Assembly: GCA_934667845.1 (NCBI GenBank)
Contig: CAKUMQ010000009.1
Span: 1,369-65,368 of the forward strand
Reading direction: 5' to 3'
Origin: an uncultured Eubacteriales bacterium
GTDB taxonomy: Bacteria > Bacillota > Clostridia > Oscillospirales > Acutalibacteraceae
DNA: 64,000 bases
The notes below the pieces were generated by a model, which saw nothing but the letters and a program-made list of their open reading frames with translations, had not been told where the DNA came from and did not search any database. A program made the position numbers and the translations under genes. Positions 1 through 64,000 of the stretch are shown here, piece after piece; position 1 is the first letter of the stretch, and each line of letters begins with the position of its first letter.

Positions 1-936
1 GGTCGTCAGGACGGAGGCGACCTGAAAAGCGGCGTGGCGGACGGATTCGCCGAAAGAGGCGTATACCGCGCGGATATTGAAGGTGATCAGCACGGTGCTG
101 ACCAGAAAAATGCCGAGATAGCAAAAGGTCTCGCCGCTTTTGGCGACGTTGCGGAAGCGGCGGAGCAGCAACAGGTAGTAGATGTTGAAATTGATGCCGA
201 ACAGCAGCATAAACACGGTCACGACCCATTGCAGATACGGGCTGTAACCGGCAAGGCTGTCCGCCTTGATGCCGAAGCCGCCGGTACCGGCGGTGCCGAG
301 CGCGTGCAGCACGCTGTCAAACAGCGGCATGCCGCCCGCAAGCAGGAAAATGACCTGCAGGACGGTCAGCGCGATATAGATAAGGTAGAGGATCTTGGCG
401 GTGGCGTGGATGCGGGGGGTGATCTTGCCCACAACGGGGCCGGGCATCTCCGCCCGCATGATGTGGATGGTGCGCCCCGAGCCGGAGGGGAAGATCGCCA
501 TCATCAGCACGAGGATGCCCATGCCGCCGAGCCAGTGGGTAAATGTGCGCCAGAAGAGCAGCCCGTGGCTCATGGCTTCCACATCCGTCAGGATGGACGC
601 ACCGGTTGTGGTGAAGCCGCTGACCGTCTCGAAAAACGCGTCGACATAGGAGGGGATCTCCCCGGCAAATACAAAGGGGAGCGCCCCGATCGCCGAGAGC
701 AGGATCCAGGCGAGCGCGGTGATGACAAAGCCCTCGGGGGCGTAGATCACGGTGTTTTTCGGGCGGAAAGGCAGCGTCATGCCGCACCCTACGGCAGCGG
801 CGATGGCGGCGGTGATCAGCAGCGGAACAAGGCAGGCTTCGCCGTAAAGTGCGGCGACCAGAACGGGGAGCAGCAGCAGCACGGCTTCAAGCCGGACGAT
901 GCGCCCGACCATATACAGGATCATTCTGTGGTTCAT
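1..936 (-). CDS. trkH: K+ uptake membrane subunit, TrkH/KtrB family, partial (C-terminus runs off the left edge)
   Basis: Absent from the ORF track because it is open to the window edge. Hand translation of the minus strand from ATG 936 gives MNHRMILYMVGRIVRLEAVLLLLPVLVAALYGE...FETVSGFTTTGASIL...HALGTAGTGGFG. This is 312 codons with no stop. The product is multi-pass hydrophobic with TrkH-type pore-loop glycine motifs. The start lies 20 nt downstream of the trkA stop. Confidence 0.85.
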   Translation of the reverse strand, partial: MNHRMILYMVGRIVRLEAVLLLLPVLVAALYGEACLVPLLITAAIAAAVGCGMTLPFRPKNTVIYAPEGFVITALAWILLSAIGALPFVFAGEIPSYVDAFFETVSGFTTTGASILTDVEAMSHGLLFWRTFTHWLGGMGILVLMMAIFPSGSGRTIHIMRAEMPGPVVGKITPRIHATAKILYLIYIALTVLQVIFLLAGGMPLFDSVLHALGTAGTGGFGIKADSLAGYSPYLQWVVTVFMLLFGINFNIYYLLLLRRFRNVAKSGETFCYLGIFLVSTVLITFNIRAVYASFGESVRHAAFQVASVLTT

Positions 937-956
937 ACGCTTTGTCTTGCCACCCC

Positions 957-2315
957 TTATCGCAAAATGTCCGAAAGCTCGCGCAGCTTGCGGTCGGCAG
1001 CCAGAACAACGACCCGGTCGCCCGGCAGGATCACATCGTCGCCGCCGGGGATGATCGCCTGACGGTTGCGGATGATACCGGCGATCAGGATGTTCGGCTT
1101 GAGGGTGAGGTCACGCAGCGTCACGCCGAGTATGTTCGACTCGCTGCCGACAATGAATTCGAGCGCCTCCGCTTTGCCGTCCATGAGCTGGTAGAGCGTC
1201 TCGATATTGCTGTCGAGGGAGTTTTGCAGCGCGCGGGCATAGCGCACGACCAGATCGGAGACATATTTCTGCGGGGAGATCAGCGAATCCAGCCCGAGCT
1301 GCTCGGCAATGGAGGCGAGCTCGCCGCGGTTGACCTTGGACATGACTTTCGGCACCTTCATCGACGCGGCAAAGAACGAGATCAGGATATTTTCCTCGTC
1401 CATGCCCGTCAGCGCGAGGAAAGCGTCCTGACTCGGCAGCCCCTCCTCCAAAAGCAGCTCCTGCCGGGCGCCGTCGCCCTGCACAATGACCGCCTTGGGC
1501 AGCGACTCGCACAGCTCATGGCAGAGGCGCTCGTCCTTTTCGATGATCTTCACGGAGATGCCGCTTTCCGACAGCATCCGCGCCAGATAGATGGCGGTGC
1601 GGCTGCCGCCGAGCAGCATGACGCGGCGGCACTGCTTCTGCATCAGCCCGATCTCCCGCAGCAGCTTCTGGATCTCGGTGAGGGTGGCGGTGATGCCGAT
1701 GCGGTCGCCGCCGTGCAGCACAAACTGACCGTCCGGAATGAACACCTCGTCGCCGCGCTGCACCACGCAGATGAGGAATTTGGCGCGGGAGCGGCTGCGC
1801 AGGTCGATAATGCGCACGCCGTCAAGCGACGAGTCCGGCTTGAGCTTCAGCTCCACCATCTCGAAGTTCAGCCGGGAGAACGTCTCGATCTTGACGGCGG
1901 AGGGAAATTTGAGCAGCTTGCACAGCTCGCCCGCCGCCATCATCTCGGGGTTGATCAGCATGGACAGATCAAGCTGCTGTTTCATAAAACGCAGATCGCG
2001 CTCGTTATGCTCGGGGTTGCGCACGCGGGCGATGGTGTGGGCGGCGCCCATACGCTTGGCGAGGAAGCAGCCGAGCAGATTCGCCTCGTCAGACCCCGTG
2101 GCGGCGATGAACAGATCGGTGCGGGCGACACCCGCCTCGCCGAGGATCTCGCAGTTGCTGACGCTGCCGCAGACGGTCATAACGTCGTAGATGTTGGACA
2201 GATCGGACAGCACGGCGGGGTCGGTATCGAGCGCGGTGACATCGTGCCCCTCCGATACGAGATCGGAGAGCACAGCCGTGCCGATCTTGCCGCATCCGGC
2301 AATCAGAATATTCAT
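957..2315 (-). CDS. trkA: K+ uptake NAD-binding regulatory subunit TrkA (two tandem RCK halves)
   Basis: 452 aa. MNILIAGCGKIGTAV is a GxGxxG Rossmann motif, and a second half begins VMLLGGSRTAIYLARML. An AGG RBS sits 9 nt upstream of ATG 2315. Confidence 0.9.
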   Translation of the reverse strand: MNILIAGCGKIGTAVLSDLVSEGHDVTALDTDPAVLSDLSNIYDVMTVCGSVSNCEILGEAGVARTDLFIAATGSDEANLLGCFLAKRMGAAHTIARVRNPEHNERDLRFMKQQLDLSMLINPEMMAAGELCKLLKFPSAVKIETFSRLNFEMVELKLKPDSSLDGVRIIDLRSRSRAKFLICVVQRGDEVFIPDGQFVLHGGDRIGITATLTEIQKLLREIGLMQKQCRRVMLLGGSRTAIYLARMLSESGISVKIIEKDERLCHELCESLPKAVIVQGDGARQELLLEEGLPSQDAFLALTGMDEENILISFFAASMKVPKVMSKVNRGELASIAEQLGLDSLISPQKYVSDLVVRYARALQNSLDSNIETLYQLMDGKAEALEFIVGSESNILGVTLRDLTLKPNILIAGIIRNRQAIIPGGDDVILPGDRVVVLAADRKLRELSDILR

Positions 2316-2432
2316 GAATGACGACCTTTCTCATACGGCGAGTAACCGATACGGGGCGTACATTTTGCACCCGTGATTACTCTGTGTATACCCTTTTCAG
2401 TCCCTCTTCGGCAAAGTGAGCCGACGAAAGCC

Positions 2433-2461
2433 ATTGTAGCACAAACTTTGTCAAGTTGCAA
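2433..2461 (-). promoter_or_regulatory. Sigma-A promoter for trkA-trkH
   Basis: The minus strand reads TTGCAA (2461-2456), 17 nt spacer, TACAAT (2438-2433), with a TGc extended -10. It leaves a leader of about 110 nt. Confidence 0.55.
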
Positions 2462-2480
2462 CCCTTGTTTGCCGACGGAC

Positions 2481-2521
2481 GAAAAAGTGCCCTGCCTGTC
2501 CGCCGCGGACAGGCAGGGCAC
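2481..2521 (-). terminator. Rho-independent terminator of the repeat-lipoprotein gene
   Basis: A perfect 15-bp stem, GTGCCCTGCCTGTCC-gccgc-GGACAGGCAGGGCAC, is followed on the minus strand by TTTTT. Confidence 0.85.
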
Positions 2522-2538
2522 GGAAAAAAGCGGGAGGC

Positions 2539-4830
2539 TCAGCCGATGCCGCCGCGCTTTTTCGCGGTTTCCCAGAAGCTGAAGCGGGGGGCGGCGGGTG
2601 TTTCACGGGTGACGGAATAATCGAGGCACACGCCGCCCATCTGTGCCGTATCGGAACGAAGTTCGTTGTCGGCGGGAAGGAATCCGACCTGCGAGGAGAT
2701 ATAGTAATCCGAGCCGCCCGCGTCGATGAAGTAGCCGCCGCGGCCGTAGCCCCAGCACAGGGAGCCGCCGGCGTAGAAGTCGTTTCCGGCGGTGTCGATA
2801 AAGACGGCGTAGGTCGTCTCCTGCTTATCGACATCCTTGCCGTCGCCGCGGCCGTCATAGTAGGAGTCGGCGCAGCCGAACGCGGTCTGTGAGGCGGTGT
2901 AGATATCGTCGCCGCCGTCGTTGATGAACAGGGCGGTGCCGTGATCCCAGACAAAGCCGACCGAAGCGCCGTCTCCCGCATAGATGCCGCGGGAGGAGAC
3001 GTCATGCTCGTCGTCGCCGCCGACGTCGATCAGCGCCGCTGCGCCGTAGTGGGCGACGCTCGACTGGGAGTAATAGCTGCTGTGGTATTTGTCGTTGCCC
3101 GCGCCGTCAAAGAGGAAACCGATGCCGCTCCAGTAGCCGACGCCCTGCACCCAGATCGCGCCGGTGTAGGTGTCGTCGCCCGCAAGGTCGATCAGCCCGG
3201 CAATGCCGCCCGCGACGCCCCGGTTGCCGGTGCTTACCACGCGCTGCCCCCAGCCGCAGCCCTGCGACCAGTTGCCGTTGACGCCGGGGAACTGGCTGTA
3301 GCCCAGTCTCTCATACCCCTTTACCACGCCGTAGGCGGTTTCGTAGGTATCGTTTCCGGCGCTGTCGATCAGATAGCACATGGCGCGCGTACCGGCAGAC
3401 GCCTGCGCAAAGGCGTAGGCGTCGTAACTGTCCCTGCCCGCCGTGTCCGCCAGCACGGCAAGGCCGTACAGCCCGGCGGCCTGACCGGTAACGTGGCAGG
3501 TGTAAGTGTCGTTGCCCTTGCCGTCGAACAGCACGCCGACGCCGAGCAGGGCGCAGCCCTGGGCAAGCCGCTCAGCGGTGTAGGTGTCATTGCCCGCCAT
3601 ATCGAACAGGAGGCCGGTGCCGAGCACGCCTGCGCCCTGGGAGGGGCCGTCCGCGGCACCGGCGGTGTAGGTGTCGTCGCCCGCAAGGTCGATAACGACC
3701 GAGAGCGGGTGCCTGCGGGAGCTGCCGGCGGCGACACGGCCCTTATAGGTGTCGTTGCCTGCCGGGTCAATGAGCAGCAGCGCGTCCGGGGAGGAATAGG
3801 TGTCCTTCCCGGTCGTGCCGAATACGAGGTTCCCGGCAGGGGTCGGTACGGTCAGCGCCTTGTTGCCCGCAGTGACGGCTTTTCCCGCGGCGAGTGCGCG
3901 GGCAAGCTCGCCCGTGGCTTTCACCAGAGCGGTCCCGGCGCGCAAAAGCTCCTCTTCCGATACCTTTTTGCTCAGCGCAGCCATGCGGGCGAGCAGCGCG
4001 GTGTCGCTGCTGGCGGGGGTGCAGTAGGCAAAGCTGCACAGCGCTTTGAAGTCGTCGTCCGTGACGGAGGAAAGCTGTGCGGCGGTAAGCGAGTACGCAT
4101 AGGCGGCGGCACTGAGCCATTTGGCGACCGGCGCCTTGACGTCGGCGGCAAGCGCGGCCGCCTGCTTTTGGGCGGCGGCAAGGGAGGCGCTGTCGCCCGC
4201 CGCCTCAAACAGTGCGGCGAGCGCCCGGTCGATATCGGTATACACGGTATAGGAGGCGGAGACGTCGCGCTTGAAGCCGTAGGATTTTACCGCGGACAGG
4301 CAGAATGTGTCCAGCCCCGCAGAGGTGCTTCTGATGCCGGCGGCGAGCTTGCGGCTGCCGAGCACATACGGCGCAGTTTCCAGCGGGTCACTGTGCAGAA
4401 GGCTGTAATCGGCAAAGGGACGTTCGCCGATGGCTACGGCGGTCTGCCCTTTCAGCCCGGTACCCTTATAGCCGGAGGCGTCGATCACCTTGTCCATGAG
4501 ATCCACCGTGCCGAAGGCGGCAAAGGTGGTGGCAGCCGTGCGGGTCGACGAGGCGGCGGGCTGCTGCCGCGCGGTCGTGCCGCCGTTTGGGCGGGAATTA
4601 CCGGCGGAGGCGGCGGGGCGGCTCCCCGCTGCGGTCGTTTCTGCGGCGGAGCTGTCGGCGGACGGTTCCGTATGGGAGCCGTCCGGCGCGGATGCCGTCT
4701 TCGAGACGGCGGTGGTCGGTGTCTCCGGATCCGGAGCGGAGTCGTCCTGCGGGTCATTGACGGCGCAGGCGCTGCAAAGCAGCACTGCCGCCGCGAGGGC
4801 GGCGATCAGGGACAGCGGGAGGCGTTTCAT
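2539..4830 (-). CDS. Secreted or lipid-anchored repeat protein of unknown function (RTX-like D-x-[AG]-G-[ND]-D-x-Y repeats)
   Basis: 763 aa. It has a signal peptide with Cys (AAVLLCSAC), then an S/A/T/P-rich linker (aa 25-105), then an Ala-rich helical region. At least 12 spaced copies of [LIF][IF]D-x-[AG]G[ND]D-x-Y follow (aa 337-710), e.g. LIDPAGNDTY, IDLAGDDTY, FDMAGNDTY, FDGKGNDTY, IDSAGNDTY, FDGAGNDKY, IDTAGNDFY. The gene is monocistronic with its own terminator. Confidence 0.8.
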   Translation of the reverse strand: MKRLPLSLIAALAAAVLLCSACAVNDPQDDSAPDPETPTTAVSKTASAPDGSHTEPSADSSAAETTAAGSRPAASAGNSRPNGGTTARQQPAASSTRTAATTFAAFGTVDLMDKVIDASGYKGTGLKGQTAVAIGERPFADYSLLHSDPLETAPYVLGSRKLAAGIRSTSAGLDTFCLSAVKSYGFKRDVSASYTVYTDIDRALAALFEAAGDSASLAAAQKQAAALAADVKAPVAKWLSAAAYAYSLTAAQLSSVTDDDFKALCSFAYCTPASSDTALLARMAALSKKVSEEELLRAGTALVKATGELARALAAGKAVTAGNKALTVPTPAGNLVFGTTGKDTYSSPDALLLIDPAGNDTYKGRVAAGSSRRHPLSVVIDLAGDDTYTAGAADGPSQGAGVLGTGLLFDMAGNDTYTAERLAQGCALLGVGVLFDGKGNDTYTCHVTGQAAGLYGLAVLADTAGRDSYDAYAFAQASAGTRAMCYLIDSAGNDTYETAYGVVKGYERLGYSQFPGVNGNWSQGCGWGQRVVSTGNRGVAGGIAGLIDLAGDDTYTGAIWVQGVGYWSGIGFLFDGAGNDKYHSSYYSQSSVAHYGAAALIDVGGDDEHDVSSRGIYAGDGASVGFVWDHGTALFINDGGDDIYTASQTAFGCADSYYDGRGDGKDVDKQETTYAVFIDTAGNDFYAGGSLCWGYGRGGYFIDAGGSDYYISSQVGFLPADNELRSDTAQMGGVCLDYSVTRETPAAPRFSFWETAKKRGGIG

Positions 4831-4947
4831 CGGAAGTTTTTCCTTTCTTTGTATTTTGGGAAAACAGCAAAAGAAAAAGCGAACGACGGGGGCTGATGAT
4901 ACAAAACGTATAATTTCGATGTAAAGCTACAATTTGTATATGCCGAC

Positions 4948-5000
4948 CGGATATTTAATATCCGATAAACCAGTATGTCATCTAAACCAATATGTCATCG
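4948..5000. repeat. 17-bp palindrome followed by a tandem 17-bp direct repeat in an intergenic region
   Basis: The palindrome is CGGATAT-tta-ATATCCG (4948-4964). The direct repeats are AAACCAGTATGTCATCT (4967-4983) and AAACCAATATGTCATCG (4984-5000), with 15 of 17 positions identical. Confidence 0.8.
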
Positions 5001-5328
5001 GGGCATAGGCGCTTCCTCGCTGTCGGGGTGACGGTGCATGGTAAAATATGCAGCGGCTTTTTGTCTGTACATCCATTATACCATGCGGAAAATTAAACTT
5101 CAACCGCATTCTTCTGAACGGATACGGCAAATGTCCCGGCGGGGGCGACCCCGTCATCTGCGCAAAAAACATGTCCGTTTCACTGTTTGCTGCACCGGAA
5201 AGCCCGGCACCTCTGATTTGCAGCAGCTGGCAGCCTGTCTTTTTCGCCGATCGTGCCGTCGGGACATGTCATACAATTTGCGAATACCTGCCGTACATTG
5301 GGGGAACAGGGAAAGTGAAAATGGCATA

Positions 5329-5357
5329 TTGACAAGACTTTGTCAAAGTGATATACT
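5329..5357 (+). promoter_or_regulatory. Sigma-A promoter for mgtC with a palindrome over the -35
   Basis: TTGACA (5329-5334), 17 nt spacer, TATACT (5352-5357). The sequence TTGACAAgactTTGTCAA (5329-5346) is a perfect 7-bp inverted repeat. Confidence 0.55.
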
Positions 5358-5404
5358 GTTAACAGAAAAAATTCAGCTATTTTCCATGGAATGGAGGAGA
5401 ATTT

Positions 5405-6082
5405 GTGTTACAAATCTGGGAGAGGCTGACGGAGTTCAATGCGCTGTCGGTGGCGGTGCGGCTGCTGCTCGCCTGCCTGCTCGGCGGACTGATCGGGCTT
5501 GAGCGCGGGCGGCACGGGCGCGCGGCGGGACTGCGCACGCATATCCTCGTGTGCATCGGCGCGGCGATGACTTCGCTGATGAGCCTGTATGTGTCCTGTC
5601 AATTGGGCATTACCGGAGATGTGTTCCGTATTCCGGCGCAGGTCATCTCGGGCATCGGTTTTCTGGGTGCGGGCACCATTCTCGTGCGCAACAAATCGGT
5701 GGTCACGGGGCTGACGACGGCGGCGGGCGTGTGGTGCACCGCGTCGATCGGCGTGGCGGTCGGCTACGGGTTTTATGAGGGCGCGCTGATCTGCGCAGTG
5801 GTCGCCGTCATCACGACGAGCCTGCTGACGCTTCTGGAGATCAACCAGAAAAAGCTGGTCTACTTTTATGTTGAGCTGGAGGACGCGACGCAGACGACGC
5901 AGGTGGTGCGCGAGCTGCGGGCGCGGCTGCCGGAGATCAACAAGGTGGACGTGGCGACCGCCAAGAGCGGACGGGCGGGCGCGATCGCGCTGATCATATC
6001 GCTCAACCGCGTGGCGGACGAGGAGCACTATCTCGGGATATTCGAAGAGCAGAGCGGCGTGGTGTTCGCCGTCGCGGAATAA
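5405..6082 (+). CDS. mgtC: MgtC/SapB family membrane protein
   Basis: 225 aa with a GTG start 7 nt after GGAGGAG. The N-terminal hydrophobic domain carries LLGGLIGLERGRHGRAAGLRTHILVCIGAA, typical of MgtC. A soluble ACT-like tail follows. Confidence 0.85.
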   Translation: MLQIWERLTEFNALSVAVRLLLACLLGGLIGLERGRHGRAAGLRTHILVCIGAAMTSLMSLYVSCQLGITGDVFRIPAQVISGIGFLGAGTILVRNKSVVTGLTTAAGVWCTASIGVAVGYGFYEGALICAVVAVITTSLLTLLEINQKKLVYFYVELEDATQTTQVVRELRARLPEINKVDVATAKSGRAGAIALIISLNRVADEEHYLGIFEEQSGVVFAVAE

Positions 6083-6097
6083 AAGGAGAGGAAACCT

Positions 6098-9000
6098 ATG
6101 ACAGCGGAAGAACTGCTGAAGGCACGCGCCGAAGCGCTGGGCAGCGCGGTGCAGAGCCGGTCGGACAACGGAAATTGGAGCTATGTCCTCAATCGCGGCG
6201 AAACGCCGGAGGAAGCGGCGTTCGCTCCGGTGACGGGGACGTTTTTCCCGGCGGTCGAGGGCGATGTGCTGTGGCTGCGCACGGCGTATACCGTGCCGGA
6301 GCGGGCCGAGGACCTGCCGATTGCGGGCGAACGGATCTACCTGACCTCCAACGTGTTCATTTGCGCCGGAACGGTCTGGATCGACGGCGAAAAGGTGTTT
6401 GACGTCCCCTACTGGATGGACATCACCCGCCCGGACGTGACGGTGGCGGAAAAGGCGGAGCCGGGGCGGACGCACACGGTCTGCATCCGGCTGACGCTGC
6501 CGCGGCTGTTCACGGGCGACGGCTTTCACTATCTCGCGCATATCGGCTGCCAAGCGGCGGATGACCTCGCCTTTTCCGTTGCGGCATTTTCCGAGGAGCT
6601 GCGCTATGCCGCGTCGCTGCCCGGCACGCAGGAGACGCTTGACGGCATCCGCCGGGAGCTGTGCACGCGGATCGCGGACTGCCCCGCCTCGGGGCTGTCC
6701 GCGCTGCTGGCATCGCTTCGGGCGCGATTTGAGCCGTTTCGCGCCGCCGCCAAGGCGCACACGGTGCACCTGGTGGCGCATTCCCATATCGACATCGACT
6801 GGCAGTGGGACCGCGAGGACACCTATAACGTGGCGCGCGGCAATTTTGCCACAATGACCGCCATCATGGACGAGAATCCCGATTTCCGGTTTTCCCAGAG
6901 TCAGCCTGCTCTGTACCACTTTGTGGAGGAGCGGTGGCCGGAGCTGTTTGCCAAAATGCAGGAGGCGACGGCACGGGGCAGCTGGGACTGCTCCAATGCG
7001 GCGCGCTGGGTGGAGTCTGACCTCAATATGGTGGACGGCGAGTCGCTTGCGCACGGGCTGCTCTACGGCAAGCGGTACATCCGCGAAAAGTTCGGAAAAG
7101 AGCCGTGCGTCTGCCATGAGCCGGACACGTTCGGCCATCCGCGCACGCTGCCGCAGTTTCTGCGCAAGGCGGGCGTGAGCTATTTCTTCCACATGCGGGG
7201 CGAGGCATCGCACATCGTCCACTGGTTCCGCGCGCCGGACGGCAGCACGCTGCTGGCGGTGGCGGATCAGCACAAGGGCGTGCTCGAGATCCCGCGGCTG
7301 ATCAATAACGCGCTGCGCTATGAGCGGGAGTGCCGCCTGCACGATTCGCTGTATATGTTCGGCGTCGGCGACCACGGCGGCGGACCGAGCCGCCAGGACA
7401 TCGCGCGGCTTGCGCGGCTGAACGAAAGCCCGATGATGCCGTGCCTGCAATTTTCCACGCTCGAGGACTTTTTCGACGCCGTGCATGAGCAGGCGGCTTC
7501 GGCGGATATCGCGACGCTGGACGGTGAGCTGGGGCCGGTGTTCGAGGGCTGCTACACCTCCCATGCGGATATGAAGGATGCGCACCGGCGGCTGGAGAAC
7601 CGTCTGCTGCAGGCGGACGCGGTCAACTTCCTGCGGGTGCAGGCGGGGCTGCCGGCGGATACCGCCGCCGTCGAGGCGCTGTGGAAGTTGCTGCTGGAAT
7701 TCCAGTTCCACGACACCATCTGCGGCTGCTCGGTGCATGCGACCTATGAGCGGGATGTGCCGCTTGCGGAGGAGGCGTGCGCCGCGCTGGATGCCTATAT
7801 CGACAAGGCGCTGCGCGAGTTGTCGGGCGCAAACGGCGATCCCGACCGCGTGGCGGTGTGGAACCTCTGCCCGTTTGAGCGGGACGAGCCGGTGCGGCTC
7901 GACCGCGCGGACGTGCACCCCGCCGACGCGGACGGCAAGCCGCTGCCCTGTCAGCTGATCGACGGCGGCGTGTGGTTTATCGCCGAAAAGCTGCCGCCGC
8001 TTAGCAAGCGCGAGTACCGGCTGCTGCCCGGCGCGCCGGAGGCGGAGCCGCTGCCCGGGACCTGGGACTGCGCCGTGGAGACGGCGGCATTTTCCTTCCG
8101 GCTGCACCCGCAGTACGGCATCATCGAGCGGATGACGGACAAGCGCGGCGGGCAAAAGCCGGTGTTTGAGCGGGATTTCACCGCCGAGGCGCGGTCGGGA
8201 TATACCTACAATTATGACAACGGCGTGCTGCATCTCGACTACGAGCTGCCGCACCCGCGCTCCGCCTGGATCATCGGGCCGGTCGCCCGCCGCGAGACGC
8301 TGCTGGAGGCGAAGCCGCGGCTTATTGCCCGCGGCGCGGTCGCCGATGTGGTCGAGGTCACGCGTAAGGGCGGGCACTCGACGTTTGTGCAGCGGATGTG
8401 GTTTTATAAATCGCTGCCCCGCGTGGATTTCTTCACCGATGCCGACTGGCAGGAGCAGGGCACGCCGGACAGCGCCGCGCCGATGCTGCTGTTTTCGCTG
8501 CATCCCGAGCTGACGGGGCAGATCCGCGCCCGCTTTTCCGTCCCCGGCGGCGTGCATGAAAAAGCGCCGGACGGGCTGGCGCACGCCTGCTTAAGCTGGG
8601 CGGACGTGTCGGATGAGAACTACGGCTTCACGCTCTGCAACGACAACAAATACGGCTGCACCGTATCGGGCGCCACGCTGTCGATGCACTGCCTGCGCTC
8701 CTCCTATCAGCCGGATAAAATTGCCGACATCGGCAGCCACCGCTTTGCTTTTGCGCTGTATCCCCATGCGGGGGACTGCCGCCCGGACAAAGCGGCGCGG
8801 CAGGGGCGGGCGTTTAACAGCCCCGTGCGCCTGACGCCGGCGGGAGACGCCGTGCCGTCAGGGCTGTGCCTGCATGCCGACGGCGCCGTTATCGGCGGCG
8901 TCAAGCCGGGCGAGGACGGCGGCGCGGTGGTGCGGCTGTACGACGTCTGCGGCAGGGGCGGACGGTTCCTGCTGACCCTGGCCGCCCCGGTCAAAGCGGC

Positions 9001-9136
9001 AAAAGAGGTGGATATCACCGAGCGCGACGCGATCGGGCGGCCGCTGACGGCGGCGGGGAATACCGTGTCGGGCGAGCTTGCGCCGTATGAGATCCGCACG
9101 CTGCACCTCACCTTCGCCGGACAGGCGGAGAAATAA
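6098..9136 (+). CDS. Glycoside hydrolase family 38 alpha-mannosidase
   Basis: 1012 aa. HLVAHSHIDIDWQWDRED is the GH38 metal-site signature. The later segments DTFGHPRTLPQFL and FQFHDTICGCS are typical of the GH38 core. The RBS is AAGGAGAGG. Confidence 0.9.
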   Translation: MTAEELLKARAEALGSAVQSRSDNGNWSYVLNRGETPEEAAFAPVTGTFFPAVEGDVLWLRTAYTVPERAEDLPIAGERIYLTSNVFICAGTVWIDGEKVFDVPYWMDITRPDVTVAEKAEPGRTHTVCIRLTLPRLFTGDGFHYLAHIGCQAADDLAFSVAAFSEELRYAASLPGTQETLDGIRRELCTRIADCPASGLSALLASLRARFEPFRAAAKAHTVHLVAHSHIDIDWQWDREDTYNVARGNFATMTAIMDENPDFRFSQSQPALYHFVEERWPELFAKMQEATARGSWDCSNAARWVESDLNMVDGESLAHGLLYGKRYIREKFGKEPCVCHEPDTFGHPRTLPQFLRKAGVSYFFHMRGEASHIVHWFRAPDGSTLLAVADQHKGVLEIPRLINNALRYERECRLHDSLYMFGVGDHGGGPSRQDIARLARLNESPMMPCLQFSTLEDFFDAVHEQAASADIATLDGELGPVFEGCYTSHADMKDAHRRLENRLLQADAVNFLRVQAGLPADTAAVEALWKLLLEFQFHDTICGCSVHATYERDVPLAEEACAALDAYIDKALRELSGANGDPDRVAVWNLCPFERDEPVRLDRADVHPADADGKPLPCQLIDGGVWFIAEKLPPLSKREYRLLPGAPEAEPLPGTWDCAVETAAFSFRLHPQYGIIERMTDKRGGQKPVFERDFTAEARSGYTYNYDNGVLHLDYELPHPRSAWIIGPVARRETLLEAKPRLIARGAVADVVEVTRKGGHSTFVQRMWFYKSLPRVDFFTDADWQEQGTPDSAAPMLLFSLHPELTGQIRARFSVPGGVHEKAPDGLAHACLSWADVSDENYGFTLCNDNKYGCTVSGATLSMHCLRSSYQPDKIADIGSHRFAFALYPHAGDCRPDKAARQGRAFNSPVRLTPAGDAVPSGLCLHADGAVIGGVKPGEDGGAVVRLYDVCGRGGRFLLTLAAPVKAAKEVDITERDAIGRPLTAAGNTVSGELAPYEIRTLHLTFAGQAEK

Positions 9137-9155
9137 CGTCCCACGGATGAAAAAC

Positions 9156-9197
9156 GGCGGGCGGCACACACTTTTGTGTACCGCCCGCCTGCTTTTT
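9156..9197. terminator. Bidirectional terminator between the convergent GH38 and GH55-like genes
   Basis: A 15-bp stem with one mismatch, GGCGGGCGGCACACA-cttt-TGTGTACCGCCCGCC, is flanked by AAAAA and TTTTT. Confidence 0.8.
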
Positions 9198-9211
9198 GGG
9201 GGGGAATGGGA

Positions 9212-11548
9212 TCAGAAAGTGATGTTTTTCTGGTTGACCGGCACGGTGATCTCCTGGGACGAAATGTTGTAGATGCCGCCGGTCACGCCGCTGCTTTTGA
9301 CGATTTTCGACTCCTTGAGGTAGTTGTTGACCACAGTCAGCGAGCCGCCGGTGACATAATACTGATAATCCTTATTATAGCTCGAATACATGTTCACGGC
9401 GGTGATCTTGCTGTTGTTGCTCTCGAGCAGCGCATAGCCGCGGTAGACAAAGTTATTGCGCATGAACACGCCGGAGCTGCCGGTGACCTTCAAAAACGTC
9501 AGGTTGTTGCGGGTAAAGACGAGGGTATTTTTGCGCACATCGGTCTCCCACTCAGCGATATGCTCCTCAAAGCCGTAGCTGCCGCCCGCCTGCTGTCCGC
9601 CGTTGGCGAGGCAGGCGTCAATGATGCCGTTGTCGCTGTTTTTGATGTGGACGCCGTTTTTGTGGAACGCACCGGTCAGACGGCGTACCACGAAGCTGTC
9701 AGCGCCGCTCATCTCCACGCCGTTCCAGCAGCCGAACATGCCGACGTTGACGACGTAGCAGCCCGAAGCCTTGCCGCGGATGGCGTAGGCGTAGGCCTTC
9801 GGGCTCTTGCCCGACTTCATCATGCCGTTCTTCGGGTAATAAATTTTAAAGCCCATCGCACCGGCGTTTTTGCCGTTTAAGGTGATGAACGCGGTGTCGG
9901 TGTCGGATTTGCCCTCGCCGTAGGTGCAGAACAGCGCCACGCCGGCATAGGGGGTGTTTTCCAGACCGGAGACATAGTTGCCCGTGCCGATCAGACGGGT
10001 GTTGGCGGGGACCGTCAGCGGGCGGCTGATCAGATAGGCGCCGCCGGGGATGTAGACATAGCCGCCGCCGTTTTTGGACGCCGCCGCAAGCGCCTTTTCA
10101 AAGGCGGCGGTGTCATCGGTGGAAAAGTCGTCATCCGCGCCGTAATCGGTGACGACAAACAGGCTTTTCTTCGTCGGCTGCGCCGGAGCGACGGAGGATT
10201 CCTTCACCGTGACCGAGGCGGTCGATTTTTCGATCATGCCCGCTTCCTTGCCCTTGACGGTGCAGTTGAACAGCTTCGCGGTGTAGGAGCTGGTGTTGAC
10301 GATGCCGATGTTCGAGCCCTCGAGCGTGCACTCGGCGAACAGCGCGCCCATATCGGTGTACAGATAGGGCAGCTCGACGGCGGTCTCGGCGTTTTTGACC
10401 GTCACGCGGTAAAGCTCGGGATAGGACTCAGCGTCGTCGCTGCGGGTGGTCGCGGCGGTGGCGATGCCGGTCGCAAAGCCGTCAAACGTGCAGTCGGAGA
10501 TCATGACGTCCTCGCAGCCGGAGATCATAAAGCCGGTCGAGCCCTTCATCGCGGAGCGGATGGCGGACTCGGAGGGCGCATGGTACTTGCTGCCCGCGGA
10601 CGCCCAGAATGACGGGGCAAAATGTACGTTTTCGACCACGTCCACCTCGGCGCCGTAATAATAGGCGAGGCCGGTGTGCAGCACGGTGCCGCGCACGTGG
10701 GAGACGGTGGCGAGACCGTGGGCATGACCGCCGGTCACGCCCACGCCGATGCCCTTGTAGCTGTTGAGCAGCGTCACGTCCGAGACGGTGAAGCCGCCGC
10801 CGTTATTGGCGAGGATGGTGTAATCCGCCTTGACCGGGGAGGAGGCGGACTGCTTCGGATAATACACGGTCAGCCCGTTTAAGCCCGCGGCGCTGCCGTC
10901 GAGGTCAAACACCGCCTTGGTCGTCTCGGCGGAGATCACGGTGCCGGATACGCCCTTGGCGCTGCCGCTGTAATCGCCCTTGAGCGTGACCTGCCCCTTG
11001 ACGGTCACGGTGCCGGTCACCTTATATGTACCCGCGGGCAGATACACAATGCCGCCGCCATAGGTGGTCTGGCATTTGTTGATGGCGTTCTGGATCGCCT
11101 CGGTGGCGTCCTTTTTGCCGGTCTTGTCGGCGGAAAAAGGCGCCTGTGTGGCGTCGACCGTCACCACAAAAACGTCCTTGCTGTTCAGCGAATTGGTCAC
11201 CAGACGGGGCTTTTGCTTCCCGCCGGATGAAGCGGTCGTGGTATTCGTGGCGCTCGTCTCCTTTGAGGACTTTTTGGTCGTCTGCGGCTTGTTCTGGCTG
11301 CCGGAGGAAGCGTCCGGCTTCTGCGCGGCGGTCGTGCCGTCCGGAGTCGCGGCAGCGCTGTCCTCGGCGGACGGATCTGCCGATTCGGGCGCGGACGGCT
11401 CCGCGTCGGAGGCGTCGGACGCGGCGGTGCTTTCCGGCTCGCCCGACGTGTCGGCGGGCGTTTCCGTACATCCCGCAAACAGCAGACCGCACAGCAGCGC
11501 GGAGAGGAGCAGAGCCGTCAGACGGCGCGCAAAGCGGGGGATAGTCAT
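9212..11548 (-). CDS. Lipoprotein with two pectate-lyase-superfamily beta-helix domains (GH55-like, putative beta-1,3-glucanase-type enzyme)
   Basis: It has two copies of the beta-helix N-cap signature: KDATEAIQNAINKCQTTYGGGIVYLPAGTYKV and DDTAAFEKALAAASKNGGGYVYIPGGAYLI. The lipobox is LLFAGC. I moved the start to ATG 11548 (AGGTGG RBS) instead of the ORF-track start at 11707. Confidence 0.75.
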   Translation of the reverse strand: MTIPRFARRLTALLLSALLCGLLFAGCTETPADTSGEPESTAASDASDAEPSAPESADPSAEDSAAATPDGTTAAQKPDASSGSQNKPQTTKKSSKETSATNTTTASSGGKQKPRLVTNSLNSKDVFVVTVDATQAPFSADKTGKKDATEAIQNAINKCQTTYGGGIVYLPAGTYKVTGTVTVKGQVTLKGDYSGSAKGVSGTVISAETTKAVFDLDGSAAGLNGLTVYYPKQSASSPVKADYTILANNGGGFTVSDVTLLNSYKGIGVGVTGGHAHGLATVSHVRGTVLHTGLAYYYGAEVDVVENVHFAPSFWASAGSKYHAPSESAIRSAMKGSTGFMISGCEDVMISDCTFDGFATGIATAATTRSDDAESYPELYRVTVKNAETAVELPYLYTDMGALFAECTLEGSNIGIVNTSSYTAKLFNCTVKGKEAGMIEKSTASVTVKESSVAPAQPTKKSLFVVTDYGADDDFSTDDTAAFEKALAAASKNGGGYVYIPGGAYLISRPLTVPANTRLIGTGNYVSGLENTPYAGVALFCTYGEGKSDTDTAFITLNGKNAGAMGFKIYYPKNGMMKSGKSPKAYAYAIRGKASGCYVVNVGMFGCWNGVEMSGADSFVVRRLTGAFHKNGVHIKNSDNGIIDACLANGGQQAGGSYGFEEHIAEWETDVRKNTLVFTRNNLTFLKVTGSSGVFMRNNFVYRGYALLESNNSKITAVNMYSSYNKDYQYYVTGGSLTVVNNYLKESKIVKSSGVTGGIYNISSQEITVPVNQKNITF

Positions 11549-11608
11549 AGCGGTATTCCACCTTTCTGAAATGTAAGACAAATCGGTATCGCGGTTTGAT
11601 CTGTGTTC

Positions 11609-11637
11609 AGTATACCACGCGGCGAAAAAAAGTGCAA
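11609..11637 (-). promoter_or_regulatory. Sigma-A promoter for the GH55-like gene
   Basis: The minus strand reads TTGCAC (11637-11632), 17 nt spacer, TATACT (11614-11609), with a TGg extended -10. Confidence 0.5.
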
Positions 11638-11850
11638 GAGGGAATTTGTATTTTCGATAAATGTGGGAAAAGTGTCCATTTTTTGAACGGAACGGGCGAA
11701 AAAGCAAGATCTGCTATAATAGGAAGAATAGGGAAGCGCGCACGGCGGGGCAAAAAACATTTGACAGCCCATTCGGGCGGTTTTTCGGGCGGCGGCGGGT
11801 TAAATTCCGGTAAAATTCAGCGAAAATGCGGATAAAGGCAAAAAAATCCC

Positions 11851-11879
11851 TTGACAACGGAATTGTTTTGGCGTATTAT
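11851..11879 (+). promoter_or_regulatory. Sigma-A promoter for the giant surface-protein gene
   Basis: TTGACA (11851-11856), 17 nt spacer, TATTAT (11874-11879). Confidence 0.55.
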
Positions 11880-11979
11880 ATAAATACGCGGACGGCTTTG
11901 TAATACAAACGCGTTTTACACTGCCGCCGGACAAAACGGAAGTAGGCAGACCCTATATACATAAGGAGGTTATGCAAAC

Positions 11980-14900
11980 ATGAAACTTGCGCGAAACAAA
12001 CGGATCCTGGCGGGCTTCGCTGCGCTGGCGATCCTGGCCGGCGTTCTGTGCGCCAACCTGGTGATCGTGCGCGCGAACGCCGAGTCGGCGCGGACGACGC
12101 GGACACCCGAGGACATCGTCCTTGTCGATCTCAACGCCGAAAAGGATCTGAAAAATGATTCTATCATCGCCATGGGCGGTGCGACCACGTCCGTTGAAAA
12201 GGTAGACGCGGACGAGGCGACCGGCTTCCCGGGCGGCACGGCCTATGTGGCGGCGTGGAAGAGCGGCCGTCTTGTCGGTATACAGAGAAATGCCGGCAGC
12301 TACGCCAAGGATTTCGGCGTGCTGAAGGGCAGCTATGTGCTCGACGCGTGGGTGTACGTCAGCGACGTCACCAAGCTGTCCCGCGTCCGCATCGATGTGT
12401 GCCAGGGAAACTTGGCGGATACCAGAGGGTATATCTTCCAAAAAGGCAAGACGGAGGATATCGACCTGCTGACCGAGGGCGTGCAGACAATACATAACGG
12501 CTGGAACCACTTTGTGGCGCCGCTGACCGAGGCTGATATGAAGTGTTCGGCGGACTACCCGACACAGATCAACTCCTACCGTGTGTTTGACAACGGCGAT
12601 TCCGGCGCAACGCTGAAGATTGCCTCCCTTGTGCTGCGCGGCGTGGAGTCGGATGTGTTCGACGGCGGCTTTACTGCGGCGGACGAGAAAAAAGTGAGCG
12701 ATATGGATACCACGCTCGGCAACCATATCAGCGTCAAGGATATCGCCACGCTGAAAGAGGGCACGGCGGTCGAGGGACAGCCCACCTCCGGCACGGCATA
12801 TGTTGTGGATTACAAATCGAGCAAACCTGTGACCATGCATTTGCCCGGCATTGGGTTTGAAAATCTCGGCATTGAGGTGGCTGCCGCCGGAAAAATGACG
12901 GTGGATGCGTGGATTTATGTCCCGGTAAACAACAATCTCAGTCATCTTGTTTTCCGCGCATTCAAGAGTGATACGCTGCAGCAAAACAATTCTAACGTGA
13001 CTTCAATTGTGGAGAATGCTAACGGCGCTGTGGTGGGAACTTTTGAGGTGGAGAATACCTATAACAGCAAGAGCGGATGGCAGCACATTGTCCGGGAGGT
13101 CAATGTTCCTGCCGGAAAGATCGGCAGTCTCAGTTTTCATAATCACAAGAAAAACACGCCTATGGTTTCTTTTGCCATCGGCTCCCTGAAGCTGACGGTG
13201 GACGGCAAGGACTATGATGTCGTCACCCCCGACGACGCTAAGGATGTCTCCAAGGTGCGCAACATCAACGAGGAATACAAGGTCGTCGACACCGCGTTGC
13301 TGACCGGCGGCACCGCCGGTGTCCCCTCCGGCACGGCGTATTATGTCGATAATTATTCAAACGCCTTCTGGGGCCTGCCGCTCGAGGGTAAGCTCAACAT
13401 CGACATCTCCAACATGGCGACCTCGTCTAATAAGTCGGGCAAGCTGTACTATAAGCTCGACACATGGATTTGGATGAAAGATGCAGCGACCGCTAAAGCG
13501 GGCAACTTCGTGCTGCGCCTGTTCCCGAACGAATTCTCCAATGATGTCGCAAATAAGTCATATATTGAGCGCTGGATATTCAATTACGGTGTCGGCGGCG
13601 ATGCCGACCTCGATGAGGATACTCCCGGTAATCAGACACTGCAAAACGGCTGGAACCATGTGGTGGCGTATGTGGATGATCTTGGCGGTTCGGTCAAGGC
13701 TACCGGTGCTACAAAGCTTGATACGGTGTTGCTCTACACACATAATGCTGATGGTGCATCCAGTAATGGAGGAGCGACCAACCGCACCAGCTATGCCCTT
13801 GCCTCCCTGCAGATTCTCCCCGTGACCGAGGTCAACGACGTGATCGCGATGATCAACGCGCTGCCCGCGACGGTGACGTATGCCGACAAAGCGGCGGTCG
13901 AGGCGGCTCGCGCGGCGCTGGATGCGCTGGATGCCACCAATCAGAAGCGCGTGACCGATTCGGTCGGCACCCGTCTGACCGCTGCGGAGGAAGCTATCGC
14001 CGCCTGCAAGGCGAAGATCACGGCGGTAGAGGAGAAGATCGACGCGATCGGCGACAACGTGACGCTTGATTCTGCGGCGGCGATCAAAGAGGCAGAGGAT
14101 GCCTACAACGCGCTGACCGCTGCCGAAAAGGCGGATGTGTCCAATGCGGCCAAGCTGACCGCCGCCCGTGCGGCATATGATAAGCTCGTCAAGGATAACG
14201 CGACGGCGGATAAGGTCATTGCGGCGATCAACGAGATCGGCGAGGTGACGCTCGAGAGCGAGAGCAAGATCGTCGCGGCAGAGGCGCTGTATGCCGAGCT
14301 GTCCGACGACCAGAAAACGCTCGTGACCAACTACGAGACGCTGACCGCTGCCCGCGCGAAATATGACGCGCTGAAAGCGGATAAGGACGCCGAGGACGCG
14401 TTCAACGCCAAGGTGGACGCCATCGGTGACGTGACGCTCGACTCCAAGGCGGCGATCGAGGAAGCCGAGACGGCGTATGCGGCGCTGACCGATACGCAGA
14501 AGGCGGCAGTTGCCGACGCGAAAGCGAAGCTGGATGCCGCCCGTGCAAAATATGACGCCATGGCAGCGCTGGAGGCGAAAGCCAAGCCGGTGCGCGAGGC
14601 GATTGACGCGATCGGCGACGTGACGCTGGATTCCAAGGACAAGATCGAGGCTGCCGAGGCGGCGTATAACGAGCTGACCGAGGAAGAAAAAGCCTATGTG
14701 ACCAACTATAACACGCTGAAGACTGCGCGCGATACCTATAACGACCTGCTGGAATCGGATAAGTATCCGCTGTCCTCCCCGAACTTCGGCTTTGACGTGA
14801 TCAACAGCCGCTACACCTATGAGGTAAAACGCGGCGCGAACTTTGTGAATGAGATCAAGCCGGAGCTGGGCACAGGCCATGACGGCTCCGAAAACGGCGC

Positions 14901-16998
14901 GACGTACCTGCGCGGCATGAAGGCGGGCGACGCCGCCCGTATCCTGACTGCAGGCGGCACCGTGAAATTTGCGGCGCAGATGGATTCCGTCGTGAAATTC
15001 TGGGTGTATGTCAGTAATATCAGCGTGATCAATACCGTTCGCTTTGAGCTGTCCGATACGCAGGACGCGAATGAAAAAGAATGGGAGATCACCAAACAGA
15101 TCACGCAGAACGGCTGGAATGAGATCACGGTCGACTTCTCCGGCGGCACCGGAAAGCTCGATCTCAATGATATCCGTTTCTGGCGCTGCTTCATCCTGAC
15201 CAAGTCGGGCGAGGGCACCTATGACTTCGGTCTGGATGAGCTGTCCGTGACCAATACCTCCAAGCCCGCCGAGAAAGAGCCGACCGATTTCGACAAGATC
15301 GCCGATCAGTACAACAAGGTGACCTCCGGCTTTAATTACACGGCGGATGCGCTGATGGACGGCTGGAAATATGACGGCGGTCCCAAGGTGGATACCGACG
15401 AGAAGAAAGAGGGCACCGGCAGCCTGCGCTTTGATACCAAGAACAGCAATGTGCTCGGTATCATCCAGAGCCAGAACCTCAATGTGGACATGACGAGCAT
15501 CTGGGACGATGGCTATGTCGGCTTCTGGCTGTATGTCAACGACCGCGACGCGATCAAGCAGATCATGATGGAGATCAGCTCCAACAATGCGATCGACAAG
15601 AACGAATATCAGATCGAGCTGACGAAGCAGATCACGGACAACGGATGGAACTATGTGGTGTTCAAGCTGTCCGACATGCGCGATCAGCAGCTCGGCGAGA
15701 TAGACAAGGCGAACATCCTGCGCTGGCGCCTGTTCGTGCTCGGCAACAAGACCGGCAAGGACATTACGCTGCGGCTCGACGACATCAGCCTGCTGACCAA
15801 AAAGGTCGGCGGCGACGAGGTCTCCGGCTTCGGCTATGACGCCGACGCGATCGATACCGGCAAGTACGATTACGCCGGAACGGCGAAGACCGACACCGAT
15901 GCGAAGCAGGGCAGCGGCTCCGTCCGCTTTGACCTCAAGGATGAGGGCGGCCTGCTCGGCATGATCCGTACAAAGACCAAGCTGAACTTCAAGGTGGAGA
16001 ATCCCGATGCGACCGCCGTGCAGCTCTGGGTGTATGTCAGCGACGCGTCCGCGGTGAAAAACGCCGTGTTTGAGCTGGCTTCTAAGAGCCAGGATTATGA
16101 CGAGATGCAGTGGGAGTTCCGCGGCAGCCTGTCCGACGGCTGGAACCAGGTCACGCTGATGCTGAAAAACGGCTCGCGTCCCAAGACCAACCCCAACGGC
16201 ACGGAAAACGCGTTTACGACTGATTCCATCAACTTCTGGCGCGTCTATCTGCTCGGCAACAACACGGGCGAGACCGTGACGGTCAGGATCGACGACGTGA
16301 AGATGATCGTCATTGACGACGAGAACAACAAGGATCCCGAGAAGCAGTTTAACGATGACTGCGACGAGATCAACGACACGAAGTACCAGTACATTCCCAC
16401 CCCGACGATCGGGGAGGGCAACGGCGGCGGCAAGGCGTATGCGTTCACGCTTGCGAACACCTCCGATGCCGACAGCCGTATGCGCTGGGTCAACAAGACC
16501 GGTCAGCTCAACTTTGCGATCGACGACTGGAAGAACAGCTATGTCACCTTTGACATTTATCTGAGCGATCCGTCGCTGGTGAAGCAGCTCGCATTTGAGC
16601 TGTCCTCCATTGCGGTGGATGCGTCCGACGAGCTGCAGTACAATGTGGAAACGGGCACGCTCACCGAGGGCTGGAACACCGTTCTGGTGCCGCTGCTCGC
16701 CATGGATCCCGGCTCGCTGGATCTTGAGCATCTGCGTTCGTCCCGCATCTTCCTGCTTGCCGACAAGAGCGGCGAGGAGCTGACGGTGCGCCTCGACAAC
16801 ATCCGCCTGCACAACCGCAACGAGCAGGACGAGAGCGACGAGTCCTCCGACGATTCCGACAACAGCAATGTGAACCCCGACACCAGCGACAAAAACAACC
16901 CGAACACCGGTGCGGCTTCCGCGGTTCTGCCGGCGGCTCTGCTGCTCGGTGCGGCGGCTGTGACTGTCGTCACCCTGCGCCGTCGTCGCGGCAATTGA
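11980..16998 (+). CDS. Giant cell-wall-anchored multi-module surface protein (7 CBM-like beta-sandwich modules, 5 helical repeats, C-terminal sorting signal)
   Basis: 1672 aa. There is an N-terminal signal/TM (ILAGFAALAILAGVLCA). Seven modules recur, each containing W[IV]YV...NGWN-type motifs: NGWNHFVAPL, SGWQHIVREV, NGWNHVVAYV, NGWNEITVDF, NGWNYVVFKL, DGWNQVTLML, EGWNTVLVPL. An acidic D/S/E/N linker follows. The C-terminus has NPNTG, a hydrophobic stretch, then RRRRGN. Confidence 0.9.
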   Translation: MKLARNKRILAGFAALAILAGVLCANLVIVRANAESARTTRTPEDIVLVDLNAEKDLKNDSIIAMGGATTSVEKVDADEATGFPGGTAYVAAWKSGRLVGIQRNAGSYAKDFGVLKGSYVLDAWVYVSDVTKLSRVRIDVCQGNLADTRGYIFQKGKTEDIDLLTEGVQTIHNGWNHFVAPLTEADMKCSADYPTQINSYRVFDNGDSGATLKIASLVLRGVESDVFDGGFTAADEKKVSDMDTTLGNHISVKDIATLKEGTAVEGQPTSGTAYVVDYKSSKPVTMHLPGIGFENLGIEVAAAGKMTVDAWIYVPVNNNLSHLVFRAFKSDTLQQNNSNVTSIVENANGAVVGTFEVENTYNSKSGWQHIVREVNVPAGKIGSLSFHNHKKNTPMVSFAIGSLKLTVDGKDYDVVTPDDAKDVSKVRNINEEYKVVDTALLTGGTAGVPSGTAYYVDNYSNAFWGLPLEGKLNIDISNMATSSNKSGKLYYKLDTWIWMKDAATAKAGNFVLRLFPNEFSNDVANKSYIERWIFNYGVGGDADLDEDTPGNQTLQNGWNHVVAYVDDLGGSVKATGATKLDTVLLYTHNADGASSNGGATNRTSYALASLQILPVTEVNDVIAMINALPATVTYADKAAVEAARAALDALDATNQKRVTDSVGTRLTAAEEAIAACKAKITAVEEKIDAIGDNVTLDSAAAIKEAEDAYNALTAAEKADVSNAAKLTAARAAYDKLVKDNATADKVIAAINEIGEVTLESESKIVAAEALYAELSDDQKTLVTNYETLTAARAKYDALKADKDAEDAFNAKVDAIGDVTLDSKAAIEEAETAYAALTDTQKAAVADAKAKLDAARAKYDAMAALEAKAKPVREAIDAIGDVTLDSKDKIEAAEAAYNELTEEEKAYVTNYNTLKTARDTYNDLLESDKYPLSSPNFGFDVINSRYTYEVKRGANFVNEIKPELGTGHDGSENGATYLRGMKAGDAARILTAGGTVKFAAQMDSVVKFWVYVSNISVINTVRFELSDTQDANEKEWEITKQITQNGWNEITVDFSGGTGKLDLNDIRFWRCFILTKSGEGTYDFGLDELSVTNTSKPAEKEPTDFDKIADQYNKVTSGFNYTADALMDGWKYDGGPKVDTDEKKEGTGSLRFDTKNSNVLGIIQSQNLNVDMTSIWDDGYVGFWLYVNDRDAIKQIMMEISSNNAIDKNEYQIELTKQITDNGWNYVVFKLSDMRDQQLGEIDKANILRWRLFVLGNKTGKDITLRLDDISLLTKKVGGDEVSGFGYDADAIDTGKYDYAGTAKTDTDAKQGSGSVRFDLKDEGGLLGMIRTKTKLNFKVENPDATAVQLWVYVSDASAVKNAVFELASKSQDYDEMQWEFRGSLSDGWNQVTLMLKNGSRPKTNPNGTENAFTTDSINFWRVYLLGNNTGETVTVRIDDVKMIVIDDENNKDPEKQFNDDCDEINDTKYQYIPTPTIGEGNGGGKAYAFTLANTSDADSRMRWVNKTGQLNFAIDDWKNSYVTFDIYLSDPSLVKQLAFELSSIAVDASDELQYNVETGTLTEGWNTVLVPLLAMDPGSLDLEHLRSSRIFLLADKSGEELTVRLDNIRLHNRNEQDESDESSDDSDNSNVNPDTSDKNNPNTGAASAVLPAALLLGAAAVTVVTLRRRRGN
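13831..14763 (+). repeat. Five tandem 186-189 bp (62-63 aa) coding repeats inside the giant surface protein
   Basis: Units start near 13849, 14038, 14224, 14413 and 14602. The consensus is I(D/N)AIGDVTLDS...I..AE.AY..L.....A.V.N...L..AR..YD. The repeats are also recognisable at the DNA level (gacgc.atcgg.gac...gtgacgct.ga.tc). Confidence 0.85.
16897..16995 (+). other. C-terminal cell-wall sorting signal with non-canonical NPNTG motif
   Basis: The codons aac ccg aac acc ggt (16897-16911) are followed by AASAVLPAALLLGAAAVTVVTL and a basic tail, RRRRGN. This is the tripartite layout of sortase substrates. Confidence 0.6.
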
Positions 16999-17016
16999 GA
17001 AAGGATCAGACTGATT

Positions 17017-18645
17017 ATGAAGAAAAAACAGCTGTTGACCGCTCTGCTGGCGGTCGTGATGGCGACGGGCCTGCTGTTTGGCGGATGCCAAAAGGATCCG
17101 GCGGAAAGCTCGGAGGCGGCGGAGTCCACCGCCTCCACCACCGCCGCCGATTCGGCGGATTCCGAAGAGCCGGACAGCACGGATCAGAGTGCGGAGGAGG
17201 ATTCCTCCGCCGAGGATTCCGGTGCTGCGACCACTGCCGAGGAGAGCAAGAATTCCGGCAAAAATACCACCAAGCGAACGTCTGCTTCCACCAAGCAGAC
17301 CGGCGTGGTCGCCGAGGTGGATAAATATGATACGGACGGCCTCAAAACGGTGGATATGAAGGGTTACACCCTGAAGATCGCCTTGACGTCCAAAAGCCTG
17401 ATCAAAAACATGCGCAAAAAGGGCGATAAGGACTATACCGAGCCGAACGAGGCGACCCAACTGCGGTATAATGCGCTTGCCAATGTCGAAAAGCGCTTCA
17501 ACTGCACGATCACACCGGTGTATTATGAGCCGGGCAAGCTGTCGCAGACCTATTCCCAGGCGATCATGGTGTCGGCAACCAACTCGGTGCCGCAGGTGAT
17601 CCTCGGCTCTCTGTGGGAGGCGGGCAACATGATGTCCGCAAAGCTCCTGACCGATTTCGGCCAGCTCAAAAACGTCGATATGTCGAAGCCCTGGTGGAAC
17701 AAGGCCATGGCGGAGGGCAGTAAGATAGGCGGCAAGGTCTATCTCGGTCTGTCGAACATCACCGAGCCGGACGTCCGTTCCTGGTACATCGCTTATAACA
17801 AGAAGATCGCCAAATCGATCGGTCTGACCGATGCCGTCCTGTCGGATATGATCAAGAACAAGACCTGGACGGTCGACAACTTCATCGCCTGGTCGAAAAA
17901 GGCGGTCAAGGACAAAAACGGCGACGGCAAGCTGACCGAAAAGGATCAGTGGGGCTTTGCCGCTCCCGGTACCGACTTTATCTATGCGATGATGGCGTCC
18001 GGCGGCGCTTCGTTCGTGGACGTGGACAAGAGCGGTAAGCGTGTGTACGGTCTGAACAACGATAACGCGATCTCCGTTCTCGAGAAGATCAACAAGATCA
18101 TGTGCACCGAGGGCATCCGCTATCCCGTGACCAACAACAAGGATCAGATGGCGGCGGGCACCGACGGTAAGGTGCTGTTCTGGGGCTATCAGGCGCATTC
18201 CATCCTTTCGAGCATCCGCGAAGAGGGCGATATCGGCATTCTGCCGGTGCCGATCGGCGGCGACCGCAAGGATTATGAGGCGCTGGTCGACCACAACTGC
18301 GCGGCGGCGATGATCCCCTCGACGACGAAGGATCTCGACAAGGTCGGCACGCTCCTCGAGGCGATGTCCTTTGCCTACTGGAAGCTCATCCCCGAGCGGC
18401 TGGAGCTGTATAAGGAGCTGTATCTCGAAGAGGGCGACACGCTCAGCCTGTCTGTCGTGGATGGCGTGTTTGACCGCATGAACTGCTACGCTTGGGAATT
18501 CGACAACACGTCGGCGTTCCTCAAGAGCACCGTTCAGCCGATCCTTGACGCCTGCACCAAGGCGAATGCCGAGATCTCCGGCACCGTGGCGGCGATCAAG
18601 AATCCCTCGCAGGCAACCATCAACAATTTCTACGGGCAGAAGTAA
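17017..18645 (+). CDS. ABC transporter extracellular solute-binding lipoprotein (sugar/oligosaccharide type)
   Basis: 542 aa. The lipobox is LLFGGC, followed by an acidic S/E/D/A/T linker. The body is family-1 SBP-like (KPWWNKAMAEGSKIGGKVYLGLSN, DQWGFAAPG). Confidence 0.85.
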   Translation: MKKKQLLTALLAVVMATGLLFGGCQKDPAESSEAAESTASTTAADSADSEEPDSTDQSAEEDSSAEDSGAATTAEESKNSGKNTTKRTSASTKQTGVVAEVDKYDTDGLKTVDMKGYTLKIALTSKSLIKNMRKKGDKDYTEPNEATQLRYNALANVEKRFNCTITPVYYEPGKLSQTYSQAIMVSATNSVPQVILGSLWEAGNMMSAKLLTDFGQLKNVDMSKPWWNKAMAEGSKIGGKVYLGLSNITEPDVRSWYIAYNKKIAKSIGLTDAVLSDMIKNKTWTVDNFIAWSKKAVKDKNGDGKLTEKDQWGFAAPGTDFIYAMMASGGASFVDVDKSGKRVYGLNNDNAISVLEKINKIMCTEGIRYPVTNNKDQMAAGTDGKVLFWGYQAHSILSSIREEGDIGILPVPIGGDRKDYEALVDHNCAAAMIPSTTKDLDKVGTLLEAMSFAYWKLIPERLELYKELYLEEGDTLSLSVVDGVFDRMNCYAWEFDNTSAFLKSTVQPILDACTKANAEISGTVAAIKNPSQATINNFYGQK

Positions 18646-18653
18646 AGCCTGTG

Positions 18654-18732
18654 GCCTTTGGGGCGGGCGACGGTCGAAAGGCCGCCGCCCGCCCGTTTCA
18701 AAGCCCGCCCCCTTGCGGGGCGGGGCTTTGAA
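18654..18732 (+). terminator. Two consecutive GC-rich stem-loops after the first binding-protein gene
   Basis: Stem 1 is GGGCGGGCG...CGCCCGCCC followed by GTTTC. Stem 2 is CAAAGCCCGCCCC-ttgc-GGGGCGGGGCTTTG. The T-tracts are weak, so termination may be partial. Confidence 0.5.
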
Positions 18733-18863
18733 AACGGCGCGTAGATGCTGCGGGTATAGTTTAAGGTATCCGAATCCGGCGGGGCTGCTGTTTTGCGGAA
18801 TGCCCGGCTCGGATACCTTAGGATATACCCCATACCCCACCCCAGTTCCCTCGGAAAGGAAGG

Positions 18864-21725
18864 ATGGAAGTCGTGAAAAAACAGGTACTCACCTTTCTGA
18901 CAGCGGCGGCCCTGCTTTGCACGCTGCTGCCGGCGGTGCAGCCGACGGCGGCGGAAGGTGCTAAGACGGCGGATCAGACGGCGGCTGCGGCGCAGGATGC
19001 GGCTGCGGCGGAGAATTACGCCGTCTATGCCGCGGAAAACGCCGATAAGCCTGCGGCAGTGCAGACCGTCGCCGTGGAGGCGGAGAGCGCACAGATCGTC
19101 TCCGGCGATGCCGCTGTGCGGCAGGAAAGCGGATGCAGCGGCGGCGCCGCACTGGCGACGGAGGAGGGTTCGGTCATCCGGCTGACGGTGACGGTTCCCG
19201 CCGACGGGCGCTATACGCTGACCCTGCGCGTGTCGACCGAGGCTGCCAAACGGGCGGCGGCGCACCGCGCGCTGACGGTCGACGGCGAAACGCCGTTTCC
19301 CGAACTTTCCGAGCTGACGTTCACCCGCTACTGGTGTGATGTGCTGGAAAACGGGGAGTTTCAGAAGGACAAAAGCGGCAACCAGCTGCGGCCGGATACC
19401 GAGAGCAAAATTGTGTGGCAGGATCAGCGGCTGGATGCCGCGTCCGGCGCGCCCTATGCGCTGTATCTGACGGCGGGCGAACACACCTTTACGCTGACCG
19501 CCACCCGTGAGCGGCTCGTGATCGACACGCTGACGCTGGCGCCCGAGCCGGTAATGCCCGCCTATGCCGAAGTGAAGCAGGGGTGGGACAACGCGGGCTA
19601 CACCTTTGCGGGAACGGAGGCGGATCTGACACTCGAGGCGGAAAAGCCGACAGCCAAATCGGAAAATTCGCTCTATCCCCGTTCCGACCGCTCCTCTGCG
19701 GCGACAAAGCCGCAGTCGGCGGAGGGGCTGACGCTCAACGCGATCGGCGGCTCGAACTGGAAGACCGTCGGACAGTGGATCAGCTGGACGGTCAACGTGA
19801 AAAAGTCCGGACTGTACCATATCGGCGTCCGCTATAAGCAGAATGCGCTGCGCGGCGTGTTTGTCAGCCGTGAGCTGACGATCGACGGGACGCTTCCCTT
19901 TGCCGAGGCGGCGCGACTGCGCTTTTCCTATGGCGGGCGGTGGCAGAGCACGGTCTTGTCCGATGAGGCGGGCGAGCCGTATGCGTTTTATCTGTCCGAG
20001 GGCAGACACACGCTGACCATGCGGGTGGTGCTCGGCGACACCTATGAGCTGACCGAGCAGGTCAGCGAGATCCTGACCGCCTTAAACCGCGATTACCGCG
20101 GCATCCTGTCCGTGACGGGCAGCAGCCCCGATGTCAACCGCGACTATAACTTCCCCGATGTGATCCCCGATGTGCTGGCGAATCTTGCCAAGCAGCAGAA
20201 GGCGCTCGCCAAAGCCGCCGAAACGCTGCATGCGATCACCGGTCAGTCGGGACAGATGCTCTCCACCCTTCAGACAATGGAGCAGCAGCTGGAGCGGATG
20301 ACGGCACGTCCCTATCGGATCGCACGGGAGTTTAAGACCTTCAAGAGCAACATCAGCTCGCTCGGCGACTGGGTGAAGAATATGACCGACCAGCCGCTGC
20401 TTTTGGATACGATCACGCTGCAGAGCGAGGAGAGCAAGCCGCTGCGCGCCGAGGCGAGCTTCTGGGAGAGCCTGTCCTTCAACACGGCGCTGTTTGTCAA
20501 CTCCTTCACGCAGGATTACCGCATCGCCGATACGGCGGACGAGGATCCGCTGGAGGTGTGGGTGCCGACCGGCCGCGATCAGTACCAGATCGTGCGGACG
20601 CTGGCGGAGAATGATTTCACCGTCAAGACCGGCAAGGCGGTCAACGTGCGCCTGGTGGCGCCGACCGCGCTGCTGCCGTCGACACTGGCGGGACGCGGAC
20701 CCGACGTCGCGCTCTCCAATGCGCAGCATGTGCCGGTGGACTATGCACTGCGCGGCGCCGTGCTGCCGCTCAACGGCTTTGCGGACGCCGGGGAGATCTA
20801 CGGGCGCTTTTCCGCCGGTGCGCTGACGCCGCTCACCTATGAGGGCAAGGTCTACGGCCTGCCGGAAAATCAGACGTGGCCGATGATGTTTGTCCGCCGC
20901 GACGTGTTCGACGAGCTGGGCGTGTCGGTCCCCGAAACCTGGGATGAGCTGCTGACGCTGCTGCCGACGCTCGGCCGCCGCAACCTCGAATTCGGTATGC
21001 TCGTCGGCTACGCGGGCTATCTCCAGATGCTCTATCAAAACGGCGGTACGCTCTACACCGCAGACGGCTATCACACCGCGCTCGGCACCAACGAGGGGGT
21101 CGGCGCGTTCAAAAAGCTGTGCGATCTGTTTACGCAGTATAAGCTGCCGATCACCTACGATGCCGCCAACCGCTTTCGCTCCGGCGAAATGCCGCTGCTT
21201 GTCGCGGATTATGCGTTTTACAACCAGCTGACCGTGTTTGCTCCCGAGATCAGCGGACAGTGGGAGATGACGTCGGTGCCCGGCACCGTGAAGACAGACG
21301 GCAGCGTTGACCGCACCGTCGTCGCGACCTCCACTGCCTGCATCATTATGGCGCAGACGGATAAGCCGAACGACGCATGGGCGTTTTTGAAGTGGTGGAC
21401 GTCGACCGAGGCGCAGGTCAGCTTCGGCACCGATATGGAGGCGGTCTTGGGCCCCTCCGCGAAGCAGCCGACCGCGAATGTTGAGGCGGCGTCCCTGCTG
21501 CCGTGGTCCACGGCGGAATATGCGGCGCTGCGTAAGCAGCAGGAGACGGCAGTGGGCATCCCGACCGTCCCGGGCTATTATCAGGCGGAGCGTCTGATCG
21601 GCTTTGCGTTCAACGACGTCTACAACAACAATTCCAACCCGCGCAACGAGCTGCTCGACTGCCTGCACAGCATCGACACCGAGCTGCTCCGCAAATACGA
21701 CGAATTCCATTCGTCCAAGCCGTGA
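18864..21725 (+). CDS. Large extracellular solute-binding protein with two N-terminal CBM6/35-like modules and a helical linker
   Basis: 953 aa. The signal peptide is (M)KKQVLTFLTAAALLCTLLPAV. Two roughly 150-aa modules have the pattern A.EAE...(RYTLTLRV / LYHIGVRY)...TIDG..PF. A coiled region follows (aa 400-470). The C-terminal half is SBP-like (YEGKVYGLPENQTWPMMFVRRDVF, WAFLKWWTS). An alternative start is GTG 18873, which has better RBS spacing. Confidence 0.85.
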   Translation: MEVVKKQVLTFLTAAALLCTLLPAVQPTAAEGAKTADQTAAAAQDAAAAENYAVYAAENADKPAAVQTVAVEAESAQIVSGDAAVRQESGCSGGAALATEEGSVIRLTVTVPADGRYTLTLRVSTEAAKRAAAHRALTVDGETPFPELSELTFTRYWCDVLENGEFQKDKSGNQLRPDTESKIVWQDQRLDAASGAPYALYLTAGEHTFTLTATRERLVIDTLTLAPEPVMPAYAEVKQGWDNAGYTFAGTEADLTLEAEKPTAKSENSLYPRSDRSSAATKPQSAEGLTLNAIGGSNWKTVGQWISWTVNVKKSGLYHIGVRYKQNALRGVFVSRELTIDGTLPFAEAARLRFSYGGRWQSTVLSDEAGEPYAFYLSEGRHTLTMRVVLGDTYELTEQVSEILTALNRDYRGILSVTGSSPDVNRDYNFPDVIPDVLANLAKQQKALAKAAETLHAITGQSGQMLSTLQTMEQQLERMTARPYRIAREFKTFKSNISSLGDWVKNMTDQPLLLDTITLQSEESKPLRAEASFWESLSFNTALFVNSFTQDYRIADTADEDPLEVWVPTGRDQYQIVRTLAENDFTVKTGKAVNVRLVAPTALLPSTLAGRGPDVALSNAQHVPVDYALRGAVLPLNGFADAGEIYGRFSAGALTPLTYEGKVYGLPENQTWPMMFVRRDVFDELGVSVPETWDELLTLLPTLGRRNLEFGMLVGYAGYLQMLYQNGGTLYTADGYHTALGTNEGVGAFKKLCDLFTQYKLPITYDAANRFRSGEMPLLVADYAFYNQLTVFAPEISGQWEMTSVPGTVKTDGSVDRTVVATSTACIIMAQTDKPNDAWAFLKWWTSTEAQVSFGTDMEAVLGPSAKQPTANVEAASLLPWSTAEYAALRKQQETAVGIPTVPGYYQAERLIGFAFNDVYNNNSNPRNELLDCLHSIDTELLRKYDEFHSSKP

Positions 21726-21739
21726 AAGGAGGGCGTATC

Positions 21740-22645
21740 ATGAAAAGATCCAAACTCGCGCGCAGTCGCGCTGCCGCGGAAAATGCCAAAAGCTACGCCC
21801 TGATCGCGCCGTATATGCTGATCTTCTTCACGTTCAGCGTGCTGCCGGTGCTGATCGCCATCTTTTTCAGCTTCACCCGCTTCAATATGCTGCAGGCGCC
21901 GCAGTTCATCGGCTTTGCCAACTATGTGCGGATGTTCGGCTCGGACGATGTGTTCTATACCGCGCTGAAAAACACGCTGTTCATGGCGGTCATCGTCGGC
22001 CCGGGCGGCTATCTGCTCAGCCTGTTCTTCGCCTGGATGATCAACGAGCTGTCCGACCGGCTGCGCCCGTTTGTGACGTTTCTGTTCTATGCGCCCTCCA
22101 TCTCCGGCAACGTCTATCTGATGTGGACGGTGCTGTTCAGCGGCGATATGTACGGCTATATCAACGGTATGCTGCTGAATCTCGGCGCGATCAGCGAGCC
22201 GATCCAGTTTTTGAAGAACACCAAATATATGATGACGATCGTGCTGATCGTCTCCCTGTGGGCAAGCCTCGGCACGAGCTTTCTGACCTTTGTCGCCGGC
22301 TTTAAGGGCATCGACCGCCAGTATTACGAGGCGGGCATGATCGACGGCATCTCCAACCGCTGGCAGGAGCTGTGGCATATCACGCTGCCGATCATGCGGC
22401 CGCAGATGCTGTTCTCCGCCGTTATGTCCATTTCCGGCGCGTTCGGCGTCGGCGCGATTTCGACGGCGCTGTGCGGCTTCCCCTCCAATAAATATGCGGT
22501 ACATACACTGATGAACCATCTGACCGACTACGGCGGACTGCGGTATGAGATGGGCTACGCCTGCGCGCTGGCGACGCTGCTGTTTGTGATGATGGCAGGG
22601 TTTAACATGCTGGTGCAGCGGCTGATTTCGAAGGTAGGTGAATGA
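21740..22645 (+). CDS. Carbohydrate ABC transporter permease (MalF/UgpA-like)
   Basis: About 300 aa with six TM segments. The EAA-loop region is YYEAGMIDGISNRWQELWHITLP. I prefer ATG 21740 (AAGGAGGG RBS) to the ORF-track GTG 21722. Confidence 0.85.
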   Translation: MKRSKLARSRAAAENAKSYALIAPYMLIFFTFSVLPVLIAIFFSFTRFNMLQAPQFIGFANYVRMFGSDDVFYTALKNTLFMAVIVGPGGYLLSLFFAWMINELSDRLRPFVTFLFYAPSISGNVYLMWTVLFSGDMYGYINGMLLNLGAISEPIQFLKNTKYMMTIVLIVSLWASLGTSFLTFVAGFKGIDRQYYEAGMIDGISNRWQELWHITLPIMRPQMLFSAVMSISGAFGVGAISTALCGFPSNKYAVHTLMNHLTDYGGLRYEMGYACALATLLFVMMAGFNMLVQRLISKVGE

Positions 22646-23532
22646 GTATGACAGGATCTGCGGTCAAATCGCGCCGCCATCATCGGTATGCGCTGAAAAA
22701 CCGGTCGCTTGTGGGCAGCATACTGAATCTGCTGTTTTTGCTGTTCATGGCGATATTCATGGTGCTGCCGCTCGTGTACACCATCTGCACCTCCATCAAG
22801 CCGCTCAATGAGCTGTGGATCTATCCGCCGCGCTTTTTGGTGACTAACCCGACATTCGACAATTTCCGCGATCTGATGACGCTGATGAACGACGCGACCG
22901 TGCCGCTGTCGCGCTATCTGTTCAACACCGCATTTATTGCGGTGATCGGCACGGCGGGCAACGTCATTTTCTCCTCTATCTGTGCCTATGCGTTTTCCAT
23001 GCGGCAATTTCCCGGGAAAAAGGTGATCTTCAGGATCGTCGTGCTGACGCTGATGTTCAACACCGCCGTCACCCAGATCCCGACGTTTCTGATCATCTCC
23101 TCGCTCGGCTGGCTGGATACCTACCTTGCCTATATCATCCCGGCGTTTGCGACCCCGATGGGACTGTACCTGATGCGCCAGTTTATGGATCAGATGGTGC
23201 CGTATTCCATTATCGAGGCGGCAAAGCTGGACGGCGCGGGCGAGCTGACCATCGTGTTCCGCCTCGTGATGCCGATCGTGCGCTCCGCGTGGATCACGCT
23301 GATCATCTTCTCGTTCCAGGCGCTCTGGGCGGTGGGTGAAAACACCTATATCTACGCCGAGAGCATGAAGACCTTCAACTATGCCCTCCAGCAGATCCTG
23401 GCAGGCGGCGTGGCGCGTGCCGGCATCGGCGCGGCGGCCGCCGTCGTGATGATGGCTGTGCCCGCCGTGGTGTTCATCGTGTCCCAGAGCAACGTTCTGG
23501 AGACGATGGCGACCTCCGGCATGAAAGACTGA
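22642..23532 (+). CDS. Carbohydrate ABC transporter permease (MalG/UgpE-like)
   Basis: 296 aa. The EAA loop is IIEAAKLDGAGELTIVFRLVMPIV. An ATGA overlap joins it to the upstream permease. Confidence 0.9.
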   Translation: MSMTGSAVKSRRHHRYALKNRSLVGSILNLLFLLFMAIFMVLPLVYTICTSIKPLNELWIYPPRFLVTNPTFDNFRDLMTLMNDATVPLSRYLFNTAFIAVIGTAGNVIFSSICAYAFSMRQFPGKKVIFRIVVLTLMFNTAVTQIPTFLIISSLGWLDTYLAYIIPAFATPMGLYLMRQFMDQMVPYSIIEAAKLDGAGELTIVFRLVMPIVRSAWITLIIFSFQALWAVGENTYIYAESMKTFNYALQQILAGGVARAGIGAAAAVVMMAVPAVVFIVSQSNVLETMATSGMKD

Positions 23533-25688
23533 TGAGACAGCGGAAAGGCGGGAACGGAACCATGAGAACACTATTCCGACGGGCAGCGGCGCTTTTGGCC
23601 GGACTGCTCCTTGCCGCGGCGCTGCCGGTGTCGGCGTATGACGGCTATATCTATTCCAGCGAGGGCAAATGGCAGAAATCGGTGCCGCTGTATCAGCCGA
23701 CACGGCGCATCGAGCTGTCGGCGGAGCTGAAAACGCCGATGACCGAGGCGGTGGACATGTGCTACGGCCCGGACAACGCCCTTTATGTGGCGGATCACGG
23801 CACGAACCGCGTGCTCGTGTTTGACGACAGCTTCCGCTTTACGCGGGAGATCACGGGCTTCACCGCGGCGGACGGCAGTGCGGACAGCTTCAGCGGTCCG
23901 TCCGGCGTATTTGTCGACAGTGAGAACCGCCTGTATGTGGCGGATACCGAAAACAACCGTGTGGTGGTGCTGTCGCCCGAGGGGAAACTGGTGCGCATTG
24001 TCGGGGCGCCCACCGGCACGGGTATTCCTGCGGAATTTCTGTATAAGCCCGTTTCGGTGACGGCGGACGCCGCGGGCCGCATCTATGCGGTGTCGCAGTC
24101 CTCCAATATGGGCGTTTTGAGCTTTGACCCGAACGGCGAATTTGAAAACTTCATCGGCGTGCAGAAGGTGACCTACTCGACGTCGGAGCTTTTCTGGCGG
24201 TCGCTGATGACCGAGGCGCAGCGCGAGCGCAGTGTGCAGAACATCCCGGTGGATTTCAACGATATCGAGATGGACAGCGAGGGCTTCCTGTTCGTGACCT
24301 CGGCGGCGATCGACAAATCCAAGCAGTATTCGGCGCTGGTCGGCAGAAGCACCACGAGCGACTATGCGCCGGTGAAGCGGCTCAACACTTCGGGCGACGA
24401 TATTTTAAAGCGCAACGGCTTTTTCCCGCCGGCGGGCGATCTGGATATCGACACCACCAAAAAGATCGACCGCGCCGTGTCGGCGTTTGCCGGTGTGACG
24501 GTAAACGATCTGGGACTGTATACCGTGCTCGACAGCACGGCGCAGCGGCTGTTCACCTATGACGGGAACGGCAGCCTGCTCGGCGTCTGCGGCGGGATCG
24601 GCACCTCGATCGGTCAGTTCATGTCTGCGACCGCCGTCGCCTACAAGGGACATTCCCTGACGGTGCTCGACGATACCGCGGGTGTGCTGACCGTGATGGC
24701 GCTGTCGGATATCGGCAAAAAGATCGAAGAGGCGATCGCGCTGCAAAATGATCTGCTGTTTGACGAGGCGCTGAAAAAGTGGGAGGAGATCCTGCCGCTC
24801 GACCGCAATCTCGACAGCATCTACATGGATATGGGCGACGCCTATCTGCGCGAGGGCAGCTATGATCTCGCTATGCAATTTTTTGAGACGATCGGCGACA
24901 AGGAATCCTATTCCGACGCATTTTCCCGCAAGCGGGCGGACTATGCCGGCTGGGTGGTGCTCGGACTGCTGGTCGGCGTGTCGGCGTTTTGCGTGCTGCT
25001 CTCCTTTGTGCTGAAAAAGCTCGCGGCGGTCAACCGGGCGGACGATCTGAACCCGCCCGAGAGGATCGGGGTCAAAAAGCAGCTGTGCTATGCGGTGTAT
25101 CCGCTGTTCCACCCGATCGACGGCTTCTATTGCATCAAGCGGCAGAAACGGGGCAATACGGCGGGCGCGCTGATCATCATGGCGGCGGCTGCGCTGTCCT
25201 ATCTCATCAACCGCTATCTGTCCGGGTACATCTTCTCGGCGGATATGATGGCGGACACCAACTACCTCAGGGATGCCGTCCAGTTTCTGATGCCGTTTCT
25301 GCTGTTCATCGTGGCAAACTACTGCATCACGAGCCTGTTTGACGGCGAGGGCAGCTTCCACGACATCTTCGTGACGGTCGGCTACGCCATGCTGCCGCTG
25401 CCGCTGCTGCTTCTGCCGACGACCGTGATGTGCAATGTGCTGTCCGCAGAGGAGAGCATGATCGTCAGCCTGCTGACGACAGTGGCCTACGGCTGGACGA
25501 TCGGGCTGATCTTCCTCGGCATGACCTCGATCCACCACTACGGTCCCGGGCGCAATCTCGCGGCCATGCTGATGTCCGGGCTCGGGATGCTGGTGATCAC
25601 CTTCCTGCTGTTGCTGTTTGCCTCACTGACCCAGAAGCTCGGCATGTTTATTCACAACGTGATCGTCGAGCTGTCTTACCGCTTATAA
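23532..25688 (+). CDS. Membrane protein: signal peptide, NHL-repeat beta-propeller, TPR-like segment, C-terminal Yip1-type 5-TM domain
   Basis: 718 aa. NHL-like blades include NALYVADHGTNRVLVFD, NRLYVADTENNRVVVLSPEGK and GRIYAVSQSSN. The TPR-like stretch is MDMGDAYLREGSYDLAMQFFE. A TM segment comes next, then a Yip1-like polytopic region (YPLFHPIDGFYCIKRQKRGN...). It overlaps the upstream stop by 1 nt. An alternative start is ATG 23562. Confidence 0.8.
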   Translation: MRQRKGGNGTMRTLFRRAAALLAGLLLAAALPVSAYDGYIYSSEGKWQKSVPLYQPTRRIELSAELKTPMTEAVDMCYGPDNALYVADHGTNRVLVFDDSFRFTREITGFTAADGSADSFSGPSGVFVDSENRLYVADTENNRVVVLSPEGKLVRIVGAPTGTGIPAEFLYKPVSVTADAAGRIYAVSQSSNMGVLSFDPNGEFENFIGVQKVTYSTSELFWRSLMTEAQRERSVQNIPVDFNDIEMDSEGFLFVTSAAIDKSKQYSALVGRSTTSDYAPVKRLNTSGDDILKRNGFFPPAGDLDIDTTKKIDRAVSAFAGVTVNDLGLYTVLDSTAQRLFTYDGNGSLLGVCGGIGTSIGQFMSATAVAYKGHSLTVLDDTAGVLTVMALSDIGKKIEEAIALQNDLLFDEALKKWEEILPLDRNLDSIYMDMGDAYLREGSYDLAMQFFETIGDKESYSDAFSRKRADYAGWVVLGLLVGVSAFCVLLSFVLKKLAAVNRADDLNPPERIGVKKQLCYAVYPLFHPIDGFYCIKRQKRGNTAGALIIMAAAALSYLINRYLSGYIFSADMMADTNYLRDAVQFLMPFLLFIVANYCITSLFDGEGSFHDIFVTVGYAMLPLPLLLLPTTVMCNVLSAEESMIVSLLTTVAYGWTIGLIFLGMTSIHHYGPGRNLAAMLMSGLGMLVITFLLLLFASLTQKLGMFIHNVIVELSYRL

Positions 25689-25706
25689 AAAGGAGGGCTG
25701 ATCCGT

Positions 25707-28310
25707 ATGAAATGCAAAAAAGCGGCTGCTTTGCTGCTGGCGCTTTGCCTTACAGCCGGCGGGCTGTCGGGCTGCCAAAACGGCAAGCACGCGAAAAAAG
25801 CGTATCCGGACTGGGTGCCGCAGACGGACTTTGACGCGCCCTCCATGGGCTGGGTGACGGTGGACGAGCAAAACGGCACCAAGCTGGAGATCGAGCCGGC
25901 GTCGTTTGCCATCCGGCTGACGCGGGGCGATACGGTCTGGGAAAGCCGTGACGAATCCGGCGACGAAGCCGAGGAGAACACGGCGTATGATTCGCCGCTC
26001 GTGCTGTACGGCTTGGAGATCGGCGGCGACGAGTTCGTGCTGGACGCCAATGTGTCCTGCATCCAGAAGGCGCAGTATGAGGTGACGATCGAAAACGGGC
26101 GTGTCAACGCCGTGTTCACCATCGGCACCCTCTCCACCCGCCTTCTGGCGCCGCAGGTCATCCGTGCAAGCGAGATGGAAAGCAAAATTTTTGCCCATTT
26201 GGACGAATCGGACTTGACCTATTTCGCAAAAAGGTATACTCTATACTCTAAGGAGGATTACCCCGAGGAGGACGCCGCCTATGCGGCGCTCAAAGAGCAG
26301 TATCCGATCATTGAAAAGAGCGACCTGTATGTTCTGCGCTCCGGCGTCGGCACACGGGAGAAAAACAAGCTGACCGAGATGACGCGCGAGGCGGGCTTTA
26401 CCGAGGAGATGCTCGATGCCGAATATGCGGCGATCGGGTTTGAGGATGAAACGGCGAAATCGGTGCCGCTGTTTGAGGTGCCGCTGACGCTGTATCTCGA
26501 CAAGGGCGACCTCGTGGCGGCGATCGACGCGGAGAACATCCGCTTTGACACCTCCGCCTTTGTGCTCAACCGCATCGACGTGCTGCGCAACCTCACGGCG
26601 TGTGACCGCGGCGTTGGCAAGGAGCTGTTTTTGCCGGACGGCACCGGTGCGGTCGTGGATCTGACGCGGGAGAATTACCGGCTCGGCAAGATCACCCGCA
26701 CCGTCTACGGCGACGGATTTGATCCCGCGGGCAGCTACGGCAGCGAGAGCGCGTCGTTCCCCGTGTTTGCCATGGAGCGCGAAAATGCGGCGCTGCTTGC
26801 CGTGCTTGAGCAGGGCGAAGCCATGGCGGAGATCACCGCCTCCTATGCGGGCGCCGTGGCAGGCGTCTGGCCGAGCTTTGTGCACCAGGCGATGTATAAC
26901 TCCTATGCGCAGGACGGCTGGAACAATATCGTGATGAACAGCTATAACCCCGAGCTGCCCGGCGACGTGACGTTTGCCGTGCGCTACCGGCTGCTTGGTG
27001 AGACCGGGTATGCGGCGCTGGCGAACAGCTACCGCGACTACCTCGCGGAAACGGGCGCGTTCGGCGGGACAAAGGCGGACGACACCCTGCCGTTTTATGT
27101 CGAAACGCTCGGCAGCGTCGATGTCCGTGAGCGGGTGCTGGCGTTTCCGGTCGAGCATGAGGTGGCGCTGACCACCTATGATCAGGATGCGGAGCTGATC
27201 CGCCGCGTGGCGGACGCCGGTGTGAAAAATGCCGTATTCCGGCTGACCGGCGCACTCAACGGCGGATTGATGAACAAGCCCGGCAACAAGAGCCGCCTGT
27301 GCGGCGTGCTGGGCAGCCATGCGGACTGGAACCGCCTGCTGGAAACGGCAAAGGAGGCGGGCATCAGCGTGTACCCCGACGTCGTGTTTGACGCCGTGAC
27401 AAAGGATGGTTGGTTTGACGGCTTTGGTGCGACAAGCGATGCGGCGCGCGGGCTGAATGAGCGGTATCTGAGCCGCTCGGTCATCAACCGCGCGACCGAC
27501 GAGCCGGAGACAGATGCCTATGCCTATATCGTGCGCCCGACCCGCGTATCGGACTATGTGCGGAGCTTTTTGAAAAAAGACCGGCTCTGCACCGATGCGA
27601 TCGCGGTCGGCGGCCTTGCCCAGATGCTGGCGGAGAGCCACACGTCTCAGGTACATATCAACCGCGCCGAAAGCAAGCAGCAGATCGTCTCCAGTTTGCA
27701 GGCGCTGTCCGAGAATCACAGCCTGCTGCTGACCGGCTGCAATGCCTATGCGCTGCCCTATGCGGCGCACCTGACGGGGCTGCCGACGACAAGCTCGGAA
27801 TACGCCGATTATGCGCAGAGCGTGCCGTTTGCGGCGATGGTGCTCCACGGCAGCAAAAACTACGCGCTGACGGCGCTCAACCGTGAAGCAGATACCGAGA
27901 CCGCCGTGCTCAAAGCGATCGAATACGGCAGCGGCGTGTCGGTGGTGCTGGCACAGCAGAATACCGAAAAGCTGCGCTCGACCGCCTATTCCTATTATTA
28001 TTCCGTCGACGCGGACTACTGGCTCGACAAGGCGATTGCCGCCTATGAGCGGGTGCAGGTTGCGGTCGGCGATGTCTGCGGCGAGGCGATCGTCGATCAC
28101 CTGACGGTGGCAGACGGCGTAACGCTGACCGTCTATGCGGGCGGCAAGCAGATTCTGGTCAACTACAACGAAAAGCCGGTGACGGTGGCGGGCGTGACGG
28201 TGGCTGCGCGCGACTATGCGGCGGCATCGCTGACCGAGGCGCAGCGCGCGGCGCTGCGTGCCCCGGCGACAGCCGACGCGTCCGCCGACGGAGAGGAGGG
28301 AGCAAGATGA
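25707..28310 (+). CDS. Large lipoprotein of unknown function (possible uncharacterised glycan-processing enzyme)
   Basis: 867 aa. The lipobox is GGLSGC and the RBS is AAGGAGGG. I see no catalytic signature by eye. From memory, proteins like this next to Yip1 proteins carry a DUF label, but I cannot verify that here. Confidence 0.8.
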   Translation: MKCKKAAALLLALCLTAGGLSGCQNGKHAKKAYPDWVPQTDFDAPSMGWVTVDEQNGTKLEIEPASFAIRLTRGDTVWESRDESGDEAEENTAYDSPLVLYGLEIGGDEFVLDANVSCIQKAQYEVTIENGRVNAVFTIGTLSTRLLAPQVIRASEMESKIFAHLDESDLTYFAKRYTLYSKEDYPEEDAAYAALKEQYPIIEKSDLYVLRSGVGTREKNKLTEMTREAGFTEEMLDAEYAAIGFEDETAKSVPLFEVPLTLYLDKGDLVAAIDAENIRFDTSAFVLNRIDVLRNLTACDRGVGKELFLPDGTGAVVDLTRENYRLGKITRTVYGDGFDPAGSYGSESASFPVFAMERENAALLAVLEQGEAMAEITASYAGAVAGVWPSFVHQAMYNSYAQDGWNNIVMNSYNPELPGDVTFAVRYRLLGETGYAALANSYRDYLAETGAFGGTKADDTLPFYVETLGSVDVRERVLAFPVEHEVALTTYDQDAELIRRVADAGVKNAVFRLTGALNGGLMNKPGNKSRLCGVLGSHADWNRLLETAKEAGISVYPDVVFDAVTKDGWFDGFGATSDAARGLNERYLSRSVINRATDEPETDAYAYIVRPTRVSDYVRSFLKKDRLCTDAIAVGGLAQMLAESHTSQVHINRAESKQQIVSSLQALSENHSLLLTGCNAYALPYAAHLTGLPTTSSEYADYAQSVPFAAMVLHGSKNYALTALNREADTETAVLKAIEYGSGVSVVLAQQNTEKLRSTAYSYYYSVDADYWLDKAIAAYERVQVAVGDVCGEAIVDHLTVADGVTLTVYAGGKQILVNYNEKPVTVAGVTVAARDYAAASLTEAQRAALRAPATADASADGEEGAR

Positions 28311-29224
28311 GCAAACCGAGCAAACCGAAAAACCTGTCGCTTGACAAGCGCATGGCCAAGCACGGCTGGGTATTTATCAGCCCGCTGGTCATCGGCTTCG
28401 TCGTGTTTTATGCGGATATCCTGCTCCAGTCGCTCCGCTTCGCCTTTTCGGAGGTCACCCCCGGCGACGGCATGGTTAACACGGCGTTTGCCGGTCTGAC
28501 CCATTTCCACCGCGCGCTGTTCGTGGAAAACGACTTCGTGCGCAGCGTGGTGCAGAGCGCCTGGCAGACGCTGTACAGCGTGCCGCTGGTCATCATTTTC
28601 AGCCTGTTCGTGGCGACGCTGCTCAGCCGCAAGCTGCCGGGGCGTTCGCTGTTCCGTGCGATATTCTTTATCCCCGCCGTGCTGGTGACGGGCGCGATCG
28701 CCGCCTCCACCTCGGGCAATGCACTGTCAAATGCGATGAGCGAGATGGGCGGCATCACGACGGGCGCGACGGCGGACACCTTCCGCATCGAGGATCTGCA
28801 GAGCCTGTTCGGCGCCGCCGTGCTGAATGACGGACTGTTTTCCTATATCCTCAGCGCGATCAACAACATCTTCAACGTGATCAAGCAGTGCGGCGTGCAG
28901 ATCCTGATCTTCATCTCCGGCCTGCAGGCGATCAACCCGTCTGTCTATGAGGCGGCGTCCATCGAGGGCGCCAACGGCTGGGACTGCTACTGGAAGATCA
29001 CATTCCCGCTGATCGGGCCGATGATCCTGGTCAACGCGGTGTACACGGTGGTGGATTCCTTTACCGCCGCCAACAACCAGATCATGACGATGGTCAATGA
29101 CCTCGGCGTGGCACAGATCGGCTATGCCTCGGCGATCGCATGGATGTATTTCGTGCTGATCCTGCTGGTGCTGCTGATCGTGGTGGTCTTTTTGAAGCTC
29201 ACCGTGCTGCGCAGCACGCGATAA
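28307..29224 (+). CDS. Carbohydrate ABC transporter permease (second pair, MalF-like with extended loop)
   Basis: 305 aa. The EAA loop is VYEAASIEGANGWDCYWKITFPLIGP. An ATGA overlap joins it to the upstream lipoprotein gene. Confidence 0.85.
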   Translation: MSKPSKPKNLSLDKRMAKHGWVFISPLVIGFVVFYADILLQSLRFAFSEVTPGDGMVNTAFAGLTHFHRALFVENDFVRSVVQSAWQTLYSVPLVIIFSLFVATLLSRKLPGRSLFRAIFFIPAVLVTGAIAASTSGNALSNAMSEMGGITTGATADTFRIEDLQSLFGAAVLNDGLFSYILSAINNIFNVIKQCGVQILIFISGLQAINPSVYEAASIEGANGWDCYWKITFPLIGPMILVNAVYTVVDSFTAANNQIMTMVNDLGVAQIGYASAIAWMYFVLILLVLLIVVVFLKLTVLRSTR

Positions 29225-29240
29225 AGGAGGGCGAACGGTA

Positions 29241-30185
29241 ATGACAACGGCAAAACGGGCGCTCCACCGTGTGCGGGCGCGGTATATGTCCTATCTGGTG
29301 ACGATATTCAAGGTTCTGCTGCTGGTGGAGCTGTCCTTCACGATCCTCTACCCGCTCTTTTCCCAGCTCGCCACCACCTTTATGACCCAGAGCGATCTGG
29401 TGGATAAGACGGTCGAGTTTTTCGCCAAGGAGCCGACGCTCGACAACTACCGCTATCTGGCGGAGTACACCGACTACTGGGTGGCGCTGCGCAACTCCGT
29501 GATCCTGTGTGTGACCGTCGGGCTTCTGACGACGCTTTGCGCGGCGCTCTGCGGCTACGGCTTTTCGAAGTTCTCCTTCAAAGGGCGCACGCTGATGTTC
29601 GGCATCGTGCTGTTATCCATCATCGTGCCGCCGCAGACGATCCTGCTTTCCCTGTATACAAAGTTCCGGTATTTTGACATATTCGGCATCCTGCGGCTGT
29701 GCGGCGTGAAGTCGCTGCCCAACCTGACCAACGGCGGCTTCCTTCCGGTGGCGCTTTTGTCCGTGACCGGCTTCGGCTTCCGCGGCGGACTGTTCATCTT
29801 CCTGATGCGGCAGTTTTACAACGGCATCCCGAAGGAGCTGATGGAGGCGGCGTATGTGGACGGCGCCAACGTCTATCGCACCTATTTCAGCGTGATCTTC
29901 CCGCAGGGGCGGACGCTGATGGTGACGGTATTCCTGCTGTCGTTCTCCTGGATGTGGACGGATACGTTTTATGCCAACGTGCTCTATTCCGGCTATGACA
30001 TTGTCGCCCGTATTGTTTCTACGGCTCGCTATATGTCTGGCCTCGGTGTGACGCAGGGCACGCTGACCTCCGGCATGTATATCAACACCGCCACCATGAT
30101 GCTGCTGGCGCCGCTGCTTCTGGTGTTCATCTTCGGACAGAAGCTGATGGTGGAGGGTATCGAAAACAGCGGCATTGTCGGCTGA
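29241..30185 (+). CDS. Carbohydrate ABC transporter permease (second pair, MalG-like)
   Basis: 314 aa. The EAA loop is LMEAAYVDGANVYRTYFSVIFPQG. The RBS is AAGGAGGG. Confidence 0.9.
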   Translation: MTTAKRALHRVRARYMSYLVTIFKVLLLVELSFTILYPLFSQLATTFMTQSDLVDKTVEFFAKEPTLDNYRYLAEYTDYWVALRNSVILCVTVGLLTTLCAALCGYGFSKFSFKGRTLMFGIVLLSIIVPPQTILLSLYTKFRYFDIFGILRLCGVKSLPNLTNGGFLPVALLSVTGFGFRGGLFIFLMRQFYNGIPKELMEAAYVDGANVYRTYFSVIFPQGRTLMVTVFLLSFSWMWTDTFYANVLYSGYDIVARIVSTARYMSGLGVTQGTLTSGMYINTATMMLLAPLLLVFIFGQKLMVEGIENSGIVG

Positions 30186-30227
30186 CGGCAGCAAACGGCA
30201 ACCAAAAAGTCCCGGGAGGATAAAGTC

Positions 30228-31289
30228 ATGAAAAAATACGAGCGGATCTACGATGATTTCAAAGCCGCCATCTACAACGGCGAGTACAAGGCGGGGGATA
30301 AGCTGCCCACCGAGGAGCAGATCGCCGCGAAATACGGCGTTTCCCGCGTGCCGGTTCAGCAGGCGATGAATGCGCTGATCGGCGGGAAGATGGTCAAGCG
30401 CGTCATCGGCTCGGGTACGTTTGTGACCTTTGAATCCCATCTGGCCATGACCAAAAACCGCAATGCGGTCTTTCTGCTCAACGAGATCGACCCCGAGACG
30501 GCGCAGATCGTTGAGGGAGCGCAGCGCGTGCTGCATAAACGCGGTATCTTCCTCTCCACCCGCTATTCCGGCGAGGATTTCGACAGAGTGGAGCAGGAGG
30601 TGCTGGAACAGCTCAAAAACGATGAGATCGCAGGGCTGATGATCTATCCGATCGACTCCAACAAGCGGATCGACCTGATGTATGAGCTGGTGCGGGACAA
30701 AAAGCCGCTGGTCTTTGTGGATAAGCTGCCGAACAATCTGCCCGCCAACTGCGTGATGTCCGATCCCATCTCCGCCATGGATCAGATGGTGGGCCATCTG
30801 GTAGAGCACGGACACCGGCGCATCGCCTTTGTCGGCCATGATCCGGTCAGCCGGTCCTCTGTCGGCCAGCGCCTGCGGATGGCGGCGATCGCCATGCACA
30901 GCCGCGGACTGGAGCTGCCGCAGGAATATGTCCGCTGCACCGGCAACGCCTACACGGATACGCTGGCGCTGCTGGATCTGCCCCATCCGCCGACCGCGGT
31001 CGTCTACTGCGCCGCCGTCAGTCTCTACACCTCCTATCAGGCGTATTCCCGCCGCGGCGTGCGGATCCCCGAGGACATTTCCGTGATGGCGCACGATGAC
31101 ATCACCCGCTACTGGGATGCGGTCGGGCGCAAGATCAGCTGCGTGCGGCAGGATTATGACGGCATCGGCGAGGCGGCTGCGAAGCGGCTGTACCAGTATC
31201 TGGTCAAGCCGGACGGCCACAACATTGTCGAATATGTGCCGACAGCCTTTGCGGATTACGGGTCGGTGCGGACGCTGAACGCGGAGTAA
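30228..31289 (+). CDS. AraR-type transcriptional regulator (GntR winged-helix N-terminus plus LacI/PBP1 sugar-binding domain)
   Basis: 353 aa. GDKLPTEEQIAAKYGVSRVPVQQAMNALIGGKMVKRVIGSGTFV is a GntR HTH. A periplasmic-binding-protein-like fold follows (RIAFVGHD..., AVVYCAAVSLY). Confidence 0.85.
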   Translation: MKKYERIYDDFKAAIYNGEYKAGDKLPTEEQIAAKYGVSRVPVQQAMNALIGGKMVKRVIGSGTFVTFESHLAMTKNRNAVFLLNEIDPETAQIVEGAQRVLHKRGIFLSTRYSGEDFDRVEQEVLEQLKNDEIAGLMIYPIDSNKRIDLMYELVRDKKPLVFVDKLPNNLPANCVMSDPISAMDQMVGHLVEHGHRRIAFVGHDPVSRSSVGQRLRMAAIAMHSRGLELPQEYVRCTGNAYTDTLALLDLPHPPTAVVYCAAVSLYTSYQAYSRRGVRIPEDISVMAHDDITRYWDAVGRKISCVRQDYDGIGEAAAKRLYQYLVKPDGHNIVEYVPTAFADYGSVRTLNAE

Positions 31290-31304
31290 AGGAGAGCTGC
31301 GGCG

Positions 31305-32051
31305 ATGAAGATTCTGCTGTTTTCGGATGTGCATGCCAATATTGACGCACTGCAGGCGCTGGAAAGTGCCGAAAAGCACTGGGACGAGGCGTGGTTCCTC
31401 GGCGATATGGTGGACTACGGCTTCCATCCGCACGAGGTGATCGCCTGGATGCGGGAGCACGAGGTCAAAGCGGTGATGGGCAACCATGACCGCCGCCTGA
31501 TCAACGAGTGGGACAGCGGCGCGCCCTGCCCGCCCCCGGAGGCGGCGGAGCGCTTTATCGACTACGACCGCGCGCTGGTCACGGCGGAGGATATCGCCTG
31601 GCTGCGCACGCTGCCGGAGGAACGCCGGCAGACGGTGGACGGCATCCCCTACTATATGGCGCATTCCTATGATGTACACGACCAGCAGCGGGCGCTGGAG
31701 GAGCAGGTCGCTTTCCGCTCCGGCCGCTTTTTTGAGCAGGTCTGGCGGGAGAAGATGGGCGAGGATGTGCCCGGCGAGCCCCGCCGCATCCTCTACGGAC
31801 ACACCCATCAGTGTACGGCGCTGTATGTCCGCGCCGGGGCGATGCTGCTGAATCCCGGCAGCCTGTCCTACCGGCTCGGGCCGGACGGCTGCTGCAAGGG
31901 CGGCAGTTATATGCTGATCGAGGACGGCGAGGTGAAGATGCGCTATCTCACCTATGACACGTCCCGCCTGCTGGCGATCGCGGAGGCGTCGTCGCTCAAG
32001 GGCTCGGAGATCGGCAACGCGCGGGTGTTTTTCTCGCCCGAAAAGCTGTAA
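31305..32051 (+). CDS. Metallophosphoesterase (YfcE/MJ0936-like)
   Basis: 248 aa. It has the motifs SDVHAN, GDMVDYG, GNHD and GHTH in the canonical order. Confidence 0.85.
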   Translation: MKILLFSDVHANIDALQALESAEKHWDEAWFLGDMVDYGFHPHEVIAWMREHEVKAVMGNHDRRLINEWDSGAPCPPPEAAERFIDYDRALVTAEDIAWLRTLPEERRQTVDGIPYYMAHSYDVHDQQRALEEQVAFRSGRFFEQVWREKMGEDVPGEPRRILYGHTHQCTALYVRAGAMLLNPGSLSYRLGPDGCCKGGSYMLIEDGEVKMRYLTYDTSRLLAIAEASSLKGSEIGNARVFFSPEKL

Positions 32052-32093
32052 CCCGGCGGGATCGCCGCCGGGTGGGTATCCTAACGGTCAAAA

Positions 32094-32126
32094 GCCGCTG
32101 CGGAAATATTTCGCAGCGGCTTTTTT
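32094..32126. terminator. Bidirectional rho-independent terminator between convergent genes
   Basis: The stem is GCCGCTGCG-gaaatattt-CGCAGCGGC. AAAA lies on the left and TTTTTT on the right. Confidence 0.8.
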
Positions 32127-33262
32127 CAGCGTTTTCCGGCAACAGACCGGCGGTATTCGCGCGGGGAGCAGCCGACGTATTGCTTGAATATACGGGAAAA
32201 GTAGTACGGGTCGGGAAAGCCGGAGAGCGCCGCGACCTGCGCAACGGATACCGGCAGCCCGTTTTCATCGGCGAGCAGCGTCTTGGCCCGCCGGATGCGC
32301 AGCGCCATCAGCGTCTCCATCGGCGAGCAGCCGATCTGCTCCTTATACAGGCGGCGGAGGTGCGTGGGGCTGTACGGCTCGCGCCGCAGCTCCTCCGCCA
32401 GTGACAGCTCCGGATCGGCAAAGCGCAGGAGCAGGGTGTTGTACAGAGCATCCACACAGTGCGAGCGGCGTGACCCGCCGCTGGCGGACTGCGCATACTG
32501 CCCGATCAGCCCGCAGAGCGGCTCGATCAGGGCGCGGTTGTGCCCGGCGGATGCCCAGTACAGCCGCAGCATCAGGCAAAAGAGCGTGCGAAGCGTCCGG
32601 CTTTGGTCGTCCGGGACGGCAAAGGCGTCGGCGGGCAAAAAGCTGTCGGTGCCGATGAGCACGTCGACAAAGCCCGCGCGGGCAGTCTTGTGCAGCGGCA
32701 CACGGGGCGGTACGGCGATCAGCGTGCCCGCAGAAAAGGGCAGGGACCTCCCGCCGACCGCGGCGGTGCCTTCGCCCGACAGGGTGAACAGCAGCGTCCA
32801 CTCGTCCGGCACGCAGCGTTCAAGCGCCGTCATCGGTGCGGCATCCTCCGCTGTCATGCGCGCGGCGTAGTCTGCGGCTGAAAACGGCTGATTGACCGTG
32901 ACCAGAAACGCGTGGACATAATGCGCGTCGCAGACCATGCGGACATACCGCATGTTGTCCCGCACCTCATAACAAAACACGGCGGTCTCGCTGTCGATGC
33001 GGTCGCAGACGGTCAGCCCGAAGCCGAGCAGCCCGCGCTCGATCGGCTGTTTTTCGCCGTCATAGGCGACCAGATGCCACCACTGCGTCGCGACGGCGGC
33101 GCCGAAATATACCCGGTCGCCCGCGCGCACCGGCAGAAAGCCGCCGGTGTAAAACGCGGCGTGCGGATCCTCCTCTGTGTCGCTGACCCAGCCGTTTGTG
33201 AGATCCTCCGTTGAAAACCGGTTGCCCGAAAGGGCAGCGCAAAGGGATATCTGTCTGACCAC
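32126..33262 (-). CDS. AraC family transcriptional regulator with an extra N-terminal domain
   Basis: The C-terminus is a double HTH (HLRRLYKEQIGCSPMETLMALRIRRAKTLL...VAALSGFPDPYYFSRIFKQYVGCSPREYRR). A cupin-like middle region precedes it. About 140 additional N-terminal residues show coding-like GC3 usage. The preferred start is GTG 33262, 7 nt after GAGGAGAG. Confidence 0.8.
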   Translation of the reverse strand: MVRQISLCAALSGNRFSTEDLTNGWVSDTEEDPHAAFYTGGFLPVRAGDRVYFGAAVATQWWHLVAYDGEKQPIERGLLGFGLTVCDRIDSETAVFCYEVRDNMRYVRMVCDAHYVHAFLVTVNQPFSAADYAARMTAEDAAPMTALERCVPDEWTLLFTLSGEGTAAVGGRSLPFSAGTLIAVPPRVPLHKTARAGFVDVLIGTDSFLPADAFAVPDDQSRTLRTLFCLMLRLYWASAGHNRALIEPLCGLIGQYAQSASGGSRRSHCVDALYNTLLLRFADPELSLAEELRREPYSPTHLRRLYKEQIGCSPMETLMALRIRRAKTLLADENGLPVSVAQVAALSGFPDPYYFSRIFKQYVGCSPREYRRSVAGKR

Positions 33263-33325
33263 GCGGCTCTCTCCTCTTTTTGACGGAATGTTCGAAAAAT
33301 ACAAAAAACAGGTTGGCAATATACA

Positions 33326-33354
33326 TTGCGAACCGTGCGGTATTCCTTTATGAT
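33326..33354 (+). promoter_or_regulatory. Sigma-A-type promoter for the SGNH esterase gene
   Basis: TTGCGA (33326-33331), 17 nt spacer, TATGAT (33349-33354). Confidence 0.4.
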
Positions 33355-33431
33355 ATTAGCATAGACGGGCAGAAAATACAAGTGCATTTTTCCTGCGCGT
33401 GGTTGTTTACTCTAAGAAGGAGGAAAACGGA

Positions 33432-35417
33432 ATGAAGATCGGGAAGGGAGTTTTGGGCGTGCTGGCTTTGGGGATATGCGCTTCTCTGCTGGCGGGAGCG
33501 GCGCCTGCGGTGTCGGCAGCCGACACGAGCAGTCCGCTGTACGGAAAGACCGCCCTGTTTTGCGGCGATTCCATCGGCTGGGGGCAATGGGACGACGGCA
33601 AACGGCTGGCATTTGCCGGACGCATCGCCGAACAGTACGGCATGAAGGTGAAAAATGAGTCGGTGGGCGGCAGCAGCTTTACGCCGGTGCGCAGCGAGCG
33701 GATCATCGACCAGATCAAGCCGAAGCGCAGCAAGACAGCCTATGACTATGTGATCCTGCAGGGCGGCGTCAACGATGCCTGGGGCAACGTGACCACCGGC
33801 GAGACCGCGCCGGTCGGCAAGGTGACGGATTCGTTCGACGTCAAACAGTTCAACACCAAGACCTATGCGGGCGCGCTGGAGGAGTTTTTCTATTACACCT
33901 TCCGGTATTACCCGAATGCCCGCGTGGGGTATATCTACACCTTTGCCACACCGACGAGTGGTCTCGGGCGCACAGGCGATATGAGCGAATATTACGCGGC
34001 GGCGGATGCGGTGTGCGCCAAGTGGGGCGTGCAGGTGCTCGACCTCTACCATGACCGCTATGTGTCCAACACGATGCTGGAGGTCAAAACGGCGCCGAAC
34101 GCCTATCTCAAGGATGCGCTGCATCCCACGGCGGCGGGCTATGACCGGCTGGCGCCGTATATCGGCGCGTGGATGGAGCGTATGCCCGATACAAAGACCT
34201 ATAAGGAAAACCCGTATGCCAACAAGCGCGTGCTGTTTTTGGGGGATTCCATCTGCGCCGGTTACGGCGACGACCAGAAGCGCGAGGTTTTAGGTTGGGC
34301 GGGCCGCATGCAGGACCTGATCGGCATCCGCGCCGACAACCGCGCCATCAGCGGGCTTTCGCTGTCCACGATCCGTTCCGCCCGTGTGATCGACCCGATG
34401 AAAACAGCGCCGGAAAACGCCTATGACTATGTGATCATGCACGGTGGCATCAACGACGCCTGGGGCAACAACTTCAAGGAGACCCCGCCCGCACCGGCGG
34501 GAAAAATGACAAATTCCTACAGCCCGGTGGATTTTGACATTTCCACGGTGGCGGGCGCGCTGGAGGAGCTGTTTTTCAACGCCTATCTGCGTTTTCCGAG
34601 TGCCCGCCTCGGCTTCATCATCAATTTTGACCTGCGCAGCGACAAGGATATGGGGCTGTATGACGACGTGGTGCGCCAGATCTGCAGGAAGTGGAATGTC
34701 GCCTGTCTGGATCTGCAAAACGACAGCTATGTGACGAAAACGCTGCTGAACAACTATTCCGAGGTCTATCTGCCGGACGGCGCCCACCCCTCGGCAAAGG
34801 GCTACGATCAGCTGACGCCGTATATCATCAAGTGGTTCAAGACGATTCCCTATGCCGATATCAGTGCCTTTGAGAGCAAGATGCCGGTCACGGATAAGGT
34901 GCCGAAGGCGGAGGATACCGAGGCGGTCGAATACTGTATCAGCAAGATCGGCAAGGTGACGGCGCAGAATTACCGCGAAAAGCGGGAGCTGATCGAGGAA
35001 GCGGAGGATCAGCTGGACTATTATCTGGTCGTATACGGCAAGCCCTGCGTGATCTACATAAAAAATTATGCGGAGCTGCGGGCGGCGCGAAACGCCTATG
35101 AGCAGTTTGCCAAGGCAGGAACGACGGCAGGCGGTAAGAAAAATACCACGGCGGGGACAAAGGCGACGACCGCTGCCGGTACGGCGGGGGCGACGGTGCC
35201 GCAGCCGACGGCGGCAGAGGACAGCGCCGCATCCTCCCCGGCACCGACGGAATCGGGTGCCCTGCCCGCGGATACAACGACGGCGGCAGAGTCCTCCGCG
35301 GCGGCAAAGCCCGCAGACGGGACGCCGTGGGGGTGGATCGGCGGCGGGATCGCCGCCGTGCTCGCGGCAGCCGGTGCGGCGGTCGCGGTGATCCTGCGCA
35401 GGCGCAAAACACGATAA
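33432..35417 (+). CDS. Membrane-anchored secreted protein with two tandem SGNH/GDSL hydrolase domains (putative glycan acetyl-esterase)
   Basis: The block I motifs are FCGDSIGWG and FLGDSICAGYG. The block V motifs are DALHPTAAGY and DGAHPSAKGY. One helical module, a T/A/P-rich linker and a C-terminal TM (IGGGIAAVLAAAGAAVAVILRRRK) follow. The start is ATG 33432, after AGGAGG. Confidence 0.85.
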   Translation: MKIGKGVLGVLALGICASLLAGAAPAVSAADTSSPLYGKTALFCGDSIGWGQWDDGKRLAFAGRIAEQYGMKVKNESVGGSSFTPVRSERIIDQIKPKRSKTAYDYVILQGGVNDAWGNVTTGETAPVGKVTDSFDVKQFNTKTYAGALEEFFYYTFRYYPNARVGYIYTFATPTSGLGRTGDMSEYYAAADAVCAKWGVQVLDLYHDRYVSNTMLEVKTAPNAYLKDALHPTAAGYDRLAPYIGAWMERMPDTKTYKENPYANKRVLFLGDSICAGYGDDQKREVLGWAGRMQDLIGIRADNRAISGLSLSTIRSARVIDPMKTAPENAYDYVIMHGGINDAWGNNFKETPPAPAGKMTNSYSPVDFDISTVAGALEELFFNAYLRFPSARLGFIINFDLRSDKDMGLYDDVVRQICRKWNVACLDLQNDSYVTKTLLNNYSEVYLPDGAHPSAKGYDQLTPYIIKWFKTIPYADISAFESKMPVTDKVPKAEDTEAVEYCISKIGKVTAQNYREKRELIEEAEDQLDYYLVVYGKPCVIYIKNYAELRAARNAYEQFAKAGTTAGGKKNTTAGTKATTAAGTAGATVPQPTAAEDSAASSPAPTESGALPADTTTAAESSAAAKPADGTPWGWIGGGIAAVLAAAGAAVAVILRRRKTR

Positions 35418-35428
35418 CGGATAAACGA

Positions 35429-35511
35429 AGACCCGGCTTTGCGGTTCAAAATAAACCGCAAAGCCGGGTCTGTTTTTGTCCCCCCCTGCGGAAATTTTTC
35501 CGCAGGGGGAC
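35429..35511. terminator. Pair of stem-loops between the convergent esterase and hydA genes
   Basis: The first is a perfect 16-bp stem, AGACCCGGCTTTGCGG...CCGCAAAGCCGGGTCT, followed by GTTTTT (plus direction). The second stem is GTCCCCC(cc)TGCGG...CCGCAGGGGGAC. Confidence 0.65.
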
Positions 35512-35533
35512 AGAGCAGGCGTCAAAATTCCGC

Positions 35534-37273
35534 TCAGCGGAACTTTTTGCGCGCCGTATAGCTCGTGTGCAGGATGTGATGCGCCTTTTCGCCGCCAAAG
35601 CCGTCAAAATACTCGGCATACAGCGCCTTGACGACCGGAGACTCGTGGGACTTGCGCAGCTTCGACGCCTTGTCAGCGTCGTACAGCGCCTTGGCCCGCA
35701 GCGCCTTGATGTCCACGGTGTTGCGGACATAGCCCGGCTGAATGGGCTGGCCGCCGCCGTTGACGCAGCCGCCCGGGCAGCCCATGATCTCGATGAAGCT
35801 CCAAGGGGCGGTGCCGTCCTTCACGCGGCTCATGACGTAGTTCGCCGCTGCCGCGCCGCTCGCGACGCAGACCTTCAGCTCGGTGCCGGCGATGGTGTAG
35901 GTGGCCTCCTTCAGCCCGGCGGTGCCGCGCACTTCGGTAAAGTCGACGTCCTCGTTGTCCTTGCCGGTCAGCCAGTCGTTGGCGGTACGCAGTGCCGCCT
36001 CCATCACCCCGCCGGTCGCGCCGAAGATCAGTGCCGCGCCGGTATCCTCGCCGAGCGGGGAATCAAATTCCTCCTCCGGCAGAGCGGTAAAGCGGATGCC
36101 CGCCCGCTCAATCATGCGCGCTAACTCGCGGGTGGTAATGGAAATGTCGATATCCGGCACGCCCGCCGCCGCCTGATCGTCGCGGCCGATCTCAAACTTC
36201 TTCGCGGTGCAGGGCATCACGGAGACGTTGACGATGTTCTGCGGGTCGATGCCCATTTTCTCGGCATAGTAGGTCTTGATGGTCGCGCCCGCCATCTGCT
36301 GCGGCGACTTGCAGGTGGAGAGATTTTTCAGCTGCTCCGGATAGTAATACTCGGCAAATTTGACCCAGCCGGGGGAGCAGGAGGTGATCATCGGCAGCGC
36401 GCCGCCGTTTTTCATGCGCTGCACCAGCTCGTTTGCCTCCTCCACGATCGTGAGGTCGGCGGCAAAGTCGGTATCGAACACCTTGTCAAAGCCGAGACGG
36501 CGCAGGGCGGCGACCATCTGCCCTTCGACATTGGTGCCGATGGGATAGCCGAAGCTCTCGCCGAGGCCCGCGCGCACAGAGGGCGCGGTGGTGACGATAA
36601 CGGTCTTGTCGGGATCGGCGAGCGCCGCCCAGACCTTGTCGGTGTCGTCCCGCTCGGTCAGCGCGCCGGTCGGGCAGACGTTGATGCACTGACCGCAGGA
36701 GATGCAGGGCACATCGGCGAGATCCTTTTCAAACGCGCAGGCGATGTGCGTGTCGATGCCGCGGTCGTTGGCGCCGATGACCGACACAAACTGCTGCTTG
36801 CAGGCTGCCACGCAGCGGCGGCAGAGGATGCACTTGTTGTTGTTGCGCACGAGGTGGGCGCAGGAGGTGTCCGGCTCGTAGTGAGGGGCGTAGCCCTCAA
36901 AGCTCGATTCCTCAACGCCGTAGTCGCGGCAGAGCTTCTGCAGCTCGCAGTTGCCGGAGCGGACGCAGGAGAGACATTTTTTCTCGTGGGTGGAGAGGAT
37001 CATCTCCAGCGTCGTGCGGCGGCATTTCTGCACCTTTTCGGTGTTGGTTCTGATCTCCATCCCCTCGGCAACGGGATAGACGCAGGCGGTCACAAGGCCG
37101 CGCGCACCGGTCGCCTCGACGACGCAGATGCGGCAGGCGCCGATCTCATTGATATCCTTTAAAAAGCACAGGGTCGGGATCTCCACCCCGGCGGCGCGAG
37201 CCGCCTCCAGAATGGTGGAGCCTTTCGGGACGCTGACGGCGATCCCGTTGACCTTTACATTGACCATATCCAT
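35534..37273 (-). CDS. hydA: [FeFe] hydrogenase catalytic subunit (multi-cluster HydA/HndD type)
   Basis: It has an N-terminal 2Fe-2S ferredoxin fold (VNVKVNGIAVSVPKGSTILEAA...CFLKDINEIGACRIC) and two 4Fe-4S CxxCxxCxxxCP motifs. The H-cluster motifs are TSCSPGW, MPCTAKKFE and EIMGCPGGCVNGGGQP. I chose ATG 37273 (GGAG RBS); the ORF-track start at 37276 is TTG. Confidence 0.9.
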   Translation of the reverse strand: MDMVNVKVNGIAVSVPKGSTILEAARAAGVEIPTLCFLKDINEIGACRICVVEATGARGLVTACVYPVAEGMEIRTNTEKVQKCRRTTLEMILSTHEKKCLSCVRSGNCELQKLCRDYGVEESSFEGYAPHYEPDTSCAHLVRNNNKCILCRRCVAACKQQFVSVIGANDRGIDTHIACAFEKDLADVPCISCGQCINVCPTGALTERDDTDKVWAALADPDKTVIVTTAPSVRAGLGESFGYPIGTNVEGQMVAALRRLGFDKVFDTDFAADLTIVEEANELVQRMKNGGALPMITSCSPGWVKFAEYYYPEQLKNLSTCKSPQQMAGATIKTYYAEKMGIDPQNIVNVSVMPCTAKKFEIGRDDQAAAGVPDIDISITTRELARMIERAGIRFTALPEEEFDSPLGEDTGAALIFGATGGVMEAALRTANDWLTGKDNEDVDFTEVRGTAGLKEATYTIAGTELKVCVASGAAAANYVMSRVKDGTAPWSFIEIMGCPGGCVNGGGQPIQPGYVRNTVDIKALRAKALYDADKASKLRKSHESPVVKALYAEYFDGFGGEKAHHILHTSYTARKKFR

Positions 37274-37290
37274 CAAAAGCAGCTCCTTTC

Positions 37291-39183
37291 TCAGATCTTC
37301 TCAATTGCGCCGAATTTGCAGCCGTCCACACAGGCGCCGCACTTGAGGCACTTCGCCGGGTCGATCTGCATGGAGGGCAGCTTGTGACCGGGCGCGGTGT
37401 AATCGGTCTTGGCGATCGCGTCAGCCGGGCAGTTGCGGGCGCACTTGCCGCAGCCGATGCACTTGTCCTGATCAATATGGAAGGTCAGCAGGTGCTTGCA
37501 GACGCCGGCGGGGCATTTTTTGTCCACCACATGCGCCACATATTCGTCGCGGAAGAAGCGCAGCGTCGCCAAAACGGGGTTCGGCGCGGTCTGGCCGAGG
37601 CCGCACAGGGAGTTTGTCTTGATGTACTGGCACAGCTCCTCCATCTTGTCGAGGTCCTCGAGCGTGCCCTTGCCGCGGGTGATCTTGTCCAGCATCTCCA
37701 GCAGGCGCTTGGTGCCGACACGGCAGGGGGTGCACTTGCCGCAGGACTCGTCCACGGTGAATTCGAGGAAGAATTTCGCCATATCGACCATGCAGGTGTC
37801 CTCGTCCATGACGATCAGACCGCCCGAGCCCATCATGCAGCCGATGGCGATCAGGTTGTCGTAGTCCACCTCGGTGTCGATCAGGCTGGCGGGAATACAG
37901 CCGCCGGAGGGGCCGCCCGTCTGCGCCGCCTTGAACTTTTTGCCGTTCGGGATGCCGCCGCCGATCTCTTCGACGATCTCGCGCAGCGTGGTGCCCATCG
38001 GGATCTCCACAAGGCCGGTATGCTTGATCTTGCCGCCCAGCGCGAACACCTTGGTGCCCTTGGAGCGCTCGGTGCCCATGGAGGCAAACCACTCCGCGCC
38101 GCGCAGGATGATCTGCGGGACGTTCGCAAAGGTCTCAACGTTGTTTTCCACGGTGGGGCAGCCGAACAGACCCTTGACCGCCGGATAGGGCGGACGGGGA
38201 CGCGGCTCGCCGCGGTTGCCCTCGATGGAGGTCATCAGCGCGGTCTCCTCGCCGCAGACGAATGCGCCTGCGCCCAGACGGATCTCCATGTCGAAGTCAA
38301 AGCCGGAGCCGAAGATGTTTTCGCCGAGAATACCGGCGGCGCGCGCCTCGTCGATCGCGACCTGCAGGCGGTGAACGGCGATCGGGTATTCGGCGCGGAC
38401 ATAGACAAAGCCCTTGGTCGCGCCGATGGCATAGCCCGCGATCGCCATGGCTTCGACGATGCAGTGGGGGTCGCCCTCGAGGACCGAGCGATCCATGAAG
38501 GCGCCGGGGTCGCCCTCGTCGGCGTTGCAGACGACATATTTCTGCGGGGCTTTGTTCGGCGCGGTGAGCGCCCATTTGCGGCCGGTGGGGAATCCGCCGC
38601 CGCCGCGGCCGCGCAGTCCGGAATCGGTGATGACCTGGATGACCTGCTCCGGCGTGTACTCGGTCAGCACCTTGCCGAGCGCCTGATAGCCGTCGGTGGC
38701 AATGTATTCCTCGAGCGACTCGGGGTCGATAACGCCGCAGTTGCGCAGCGCCACGCGGTTTTGCCGGCGGTAGAAGGGGGTCGCATCGAGCGGCAGAATC
38801 TCGTCACCTTTGACCGTCTCATCATACAGAAGACGGGTCACGACGTTGCCCTTGGCAAGATGCTCGGTCACGATCTCGTGGACATTTTCCACTTTCATCA
38901 TGGAGTAGAAGGAACCCTCGGGATAGACGATCATGATGGGGCCGAGGGCGCAAAGACCGAAGCAGCCCGTGCGGACGACCTCCACGCGGTCGGACAGCCC
39001 CTGCGCTTCAATCTCGGTATGCAGCGTCTGGATGATCTCCTCGCTGTGAGAGGATGTGCAGCCCGTACCGCCGCAGACCAGCACATGCCGCCGGGTTACG
39101 CTGTCCGGCTTGTGCTGTTTGCGGACACTGATGACGTCGCGGTACTGTTCGCGGACGGCATTCAGCTCTTCCAGAGTTTTCAT
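37291..39183 (-). CDS. hydB: NuoF-like flavoprotein subunit of bifurcating-type hydrogenase (HydB/HndC)
   Basis: The N-terminus is a thioredoxin-like 2Fe-2S domain (HVLVCGGTGCTSS...CFGLCALGP). The NADH/FMN motifs are GRGGGGFPTGRKW and GAGAFVCGEETAL. The C-terminus has two CxxCxxCxxxC ferredoxin motifs. The start is ATG 39183 (MKTLEELNAV). Confidence 0.9.
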   Translation of the reverse strand: MKTLEELNAVREQYRDVISVRKQHKPDSVTRRHVLVCGGTGCTSSHSEEIIQTLHTEIEAQGLSDRVEVVRTGCFGLCALGPIMIVYPEGSFYSMMKVENVHEIVTEHLAKGNVVTRLLYDETVKGDEILPLDATPFYRRQNRVALRNCGVIDPESLEEYIATDGYQALGKVLTEYTPEQVIQVITDSGLRGRGGGGFPTGRKWALTAPNKAPQKYVVCNADEGDPGAFMDRSVLEGDPHCIVEAMAIAGYAIGATKGFVYVRAEYPIAVHRLQVAIDEARAAGILGENIFGSGFDFDMEIRLGAGAFVCGEETALMTSIEGNRGEPRPRPPYPAVKGLFGCPTVENNVETFANVPQIILRGAEWFASMGTERSKGTKVFALGGKIKHTGLVEIPMGTTLREIVEEIGGGIPNGKKFKAAQTGGPSGGCIPASLIDTEVDYDNLIAIGCMMGSGGLIVMDEDTCMVDMAKFFLEFTVDESCGKCTPCRVGTKRLLEMLDKITRGKGTLEDLDKMEELCQYIKTNSLCGLGQTAPNPVLATLRFFRDEYVAHVVDKKCPAGVCKHLLTFHIDQDKCIGCGKCARNCPADAIAKTDYTAPGHKLPSMQIDPAKCLKCGACVDGCKFGAIEKI

Positions 39184-39277
39184 GCGTGCAGTCAACACCT
39201 TTCTGTTAGTTGCTTTCCCCAGCGCGGCGGAAAGCACGTTCACGCCGCCATTACCCTATGTGCGGCATAACATATCC

Positions 39278-39298
39278 AGTATATCATGTTTTACATGA
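39278..39298 (-). promoter_or_regulatory. Extended -10 promoter element (TGaTATACT) for hydBA with a 15-bp palindrome in the spacer
   Basis: The minus strand reads TCATGTAAAACATGATATACT. The -10 is 39278-39283, and the palindrome TCATGT-nnn-ACATGA is 39284-39298. There is no good -35. Confidence 0.35.
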
Positions 39299-39591
39299 AA
39301 AGAAAAGTCTTTTTTCGCCTTTTCCCCGGCGGGGATGGAGAAAAAAGGCGGATATTTTTGTGAAAAAGGCCCATGCCGGTCGGGAGCGGCGGCAAAAAGC
39401 GGAGCGGCGGCTTCTGCTTTGCGCATGCCGACAGGCATTTGTGCCTGCGTCGGTATGCGCACTCCCGTATAGGCATACAAATTTGGATGGCTTTGTATGC
39501 AAATTTACCATGATCCGGTAATTCTGGCAGGGAGACCAAGCGGAAAATGTCCGAAAAAACGCTTTGAATGTCCCAAATGTCTCTTTTTTAC

Positions 39592-39620
39592 TTGACCAAA
39601 CCTCTTTTTTTCGGTATAAT
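39592..39620 (+). promoter_or_regulatory. Sigma-A promoter for the second GH38 gene
   Basis: TTGACC (39592-39597), 17 nt spacer, TATAAT (39615-39620). This leaves a leader of about 185 nt. Confidence 0.55.
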
Positions 39621-39811
39621 ATAGGAGCAAATAACAGTTTTTTTGCGGCAAAACGGCGAACAATGCCGATTTGTAAGACAGCTTGACCGGCTTGGGAGAT
39701 ATCTCCGTCCGGTCAATACGAAAGGGCGGCGGCTGTCGGCTCCTTTTGTGCGTATACAGACAGCCAAAGGCGGATATTCCCTTTTAAATTCAACAAGCGG
39801 AGAGTGACACA

Positions 39812-42397
39812 ATGGAAAAGAAAACGCTGCATATCATTCCCCACTCCCATTGGGACCGGGAATGGTATATGGGCTTTGAACGTCATCGGATGCGTCTCGT
39901 GGAGCTGTTTGACACGCTGATCCGGGTGATGGAGGAAAACCCCGACTACACCTATTACCACATGGACGGGCAGTATGTCGTGATCCAGGACTACTTAGAG
40001 GTGCGTCCGCAGATGAAGGACCGTCTGCTGGCGCTGATCCGCGCCGACCGGATCCAGGTCGGGCCGTGGTATGTGCTGCAGGATGAATACCTCACCTCGG
40101 GCGAGTCGAATGTCCGCAACATGCTCTACGGCATCCGACTCTGCCGCGAGCTTGGCGCCGATCCCGTGATGACGGGCTATTTCCCCGATGCGTTCGGCAA
40201 TATTTCGCAGGTGCCGCAGATCCTGCGCGGCTTCGGCATCGACAATGCCGCTTTCGGGCGCGGCGTCAGCGAGGTCGGCGCGGACAACGCCATCGGCGTC
40301 AAGCGCAACCCCTCGGAGTGGCGCTGGCGCTCCCCCGACGGCAGCGAGGTCGTCGGCGTGATGTTTGCCCACTGGTACCATAACGCCATGGAGCTGCCGA
40401 CCGACAAGGAGAAGCTCGCGCCGCGTCTTGAAACGCTGATCCGCGATTGTGAAGCCTCCGCCTACACCCCGCATCTGCTCGGACTCAACGGCTGCGACCA
40501 TGAGCCGGTGCAGACGGATCTGCCCGAGGTGATCAAAGCGGCAAACGAGCTGCTGGCCGGGCAGGATATCACGGTCAGGCAGAGCAATTTCAAGGAGTAC
40601 GTCGCGGCGGTCAAGCCCTATGCAGCGTCGTTTCCGCAGGTCACGGGCGAACTGAACGGGCAGGGCACCAACGGTATGCACCTGCTGATCAACACCGCCT
40701 CGACCCATATTCCGCTGAAGCAGCGCAACCACCGCGGGCAGAACCTGCTGACGCAGCAGGCGGAGCCGATCAGCGTGCTTGCCGCCCGCGAGGGGGATAC
40801 CTATCGCGACGATATGCTGCTGTTCGCGTGGAAAAAGCTGATGGAGAACCATCCGCACGATTCCATCTGCAGCTGCAGCAGCGACGAGGTCACCGATGAG
40901 ATGGTCTCCCGCTTTGAGCATTCCCGCCAGGTCGGCGAGTATGTGCGCGACGAGGCGATGGACTATCTGCGGCACCATGTGACCGCGGCGGAAAAAAGCG
41001 TGCTTGTCTGCCATACGACGGCGGGAACCGAGACGGCGACAGTGACCGCGACGCTCGATTATCCCGAGGACAAAGCGGCGCTGACGGCGGTATCGCTGAT
41101 CGCGCCGGACGGCACGGTGATTCCCGCCGTGCTGCAGGACAACGGCCGCACCTTTACCTATACGCTGCCGAAGACCACGTTTCGCAAGCCGCGCTATGTC
41201 CACCGCTACACCGTCACCTTCCCGGTGACGATGACCGGTATCGGCTATGCGCTGTATACCGTGCGGGAGGAGGCTGCCCCTGCGGCTGCCGCGATCACCG
41301 TGACGGCGCGCGGTGCCGAGACCGCGACCATGAAGCTCGCCTTTGCCGAAAACGGCACGTTTGCCGTGACCGATAAGAAGAGCGGCGTGACCTACAGCGG
41401 GCTGAACGAATATGAGGACGTTGCCGATGCCGGCGAATCCTATAACTTTGTCCCGCTGGCGGATGATGTGCCGGTGTCCACGGCGGCGGATACGGCGCGC
41501 ATCTGGATCGAGCGGCAGTCCCCGGTTTCGGTGACGTTCGGCGTGGAAAACCGCTGGGCGCTGCCGGTCGGGCGCGACGGCAAGGCGCGCAAGACGGAGA
41601 CGGTCGAGACCGTGATCACGGCGTTTGTCACGCTGACGGCGGGGATCGACCGCGTGGACGTGCGCACGACATTTGACAATCAGAGCGAGGATCACCGTGT
41701 GCGCGCGCTGTTCCGCCCGCATATCGAGACGGAAAAGAGCCTCGCCGACGGACAGTTTGACCTCGTTGAGCGCGGCATCACGCCGTGGAAGGAGTGGATC
41801 AACCCGTCGAACTGCCAGCGCTGCCAGGCGTTTTTCGCGCTGGAGGATGCCGCGCGCGGACTGGCTGTGGCGGGACGCGGACTGCATGAGTTTGAGATCC
41901 TGCGCGACGGCGAGAATACGATGGCGCTGACGCTGCTGCGCTGCGTGGGGCATATGGGCGACTGGGGCGTGTTCCCGACGCCGCACATGCAGTGCAAGGG
42001 CGTACAGACGCTGGAATATGCGGTGGTGCCGTATGCGGCGGCAAACCGCGAGCAGGCGTTTGCGCTGGCGCACAGCTTTGCAGACGATGCCTTTGTCACG
42101 GGCGATGTGGACGCGCAGGCGGGCAGCCTGCCGCCCGTGCAGACGCTGGTCGCCGTGGATGCGCCCGCGCTCGTGACCTCCGCCTGCAAGCGCAGCGAGG
42201 ATAAGCGCGCGACGGTGCTGCGTCTGTATAATCCGCTTTGCCGCGATGTGGACGCCACGCTGACGCTGGATTCCGCCGTGAAAGAGCTGTATGCGTCCGA
42301 CCTCGCGGAAAACGAGGGCGAGGCGCTGCCGATCGCGGACGGCAAGGCGAAGTTGACGGTTCCCGCCAAAAAAATTGTGACCTATCGGTTCCGCTGA
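39812..42397 (+). CDS. Glycoside hydrolase family 38 alpha-mannosidase (cytoplasmic MngB-like architecture)
   Basis: 861 aa with no signal peptide. LHIIPHSHWDREWYMGFE is the GH38 N-terminal signature, and MENHPHDSICSCS is also present. The RBS is GGAGAG. Confidence 0.9.
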   Translation: MEKKTLHIIPHSHWDREWYMGFERHRMRLVELFDTLIRVMEENPDYTYYHMDGQYVVIQDYLEVRPQMKDRLLALIRADRIQVGPWYVLQDEYLTSGESNVRNMLYGIRLCRELGADPVMTGYFPDAFGNISQVPQILRGFGIDNAAFGRGVSEVGADNAIGVKRNPSEWRWRSPDGSEVVGVMFAHWYHNAMELPTDKEKLAPRLETLIRDCEASAYTPHLLGLNGCDHEPVQTDLPEVIKAANELLAGQDITVRQSNFKEYVAAVKPYAASFPQVTGELNGQGTNGMHLLINTASTHIPLKQRNHRGQNLLTQQAEPISVLAAREGDTYRDDMLLFAWKKLMENHPHDSICSCSSDEVTDEMVSRFEHSRQVGEYVRDEAMDYLRHHVTAAEKSVLVCHTTAGTETATVTATLDYPEDKAALTAVSLIAPDGTVIPAVLQDNGRTFTYTLPKTTFRKPRYVHRYTVTFPVTMTGIGYALYTVREEAAPAAAAITVTARGAETATMKLAFAENGTFAVTDKKSGVTYSGLNEYEDVADAGESYNFVPLADDVPVSTAADTARIWIERQSPVSVTFGVENRWALPVGRDGKARKTETVETVITAFVTLTAGIDRVDVRTTFDNQSEDHRVRALFRPHIETEKSLADGQFDLVERGITPWKEWINPSNCQRCQAFFALEDAARGLAVAGRGLHEFEILRDGENTMALTLLRCVGHMGDWGVFPTPHMQCKGVQTLEYAVVPYAAANREQAFALAHSFADDAFVTGDVDAQAGSLPPVQTLVAVDAPALVTSACKRSEDKRATVLRLYNPLCRDVDATLTLDSAVKELYASDLAENEGEALPIADGKAKLTVPAKKIVTYRFR

Positions 42398-42410
42398 GAC
42401 CGGGCAAAAA

Positions 42411-42456
42411 ACCGACCCGCACAGGGGTACTCCCTGTGCGGGTCGGTCTGTTTTTT
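42411..42456. terminator. Bidirectional rho-independent terminator
   Basis: A perfect 16-bp stem, ACCGACCCGCACAGGG-gtact-CCCTGTGCGGGTCGGT, is flanked by AAAAA and TTTTTT. Confidence 0.85.
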
Positions 42457-42465
42457 CAGGATAAT

Positions 42466-43632
42466 TTATTCCGCCGCTGCCGCAAAACGGGCGAGACAGG
42501 TCTCGATCGTGTGCTGCGATGCGTCGATTCTGCCCTGCCAGCAGGCGGCAGCACCGCCGCCGCGGGCGGACAGCTCCTGCCGCAGCAATCCCGCAAGCGG
42601 GGAGAGGTCGACACTCTCGCTGCCGATCACGCCGGTGTAGCCCTCGCGGTCACTGCCGGAAAACACGGCGCAGACACGGTTTTTCCGCTTTTGCGCCGCC
42701 GTCAGCAGCGGGCGGCAGAGCTTGGCGTCCGCATCGGGCAGAAAAACGGCGCAGAGCGGCTGATCCTGCGGCAGCGTTTTTGCCGTCATCTCCGCGAGCG
42801 CCCGCCGGACGGCGGCTGCCCGACGGGCGTCCTCCTCGCGGGCGGCAAGCAGGCGGGTCACGGCGGCGTGCAGCTCCTCCGGCTTGGCGGAGAGCGCCGC
42901 GGCGGCGCGCCCCGCTTCGGTGTAGAGGGCTTCAAATGCCGCAAACGCCGCCTGCCCGCAGAGCATGTGCACCCGCGTGCCGCCCTTATACCGCATGGCG
43001 TCGAGCAGCTTGATCCCGCCGACCTGCCCCGTGCGGGACACATGCGGGGCGCAGCAGGCGCAGACGTCCACCCCGGGGATGACGACCAGCCGCACGGCGC
43101 CGGTCAGCTCCTTTTTGCTGCGGTAATCTGTCTTTTCCAGCTCCTCCGGAGACGGAAAGCGGATCTCGACCGCAATATCCGCCGCGACCGCCGCGTTGGC
43201 CTCCTGCTCAATAGCGCAAAGCTGCGCGCGGGTCAGCTCGCCGTCGAGGTCCAGCGTCGTGTCGCTGTGGCCGAGGTGAAAGCCCACATTGTGCAGCCCG
43301 AAGCGGCGAAAGAGCAGCCCGGACACGATATGCTCGCCGGTGTGGTGCTGCATCCGTGCAAAGCGAACGGCGTAGTCAAGCCGCCCCGTCACGGCCTCAC
43401 CCGCCGCCAGCGGCATGTCGGTGTAATGCACGGGGTCGCCGTCGACAAGCTGCACATCCGTCACATGCGCCGCGCCGAGCGTGCCGGTGTCGGCGTATTG
43501 CCCGCCCCCTTCGGGGAAAAAGGCGGTGCGGTCGAGCCGCACGGCATAGCCGTCCTTCGCGGGCGCGCAGGAGAGCACGGATGCCGTAAACTCCCGGCAG
43601 GCACCGTCTGTTTCATACAGCCGCTCGGTCAT
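42466..43632 (-). CDS. alaX: Alanyl-tRNA editing protein, AlaX-L type (editing domain plus DHHA1-like C-terminus)
   Basis: 388 aa. It has the zinc motifs HTGEH (HxxxH) and CCAPH (CxxxH), and DRTAFFPEGGGQ. An ATGA overlap joins it to rmuC. Confidence 0.8.
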   Translation of the reverse strand: MTERLYETDGACREFTASVLSCAPAKDGYAVRLDRTAFFPEGGGQYADTGTLGAAHVTDVQLVDGDPVHYTDMPLAAGEAVTGRLDYAVRFARMQHHTGEHIVSGLLFRRFGLHNVGFHLGHSDTTLDLDGELTRAQLCAIEQEANAAVAADIAVEIRFPSPEELEKTDYRSKKELTGAVRLVVIPGVDVCACCAPHVSRTGQVGGIKLLDAMRYKGGTRVHMLCGQAAFAAFEALYTEAGRAAAALSAKPEELHAAVTRLLAAREEDARRAAAVRRALAEMTAKTLPQDQPLCAVFLPDADAKLCRPLLTAAQKRKNRVCAVFSGSDREGYTGVIGSESVDLSPLAGLLRQELSARGGGAAACWQGRIDASQHTIETCLARFAAAAE

Positions 43633-44927
43633 GTCTCATCCTCCGGCATGGTATCCGCCGCGCCTGCCTCCATGCCGAGCAACTGCTCGGCTTCGGCGCC
43701 GCCGACCTCTTCCACATTTTTGAGCTTTTGCCGGATGACGCGGTTGCGGCGCTCGGCCTCGTCGAGCGTGTTTCCGGCCTCCTCCAGCTTGCGGCGCACC
43801 TTCTTGAACACGGCGGCAAACTGGTCATACTGCTGCTTGGCGGCGCCGAGCACCTTCCACACCTCGGCGGCGCGCTTGTCGAGCGCAATGGTGCGGAAGC
43901 CCATGCGCAGCGTGTTGAGGAATGCCGTCACGGTCGTCGGACCGCAGACCATCACACGGTAGTCGCGCTGCACCTCCTCCACCAGTCCGGGCAGGCGCAG
44001 CACCTCAGCATACAGCCCCTCGGTCGGCAAAAACAGGATCGCAAAATCCGTGGTGGCGGGCACTTCGATGTACAGGTCGTGGATGGTCTTGGCTTCGCTG
44101 CGCACCGTGCGCTCAAGCGCGCGCGTGGCTTCATCGACGGCAGCCTTGTCCGCCCGGTCGGCAGCCTCGGACAGCCGCAGATAGTCCTCCTGCGGGAATT
44201 TGGAGTCGATCGGCAGCCAAACGGTGCCGTCGCCCGACCGCGCCGGAATCTTCACGGCGTATTCCACCATTTTGCCGTTGTTGCGCGGCGAGACGTTGCG
44301 GGCGTACTGGTCGGGCGTCAATGTCTGCTCAAGCAGGCTGCCGAGCTGCACCTCCGCCCATGTGCCGCGCGCCTTGACGTTGGTCAGCACCCGCTGCAGG
44401 TCGCTGACGCCGCCTGCGAGCTTCTGCATCTCGCCGAGCGACTTGTAGACGTTCTGCAGCTGCTCGCCGACCGTTTTGAAGCTCTGATCCAGCCGGGTGG
44501 ACAGCGTCGCCTCCAGCTTTTCGTCCACCGTCTGCCGCATCTGCTCGAGCTTTTGCTCATTGGAGGTCTGCAGCTGTGTGACCGACCGGGTCAGCACGTC
44601 GGTGACGCGGTCCAGCCGCTCGGACAAAAGTCGGAACAGCTTGTCCTGCTGCTCGCCGACGCGATCCGAAAGCGCCGTGCGGCTTTTCTGCTGCTCCACC
44701 GCCAGCTCGCCGCGCAGGCGGGTCAGCGCGTCCCGCAGCTCGCGCATGACGGCGTCGTTGTCCTGCCGGTTGCGGTGCAGCTCATCGGTCAGCCGCCCCT
44801 CCAGCTCCTTGATCCGGGCTTGTGTCTCCCTGTCCTCGCTGCCGCCCTTTTGCCGCAGCAGCACAACGACGAGCAGCACTGCGTTGATCAGCCCCAAAAC
44901 GGCGCCGACATAGCCGATCCATTCCAT
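43629..44927 (-). CDS. rmuC: DNA recombination protein RmuC
   Basis: 432 aa. It has an N-terminal TM and a long coiled coil. The C-terminal nuclease-like domain (AILFLPTEGLYAEVLR, RVMVCGPTTVTAFLNTLRMGF) is typical of RmuC. Confidence 0.9.
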   Translation of the reverse strand: MEWIGYVGAVLGLINAVLLVVVLLRQKGGSEDRETQARIKELEGRLTDELHRNRQDNDAVMRELRDALTRLRGELAVEQQKSRTALSDRVGEQQDKLFRLLSERLDRVTDVLTRSVTQLQTSNEQKLEQMRQTVDEKLEATLSTRLDQSFKTVGEQLQNVYKSLGEMQKLAGGVSDLQRVLTNVKARGTWAEVQLGSLLEQTLTPDQYARNVSPRNNGKMVEYAVKIPARSGDGTVWLPIDSKFPQEDYLRLSEAADRADKAAVDEATRALERTVRSEAKTIHDLYIEVPATTDFAILFLPTEGLYAEVLRLPGLVEEVQRDYRVMVCGPTTVTAFLNTLRMGFRTIALDKRAAEVWKVLGAAKQQYDQFAAVFKKVRRKLEEAGNTLDEAERRNRVIRQKLKNVEEVGGAEAEQLLGMEAGAADTMPEDET

Positions 44928-44977
44928 ATGGCTTCACCCTCCGCTTGATTTGTATTGCCTACAGTGACTTTGTCTAC

Positions 44978-45006
44978 AGTTTACCCCATTTTCCGTCTGC
45001 CGTCAA
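44978..45006 (-). promoter_or_regulatory. Sigma-A promoter for rmuC-alaX
   Basis: The minus strand reads TTGACG (45006-45001), 17 nt spacer, TAAACT (44983-44978). Two direct ACTGTAG heptamers, whose starts are 16 bp apart (9-bp gap), follow. Confidence 0.45.
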
Positions 45007-45020
45007 GCGGCAAACGCAGC

Positions 45021-45054
45021 AAAAAGGGGGTCTCCGGGCGGAGACCCCCTTTTT
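45021..45054 (-). terminator. Rho-independent terminator after the YtrA-ABC operon
   Basis: The stem is GGGGGTCTCC-gggc-GGAGACCCCC. It is flanked by A5 and T5. Confidence 0.8.
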
Positions 45055-45071
45055 GCGTATGCGGCGACGGT

Positions 45072-47228
45072 TTATGCCGCCGCGTCGGTGGCATCGGAAT
45101 TGTAGGAGATTTCCTGAGAGGTTTCAGGCTCTCCGTTCTCCTGCTGTGCCTCGTTCAGACGCCGGACCAGCTCATCAAGCTCGGGCTGCGCGGAGGCAGG
45201 CAGCGAGAAATAATACTCGTTGATCCAAGCCCTGCCGTCGTTGTCATAGCAGTTGGTGAGGAGCGTGAAGATTGTCGAGCCGGCATCGGCAGTCTGAGCC
45301 TTGTTCAGCAGCTCATGCAGAGCGCGGCATATGGCGGCGGAGTCGCCGGTTTCGCTGTCCCCGAAATAGTAGGGGGCAGCGTCCTTGGACAGCTTGATGC
45401 CGTCCGGCACGGAGTTGCAGGTGTTCATCGAGAAATGATACGACCAGTATGCGCCGCTTTCCATCAACTTGACCCGTTCAAGCGCAGCGTCCTTGTCGGG
45501 CAGCTTCGCCATATACAGCCGGATGGTGCGGGAAAATTCCCAGGGGATATACACGTTTTCGGTGGAGCCGTTTCTGGTCAGATAAAGGGTGAACGGCGAT
45601 GCGGTCAGCGAGAGGTCGTCTGGATCGACGCTGCTGCGTATATAGCGGTACCAGTCGACAAAATGGGACTTCGCATAGTCCGCCACCTCTGCGCAGAATG
45701 TCTCATAGATCTCCGGAAGCGCGGCGGAATCGGTCAGCGCCGGGGTGCAGGAGAGGGAGAGACCGCTTGACCCGATCTGCGGCAGGGTGCTGTAGGCGCG
45801 GATGACCGTCTCGTTGGCGGTGAGCACTTTGGTCAGCTGTGCGCTCTGCTCCTCACTCGGATACAGCACCCGCGTCACGGTGCGGGCGCCCGAACGGATG
45901 CGCACCGTGACCGCCCCTTGAGAGCCGTTGCCTTTGGAGAAGTTGTGCCTGCGGATGGCGGCGACATGCTCCGATAAAAGCTCCGCCGTCATGTGGCGCA
46001 GCGTCGGGTCGGTCAGCTCGGGCGCGGAGGTGCGGTCCATGAAGAAATCGTCCTCACTGTAGAACGTCACGCCCGAGATCTGCTCCGCCGCAGGCGTATA
46101 GGACAGCACGACCTCGCGGAAACCGAAGACGGCAAGCCCATAGGCGACGTTCAGCGCCAGCACGATGCCGAAGGCGGAGAAAACGCGAAGGAGCGCTTTG
46201 AACCGCCGCATGGTGATGAGCTGATAGATCAGCATGGTCACAAGCGCCAGGATGTACATGACGACAAGCCAGAAGATCCAGTCCTTGAGTCCCTCGCTGC
46301 CGCACAGCAGGCGGTCGGTGATGATGGAGGCGGGCAGCAGGCTCGCGGCAAAGCCGACGACGATGCACAAAAGCCGCTGGATCCGCGGGCTGTGGGCGGC
46401 GCGCTCCGCCGATTCGCTGCGGCGGCGGACAAACAGAAACAGCGCGGCGGCGGCGTACAGCAGACCGAGCACAAGGGAATACACCCCGGAGCTCGGTTTT
46501 GTCACGACCTCGCTCCAGTTGCCGACCAGGCCGAAGATCAGCCCCGCCGGCACGTTATACCGCACATCGAGAAGCGGCAGCGATTCGCCGGACGAGAGGA
46601 TCGGCAGCGATTCGCGCAGCAGGAGCACGATAGCGATCAGGACGATGCGGGGCAGATACAACAAAAGCCCCGTGCCGATGACGTTGTTGAAGCCGTTGCC
46701 CGTTACGCTCATGGCGATGGCGGCAGCTGCCGCCGCGAGCACGGCGCCCGCCATCATGTTGAACACATAGATCCACAGGCTGCCGGACGGGATGACATAG
46801 GCGCCCGCGAGCAGAATGCGGAAAAATACACGGCTGGTCAGCGCCGGAACGACCGCCAGCACGGCAAGCCAGGACAAAACGGCGGCAAAAAAGCTCAGAA
46901 ACAGGCATTCGCGCCGCTCGGGAAGCTGATGATAAAAGTCGCTCGCGCTGCGGCTGTTCAAAAAGCGGAACAGATACAGCACCATCAGCGGCGCAATGAC
47001 TGTCGGCAGCAGCACCAGAAGCGGTATACCGGCAATGCCGTCGAGCGACTGCACACGCGTGGATGACGACAGGCTCATGCCAAACAGCGGATCAACGGCG
47101 ACCACGCGGATGCCGATCGGCACCAAAACGGCGCACAGCTCGAGCACCACAAGCGACATAATGCCGATCAGCGTCAGCTGACGAATACCCTCCCGCCAAA
47201 GCGACGGGGAAAACCATCGACGTTTCAT
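45072..47228 (-). CDS. Polytopic membrane protein (ABC-2-type permease-like N-terminal half) with a roughly 390-aa extracytoplasmic C-terminal domain
   Basis: About 718 aa from ATG 47228 (GGGAGGGG RBS; ATGA overlap with the ATPase stop). It has at least 9 hydrophobic segments up to about aa 340, then a soluble domain ending in an acidic tail. Confidence 0.8.
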   Translation of the reverse strand: MKRRWFSPSLWREGIRQLTLIGIMSLVVLELCAVLVPIGIRVVAVDPLFGMSLSSSTRVQSLDGIAGIPLLVLLPTVIAPLMVLYLFRFLNSRSASDFYHQLPERRECLFLSFFAAVLSWLAVLAVVPALTSRVFFRILLAGAYVIPSGSLWIYVFNMMAGAVLAAAAAAIAMSVTGNGFNNVIGTGLLLYLPRIVLIAIVLLLRESLPILSSGESLPLLDVRYNVPAGLIFGLVGNWSEVVTKPSSGVYSLVLGLLYAAAALFLFVRRRSESAERAAHSPRIQRLLCIVVGFAASLLPASIITDRLLCGSEGLKDWIFWLVVMYILALVTMLIYQLITMRRFKALLRVFSAFGIVLALNVAYGLAVFGFREVVLSYTPAAEQISGVTFYSEDDFFMDRTSAPELTDPTLRHMTAELLSEHVAAIRRHNFSKGNGSQGAVTVRIRSGARTVTRVLYPSEEQSAQLTKVLTANETVIRAYSTLPQIGSSGLSLSCTPALTDSAALPEIYETFCAEVADYAKSHFVDWYRYIRSSVDPDDLSLTASPFTLYLTRNGSTENVYIPWEFSRTIRLYMAKLPDKDAALERVKLMESGAYWSYHFSMNTCNSVPDGIKLSKDAAPYYFGDSETGDSAAICRALHELLNKAQTADAGSTIFTLLTNCYDNDGRAWINEYYFSLPASAQPELDELVRRLNEAQQENGEPETSQEISYNSDATDAAA

Positions 47229-48133
47229 TTGATCCCCTCCCAAAGCTCATCAAAGGAATAGCCGAGCGCCTCCATCTCATAGGTGAACACTTCTTCGAGC
47301 GTCAGCGGCAGCACATCGAGCAGCAGCGGGTGACGCGCGGACAGCGCGGCGACCACCGGCTCCCGCTCGCCCCGCAGAATGAGCGTGGCGACCGATCCGT
47401 GGCGGGAAAAGTGCAGAATGTCTAGATCGGGGAAATTCTCGCGCGAGAAATCGCCGGGAAATGCGATCTGTACCTTTAAAAGCGAGGTCTTCAGATCGCT
47501 GATGTCCCGCTCGAATACGAGACCGCCCCGGTGCAGCAGGGCGAGCTGGTCACAGGTATCCTCCAGCTCCCGCAGTGAGTGGGAGGTGATGATCGCCGTG
47601 GCTTTGCGTTCGGCGACATCGCCGCAGATCAGCCCCTTGACTACCCGCCGCATGACGGGATCGAGACCGTCAAACGTCTCGTCGAAAAAGAGGTAGTCCG
47701 GCCGGCAGGAGATGGTCAGCAGGATCGCCGCCTGCCGCTTCATGCCCTTGGAAAACTGGGCGATCGGCTTTTTCGGGTCCAGCCGGAACGCCGCGACCAG
47801 CTCCCGGCACCGCTTTTCGTCAAAGCGGCGGTAGGCATGGGCATACAGCTGCATCATCCGCTCGATCGTCGCGTTGTTCAGAAAGTACAGCTCATCCGGC
47901 ACAAACCCGATGCGCTCCTTGACGGCGGGATTTTCCCACACCGGCTCGCCGTCAAGCGTGACCGTGCCGCCGTCGGCGCGGTAGATGCCGGTGATCAGCC
48001 GCAAAAATGTGGATTTTCCCGCGCCGTTTGAGCCGACCATGCCGTAGATACAGCCCTGCTGAATCGTACAGGAGATGTCGGTCAGTGCCGGAAAGGTGTC
48101 AAACCGCTTGGTCAGATGCGAGACCTGGATCAT
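47225..48133 (-). CDS. ABC transporter ATP-binding protein
   Basis: Walker A is GSNGAGKST, the signature is FSKGMKRQ, and Walker B is YLFFDETFDGLD. It overlaps the stop of the upstream regulator gene. Confidence 0.9.
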   Translation of the reverse strand: MIQVSHLTKRFDTFPALTDISCTIQQGCIYGMVGSNGAGKSTFLRLITGIYRADGGTVTLDGEPVWENPAVKERIGFVPDELYFLNNATIERMMQLYAHAYRRFDEKRCRELVAAFRLDPKKPIAQFSKGMKRQAAILLTISCRPDYLFFDETFDGLDPVMRRVVKGLICGDVAERKATAIITSHSLRELEDTCDQLALLHRGGLVFERDISDLKTSLLKVQIAFPGDFSRENFPDLDILHFSRHGSVATLILRGEREPVVAALSARHPLLLDVLPLTLEEVFTYEMEALGYSFDELWEGIK

Positions 48134-48507
48134 GGTTTTTCCTCCTCTGCATAGACGGCGTCAATATGCGCCGCCAGTTCTTCCCTCGAAACGCCCGCCA
48201 GGGCGAGTGCCCGCACCAGTGCGTCCAGCTCCGGCAGGCGCTTGCGTGCCCGCTCCTCTAAAAGCTGCGCCGCGTGCGCCGTGATAAAGCAGCCGCGCCC
48301 CGGCACGGCACAGAGGATCCCGCGCGCGTCGAGATCGTTATAGGCGCGCTGGATCGTGTTGGGGTTGACCGCCAGCTCGATGGACAGCCCGCGCACTGAG
48401 GGCAGCTGGTCGCCCGCCTTTAGCAGACCGGACAGCACCAGATCCTCCGTTTGCCGGATCAACTGCTCATAGATCGGCTCACGCGACATGGTGTCTACAT
48501 GAAACAT
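48130..48507 (-). CDS. GntR family transcriptional regulator, YtrA subfamily
   Basis: 125 aa. MFHVDTMSREPIYEQLIRQ...GDQLPSVRGLSIELAVNPNTIQRAYNDL is a winged HTH, followed by the short YtrA-type C-terminus. Confidence 0.9.
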   Translation of the reverse strand: MFHVDTMSREPIYEQLIRQTEDLVLSGLLKAGDQLPSVRGLSIELAVNPNTIQRAYNDLDARGILCAVPGRGCFITAHAAQLLEERARKRLPELDALVRALALAGVSREELAAHIDAVYAEEEKP

Positions 48508-48521
48508 ATCATCCCTCCCAG

Positions 48522-48577
48522 CTGTATTAACAGTGTTGGTACAGTTGAACTATACCATACAAACGGGAGGTTGTCAA
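48522..48577 (-). promoter_or_regulatory. Promoter plus candidate YtrA operator
   Basis: The minus strand reads TTGACA (48577-48572), 17 nt spacer, TATAGT (48554-48549). A 23-bp quasi-palindrome, CTGTAccAACAcTGTTaaTACAG (48544-48522), then covers the predicted +1. Confidence 0.5.
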
Positions 48578-48579
48578 GC

Positions 48580-48615
48580 AAAAAAGATCCCGCGCGAAAA
48601 ATTTTTCCGCGCGGG
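48580..48615 (-). terminator. Rho-independent terminator after the polA / GT28 transcription unit
   Basis: The stem is CCCGCGCG...CGCGCGGG with an A/T extension. It is followed on the minus strand by TTTTTT. Confidence 0.8.
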
Positions 48616-48642
48616 GGCAAGACACCCGTCCGCAGCGGCGGA

Positions 48643-49779
48643 TCAGGGCGTCGGGGCATGTCCGTGGACGCGGACATAGTCCATTTCGATATAATCGCAG
48701 ATCTCGAGATCGGTGCGGCGGTGAATGACCGCCGACTGGCGGGCGCGCATTTCCGCCCGCGCCTGCTCGCTCTCGAGCAGCGGCATCGCGTTGTGCATCA
48801 GTTCTTCAAGCGTGTCGCCGGTGACCGCCAGCCCGTTTTTGCGGAAAAATTCCACGTTGGCGGTCTCCACGCCGGGAATGGGGGCGGTATGTACGAGCGC
48901 GATCGTCTTGACTGCCGCCTCGGTGGTGGTGAGTCCGCCGGGCTTGGTGAACAGCACATCGGCGGCGTCCATATAGTCGCTGACGCGGTCGGTGAAATCC
49001 AGCACCGTGACGCGGTCGCCGGCAAATTCGCGGCGCAGCTGCGTCTTGAGCGCTTCGTTGTTGCCGCCCATCACAACCAGCTGCGCCGTCTGCGGCGCGC
49101 GTATGAGCAGCATGCGGATCAGCCCGTCGAGATGCCCGAAGCCCATGCTGCCGCTCATGATGAGGTAGATCGGCACCTGCTGCGGCAGGTTCAGCTCCTC
49201 GCGCGCCTGCTCCTGCGGAATATGTGAGGCGAAGCGGGCGGAGACGGGGATGCCGGTGGCGACGAGCGGTGAGGTGACGCCGTGCGCCTCAAATTCCGGC
49301 AGCAGCTGCTCGTGCGGAACAAAGATCGCGTCGAGGTTCAGCTCCCTGGAAAACGGCACGCAGGTATAGTCGGTGCTGACCATATAGCAGCCCGCGTCAA
49401 GTGGAAAATGCTTGCGTATGCTCGTGATGGTCTGCGCCGGGAAGATGTGCGGAATGATCAGCGTGTCATAGCCGCCGCTGACAATATATTTGTACATCCG
49501 GCGGCTGTACAGCTTGTTGATCAGATAGACGGGCGATTTCATGCGCGCCGCGCTGCTGAGCGCGCCCGCCGCGCGGTAGCCGAGGCCGAACAGTGCGGGG
49601 GTGTGGATAACGATCTCGGTATAGGCGCGGCAGGTGCCGCGGGAAAAGGTGACGCCGCCAAACGCCAGCGCATCGCAGATGTCGCAGGTCACGCCGCGGC
49701 GCTCCCACTCCTCTTTGAGCGCTTTCGACGCCGTATTATGCCCCTGCCCGGTATTGCAGGAGAGGATCAACACTTTCAT
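48643..49779 (-). CDS. Glycosyltransferase family 28, MGDG synthase / UgtP-like diacylglycerol glycosyltransferase
   Basis: 378 aa. MKVLILSCNTGQGHNTASKAL is the MGDG-synthase N-terminal signature. The C-terminus is a GT-B domain (LFTKPGGLTTTEA). Confidence 0.85.
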   Translation of the reverse strand: MKVLILSCNTGQGHNTASKALKEEWERRGVTCDICDALAFGGVTFSRGTCRAYTEIVIHTPALFGLGYRAAGALSSAARMKSPVYLINKLYSRRMYKYIVSGGYDTLIIPHIFPAQTITSIRKHFPLDAGCYMVSTDYTCVPFSRELNLDAIFVPHEQLLPEFEAHGVTSPLVATGIPVSARFASHIPQEQAREELNLPQQVPIYLIMSGSMGFGHLDGLIRMLLIRAPQTAQLVVMGGNNEALKTQLRREFAGDRVTVLDFTDRVSDYMDAADVLFTKPGGLTTTEAAVKTIALVHTAPIPGVETANVEFFRKNGLAVTGDTLEELMHNAMPLLESEQARAEMRARQSAVIHRRTDLEICDYIEMDYVRVHGHAPTP

Positions 49780-49794
49780 TGACAGATCAGCCCC

Positions 49795-52350
49795 TTACTC
49801 TTTTGTATCAAACCAGGTTTTTCCTGTGTGCACATCGGTCTCCAGCGCCACGCTCAGCTGCGCGGCGGCTGCCATCTCCCCGGCGAGCAGCGCGGCGACT
49901 GCGTCGGCTTTTTCGGCGGGTGCCTCCACGATCAGCTCGTCGTGTACCTGTAAGATCAGCCGCGCGTCGGGATATTCCCGCCGCAGCCGCGTCCATACGC
50001 GCACCATGGCGCGCTTGATGATGTCCGCCGCGGTGCCCTGGATCGGCATGTTGCGGGCGACCCGCTCGCCGAACGCGCGCGTGACGGCGTTGCCGGTGCG
50101 CAGCTCCGGCAGCGGACGGCGGCGGCCGAACAGCGTCTCGGCATAGCCGTCCGCCTTCGCCTTTTCGATCAGTCCGCGCATAAAGCCGTCCACGGCGGCA
50201 TAATGCGCGAGATAGCCGTCGATATACCGCTTCGCCTCGGTGTAGCTGACGCCGATATCCTCGGCAAGCGAGTGCGGCCCGATGCCGTAGACGATGCCGA
50301 AGTTGACCGCCTTGGCGCGGGAGCGCATCAGCGGCGTCACCTCGTCGAGCGGCACGCCGAACACCTGCGACGCGGTGACGCGGTGGATGTCGGTGCCGGT
50401 GTTGAACGCCTCGCACATGGTCGGGTCCTTCGCCATATGGGCGAGCACGCGCAGCTCGATCTGCGAATAATCCGCGTCCACGAGCAGGCAGCCCTCGCGC
50501 GCCCGGAAGAAGCGGCGCAACTCACGCCCGATCGGCGTGCGCACGGGGATGTTCTGGAGGTTCGGCTCGGTCGAGGAGATCCTGCCGGTGCGTGTTTCGG
50601 TCTGGTTGAAGGAGGAGTGGATGCGCCCGTCCGCGCCGACCGCCTTGAGCAGTCCGTCGCAGTAGGTGGAGCGCAGCTTCGCCAGTGTGCGGTATTTGAG
50701 CAGCATATCCACGACCGGCTCATCCCGCAGCTTTTCGAGCACGTCGGCATTGGTGGAATAGCCGGACTTGGTCTTTTTGCCCGCGGGCAGCTTCAGATCC
50801 TCAAACAGCGCCTTGCCGAGCTGCTTCGGGGAGTTGAGGTTAAAGGTGTAGCCCACGGCGTCGCAAACGCCCTGCCGCAGCTCCTCCTCCCGCTCGCCGA
50901 GCATTTTGCCGTAGACGGCGAGCGCGTCGGTGTCCACCGAGAAGCCGGCGTTTTCCATATCCGCCAGCACAACGGCGAGCGGCAGCTCCGTCTCCTGCAA
51001 AAGCGGCAGAAGCCCCTGCTCCTGTGCGCGGTCGTGTAAGATCTGGGCGAGCGCGGGCAGCACGCAAAGCTCGGCGGGCAGCTCCGTCCCGTGGAGGGTC
51101 AGCCCGTACATCGGGGCGAGCCGGGAAAGCGAATAGTCGCTCGACAGCGGGTCGAGCAGATAGGCGGCGAGCGCGGTGTCCATCGTAAATCCCGCGGGCA
51201 CGATGCCGTGCGCGAGCAGCAGAGCAAACATCGGCTTGCCGTCGTGGATCACCTTTTCCCGCTTCGGGTCGGCAAACAGCGCTGCCGCGGCGGCAAACGC
51301 CGCATCCCCGGTCGAAAGCTCCGCTGCCGCGCCGCCCGACGCGAGCCAGATCGTGCTGTCGCCGTCAAGCCACACCGCGACCGGTTCCGTGCCGTCGGTG
51401 ATCAGACCAAGGGGCGCGCGCCGCAGCGCAGGCAGCGCGGGAACCGCCGCTTTCGGTGCGGCGGCAGCATCGGCGTCGGCGGCGGACAGCCCCCATTTTT
51501 CCATGAGGCGGAAGAATTCAAGCCGGGTCAGCAAAGCGGCGAGCGGCGCTTTCTGCCATTCGCCGGACAGATAATGGGAGAGGTCGGTGTCGATCGGCGC
51601 ATCGCAGCAGATGGTGCCGAGCCGCCGCGACAGCTCGGCGCTCTCCTTGCCGTCTGCCAGCTTGCGGCGCACGCTGTCGCGGATGCGCGGGTCGTCGAGA
51701 TGGGCATACAGCTCATCTACGCTGCCGAAGGTGTGCAGAAGTTCAAGCGCCGTTTTTTCGCCGATGCCGGGCACGCCCGGGATCCTGTCGCTGGCGTCGC
51801 CCATCAGCGCCTTGAGGTCGATCAGCTGCGGCGGGGTCAGCCCGTATTTTTCCTGCACCGCCGCCTCGTCCATGACGGCGGTATCGGGCGCGCCGTTTCG
51901 GGTGGCGGCAAGCCACACCTCCACGCCGCCGCCGATGAGCTGCAAAGAATCGCGGTCGCCGGTGGCGATGACGCAGCGCTCGCCCGCCCGCCGCGCGGCG
52001 GCGGAGAGCGTGCCTAAAATGTCGTCCGCCTCATAGCCTGCCTGCTCGACGATGTGGCAGCCGAGCAGCGGCAGAAGCTCCCGCAGAATGGGCATCTGGG
52101 AGCGCAGCTCATCGGGCATGGGCTTGCGTCCCGCCTTATAGCCGTCGTACATTTTGTGGCGGAACGTCGGCTCGTGGCGGTCAAACGCCGCAACAATGCC
52201 GTCGGGCTGCACCTGCTCCCGCAGGCGGGAGAGAATATTCAAAAAACCGAACAGGGCGTTGGTGTACTGCCCGTCCTTTGTGGTCAGCGGCTTGACGCCG
52301 TAAAACGCACGGTTGATGATGCTGTTGGCATCCAAGAGAAGCAAACGCAC
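49795..52350 (-). CDS. polA: DNA polymerase I
   Basis: The 5-prime nuclease N-terminus is LLLLDANSIINRAFYG. Polymerase motif A is DYSQIELRVLAH, motif B is RSRAKAVNFGIVYG, and motif C is QVHDELIVE. The start is GTG 52350, 9 nt after GGAGGA. Confidence 0.95.
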   Translation of the reverse strand: MRLLLLDANSIINRAFYGVKPLTTKDGQYTNALFGFLNILSRLREQVQPDGIVAAFDRHEPTFRHKMYDGYKAGRKPMPDELRSQMPILRELLPLLGCHIVEQAGYEADDILGTLSAAARRAGERCVIATGDRDSLQLIGGGVEVWLAATRNGAPDTAVMDEAAVQEKYGLTPPQLIDLKALMGDASDRIPGVPGIGEKTALELLHTFGSVDELYAHLDDPRIRDSVRRKLADGKESAELSRRLGTICCDAPIDTDLSHYLSGEWQKAPLAALLTRLEFFRLMEKWGLSAADADAAAAPKAAVPALPALRRAPLGLITDGTEPVAVWLDGDSTIWLASGGAAAELSTGDAAFAAAAALFADPKREKVIHDGKPMFALLLAHGIVPAGFTMDTALAAYLLDPLSSDYSLSRLAPMYGLTLHGTELPAELCVLPALAQILHDRAQEQGLLPLLQETELPLAVVLADMENAGFSVDTDALAVYGKMLGEREEELRQGVCDAVGYTFNLNSPKQLGKALFEDLKLPAGKKTKSGYSTNADVLEKLRDEPVVDMLLKYRTLAKLRSTYCDGLLKAVGADGRIHSSFNQTETRTGRISSTEPNLQNIPVRTPIGRELRRFFRAREGCLLVDADYSQIELRVLAHMAKDPTMCEAFNTGTDIHRVTASQVFGVPLDEVTPLMRSRAKAVNFGIVYGIGPHSLAEDIGVSYTEAKRYIDGYLAHYAAVDGFMRGLIEKAKADGYAETLFGRRRPLPELRTGNAVTRAFGERVARNMPIQGTAADIIKRAMVRVWTRLRREYPDARLILQVHDELIVEAPAEKADAVAALLAGEMAAAAQLSVALETDVHTGKTWFDTKE

Positions 52351-52427
52351 GGGTAAATATCCTCCGTTTCGGCAAAAGCTGCCGGTTCTGACCGGACGGC
52401 GCGCCGCCCGTGGGATCATTCAACGGT

Positions 52428-52456
52428 ATTATACACGATTTTCCCCCGAATAGCAA
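52428..52456 (-). promoter_or_regulatory. Sigma-A promoter for polA
   Basis: The minus strand reads TTGCTA (52456-52451), 17 nt spacer, TATAAT (52433-52428). Confidence 0.45.
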
Positions 52457-52541
52457 CAGCAAAAAAAGGAGCAAAACGGCGGGGAATGTGCTATACTGTC
52501 AGATAGGAAAGACCGTTTGATGAGACAAAGGGGGAATGAGA

Positions 52542-53339
52542 ATGACCGTATCTGCCTATACCGTGTCCGCGGCGGTGCCGGCGCCGCTGCGGCTGGCTGT
52601 GCTTGCAGATCTGCACGGCAGACCGCCTAAGGGACTTTGGGAACGCGTCCGCGCCCTGCGTCCGCAGGCGCTGCTGCTCTGCGGAGACACGCTGCACCGC
52701 CCGTTTGGGCGGGAGCGGGAACGCGGGCTTGCCTGCCTGCGGGCAGCGGCGGGCATCGCGCCTGTTTTCTGCTCGCTCGGGAACCACGAGACGGCGTGTC
52801 CGCCCGCCGGGCGGGTGGCGCTTTGCCGCGATATCCGCGAAACCGGCGCGGTGCTGCTCGACAACGAAGCGGTGCGCTTTGGCGGGCTGCTGATCGGCGG
52901 GCTGCCGTCGCCCTATGCGGCGGATGCCGCGGGGAACGCCTGCTTTATCGAGCCGGACGCGGCATTTCTCGCCCGCTTTGCCGCCGCGCCGGGGGAAAAG
53001 CTGCTGCTTTTTCACCATCCGGAGCTGTACGCGCCGTATATCCGCCCGCTGCCGATCCGCCTGACGGTCGCGGGGCATGCCCACGGCGGGCAGTGGCAGA
53101 TCGGCGGACGGGGGATCTATGCCCCGGGGCAGGGGCTTTTGCCCGCCCTGACCGGCGGGCTGTATGAGGGGCGGCTGCTGGTCAGCCGCGGACTCGGCAA
53201 CCCGTGTCATCTCCCGCGCTTTAGCAACCCGCCGGAGGTGTGCTGCCTCACGCTTTTGCCGCCGGGTCGGACGGCGGATCAGCCCTTGCCGCCCGTCGGC
53301 GCAGCCGCCCGAGCCGCCGCTCAAAATAGCCGCCGTTGA
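52542..53339 (+). CDS. Metallophosphoesterase
   Basis: The motifs LADLHG, CGDTL, GNHE and GHAHGGQW occur in order. I prefer ATG 52542 (GGGGGA RBS, 6-nt spacing). The last roughly 30 codons overlap the convergent MocR gene. Confidence 0.8.
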   Translation: MTVSAYTVSAAVPAPLRLAVLADLHGRPPKGLWERVRALRPQALLLCGDTLHRPFGRERERGLACLRAAAGIAPVFCSLGNHETACPPAGRVALCRDIRETGAVLLDNEAVRFGGLLIGGLPSPYAADAAGNACFIEPDAAFLARFAAAPGEKLLLFHHPELYAPYIRPLPIRLTVAGHAHGGQWQIGGRGIYAPGQGLLPALTGGLYEGRLLVSRGLGNPCHLPRFSNPPEVCCLTLLPPGRTADQPLPPVGAAARAAAQNSRR

Positions 53340-54357
53340 TAAATTCCGCCAGCACATACTGGTCAAACACCGGCACGGAGGAGGAGTAAAACCCGAGCCG
53401 GTCGGCATAGGCGTCCGCAAGGGCCTCGGGCAGCACCATATAGCCCATCCGCATCGACGGCGCGAGCGTTTTCGAAAAGGTGTTGAGATAGATGACGCAG
53501 CCGCTTTTGTCGAGGGAAAACAGCGTCTCGACCGGCTTGCCCGCCGGGGCGAATTCGGAGTCGAAATCGTCCTCGATCACGATACCGCCGACCCGCTCCG
53601 CCCAGCTTAAATATTCGAGCCGCTTGGCGATCGGCGCAGTGATGCCGGTGGGAAAGCTGTGGTACGGCGTGACGTGCAGCACGCTTGCCGCCGTCTGCGC
53701 CAGATTCTCGCTTGCGATGCCGCAGCTGTCCATGCCGAGCAGCTCGCAGCGCGCGCCGCACGCCGCATAGGCGGCGCGGATCTTGTCATAGGAGGGGGAT
53801 TCGATCCCGTAGACCCGCTCCCGCCCCAAAAGCTGGACGATCATCATGTACAGGTATTCCGCGCCGGAGCCGATGACGATCCGCCCGGGATCCACCGCCA
53901 TGCCGCGGTAGCGGCGGAGAAAATCGGCGATGGCGGTGCGCAGCACGGCGCAGCCGTTGTGCGGCGGCTTGACGAGCAGCGCCTCGCCGTAGCGGGAGAT
54001 GACCTGCCGCATGATCCTGCACAGCGTCGCAAAGGGGAAATCGGGGTCGGCTGCCGCCGCAGCCGGCGGAAACGCTGCGGGCGGCACGATCGGCTCCGGC
54101 GCGGCGGAGGGCATCTGCAGGTCACAGACAAAATACCCGCTGCGCTCGTGCGAGACGATATAGCCCTCGTCCGCAAGCAGGCGATAGGCGTTTTCGACGG
54201 TGATCACGCTGACGCCGTTGTGCGCCGCAAAGGCGCGCTTGGACGGCAGGCGGGTCTGCGCCTTCAGGCGCCCCGCTGTGATGTCCGCCTTGATCTGCCG
54301 ATAGAGGTAGAGATAGAGCGGGCAGTCCTTTCGCCCGCTGAGGGAATAGGTCAGCAT
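53248..54357 (-). CDS. MocR/PdxR-type regulator (GntR wHTH fused to a fold-type-I aminotransferase domain), apparently short at the C-terminus
   Basis: The wHTH is RLPSKRAFAAHNGVSVITVENAYRLLADEGYIVSHERSGYFV, followed by a Pro/Ala linker. The PLP-lysine motif is SFSKTLAPSMRMGY. The protein is only 369 aa, with about 65 residues after the lysine. Confidence 0.8.
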   Translation of the reverse strand: MLTYSLSGRKDCPLYLYLYRQIKADITAGRLKAQTRLPSKRAFAAHNGVSVITVENAYRLLADEGYIVSHERSGYFVCDLQMPSAAPEPIVPPAAFPPAAAAADPDFPFATLCRIMRQVISRYGEALLVKPPHNGCAVLRTAIADFLRRYRGMAVDPGRIVIGSGAEYLYMMIVQLLGRERVYGIESPSYDKIRAAYAACGARCELLGMDSCGIASENLAQTAASVLHVTPYHSFPTGITAPIAKRLEYLSWAERVGGIVIEDDFDSEFAPAGKPVETLFSLDKSGCVIYLNTFSKTLAPSMRMGYMVLPEALADAYADRLGFYSSSVPVFDQYVLAEFINGGYFERRLGRLRRRAARADPPSDPAAKA

Positions 54358-54396
54358 CTGGTCTTAAAAAATATTTCCTTTCTGATGATTTTCATA

Positions 54397-54429
54397 TGTC
54401 CAGTTTTCAGTATAATACAGAGTATGGAC
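54397..54429 (+). promoter_or_regulatory. Divergent control region: TATAAT box flanked by inverted TGTCCA / TGGAC half-sites
   Basis: TGTCCA is at 54397-54402, TATAAT at 54411-54416, and TGGAC at 54425-54429. This is a candidate MocR operator bracketing the -10 of the ECF S-component gene. Confidence 0.35.
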
Positions 54430-54475
54430 GCTGTCAAGAAAAAGACGGCGGATATTCTGCGGGAGGCGAACAGAT

Positions 54476-55000
54476 ATGGACAACAAAAAGCTCATCCGAC
54501 TGGTTTTGGCGGCGCTGTTTGCGGCACTGGTCTTTGTGGGGACGTTCTATCTCCACGTCACTCTGCCCTACGGCTATTTCAATTTCGGCGATGCGTTTTT
54601 GCTGCTGGCGGCGTGGATCGTCGGCGGATGGTACGGCGCGGCGGCGGGCGGCATCGGCGCGGCGGTCGCTGATCTGGCGCTCGGCTATACAATGTATGCA
54701 CCGGTCACGCTGGTGATCAAGGCGCTGATGGCGCTTCTCGCGGCGGTGATCGCCCATACGGCGGCGCGGCGCGGCAAGGCGCTCGGGATCGCCGGGCTGT
54801 GGCTCGGCGCGGCGGCAGCCGAGCTGCTGATGGTCGGCGGCTACTATGTGTTTGAGGGCTGTCTCTACGGCTTCGGCGCGGCGCTCGCGTCCGTCCCCGG
54901 CAACCTGCTGCAGGGCGCGGCGGCGGTCGTCACGGCGGGCATCGTGATGTCGATCCTGCAGTCGACCGATGCGGTGAAGCGGCTCGGCTTGTCCCGCTGA
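54476..55000 (+). CDS. ECF transporter substrate-specific (S) component
   Basis: 174 aa with 5-6 TM segments and a small hydrophobic fold (FVGTFYLHVTLPYGYFNFGDAFLLLAAWIVGG) typical of ECF S subunits. The RBS is GGGAGG. No ecfA or ecfT is adjacent. Confidence 0.7.
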   Translation: MDNKKLIRLVLAALFAALVFVGTFYLHVTLPYGYFNFGDAFLLLAAWIVGGWYGAAAGGIGAAVADLALGYTMYAPVTLVIKALMALLAAVIAHTAARRGKALGIAGLWLGAAAAELLMVGGYYVFEGCLYGFGAALASVPGNLLQGAAAVVTAGIVMSILQSTDAVKRLGLSR

Positions 55001-55023
55001 ACGGAAAAACAGCGGAAAACATG

Positions 55024-55062
55024 AAAAAAGACCTGTCCGGTCAGTCCGGACAGGTCTTTTTT
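55024..55062. terminator. Bidirectional rho-independent terminator
   Basis: A perfect 12-bp stem, AGACCTGTCCGG-tcagt-CCGGACAGGTCT, is flanked by A5 and T6. Confidence 0.85.
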
Positions 55063-55065
55063 GGT

Positions 55066-56733
55066 TCAGGCGGATAAATCGGCGGGCGGAAAGCTCACGG
55101 TGACGGTCGTGCCCTCGTTCGGGCGGCTTTCCAGCCGCAGGGCGGCGTGGTGGAACTCCGCCGCGTGCTTGACGATGGACAGCCCGAGTCCCGTGCCGCC
55201 GATCTGGCGGGAGTGGCTCTTGTCCACGCGGTAGAAGCGCTCGAACACCCGCTGCTGATGGGCGGGCGGGATGCCGATGCCGGTGTCCCGCACGGAAAGC
55301 ACCGGCGCGCCGCCGGTTTCGGAGACGGTGACAAAGACCTGCCCGCCCGGGCGGTTATACTTGATGGCGTTGTCGCAGAGGTTGTAGATCAGCTCATAGA
55401 GCAGCGGCTCTGCGCCGCGCACGGGGGCGGCGGAGCCTGAGACGCTGACCGTGACCTGCTGCTTTTCCGCCGCCGCCCGCAGATCGGCGGCGGCTCTTTC
55501 GGCAAGCGCGGTGAGGTCGACGGCGGTGATCTCATAGAGCGAGCCGCCCTCGTCCAGCTCGGACAGGCGGAGAATATCGCTGACCAGCCGGATCATGCGC
55601 TGCGCCTCGCCGTAGATGCGGGCGGCAAAATCGGGGACGTCCTCCGGCTTCGCCAGCCCCGTTGTGATCAGCTCGGCAAAGCCGGAGATCGAGGTCAGCG
55701 GCGTTTTCAGCTCGTGGGACACGTTGGCGGTGAATTCCCGCCGCAGCTGCTCGCGCTCGGTCTTTTCCGTCTCATCGAGAATGAGCAGCACAGCACCTGC
55801 CACCTGTCCGTCCTGCCGCACGGGGTTGGCGATCAGCCGGAATGTGCGCCCGTGCAGGGGCAGCAGCGGGGAGGCGTGGCGGCCGTCGAGCGCCTCTGTG
55901 ACCGCCTCGCGGAAGGCGGCGGAGCGGTTTAGGGTCAGCACGCTGCTCGTGTCGGGCGCGGTCACCTCGAGATAGGCGAGCGCGGCGGGGTTATAGGAGA
56001 GCAGATGGGTCGAGCGGTCGATGATGAGGATGCCCTCGCTCATGTTTTCGGTGATGACGGCAAACTCCTCCTGCTTTTGCCGTGCCTCGCGAAGCTGCGC
56101 CTCGATGGTGCGATTCTGCTGGGCGAGGCGGGAGAGCAGCGGCGTCAGCTCCTCGTAGCAGTCTCCCTGCTCGGGATGGGCGGGATCCAGCGCGTTGATC
56201 GGCTCGGTGATCCGCCGGGCAAGGCGATAGCTCAGCAGGGCGGAAAACAGCGCCGCAAGCAGCGCGACGGCGAGAATATGTGGCACAACGCCGAGCAGCA
56301 GCGTCAGCACGGAGGATTGCTCCGAGGAGAGCCGCAACACGGTGCCGTCCTCGAGCCGCAGCGCATAGTAGAGCGTTTTTTTCATCAATGTGGAGGACAG
56401 ACGGGTGCTTTCTCCGGCGCCGGTCAAAAGCGCCTCCCGGATCTCCTCCCGGTCGGCGTGGTTTTCCATTGACTGCTCGTCGGAAACGCTGTCAAACAGC
56501 ACGCGCCCGTCGGCGTCGATCAGCGTGATCCGCCGGGCGCTGTCGTTCAGCTTTTTGAGATAGGGGATGCCCTCCGCTTCGACACCGGCGGCGAGATAGC
56601 GGGCGCCGCTTTGCAGATCCCGCATCTGCCGGTTGCCGAAATAGGTGTACAGCACGCCGAAGATCAGCGCGAGCGCGCACAGCAGCGTCAGCAGGGAGCA
56701 CAGCAGGGCGGAACGGAAGATACGCTTGCTCAT
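55066..56733 (-). CDS. phoR: Phosphate-regulon sensor histidine kinase (PhoR-like)
   Basis: 555 aa with two TM segments, a PAS-like region, the H-box FTANVSHELKTPLTSI and an HATPase_c domain (DTGIGIP...GGTGLGLSIVK). An ATGA overlap joins it to the response regulator. Confidence 0.85.
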   Translation of the reverse strand: MSKRIFRSALLCSLLTLLCALALIFGVLYTYFGNRQMRDLQSGARYLAAGVEAEGIPYLKKLNDSARRITLIDADGRVLFDSVSDEQSMENHADREEIREALLTGAGESTRLSSTLMKKTLYYALRLEDGTVLRLSSEQSSVLTLLLGVVPHILAVALLAALFSALLSYRLARRITEPINALDPAHPEQGDCYEELTPLLSRLAQQNRTIEAQLREARQKQEEFAVITENMSEGILIIDRSTHLLSYNPAALAYLEVTAPDTSSVLTLNRSAAFREAVTEALDGRHASPLLPLHGRTFRLIANPVRQDGQVAGAVLLILDETEKTEREQLRREFTANVSHELKTPLTSISGFAELITTGLAKPEDVPDFAARIYGEAQRMIRLVSDILRLSELDEGGSLYEITAVDLTALAERAAADLRAAAEKQQVTVSVSGSAAPVRGAEPLLYELIYNLCDNAIKYNRPGGQVFVTVSETGGAPVLSVRDTGIGIPPAHQQRVFERFYRVDKSHSRQIGGTGLGLSIVKHAAEFHHAALRLESRPNEGTTVTVSFPPADLSA

Positions 56734-57404
56734 GTCAGCCCTCCGATCTTATAGCCCATGCCCTTGACGGTCTCGATATACGCGCCCGCGCTGCCGAGCT
56801 TTTGCCGCAGGGTGCGCACATGCACGTCCACCGTGCGGCTCTCGCCGTCGTAGTCATATCCCCAGATTCGCCGCAGGATCTCCTCACGGTCGGCGACCGC
56901 CCCCTGCTTCTGCAGCAGCAGGCAGAGGAGCTTGAACTCCTTGAGCGTCAGCGCCACCGGCTCGTTGTTCACCGTGACCTCGTGGCGGGCGGGACAGACA
57001 TACAGGCAGCCGTGGCGGAAGGCGGGCGGGTCGTCGTCCGGCGCGGTGCGGCGCAGAAGCGCCCGCACGCGGGAGAGCAGCTCCATCATGCCGAACGGCT
57101 TGGTGATGTAGTCGTCCGCGCCGGTGTCCAGCCCCAGCACCTTGTCGTATTCGGTGCCCTTGGCGGTAAGTAAAATGACGGGCAGGCGCGCCGTCTCGGG
57201 CTGTTTGCGCAGCCGCGCGAGGACACTTAGCCCGTCCTCCTCGGGCAGCATGATGTCCAGAAGCAGAAGCTGCGGCAGCTCCTCCTCCATAGCTGCCCAG
57301 AACGCGGACGGCAGGGCAAAGCCCTTGGCGGGCAGACCGCTGTGTTCAAGGGTGTAGGCGATCAGCGTGCGGATGCTCTCATCGTCCTCGAGAAGATAGA
57401 TCAC
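56730..57404 (-). CDS. phoB: OmpR/PhoB-family response regulator
   Basis: The receiver domain has IYLLEDDESI and LLLLDIMLP. The winged-helix output has TLKEFKLLCLL and RTVDVHVRTLRQKL. The start is GTG 57404 after AAGGAG; the ORF-track extension to 57482 has no RBS. Confidence 0.9.
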   Translation of the reverse strand: MIYLLEDDESIRTLIAYTLEHSGLPAKGFALPSAFWAAMEEELPQLLLLDIMLPEEDGLSVLARLRKQPETARLPVILLTAKGTEYDKVLGLDTGADDYITKPFGMMELLSRVRALLRRTAPDDDPPAFRHGCLYVCPARHEVTVNNEPVALTLKEFKLLCLLLQKQGAVADREEILRRIWGYDYDGESRTVDVHVRTLRQKLGSAGAYIETVKGMGYKIGGLT

Positions 57405-57453
57405 CGAAAACCGCTCCTTTCCGCGGGGCGTTTCTGCCCCGGTTACGGCTTCA

Positions 57454-57482
57454 AGTATAGCACAGCTTTGCCGCATGTGCAA
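57454..57482 (-). promoter_or_regulatory. Internal sigma-A promoter in front of phoB-phoR
   Basis: The minus strand reads TTGCAC (57482-57477), 17 nt spacer, TATACT (57459-57454), with a TGc extended -10. Confidence 0.5.
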
Positions 57483-57486
57483 GCAC

Positions 57487-58152
57487 TCAGAGGATGGTTT
57501 GTCCGTTGATGGTCAGCCGCAGCGTCATGCCGAGCGTTTCCGCTGCCTTGCGGCAAAGCTGCATCCGCTTCATGAAGATGTCGAAAAAGTCGAGGATGGA
57601 GCCGGCATGGGTGTCGATAATAAGCGAAAGCTCGATCTGCGTTTTATCCTCCGAGATGCGCAGACGCGATTCCCGCACGGAGTAGTTGACGCGATCGTGG
57701 ATGTCAAAGGAGGCGGGATCGGGGTTGCGCACGCGGTCGCGCCGCACGTCGGATTTGTCGGCGAGGATCAGCGCCGCCGCCATGGGGCTGACCGGCACGC
57801 CGGTGCCCTCGTCATGATTGCCGATGGCGGTGGCGACGGCGGCGATCTCGGCGGGCGGCATCCCGAGCTTGTCGAGGATGCGAAACGCCATCAAAGCGCC
57901 GCTCTGCGAGTGGTCGGTGCGGTTGACGAGGTTGCCGATATCGTGCAGATAGGCGGCAATGGCGGCCAGCTCACATTCCCGTTCGGAATAGCCGAGCGTC
58001 TGCAGAATTTTGCGGGCGGTCTCGGCGACGCGGGTGACGTGGATGAAGCTGTGCTCGGTATAGCCGAGCGCGCGCAGCGATTTGTCCGCCTGGTCGATAT
58101 AGGTGTTGACCGCTTCGTTTTTGCGAAGCGAAGCGTAGGTGACCATAGTCAT
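57487..58152 (-). CDS. HD/HDIG-domain phosphohydrolase
   Basis: 221 aa. It has H...HD metal motifs (FIHVTRVAE, AAYLHDIGNLVNRTDH). Its start overlaps the phoU stop (ATGA). Confidence 0.85.
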   Translation of the reverse strand: MTMVTYASLRKNEAVNTYIDQADKSLRALGYTEHSFIHVTRVAETARKILQTLGYSERECELAAIAAYLHDIGNLVNRTDHSQSGALMAFRILDKLGMPPAEIAAVATAIGNHDEGTGVPVSPMAAALILADKSDVRRDRVRNPDPASFDIHDRVNYSVRESRLRISEDKTQIELSLIIDTHAGSILDFFDIFMKRMQLCRKAAETLGMTLRLTINGQTIL

Positions 58153-58793
58153 TCCTCCTCGTGGCGGCCGGTGACCGAGAAGATCACCCAGCCCGCAACA
58201 TTGACGGCGTGGTCGCCGATGCGCTCAAAGTATTTGGCGGTCATCAGCAGATCAAGGCACCATTCGGCGTCCTCTGCCTCGCCGCGGATCAGGGCGGTCA
58301 GCTCCTGCTTTACGCGGCAAAACAGCGCGTCAACCGTGTCGTCGCTGCGGATAACGGCGCGGGCGGCATCGGCGTTCCGCTTGACAAACGCCTCGACGCT
58401 GTCCGTGACCATGCCGATGACGGCGCGCGCCATGTCGCCGAGCGGCAGCGTCTCGGGCAGCGGATGGCGCAGCACATAGGGGATCAGCTCGGCGATGTCC
58501 GCCGCCTGGTCGCCGATGCGCTCTAAGTCATAGATCATTTTGAGGGCGGAGGAGATCTCGCGCAGGTCGCGCGCCACGGGCTGCTGGCGGAGCAGCAGCC
58601 GCAGGCACTGGGATTCCACATCCCGCTCCATCTGCTTTAAGCGGCTGTCGGCGTCAAAGACGGCGGGAAGCCGCTTGTCGTCGCCGTCGATCAGCGCCTT
58701 GGCGACCGAGGCGATGGCGTCCTCGCAGAGGGCGCCCATGGTGATCAGTCCGATGTGCAGCTCTTCAAGCTGCCGGTCGAATTGTGTGCGCAT
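58149..58793 (-). CDS. phoU: Phosphate signalling complex protein PhoU
   Basis: 214 aa. It is a duplicated three-helix PhoU repeat with the E(R)IGD motifs DLERIGDQAADIAE and YFERIGDHAVNVA. Confidence 0.9.
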   Translation of the reverse strand: MRTQFDRQLEELHIGLITMGALCEDAIASVAKALIDGDDKRLPAVFDADSRLKQMERDVESQCLRLLLRQQPVARDLREISSALKMIYDLERIGDQAADIAELIPYVLRHPLPETLPLGDMARAVIGMVTDSVEAFVKRNADAARAVIRSDDTVDALFCRVKQELTALIRGEAEDAEWCLDLLMTAKYFERIGDHAVNVAGWVIFSVTGRHEEE

Positions 58794-59554
58794 TATCCGA
58801 ACCTCCCCGTGATGTATTCCTCTGTGCGCCGGTCAGACGGCGTGGAGAACATGGTGGCGGTGTCGTTGTATTCAATGACCTCGCCGAGCAGGAAAAACGC
58901 CGTGCGGTCGGCGATGCGGACCGCCTGCTGCATGTTGTGGGTGACGATGACGATGGTCAGCTTGTCGCGGAGCGTCATCGCCAGCTCCTCGATCTTTGAG
59001 GTGGAGATGGGGTCGAGCGCGCTGGTCGGCTCGTCCATCAGCAGCACCTCCGGCTCAACGGCAAGTGCGCGGGCGATGCAGAGCCGCTGCTGCTGCCCGC
59101 CCGAAAGCCCGAGCGCGCTTTTTTTCAGCCGGTCCTTGACCTCGTCCCAGATGGCTGCCTGACGCAGTGACCGCTCCACGACCTCGTCGAGCTTCACACG
59201 GGAGCGGACGCCGTGGGTGCGGGGGCCGTAGGCGATGTTGTCGTAAATGCTCATGGGGAAGGGATTCGGCTTCTGGAACACCATGCCGACCCGCTTGCGC
59301 AGCAGGCTCGGGTCCATATCGCCGTAGATGTCCTCGCCGTCGAGCAGGACCTTGCCCTCGATGCGGCAGCCCTCGACAAGATCGTTCATGCGGTTTAACG
59401 ATTTGAGCAGCGTGGATTTGCCGCAGCCGGACGGGCCGATAAACGCGGTGATGCGGTTTTCGGGGATGGCGAGATCCACATGCTTGAGCGCCTGAAACGC
59501 GCCGTAGAACAGGTTAAGCTGTTCCACTGTCATTTTTACGGTATCTTTATCCAT
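58793..59554 (-). CDS. pstB: Phosphate ABC transporter ATP-binding protein PstB
   Basis: It has [23 protein letters not shown] and [11 protein letters not shown]. The start is ATG 59554 ([18 protein letters not shown]) after GGGAGGA. Confidence 0.95.
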
Positions 59555-60419
59555 GGTTCCTCCCGATTCGGCCGGCGACGGCGCCGCTGGCGGCATTGAG
59601 CAGTGCCACCAAAACGAGCAGTATGACGGCGGTGGCATACGCTTCATTCGTGTAGAAGCCCTCGCCGAGCAGAGCGTACATATGCACGGAGAGGGTGCGG
59701 CCCGAACCCATGACCGATTCGGGCACGCCGGTGACGGTACCGGCGGTGAAGATCAGAGCGGCGGTCTCGCCGACGATGCGCCCGATGCCGAGGATGACGC
59801 CGGAGAGGATACCCGGTGCGGCGCTCGGCAGCACCACGCGGAATACCGTCCGCAGCCGTCCCGCGCCGAGACCGAAGCAGCCCTCGCGATAGGCGTCGGG
59901 CACGGCGCGCAGCGCCTCCTCGGTCGTGCGCATGATGAGCGGCAGGATCATGATGGCGAGCGTCAGCGCGCCGCCGAGCAGCGAATAGCCCCAGCGCAGC
60001 GTGACGTTGAACAGCAGATAGCCGAACAGGCCGTAGACGATGGAGGGGATGCCCGACAGCGTCTCCGCAGTCAGCCGGATCCAGTCGACAAGGCGGCTGC
60101 CGCGCTTGGCGTATTCCGCGAGGTAAATGGCGGAGCCGATGCCGACCGGCAGGGCGAACAGCAGCGTCAGCAGGGTCATGGTGACGGTGTTGATCAGTGC
60201 GGGCGTCAGTGATACGTTATCCGAGGTGTATTCCCACGCGAAAAGCGACGGCTTCAGATGCGGGATGCCGCGGATGAGAATGTAGGCGATCAGAAACAGC
60301 AGCACGAGCAGGGTGACGAGGGCAGCCAGCCCGACGGCAAGCCGCAAAAGCAGCGAGCCGGGATGGCGGGCAGCATAGCGCAGCCAGGACGGCAGCGGCT
60401 TCCTTTTGCGGTCAGCCAT
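59547..60419 (-). CDS. pstA: Phosphate ABC transporter permease PstA
   Basis: Six TM segments. The EAA-like loop is [33 protein letters not shown]. The start is ATG 60419 or GTG 60428. Confidence 0.9.
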
Positions 60420-61266
60420 GGCGCTCACCCCGCCTTCTCAGCAGTGAAAAGCTCAGGTTGATGATCAGAATGAACACAAACAGCACAACGCCGGTGGCGA
60501 TGAGCGCCTCGCGGTGGAGATCCTGGGCATAGCCCATCTCCAGCACGATGTTGGCGGTCATGGTGCGCACGCCCGACAGCAGGCTCTTGGGCAGGATCGC
60601 CTGGTTGCCCGCCACCATATACACCGCCATGGCTTCGCCGATGGCGCGGCCGATGCCGAGCACGATACCGGTCAGCGTGCCGGAGTGGGCGGCGGGCAGC
60701 ACCACGCGGAACACGCTGCCCTCATGGGTGGCGCCGAGCGCCAGCGCGCCCTCGTAGTACGGCTCGGGCACGGCGCGCAGCGCCGCCTCGGTCGTGCTGA
60801 TGATGGTCGGCAGGATCATGAGTCCGAGCAGGAGGGAGGCGGTGAGGATGCCCTTGCCGCTGGTGTCGAACCACTGCTGCACGAGCGGCACCAGCACGGT
60901 CAGTCCGAAAAAGCCGTAGATGATGGAGGGAATACCCGCCAGCAGATCGACGGCGGGCTTTAACAGGCGGTGCAGCCCCTTGGGGCAGAAGCGCGCGAGG
61001 AATACCGCGCACAGCACGCCGATGGGCACGCCGACGATGATGGCGCCCGCCGTGACATAGAGACTGCCGACGATCATCGGGAAAATGCCGTAGAGATTCT
61101 GCCCCGGCGCCCATTCCATACCCAGCAGAAATTCCCGCACACCGATCTTGGCGATGGCGGGGAGTCCTCCGGAGAACAGAAACAGGCAGATCAGCAGCAC
61201 GGCGGCGATGGACAGGCAGGCTGTCAGTAAAAAGACGACCCGCATGGCGGATTCACGGAATTTCAT
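60412..61266 (-). CDS. pstC: Phosphate ABC transporter permease PstC
   Basis: It contains TEAALRAVPEPYYEGALALGATHEGSVFRVVLP. The start is ATG 61266 (MKFRESAMRV) after AAAGGAGG. Confidence 0.9.
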   Translation of the reverse strand: MKFRESAMRVVFLLTACLSIAAVLLICLFLFSGGLPAIAKIGVREFLLGMEWAPGQNLYGIFPMIVGSLYVTAGAIIVGVPIGVLCAVFLARFCPKGLHRLLKPAVDLLAGIPSIIYGFFGLTVLVPLVQQWFDTSGKGILTASLLLGLMILPTIISTTEAALRAVPEPYYEGALALGATHEGSVFRVVLPAAHSGTLTGIVLGIGRAIGEAMAVYMVAGNQAILPKSLLSGVRTMTANIVLEMGYAQDLHREALIATGVVLFVFILIINLSFSLLRRRGERHG

Positions 61267-61295
61267 TCGGCTGCCGCCTCCTTTCTTTTGACAGA

Positions 61296-61330
61296 CCTTT
61301 TGCCCTGTTTCGGTGAAACAGGGCAAAAGG
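61296..61330 (-). promoter_or_regulatory. Intercistronic stem-loop between pstS and pstC
   Basis: A perfect 16-bp stem, CCTTTTGCCCTGTTTC-nnn-GAAACAGGGCAAAAGG, with no T-tract. Confidence 0.6.
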
Positions 61331-61352
61331 GAAAGATGGGGGAATGAAGAAA

Positions 61353-62249
61353 TCAGTTTAACTCGCTCCAGTCGGTGATGGCGGCGGTGTAGATCTTCTG
61401 CACCTGTTCAGCCGTCAGTCCGTCGAGCGGATTACTCTGGTTGACGATGACCGCGATGCCGTCGAGGGCGATGACCTGCGGGACCAGTCCCGCCTCTTTT
61501 TCGCTGTCCTTGAGATCGCGGGACGCCATGCCGATATCGCTGATGCCGTTTTTCACATCGTTGAGGCCGGTCGTGGAATCGCTCTGCTGCAGTTTGATAT
61601 CCACATCGGGGTTGAGCACCTTATAGGCCTCGACCAGCTTTTCCATCACGGGGTAGACCGAGGTGGAGCCGGAGATCTTCAGGGTGCCGGTCTGGTTCGA
61701 CGCGGTGTAGGCGTCACCTGCGCCCTCGGAGATGTAGCCCTTGTCCTCGACCACTTTCTGTCCGTCGGGGCTTTTCACATAGGCGAGGAAATCGGCGGCG
61801 AGACCGGTCGCATCGCCCTTGGTGGCGACATGGAACGGACGCGACACCTTGTAGCTGCCGTCCTTGACACCGGCAGCGGAGGGGGCGACACCGTCGATCT
61901 TCAGCGCCTTGACCTCTTTGCTCAGCGCGCCGAGCGAGACATAGCCGATGGCTTTTTTGTTGCCGGCGACCGAGGTGGACATGGCGGAGGTGGAGTTGAC
62001 GATCTCTGCCGTTTTCACGGTCTGATCGACCTTGTTGCCGTCGGCGTCCTTCACCTCGATGCCGAACAGCTCGATAAACGCGCCGCGGGTGCCGGAGCCT
62101 TCCTCACGGGACAGCACGGTGATCTGTCCCGACAGGGCGGCGGAGTCGCCGCCGGACGTTTCCGGGTCCTTGCCGCCCGAGCAGCCGAACAGCATGGCCG
62201 CACTGAGCAGAGCGGCGGCGGTCAGTGCCGCCATACGAATTCCTTTCAT
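61353..62249 (-). CDS. pstS: Phosphate-binding lipoprotein PstS
   Basis: 298 aa. The lipobox is MLFGCSGG. The body is PBP-like (SREEGSGTRGAF, GSTSVYPVMEKL). Confidence 0.9.
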   Translation of the reverse strand: MKGIRMAALTAAALLSAAMLFGCSGGKDPETSGGDSAALSGQITVLSREEGSGTRGAFIELFGIEVKDADGNKVDQTVKTAEIVNSTSAMSTSVAGNKKAIGYVSLGALSKEVKALKIDGVAPSAAGVKDGSYKVSRPFHVATKGDATGLAADFLAYVKSPDGQKVVEDKGYISEGAGDAYTASNQTGTLKISGSTSVYPVMEKLVEAYKVLNPDVDIKLQQSDSTTGLNDVKNGISDIGMASRDLKDSEKEAGLVPQVIALDGIAVIVNQSNPLDGLTAEQVQKIYTAAITDWSELN

Positions 62250-62301
62250 GAAAAAACACTCCTTTTCGATTTCGTCTTATCTTTTTCCTTGGTACGCCAT
62301 A

Positions 62302-62360
62302 AGTATAGTATACCCGGTGTTAAGTCCGAAATCGCAGGAGTGTTAAATCTGAGTTAAATC
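62302..62360 (-). promoter_or_regulatory. pst promoter with Pho-box-like direct repeats
   Basis: The minus strand reads GATTTAACtcaGATTTAACactcctgcGATTTCGGacTTAACAccgggTATACT. TTAAC(A/T) repeats occur at about 11-bp phasing upstream of a TATACT -10. Confidence 0.55.
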
Positions 62361-63891
62361 ATTCGCGGGCGTAGAGATAATAGGTGTTGAGCTGCCCCTC
62401 ATAGGGGAAAGCCGCCGTGTCGACCAGCCGGTAGCGCGGAAAATACACGCGGCGGTTCCGCGTGACGAGGAATGCGGCGTCGCCGTTCTGTGCGGCTTCC
62501 TGCTGGGCGGTGTGCATGTCCGGAAACGGCAGGTTCATCGTGCCGAAATAGCGGCAGACCGGCACCGCGCCCGCCGCGGTGTAAAAGCCGCCGTCCGGAA
62601 AGCCGTAGTTGAGCAGTGTGCGCTCCTCCGACCGGGCAATGACGGCGGCGAAGCGGTATTGCGGCAGCTCACTGCGCGTATAGCCGCGCATATCCGCGTT
62701 TGGCGCGGTAAACCACAGCGCCGCCAGCGGCAGGAGGAGGACAAGCACCGCCGCGGCGGCTGCGGCAGGCTTTTTCGCGGGGAAAACGGCGCGCACCGGC
62801 GCACGCAGCGCCGCAAAGCCGAATACGGCAAACAGGGCAAACGGCAGCGCGTAATAGGCGTAATGCCGTCCGCCGCCGTAGACGGTCAGCAGCAGACCGA
62901 AAAAGGCGAAAAGCAAATGGTAAACGGCACGGCTCTTTTCAAACAGGCACAGAAACGCGCCGCCGAACAGAATGAGCGGGAAGGTCAGCGGGTCGCGGGG
63001 CAGCGCGGCAGACAGTCCGTCGATCAGGCGGGTAAAGATCACCTCGGGGAGAAAACCCGCCGTGTCGGAGGGGTATAAAAAGAGGTTGTCATATAAATAG
63101 ACCCTCAGGCAGTCGGACAGCGCGCCGCCGGCGGCGAGCCAGAGAAACAGCAGGAGCGTTACGATCAGCAGCCCGCCGAGCGCCCCCGCGGCACCCAAAA
63201 GGAGCGCGCGCCCCTTTCGGCGGCGGATCCCGAGCGCGATCGGCACCGGCAAAAGCCCCATAAACAGCCCGAGCAGGGAAAACTTGATCCACAGCACCGC
63301 CCCGGCGCAAAGCCCGATCAGCAGACAGTCGCGCACGGGCGGGATATTCCCCGCGCGGACGGTGCGCAGCGACAGATACAGCGGGTATATGAGCAGCGGC
63401 AGGCAAAGCTCCTCGGCGCTGTCGCCGTGGCAAAACGAGCCGCAGCCGTAGACGACGGCGGCGAGCAGGGGCAGCGCAAGCGCCATGCGTCTCCCGCCGT
63501 AAAGGCGAAGCAGACAGAGCGCCGCATACAGAAATGCCGCCGCCGCGGCGATCTCGAGCAGATATACCCCGAAAAAGCCGGTGGCATCCAGCGCGGCGGC
63601 AGGGGCGTGGAGCAGGTATAAAAGAGGCCCCTTGTGGTCGATGAGGTCACGGTAGGGCATCCGCCCGCGCAGAATGCCGCGCCCGATGGTCAGATAGCAG
63701 TTGGCGTCCACCCAGTCGTTGAACGGATAGAGCGGCGAGGATTTGGAGCAGAGCGTAATTGCGGCGGCGGCGATCAGCAGGCAGAAAACCGCCGCGCTGC
63801 CGCTTCGGCGCAGCGGCGTCGGGGCGGGCGGCTGCAGCCGGTCTAAACGGTCCGAAAGCCGCGCGGCAAACGGGCGCTTCGGGATAGCCAC
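62359..63891 (-). CDS. Polytopic membrane glycosyltransferase, GT39/ArnT (PMT_2)-like
   Basis: 510 aa with at least 10 TM segments. The first extracytoplasmic loop is YPFNDWVDANCYLTIGRGILRGRMPYRDLIDHKGPLLY. The C-terminal domain is soluble. The start is GTG, 10 nt after GGAGG. Confidence 0.65.
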   Translation of the reverse strand: MAIPKRPFAARLSDRLDRLQPPAPTPLRRSGSAAVFCLLIAAAAITLCSKSSPLYPFNDWVDANCYLTIGRGILRGRMPYRDLIDHKGPLLYLLHAPAAALDATGFFGVYLLEIAAAAAFLYAALCLLRLYGGRRMALALPLLAAVVYGCGSFCHGDSAEELCLPLLIYPLYLSLRTVRAGNIPPVRDCLLIGLCAGAVLWIKFSLLGLFMGLLPVPIALGIRRRKGRALLLGAAGALGGLLIVTLLLFLWLAAGGALSDCLRVYLYDNLFLYPSDTAGFLPEVIFTRLIDGLSAALPRDPLTFPLILFGGAFLCLFEKSRAVYHLLFAFFGLLLTVYGGGRHYAYYALPFALFAVFGFAALRAPVRAVFPAKKPAAAAAAVLVLLLPLAALWFTAPNADMRGYTRSELPQYRFAAVIARSEERTLLNYGFPDGGFYTAAGAVPVCRYFGTMNLPFPDMHTAQQEAAQNGDAAFLVTRNRRVYFPRYRLVDTAAFPYEGQLNTYYLYARE

Positions 63892-63952
63892 GATGCCGTC
63901 GCCTCCTTTCTATAATAATATGTATAAGATATACGGCAGGGAATACCGTCCC

Positions 63953-63981
63953 ATTATACCCGCTTTGCCCGAAAATGTCCA
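63953..63981 (-). promoter_or_regulatory. Sigma-A promoter for the GT39-like gene
   Basis: The minus strand reads TGGACA (63981-63976), 17 nt spacer, TATAAT (63958-63953). Confidence 0.45.
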
Positions 63982-64000
63982 TGGGGGTTTTGTCGTTTTC

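Follow-up and report, generated by a model that had tools for sequence, protein, structure and literature searches.

The window, a stretch of 64,000 nucleotides from an uncultured Eubacteriales bacterium, carries a cassette of seven to nine genes in a fixed order that seems not to have been described before. On balance, we favor the view that it represents a conserved Firmicutes glycan-uptake cassette built of two co-inherited modules. The recurring order, together with the apparent lack of an earlier description, makes it a promising candidate for a glycan-uptake machine not studied so far. Much of the breakdown of dietary and plant glycans is due to gut and soil Firmicutes, among them Lachnospiraceae, Oscillospiraceae and Paenibacillus. 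To our knowledge, little is understood of how Firmicutes, which have no outer membrane, retain polymers and link their hydrolysis at the surface to uptake.

The core consists of seven tightly spaced open reading frames on the plus strand at 18864-30185, as an earlier sequence-only reading had stated. A giant solute-binding protein (SBP; 953 aa, 18864-21725) is followed by permeases P1 (MalF/UgpA-like, 21740-22645) and P2 (MalG/UgpE-like, 22642-23532), an NHL-TPR-Yip1 protein (718 aa, 23532-25688), a DUF5696 lipoprotein (867 aa, 25707-28310), and permeases P3 (MalF-like with a long extracytoplasmic insert, 28307-29224) and P4 (MalG-like, 29241-30185). The overlaps claimed in that reading (ATGA at 22642 and 28307, 1 nt at 23532) are all present, and the domains it assigned to the seven genes were recovered through Pfam and PDB matches. 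Its two gaps exist as well but measure 18 and 16 nt rather than 19 and 17, a trivial discrepancy. Where visible, the Shine-Dalgarno sequence upstream of each start is of the AGGAGG type.

The seven-gene extent proved too small, since the plus-strand lipoprotein gene at 17017-18645 is also part of the unit and has a counterpart in about half of the loci. It encodes a second solute-binding protein of conventional size, SBP2 (542 aa, lipobox FGGC), and is separated from the core by a 218-nt spacer (18646-18863) with two GC-rich hairpins, whose sequence is compatible with a possible attenuator or mRNA stabilizer. The plus-strand gene of a 1672-aa surface protein (11980-16998) ends 18 nt upstream of the SBP2 gene. 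A sigma-70-like site, TTGACA-17-TATTAT (11851-11879, plus strand), agrees with the consensus at 11 of 12 positions and, on this match, is a possible operon start. The sequence-only reading overlooked SBP2, the 1672-aa protein and the two-module substructure. Downstream, a plus-strand transcription regulator with a GntR-type HTH and a LacI-type sugar-binding domain (30228-31289) is likely the local regulator; one of the same kind also lies near the cassette in locus L007. A metallophosphoesterase gene follows on the same strand as the cassette (plus, 31305-32051), and its membership of the unit is uncertain.

Each of the four permeases exceeds the Pfam cut-off for BPD_transp_1 and carries an EAA motif. 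This ATPase-docking sequence (EAA..G.........I.LP) is kept in all four permease classes, among 77-80 sequences each. The BPD_transp_1 fold, the EAA motif and an extracytoplasmic SBP are those of type I ABC importers, and the P1/P2 and P3/P4 pairs are anciently distinct. No ABC ATPase is encoded in or beside the cassette, as had been claimed; the sole open reading frame in the window with both Walker-A and LSGGQ sequences (58796-59752, minus strand) belongs to another system. This absence is no peculiarity but ordinary for Firmicutes sugar importers, which share MsmX-type ATPases: the gene is also missing from 84 of 87 homologous loci, and it is established that "multitask" ATPases of this type serve the type I sugar importers of Firmicutes (PMC7658222, PMC5730181). 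From the literature, an MsmX-type ATPase is assumed to be supplied in trans for both channels (PMC7658222).

Synteny was assessed in 160 loci, namely 80 species-level GTDB genome loci anchored on DUF5696 and 80 metagenome loci anchored on NHL-Yip1. Each set comprises the 80 best of the matches obtained, which number at least 499 for DUF5696 and at least 576 for NHL-Yip1. The order giant SBP, P1, P2, NHL-TPR-(Yip1), DUF5696, P3, P4 occurs in all sufficiently long contigs but one among these best matches, the exception being in the metagenome set, and is kept at only 25-35% identity (23-31% in the DUF5696-anchored set). Since only the best 80 were sampled per anchor, more distant members of the family might have different surroundings. 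The taxa concerned include Paenibacillus, Cohnella, Lederbergia, Butyrivibrio, Lachnospiraceae and Oscillospiraceae, and median intergenic gaps are 1-17 nt. An arrangement recurring in some 150 independent loci is more than chance. The sequence-only reading had staked its hypothesis on the homologues of its two unknown proteins being syntenic with ABC permeases; checked with either anchor, the synteny is essentially invariant, the hypothesis survived, and the two proteins are conserved permease partners rather than passengers. The flanking glycosidase families vary by locus (GH10, GH53, GH43, GH78, GH123, GH26 and GH130), with GH38 present here.

Rate covariation across 104 loci splits the cassette into giant SBP, P1 and P2 (module A) and NHL/Yip1, DUF5696, P3 and P4 (module B). 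Here, r(DUF,P3) exceeds r(DUF,P1) by 0.11 [0.076, 0.144], r(SBPc,P1) exceeds r(SBPc,P3) by 0.115 [0.066, 0.165], and r(NHL,DUF) reaches 0.94 (partial 0.37), all of these being mirror-tree correlations, on which phylogeny and shared substrate act as confounders and whose differences are modest (0.04-0.15). In the sole rearranged locus (L083), the break falls exactly between the two modules. Another locus (L122) has P1, P2 and NHL/Yip1, and its downstream half is missing.

The giant SBP has a signal peptide that lacks a lipobox, followed by two CBM35-like modules and a stalk of helical coiled coil; SBP_bac_1 forms its C-terminal domain (residues 577-851). The Pfam match to CBM35 is weak. The best PDB match of the giant SBP is the Lin1841 SBP (E 1.5e-16), and the CBM35-like modules match the CBM35 domains of 5x7g (E 2.4e-8) and 2vzp (E 0.005), alongside coiled-coil matches. 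A lipobox is missing from 65 of 72 giant SBP homologues. SBP2 weakly matches the arabino-oligosaccharide SBP AbnE (6rjy, E 5e-7) and was grouped by iterated HMM with same-strand SBPs that flank 37 of 70 cassettes; 39 of 44 homologues are lipoproteins, and rate covariation leans weakly toward module B. The 1672-aa protein has, after a signal peptide, some seven beta-sandwich-like modules with a GWN motif at the end of each, as well as five helical repeats and a sortase-type anchor (NPNTG, a transmembrane helix and RRRR at the C-terminus). Pfam returned only weak Laminin_G_3 and MAM matches, and a PDB sequence search found no match. It is a probable glycan-capture protein and appears to be a member of the cassette operon.

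The 867-aa protein matches DUF5696 (PF18952) over profile positions 11-612 of 612 (E 1.8e-132, 443.4 bits against a cut-off of 25.6). The family comprises about 5,700 clusters at 50% identity, with several copies in some genomes, and is named in no paper of the literature searched. Its earlier description as a lipoprotein holds for this copy (lipobox LSGC), but a lipobox is present in only about one third of homologues. The AF2 model (pLDDT 73.8) predicts an N-terminal beta-sandwich, a TIM barrel and a C-terminal beta domain, as in GH129. Foldseek searches with this model retrieved 5opq (E 1e-27) and 5wzp (E 2e-21), the DUF5696 HMM matches NagBb (E 1.8e-9), and hhalign relates DUF5696 to GH129 with 99.1% probability. 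Judged by profile comparison and predicted fold, DUF5696 is a remote homologue of the GH129/GH101 superfamily.

Among 63 DUF5696 sequences at ~25% identity, D311, N725 and E739 are invariant, and D337, the D644 column, R653, N679 and H798 are conserved at 90% or more. D644 is the consensus numbering of an Asp column where the window protein has E643/S644. In the nucleophile region (Asp435 of NagBb, Asp486 of DagB), this Asp column, conserved at 90% or more, lies within a few residues in a gapped, low-confidence alignment. No acidic DUF5696 residue occupies the position aligned with the acid/base Glu478 of NagBb, which falls beside GGN679AY (N679). The His and Asp of the NagBb HLDGW motif are not kept in the HMM alignment, where the DUF5696 consensus reads ytGWaNGG. 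Both are Ala in the 5wzq quadruple mutant, and on our reading they are metal ligands; Ca2+ supports GalNAc recognition (PMC8106489). DagB lacks the acid/base of NagBb and is still active, using an Asp of its N-domain (PMC5698469), to which the invariant D311 of the DUF5696 N-domain is a parallel.

The 718-aa protein begins with a signal peptide and an extracytoplasmic NHL beta-propeller. A TPR region (from PDB matches) and one transmembrane helix come next, and a conserved cytoplasmic loop then leads to the 5-TM Yip1 domain. NHL scores 57.6 bits in Pfam, with two repeats passing individually, and residues 66-211 match six-bladed NHL domains in the PDB. Yip1 (PF04893) scores 44.7 bits against a cut-off of 28.6. 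By hydropathy, five hydrophobic segments follow the linker helix, homologues show 5-6-TM patterns, and a transmembrane helix always comes after the NHL ectodomain. In about 30 genome loci, the protein is split into an NHL-TPR-TM gene and a Yip1 gene of ~206 aa. The motifs FHPFDGFWDLKHEKRG and LFDGEG and the residue H668 are invariant among NHL-Yip1 homologues and fall in predicted cytoplasmic loops. A single-sequence AF2 model was unusable (pLDDT 40.7). The sequence-only reading knew of no role for any bacterial Yip1-domain protein, but one is on record: in Bacillus, YknW modulates how the YknXYZ ABC transporter is assembled (PMC4887032).

In the proposed mechanism, module A would be a type I (CUT1-like) ABC sugar importer whose secreted SBP of ~950-1200 aa captures polymer or long oligosaccharide and delivers ligand to P1/P2. 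Module B would provide a second channel, P3/P4, co-evolving with two extracytoplasmic proteins. The most likely task of DUF5696 is to trim or cut captured glycan at the surface of the membrane. The NHL-TPR ectodomain, which one transmembrane helix and the 5-TM Yip1 domain would hold in the membrane, most likely belongs to an assembly or tethering subunit that, by analogy with YknW, keeps the unanchored soluble parts beside the channels. SBP2, where present (about half of the loci, this one among them), probably feeds P3/P4, and a shared MsmX-type ATPase encoded elsewhere would energize both channels. Substrate specificity would differ among cassette copies; nearby GH38 alpha-mannosidases suggest mannose-containing glycans here. 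The earlier idea of a capture and processing machine suits the parts, with two CBM35-like modules on the SBP and a GH129/GH101-like fold in the 867-aa protein; hand-over of products and stoichiometric partnership, which it also proposed, were overstated and are inferences, as is physical coupling of the parts in one complex.

A stricter version, held tentatively and somewhat unlikely, is a glycosidase-coupled ABC importer in which DUF5696 and NHL-TPR dock directly on P3/P4, organized by Yip1, and the glycan caught by the CBM-bearing giant SBP is cleaved at the transporter mouth with products passed on without release. If true, Gram-positive bacteria would have a functional counterpart of the Sus-like capture-and-import complexes, and a Yip1 protein would for the first time have a defined role in nutrient import. 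The parts could instead be co-regulated but physically independent, with two ordinary importers, a secreted or anchored glycosidase and a membrane protein kept together solely by a common substrate pathway, as in a Gram-positive polysaccharide utilization locus (PUL), and forming no supercomplex. Every part has stand-alone precedents, the neighbors (GHs, regulators) are typical PUL content, and 37 of 70 loci have a second canonical SBP, which would allow one SBP per channel. PULs are usually reshuffled in both gene content and order, yet here order and tight spacing are invariant in two Firmicutes classes at ~25% identity. Independence, which we consider rather doubtful, also fits poorly with P3/P4 being intact with EAA motifs in the 33 of 70 loci without a second SBP, and with a giant SBP that usually lacks its own membrane anchor.

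The roles assigned to the two unusual subunits can also be read otherwise. The loss of GH129 acid/base and metal-site residues at the aligned positions would suit a "dead" GH fold serving as a non-catalytic glycan-binding or structural protein; this is unlikely for DUF5696, whose family, very divergent as it is, has invariant acidic and polar residues and whose relative DagB is active without the NagBb acid/base (PMC5698469). The NHL-TPR-Yip1 protein might sense or regulate instead of acting as a scaffold, its propeller sensing glycan in the manner of the PknD NHL sensor domain and the conserved cytoplasmic face of Yip1 gating the transporter or its ATPase. Among PDB structures, the NHL domain most resembles propellers of the sensor and TRIM types, PknD (1rwi) being one, and the invariant motifs lie on predicted cytoplasmic loops. 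The protein nevertheless lacks a signaling output domain, a dedicated transcription regulator gene already adjoins, and its strongest covariation is with DUF5696, which points to an extracellular partner; a sensor is very unlikely.

The preferred two-module cassette resembles several known systems. Like the CUT1 importers of B. subtilis (AraNPQ, GanSPQ, YesOPQ; MsmX/MsmK in trans), it combines an SBP with MalF-like and MalG-like permeases bearing EAA loops in an operon without an ATPase gene (PMC7658222, PMC5730181). It differs in having two permease pairs per operon, an SBP of 950-1200 aa with CBM35-like modules and no lipid anchor, and two obligatory extra genes, NHL-TPR/Yip1 and DUF5696, between the pairs. 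DUF5696 shares its three-domain fold and detectable homology with GH129 (NagBb alpha-N-acetylgalactosaminidase), the GH129-like DagB (3,6-anhydro-D-galactosidase) and GH101, but at ~15% identity, with invariant residues of its own (D311, N725, E739), and it is extracytoplasmic and always embedded amid permease genes. Pfam DUF5696 thereby gains a probable fold and function class from sequence and model. In YknWXYZ of B. subtilis, the genes of an ABC transporter likewise include one for a Yip1 membrane protein, which the transporter needs for its assembly or which modulates that assembly (PMC4887032). However, YknYZ, a MacB-type exporter, is paired with a membrane-fusion protein, whereas the cassette partners are type I importer permeases, and the cassette Yip1, unlike YknW, is fused or adjacent to an extracellular NHL-TPR domain. 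The cassette suggests a bacterial Yip1 role beyond YknW.

The broadest likeness is to Gram-positive PULs and Sus-like systems, which also unite CBM-based surface capture, a surface glycosidase, a dedicated importer and a local regulator in one locus, with specificity varying among paralogous copies. The resemblance to the Sus-like systems of Bacteroidetes is functional only, as Pfam detected no SusC TonB-dependent transporter or SusD lipoprotein domains in the locus. Common and rigidly organized, the cassette offers a testable model of a dedicated capture, processing and import complex; if its parts form one machine, it would add to the ABC importers a new architectural class in which enzyme and scaffold subunits are built in. 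Its fixed seven-gene core with a Yip1 protein sets it apart, having no described counterpart among PULs and Sus-like systems.

The seven plus-strand genes at 18864-30185 encode, in order, a 953-aa solute-binding protein (the giant SBP), permeases P1 and P2, a 718-aa NHL-TPR-Yip1 protein, an 867-aa DUF5696 lipoprotein, and permeases P3 and P4. An ORF check reproduced the gene coordinates assigned in the sequence-only reading, and its domain calls for the cassette proteins are all backed by Pfam or, for the TPR, by PDB matches. Two junctions of the core, at 22642 and 28307, are ATGA overlaps; genes also overlap by 1 nt at 23532, and the remaining junctions are gaps of 14-18 nt. Strong AGGAGG ribosome-binding sites lie 5′ of the core genes. 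A human gut MAG, Clostridia bacterium HGM12789, matches the window with ~97% protein-level identity.

Conservation of this cassette was examined from two anchors. Among 185,579 species genomes, at least 499 encode a relative of the DUF5696 protein, and the best 80 of these loci were analysed with 10-kb flanks, genes being called on six-frame ORFs with iterated HMMs derived from the proteins of the window. Every one of these 80 loci with enough DNA carries the order giant SBP-P1-P2-NHL-TPR(+Yip1)-DUF5696-P3-P4 on a single strand, at only 23-31% identity to the window protein. The loci occur in members of the Bacilli (Paenibacillus, Cohnella, Saccharibacillus, Lederbergia, ‘Bacillus’ caseinilyticus) and of the Clostridia (Butyrivibrio, Lachnospiraceae, Acetatifactor, Oscillospiraceae, Flemingiibacterium, Faecalibacterium sp. 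CAG:74). When metagenome contigs were scanned reciprocally with NHL-Yip1 as anchor, at least 576 relatives came up; the best 80 show the identical order wherever the contig is long enough, with a single exception. In this locus, L122 (1-14183), unrelated genes on the minus strand come after P1-P2-NHL/Yip1 in place of DUF5696-P3-P4; the lone exception among 160 loci, it may reflect decay of the copy, rearrangement or chimeric assembly. The conserved order in both scans therefore confirms that the NHL-Yip1 and DUF5696 genes, which had been proposed as partners of the transporter, are syntenic with the permeases. Across loci, the median spacing between neighbouring genes is 1-17 nt. Several genomes harbor two cassettes, including Cohnella luojiensis (L062 and L074), Ruminococcaceae HGM13222 (L021 and L068) and Bacillota AS02xzSISU_7 (L037 and L051), which points to paralogous copies differing in specificity. 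The DUF5696 family itself comprises 5,761 clusters at 50% identity (E ≤1e-3) among 1.84 billion representatives.

All four permeases are BPD_transp_1 proteins, P1 and P3 being MalF/UgpA-like and P2 and P4 MalG/UgpE-like. Because the EAA..G.........I.LP coupling motif is kept in all four permease classes, both pairs are predicted to be competent type I importer channels. That one pair arose by recent duplication of the other is rejected: P1 can be aligned with P3 only near the EAA region, and identity between P2 and P4 is 24%. A reading of the cassette as an exporter or polysaccharide-secretion system is likewise rejected, since BPD_transp_1 subunits with EAA loops, together with SBPs, define importers. 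The absence of an ATPase from the cassette, remarked on in the sequence-only reading, holds: the sole ABC ATPase signature of the 64-kb window lies at 58.8-59.8 kb on the minus strand, in an unrelated system. This separate ABC system (58149-63891, minus strand) includes an ATPase-like ORF at 58793-59647, two weak BPD_transp_1-like ORFs at 59547-61326, and other unannotated ORFs at 58149-58793, 61353-62249 and 62359-63891 (510 aa). An ABC-ATPase-like ORF occurs within 10 kb in only 3/87 homologous loci and is adjacent in none. In Firmicutes, one ‘multitask’ ATPase (MsmX, MsmK) is common to many type I sugar importers (PMC7658222, PMC5730181). Given this established sharing and the rarity of nearby ATPase-like ORFs, a cassette without its own ATPase is ordinary for Firmicutes.

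Two distinct binding proteins are associated with the permeases. Pfam places SBP_bac_1 within the last 400 residues of the giant SBP, along with a weak CBM35 match; the C-terminal domain is nearest to the Lin1841 SBP. In profile searches, its N-terminal half matches CBM35 twice (5x7g, E 2.4e-8; 2vzp, E 0.005), followed by coiled-coil helices. Homologues in the best 80 genome loci are about 940-1230 aa long. Unusually among Gram-positive SBPs, 65/72 homologues have a plain, lipobox-free signal peptide and no other TM segment; the window protein, too, has a signal peptide lacking a lipobox. Directly upstream of the core, and overlooked in the sequence-only reading, lies the gene for SBP2 (17017-18645), a divergent 542-aa solute-binding lipoprotein. 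In 37/70 loci, the core is directly adjoined by a same-strand gene for a conventional SBP of 443-677 aa, a lipoprotein in 39/44; this gene precedes that of the giant SBP in Bacilli and follows that of P4 in Lachnospiraceae.

The 867-aa lipoprotein matches DUF5696 (PF18952) over most of its length (E 1.8e-132). Its AF2 model (pLDDT 73.8, pTM 0.73) finds its best structural matches in GH129-type enzymes, DagB (5opq, E 1e-27) and NagBb (5wzp, E 2e-21), followed by GH101, GH36 and GH31. A 63-sequence profile also matches NagBb (E 1.8e-9), and a Bifidobacterium GH129 sequence, pieced together from the frameshift-bearing contigs L088/L089, aligns to DUF5696 in hhalign with 99.1% probability across 552 columns. 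Fragments of this Bifidobacterium GH129 carry precomputed PF18952 and PF12905 (GH101) matches. In these ENA gut contigs, the NagBb-like genes (L088:470-2368, L089:94-1154) are split by frameshifts into 3-4 ORFs, probably through low-coverage assembly error (about 1.7-2x). Invariant polar residues of DUF5696 are D311 (PDGSGA motif, N-domain), N725 and E739, while D337, the D644 column, R653, N679, Y681 and H798 are kept at ≥90%. The GH129 nucleophile region aligns loosely and with low confidence near strands beta-4/beta-5, in both global and local hhalign, and nothing in DUF5696 corresponds to the NagBb acid/base, Glu478, in the hhalign alignment. GH129-like DagB has only the nucleophile in common with NagBb and depends on an essential Asp of its N-terminal domain (PMC5698469); by this analogy, a shifted catalytic set in DUF5696 is plausible. 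Roughly a third of the homologues are lipoproteins, and the others carry a plain signal peptide and no C-terminal anchor. Five metagenome loci (L119, L121, L153, L154, L159) encode DUF5696 ORFs of 1485-2015 aa, ~2x the usual length and presumably carrying extra domains. The giant SBP is likewise longer in L121, L153 and L159 (about 1300 aa), measures 1158 aa in L154, and ends at the contig end in L119.

The 718-aa protein combines Pfam NHL and Yip1 domains with a TPR region recognized by PDB matches. It is organized into a signal peptide, a ~430-aa ectodomain, one TM helix, a conserved cytoplasmic loop (FHPFDGFWDLKHEKRG) and five TM helices; other invariant residues, LFDGEG and H668, also fall on the predicted cytoplasmic side. 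In ~30 genome loci, an NHL-TPR-TM gene and a 5-TM Yip1 gene (about 206 aa) are separate and overlapping; elsewhere they are fused as in the window. A single-sequence AF2 model (pLDDT 40.7) was too low in confidence for fold comparison.

The cassette appears to divide into two modules. In the one rearranged locus, L083, the order is NHL/Yip1-DUF5696-P3-P4 followed by SBP-P1-P2. Mirror-tree analysis (pairwise-distance correlations across 104 complete cassettes) places the SBP N-half, SBP C-half, P1 and P2 in one block and NHL, Yip1, DUF5696, P3 and P4 in another. Raw r values are 0.94 for NHL,DUF, 0.93 for DUF,P3 and 0.66 for SBPc,P4. The contrasts r(DUF,P3) - r(DUF,P1) = 0.11 [0.076, 0.144] and r(SBPc,P1) - r(SBPc,P3) = 0.115 [0.066, 0.165] are robust under bootstrap over loci, and SBP2 leans weakly towards the second block. 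These correlations, confounded by phylogeny, are supportive of the split, not decisive. In the proposed mechanism, the CBM-bearing SBP and P1/P2 (module A) would carry out capture and import. Module B would couple a GH129-like surface enzyme (DUF5696) and an NHL-TPR/Yip1 scaffold to P3/P4, with SBP2 added where present, and one shared ATPase would drive both modules. Of this scheme, the data show the protein identities, motifs, topology, gene order and co-evolution blocks; complex formation, catalysis, tethering and the substrate are inferred.

The transcription unit may extend beyond the core. Upstream of SBP2, a gene at 11980-16998 (plus strand) encodes a 1672-aa surface protein with a signal peptide, ~seven beta-sandwich-like modules each bearing a terminal ‘GWN(H/E/Y/Q/T)’ motif, five helical repeats of ~60 aa (DAIGDVTLDS...), and a sortase-like C-terminal sorting signal (NPNTG, hydrophobic TM, RRRR). 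It has no significant match in Pfam or PDB sequence searches. A good match to a sigma-70-like promoter lies 5′ of this ORF at 11851-11879, and a GntR/LacI-type regulator and a metallophosphoesterase lie downstream of the core; the unit therefore possibly spans 11980 to about 32051. Two GC-rich hairpins, GGGCGGGCGACGG...CCGCCGCCCGCCC and AAAGCCCGCCCC-CTTGC-GGGGCGGGGCTTT, lie in the 218-nt spacer between the SBP2 and giant SBP genes (18646-18863) and could act as an attenuator or mRNA-stabilising element setting the SBP2:core expression ratio.

Glycoside hydrolases flanking the cassettes vary by locus (GH10, GH53, GH43, GH78, GH123, GH26, GH130, GH13), as do ROK kinases, GFO/IDH/MocA oxidoreductases and various regulators; given this variation, the cassette is a platform that has been redeployed on different glycans. 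In the window, two plus-strand GH38 alpha-mannosidase genes (6098-9136 and 39812-42397) suggest mannose-containing glycans as the substrate. A rhamnogalacturonase-A/pectate-lyase-like protein and a double GDSL esterase also surround the cassette (9212-11707, minus strand; 33399-35417, plus strand), and the stretch from 6 to 42 kb as a whole resembles an island for glycan utilisation. Within it, unrelated to the cassette, genes at 35534-39243 (minus strand) encode an [FeFe]-hydrogenase large subunit and a NuoF-like flavoprotein subunit that probably form an electron-bifurcating hydrogenase.

Literature searches returned no paper mentioning DUF5696, PF18952 or this set of genes together, and nothing relevant on Yip1 with ABC, SBP or GH proteins or on the NHL, Yip1 and permease combination; NCBIfam lacks a model of the DUF5696 protein. 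Every building block is of a known kind, but the fixed architecture of seven to nine genes seems to be undescribed. There is a credible, though well below even, chance that the cassette constitutes an integrated enzyme-coupled importer; if true, it would represent a new architectural class. The sequence-only reading had known of no role assigned to a bacterial Yip1-domain protein. This does not stand, as a precedent is provided by Bacillus YknW, described in PMC4887032, citing Yamada et al. 2012, as modulating assembly of the ABC transporter YknXYZ.
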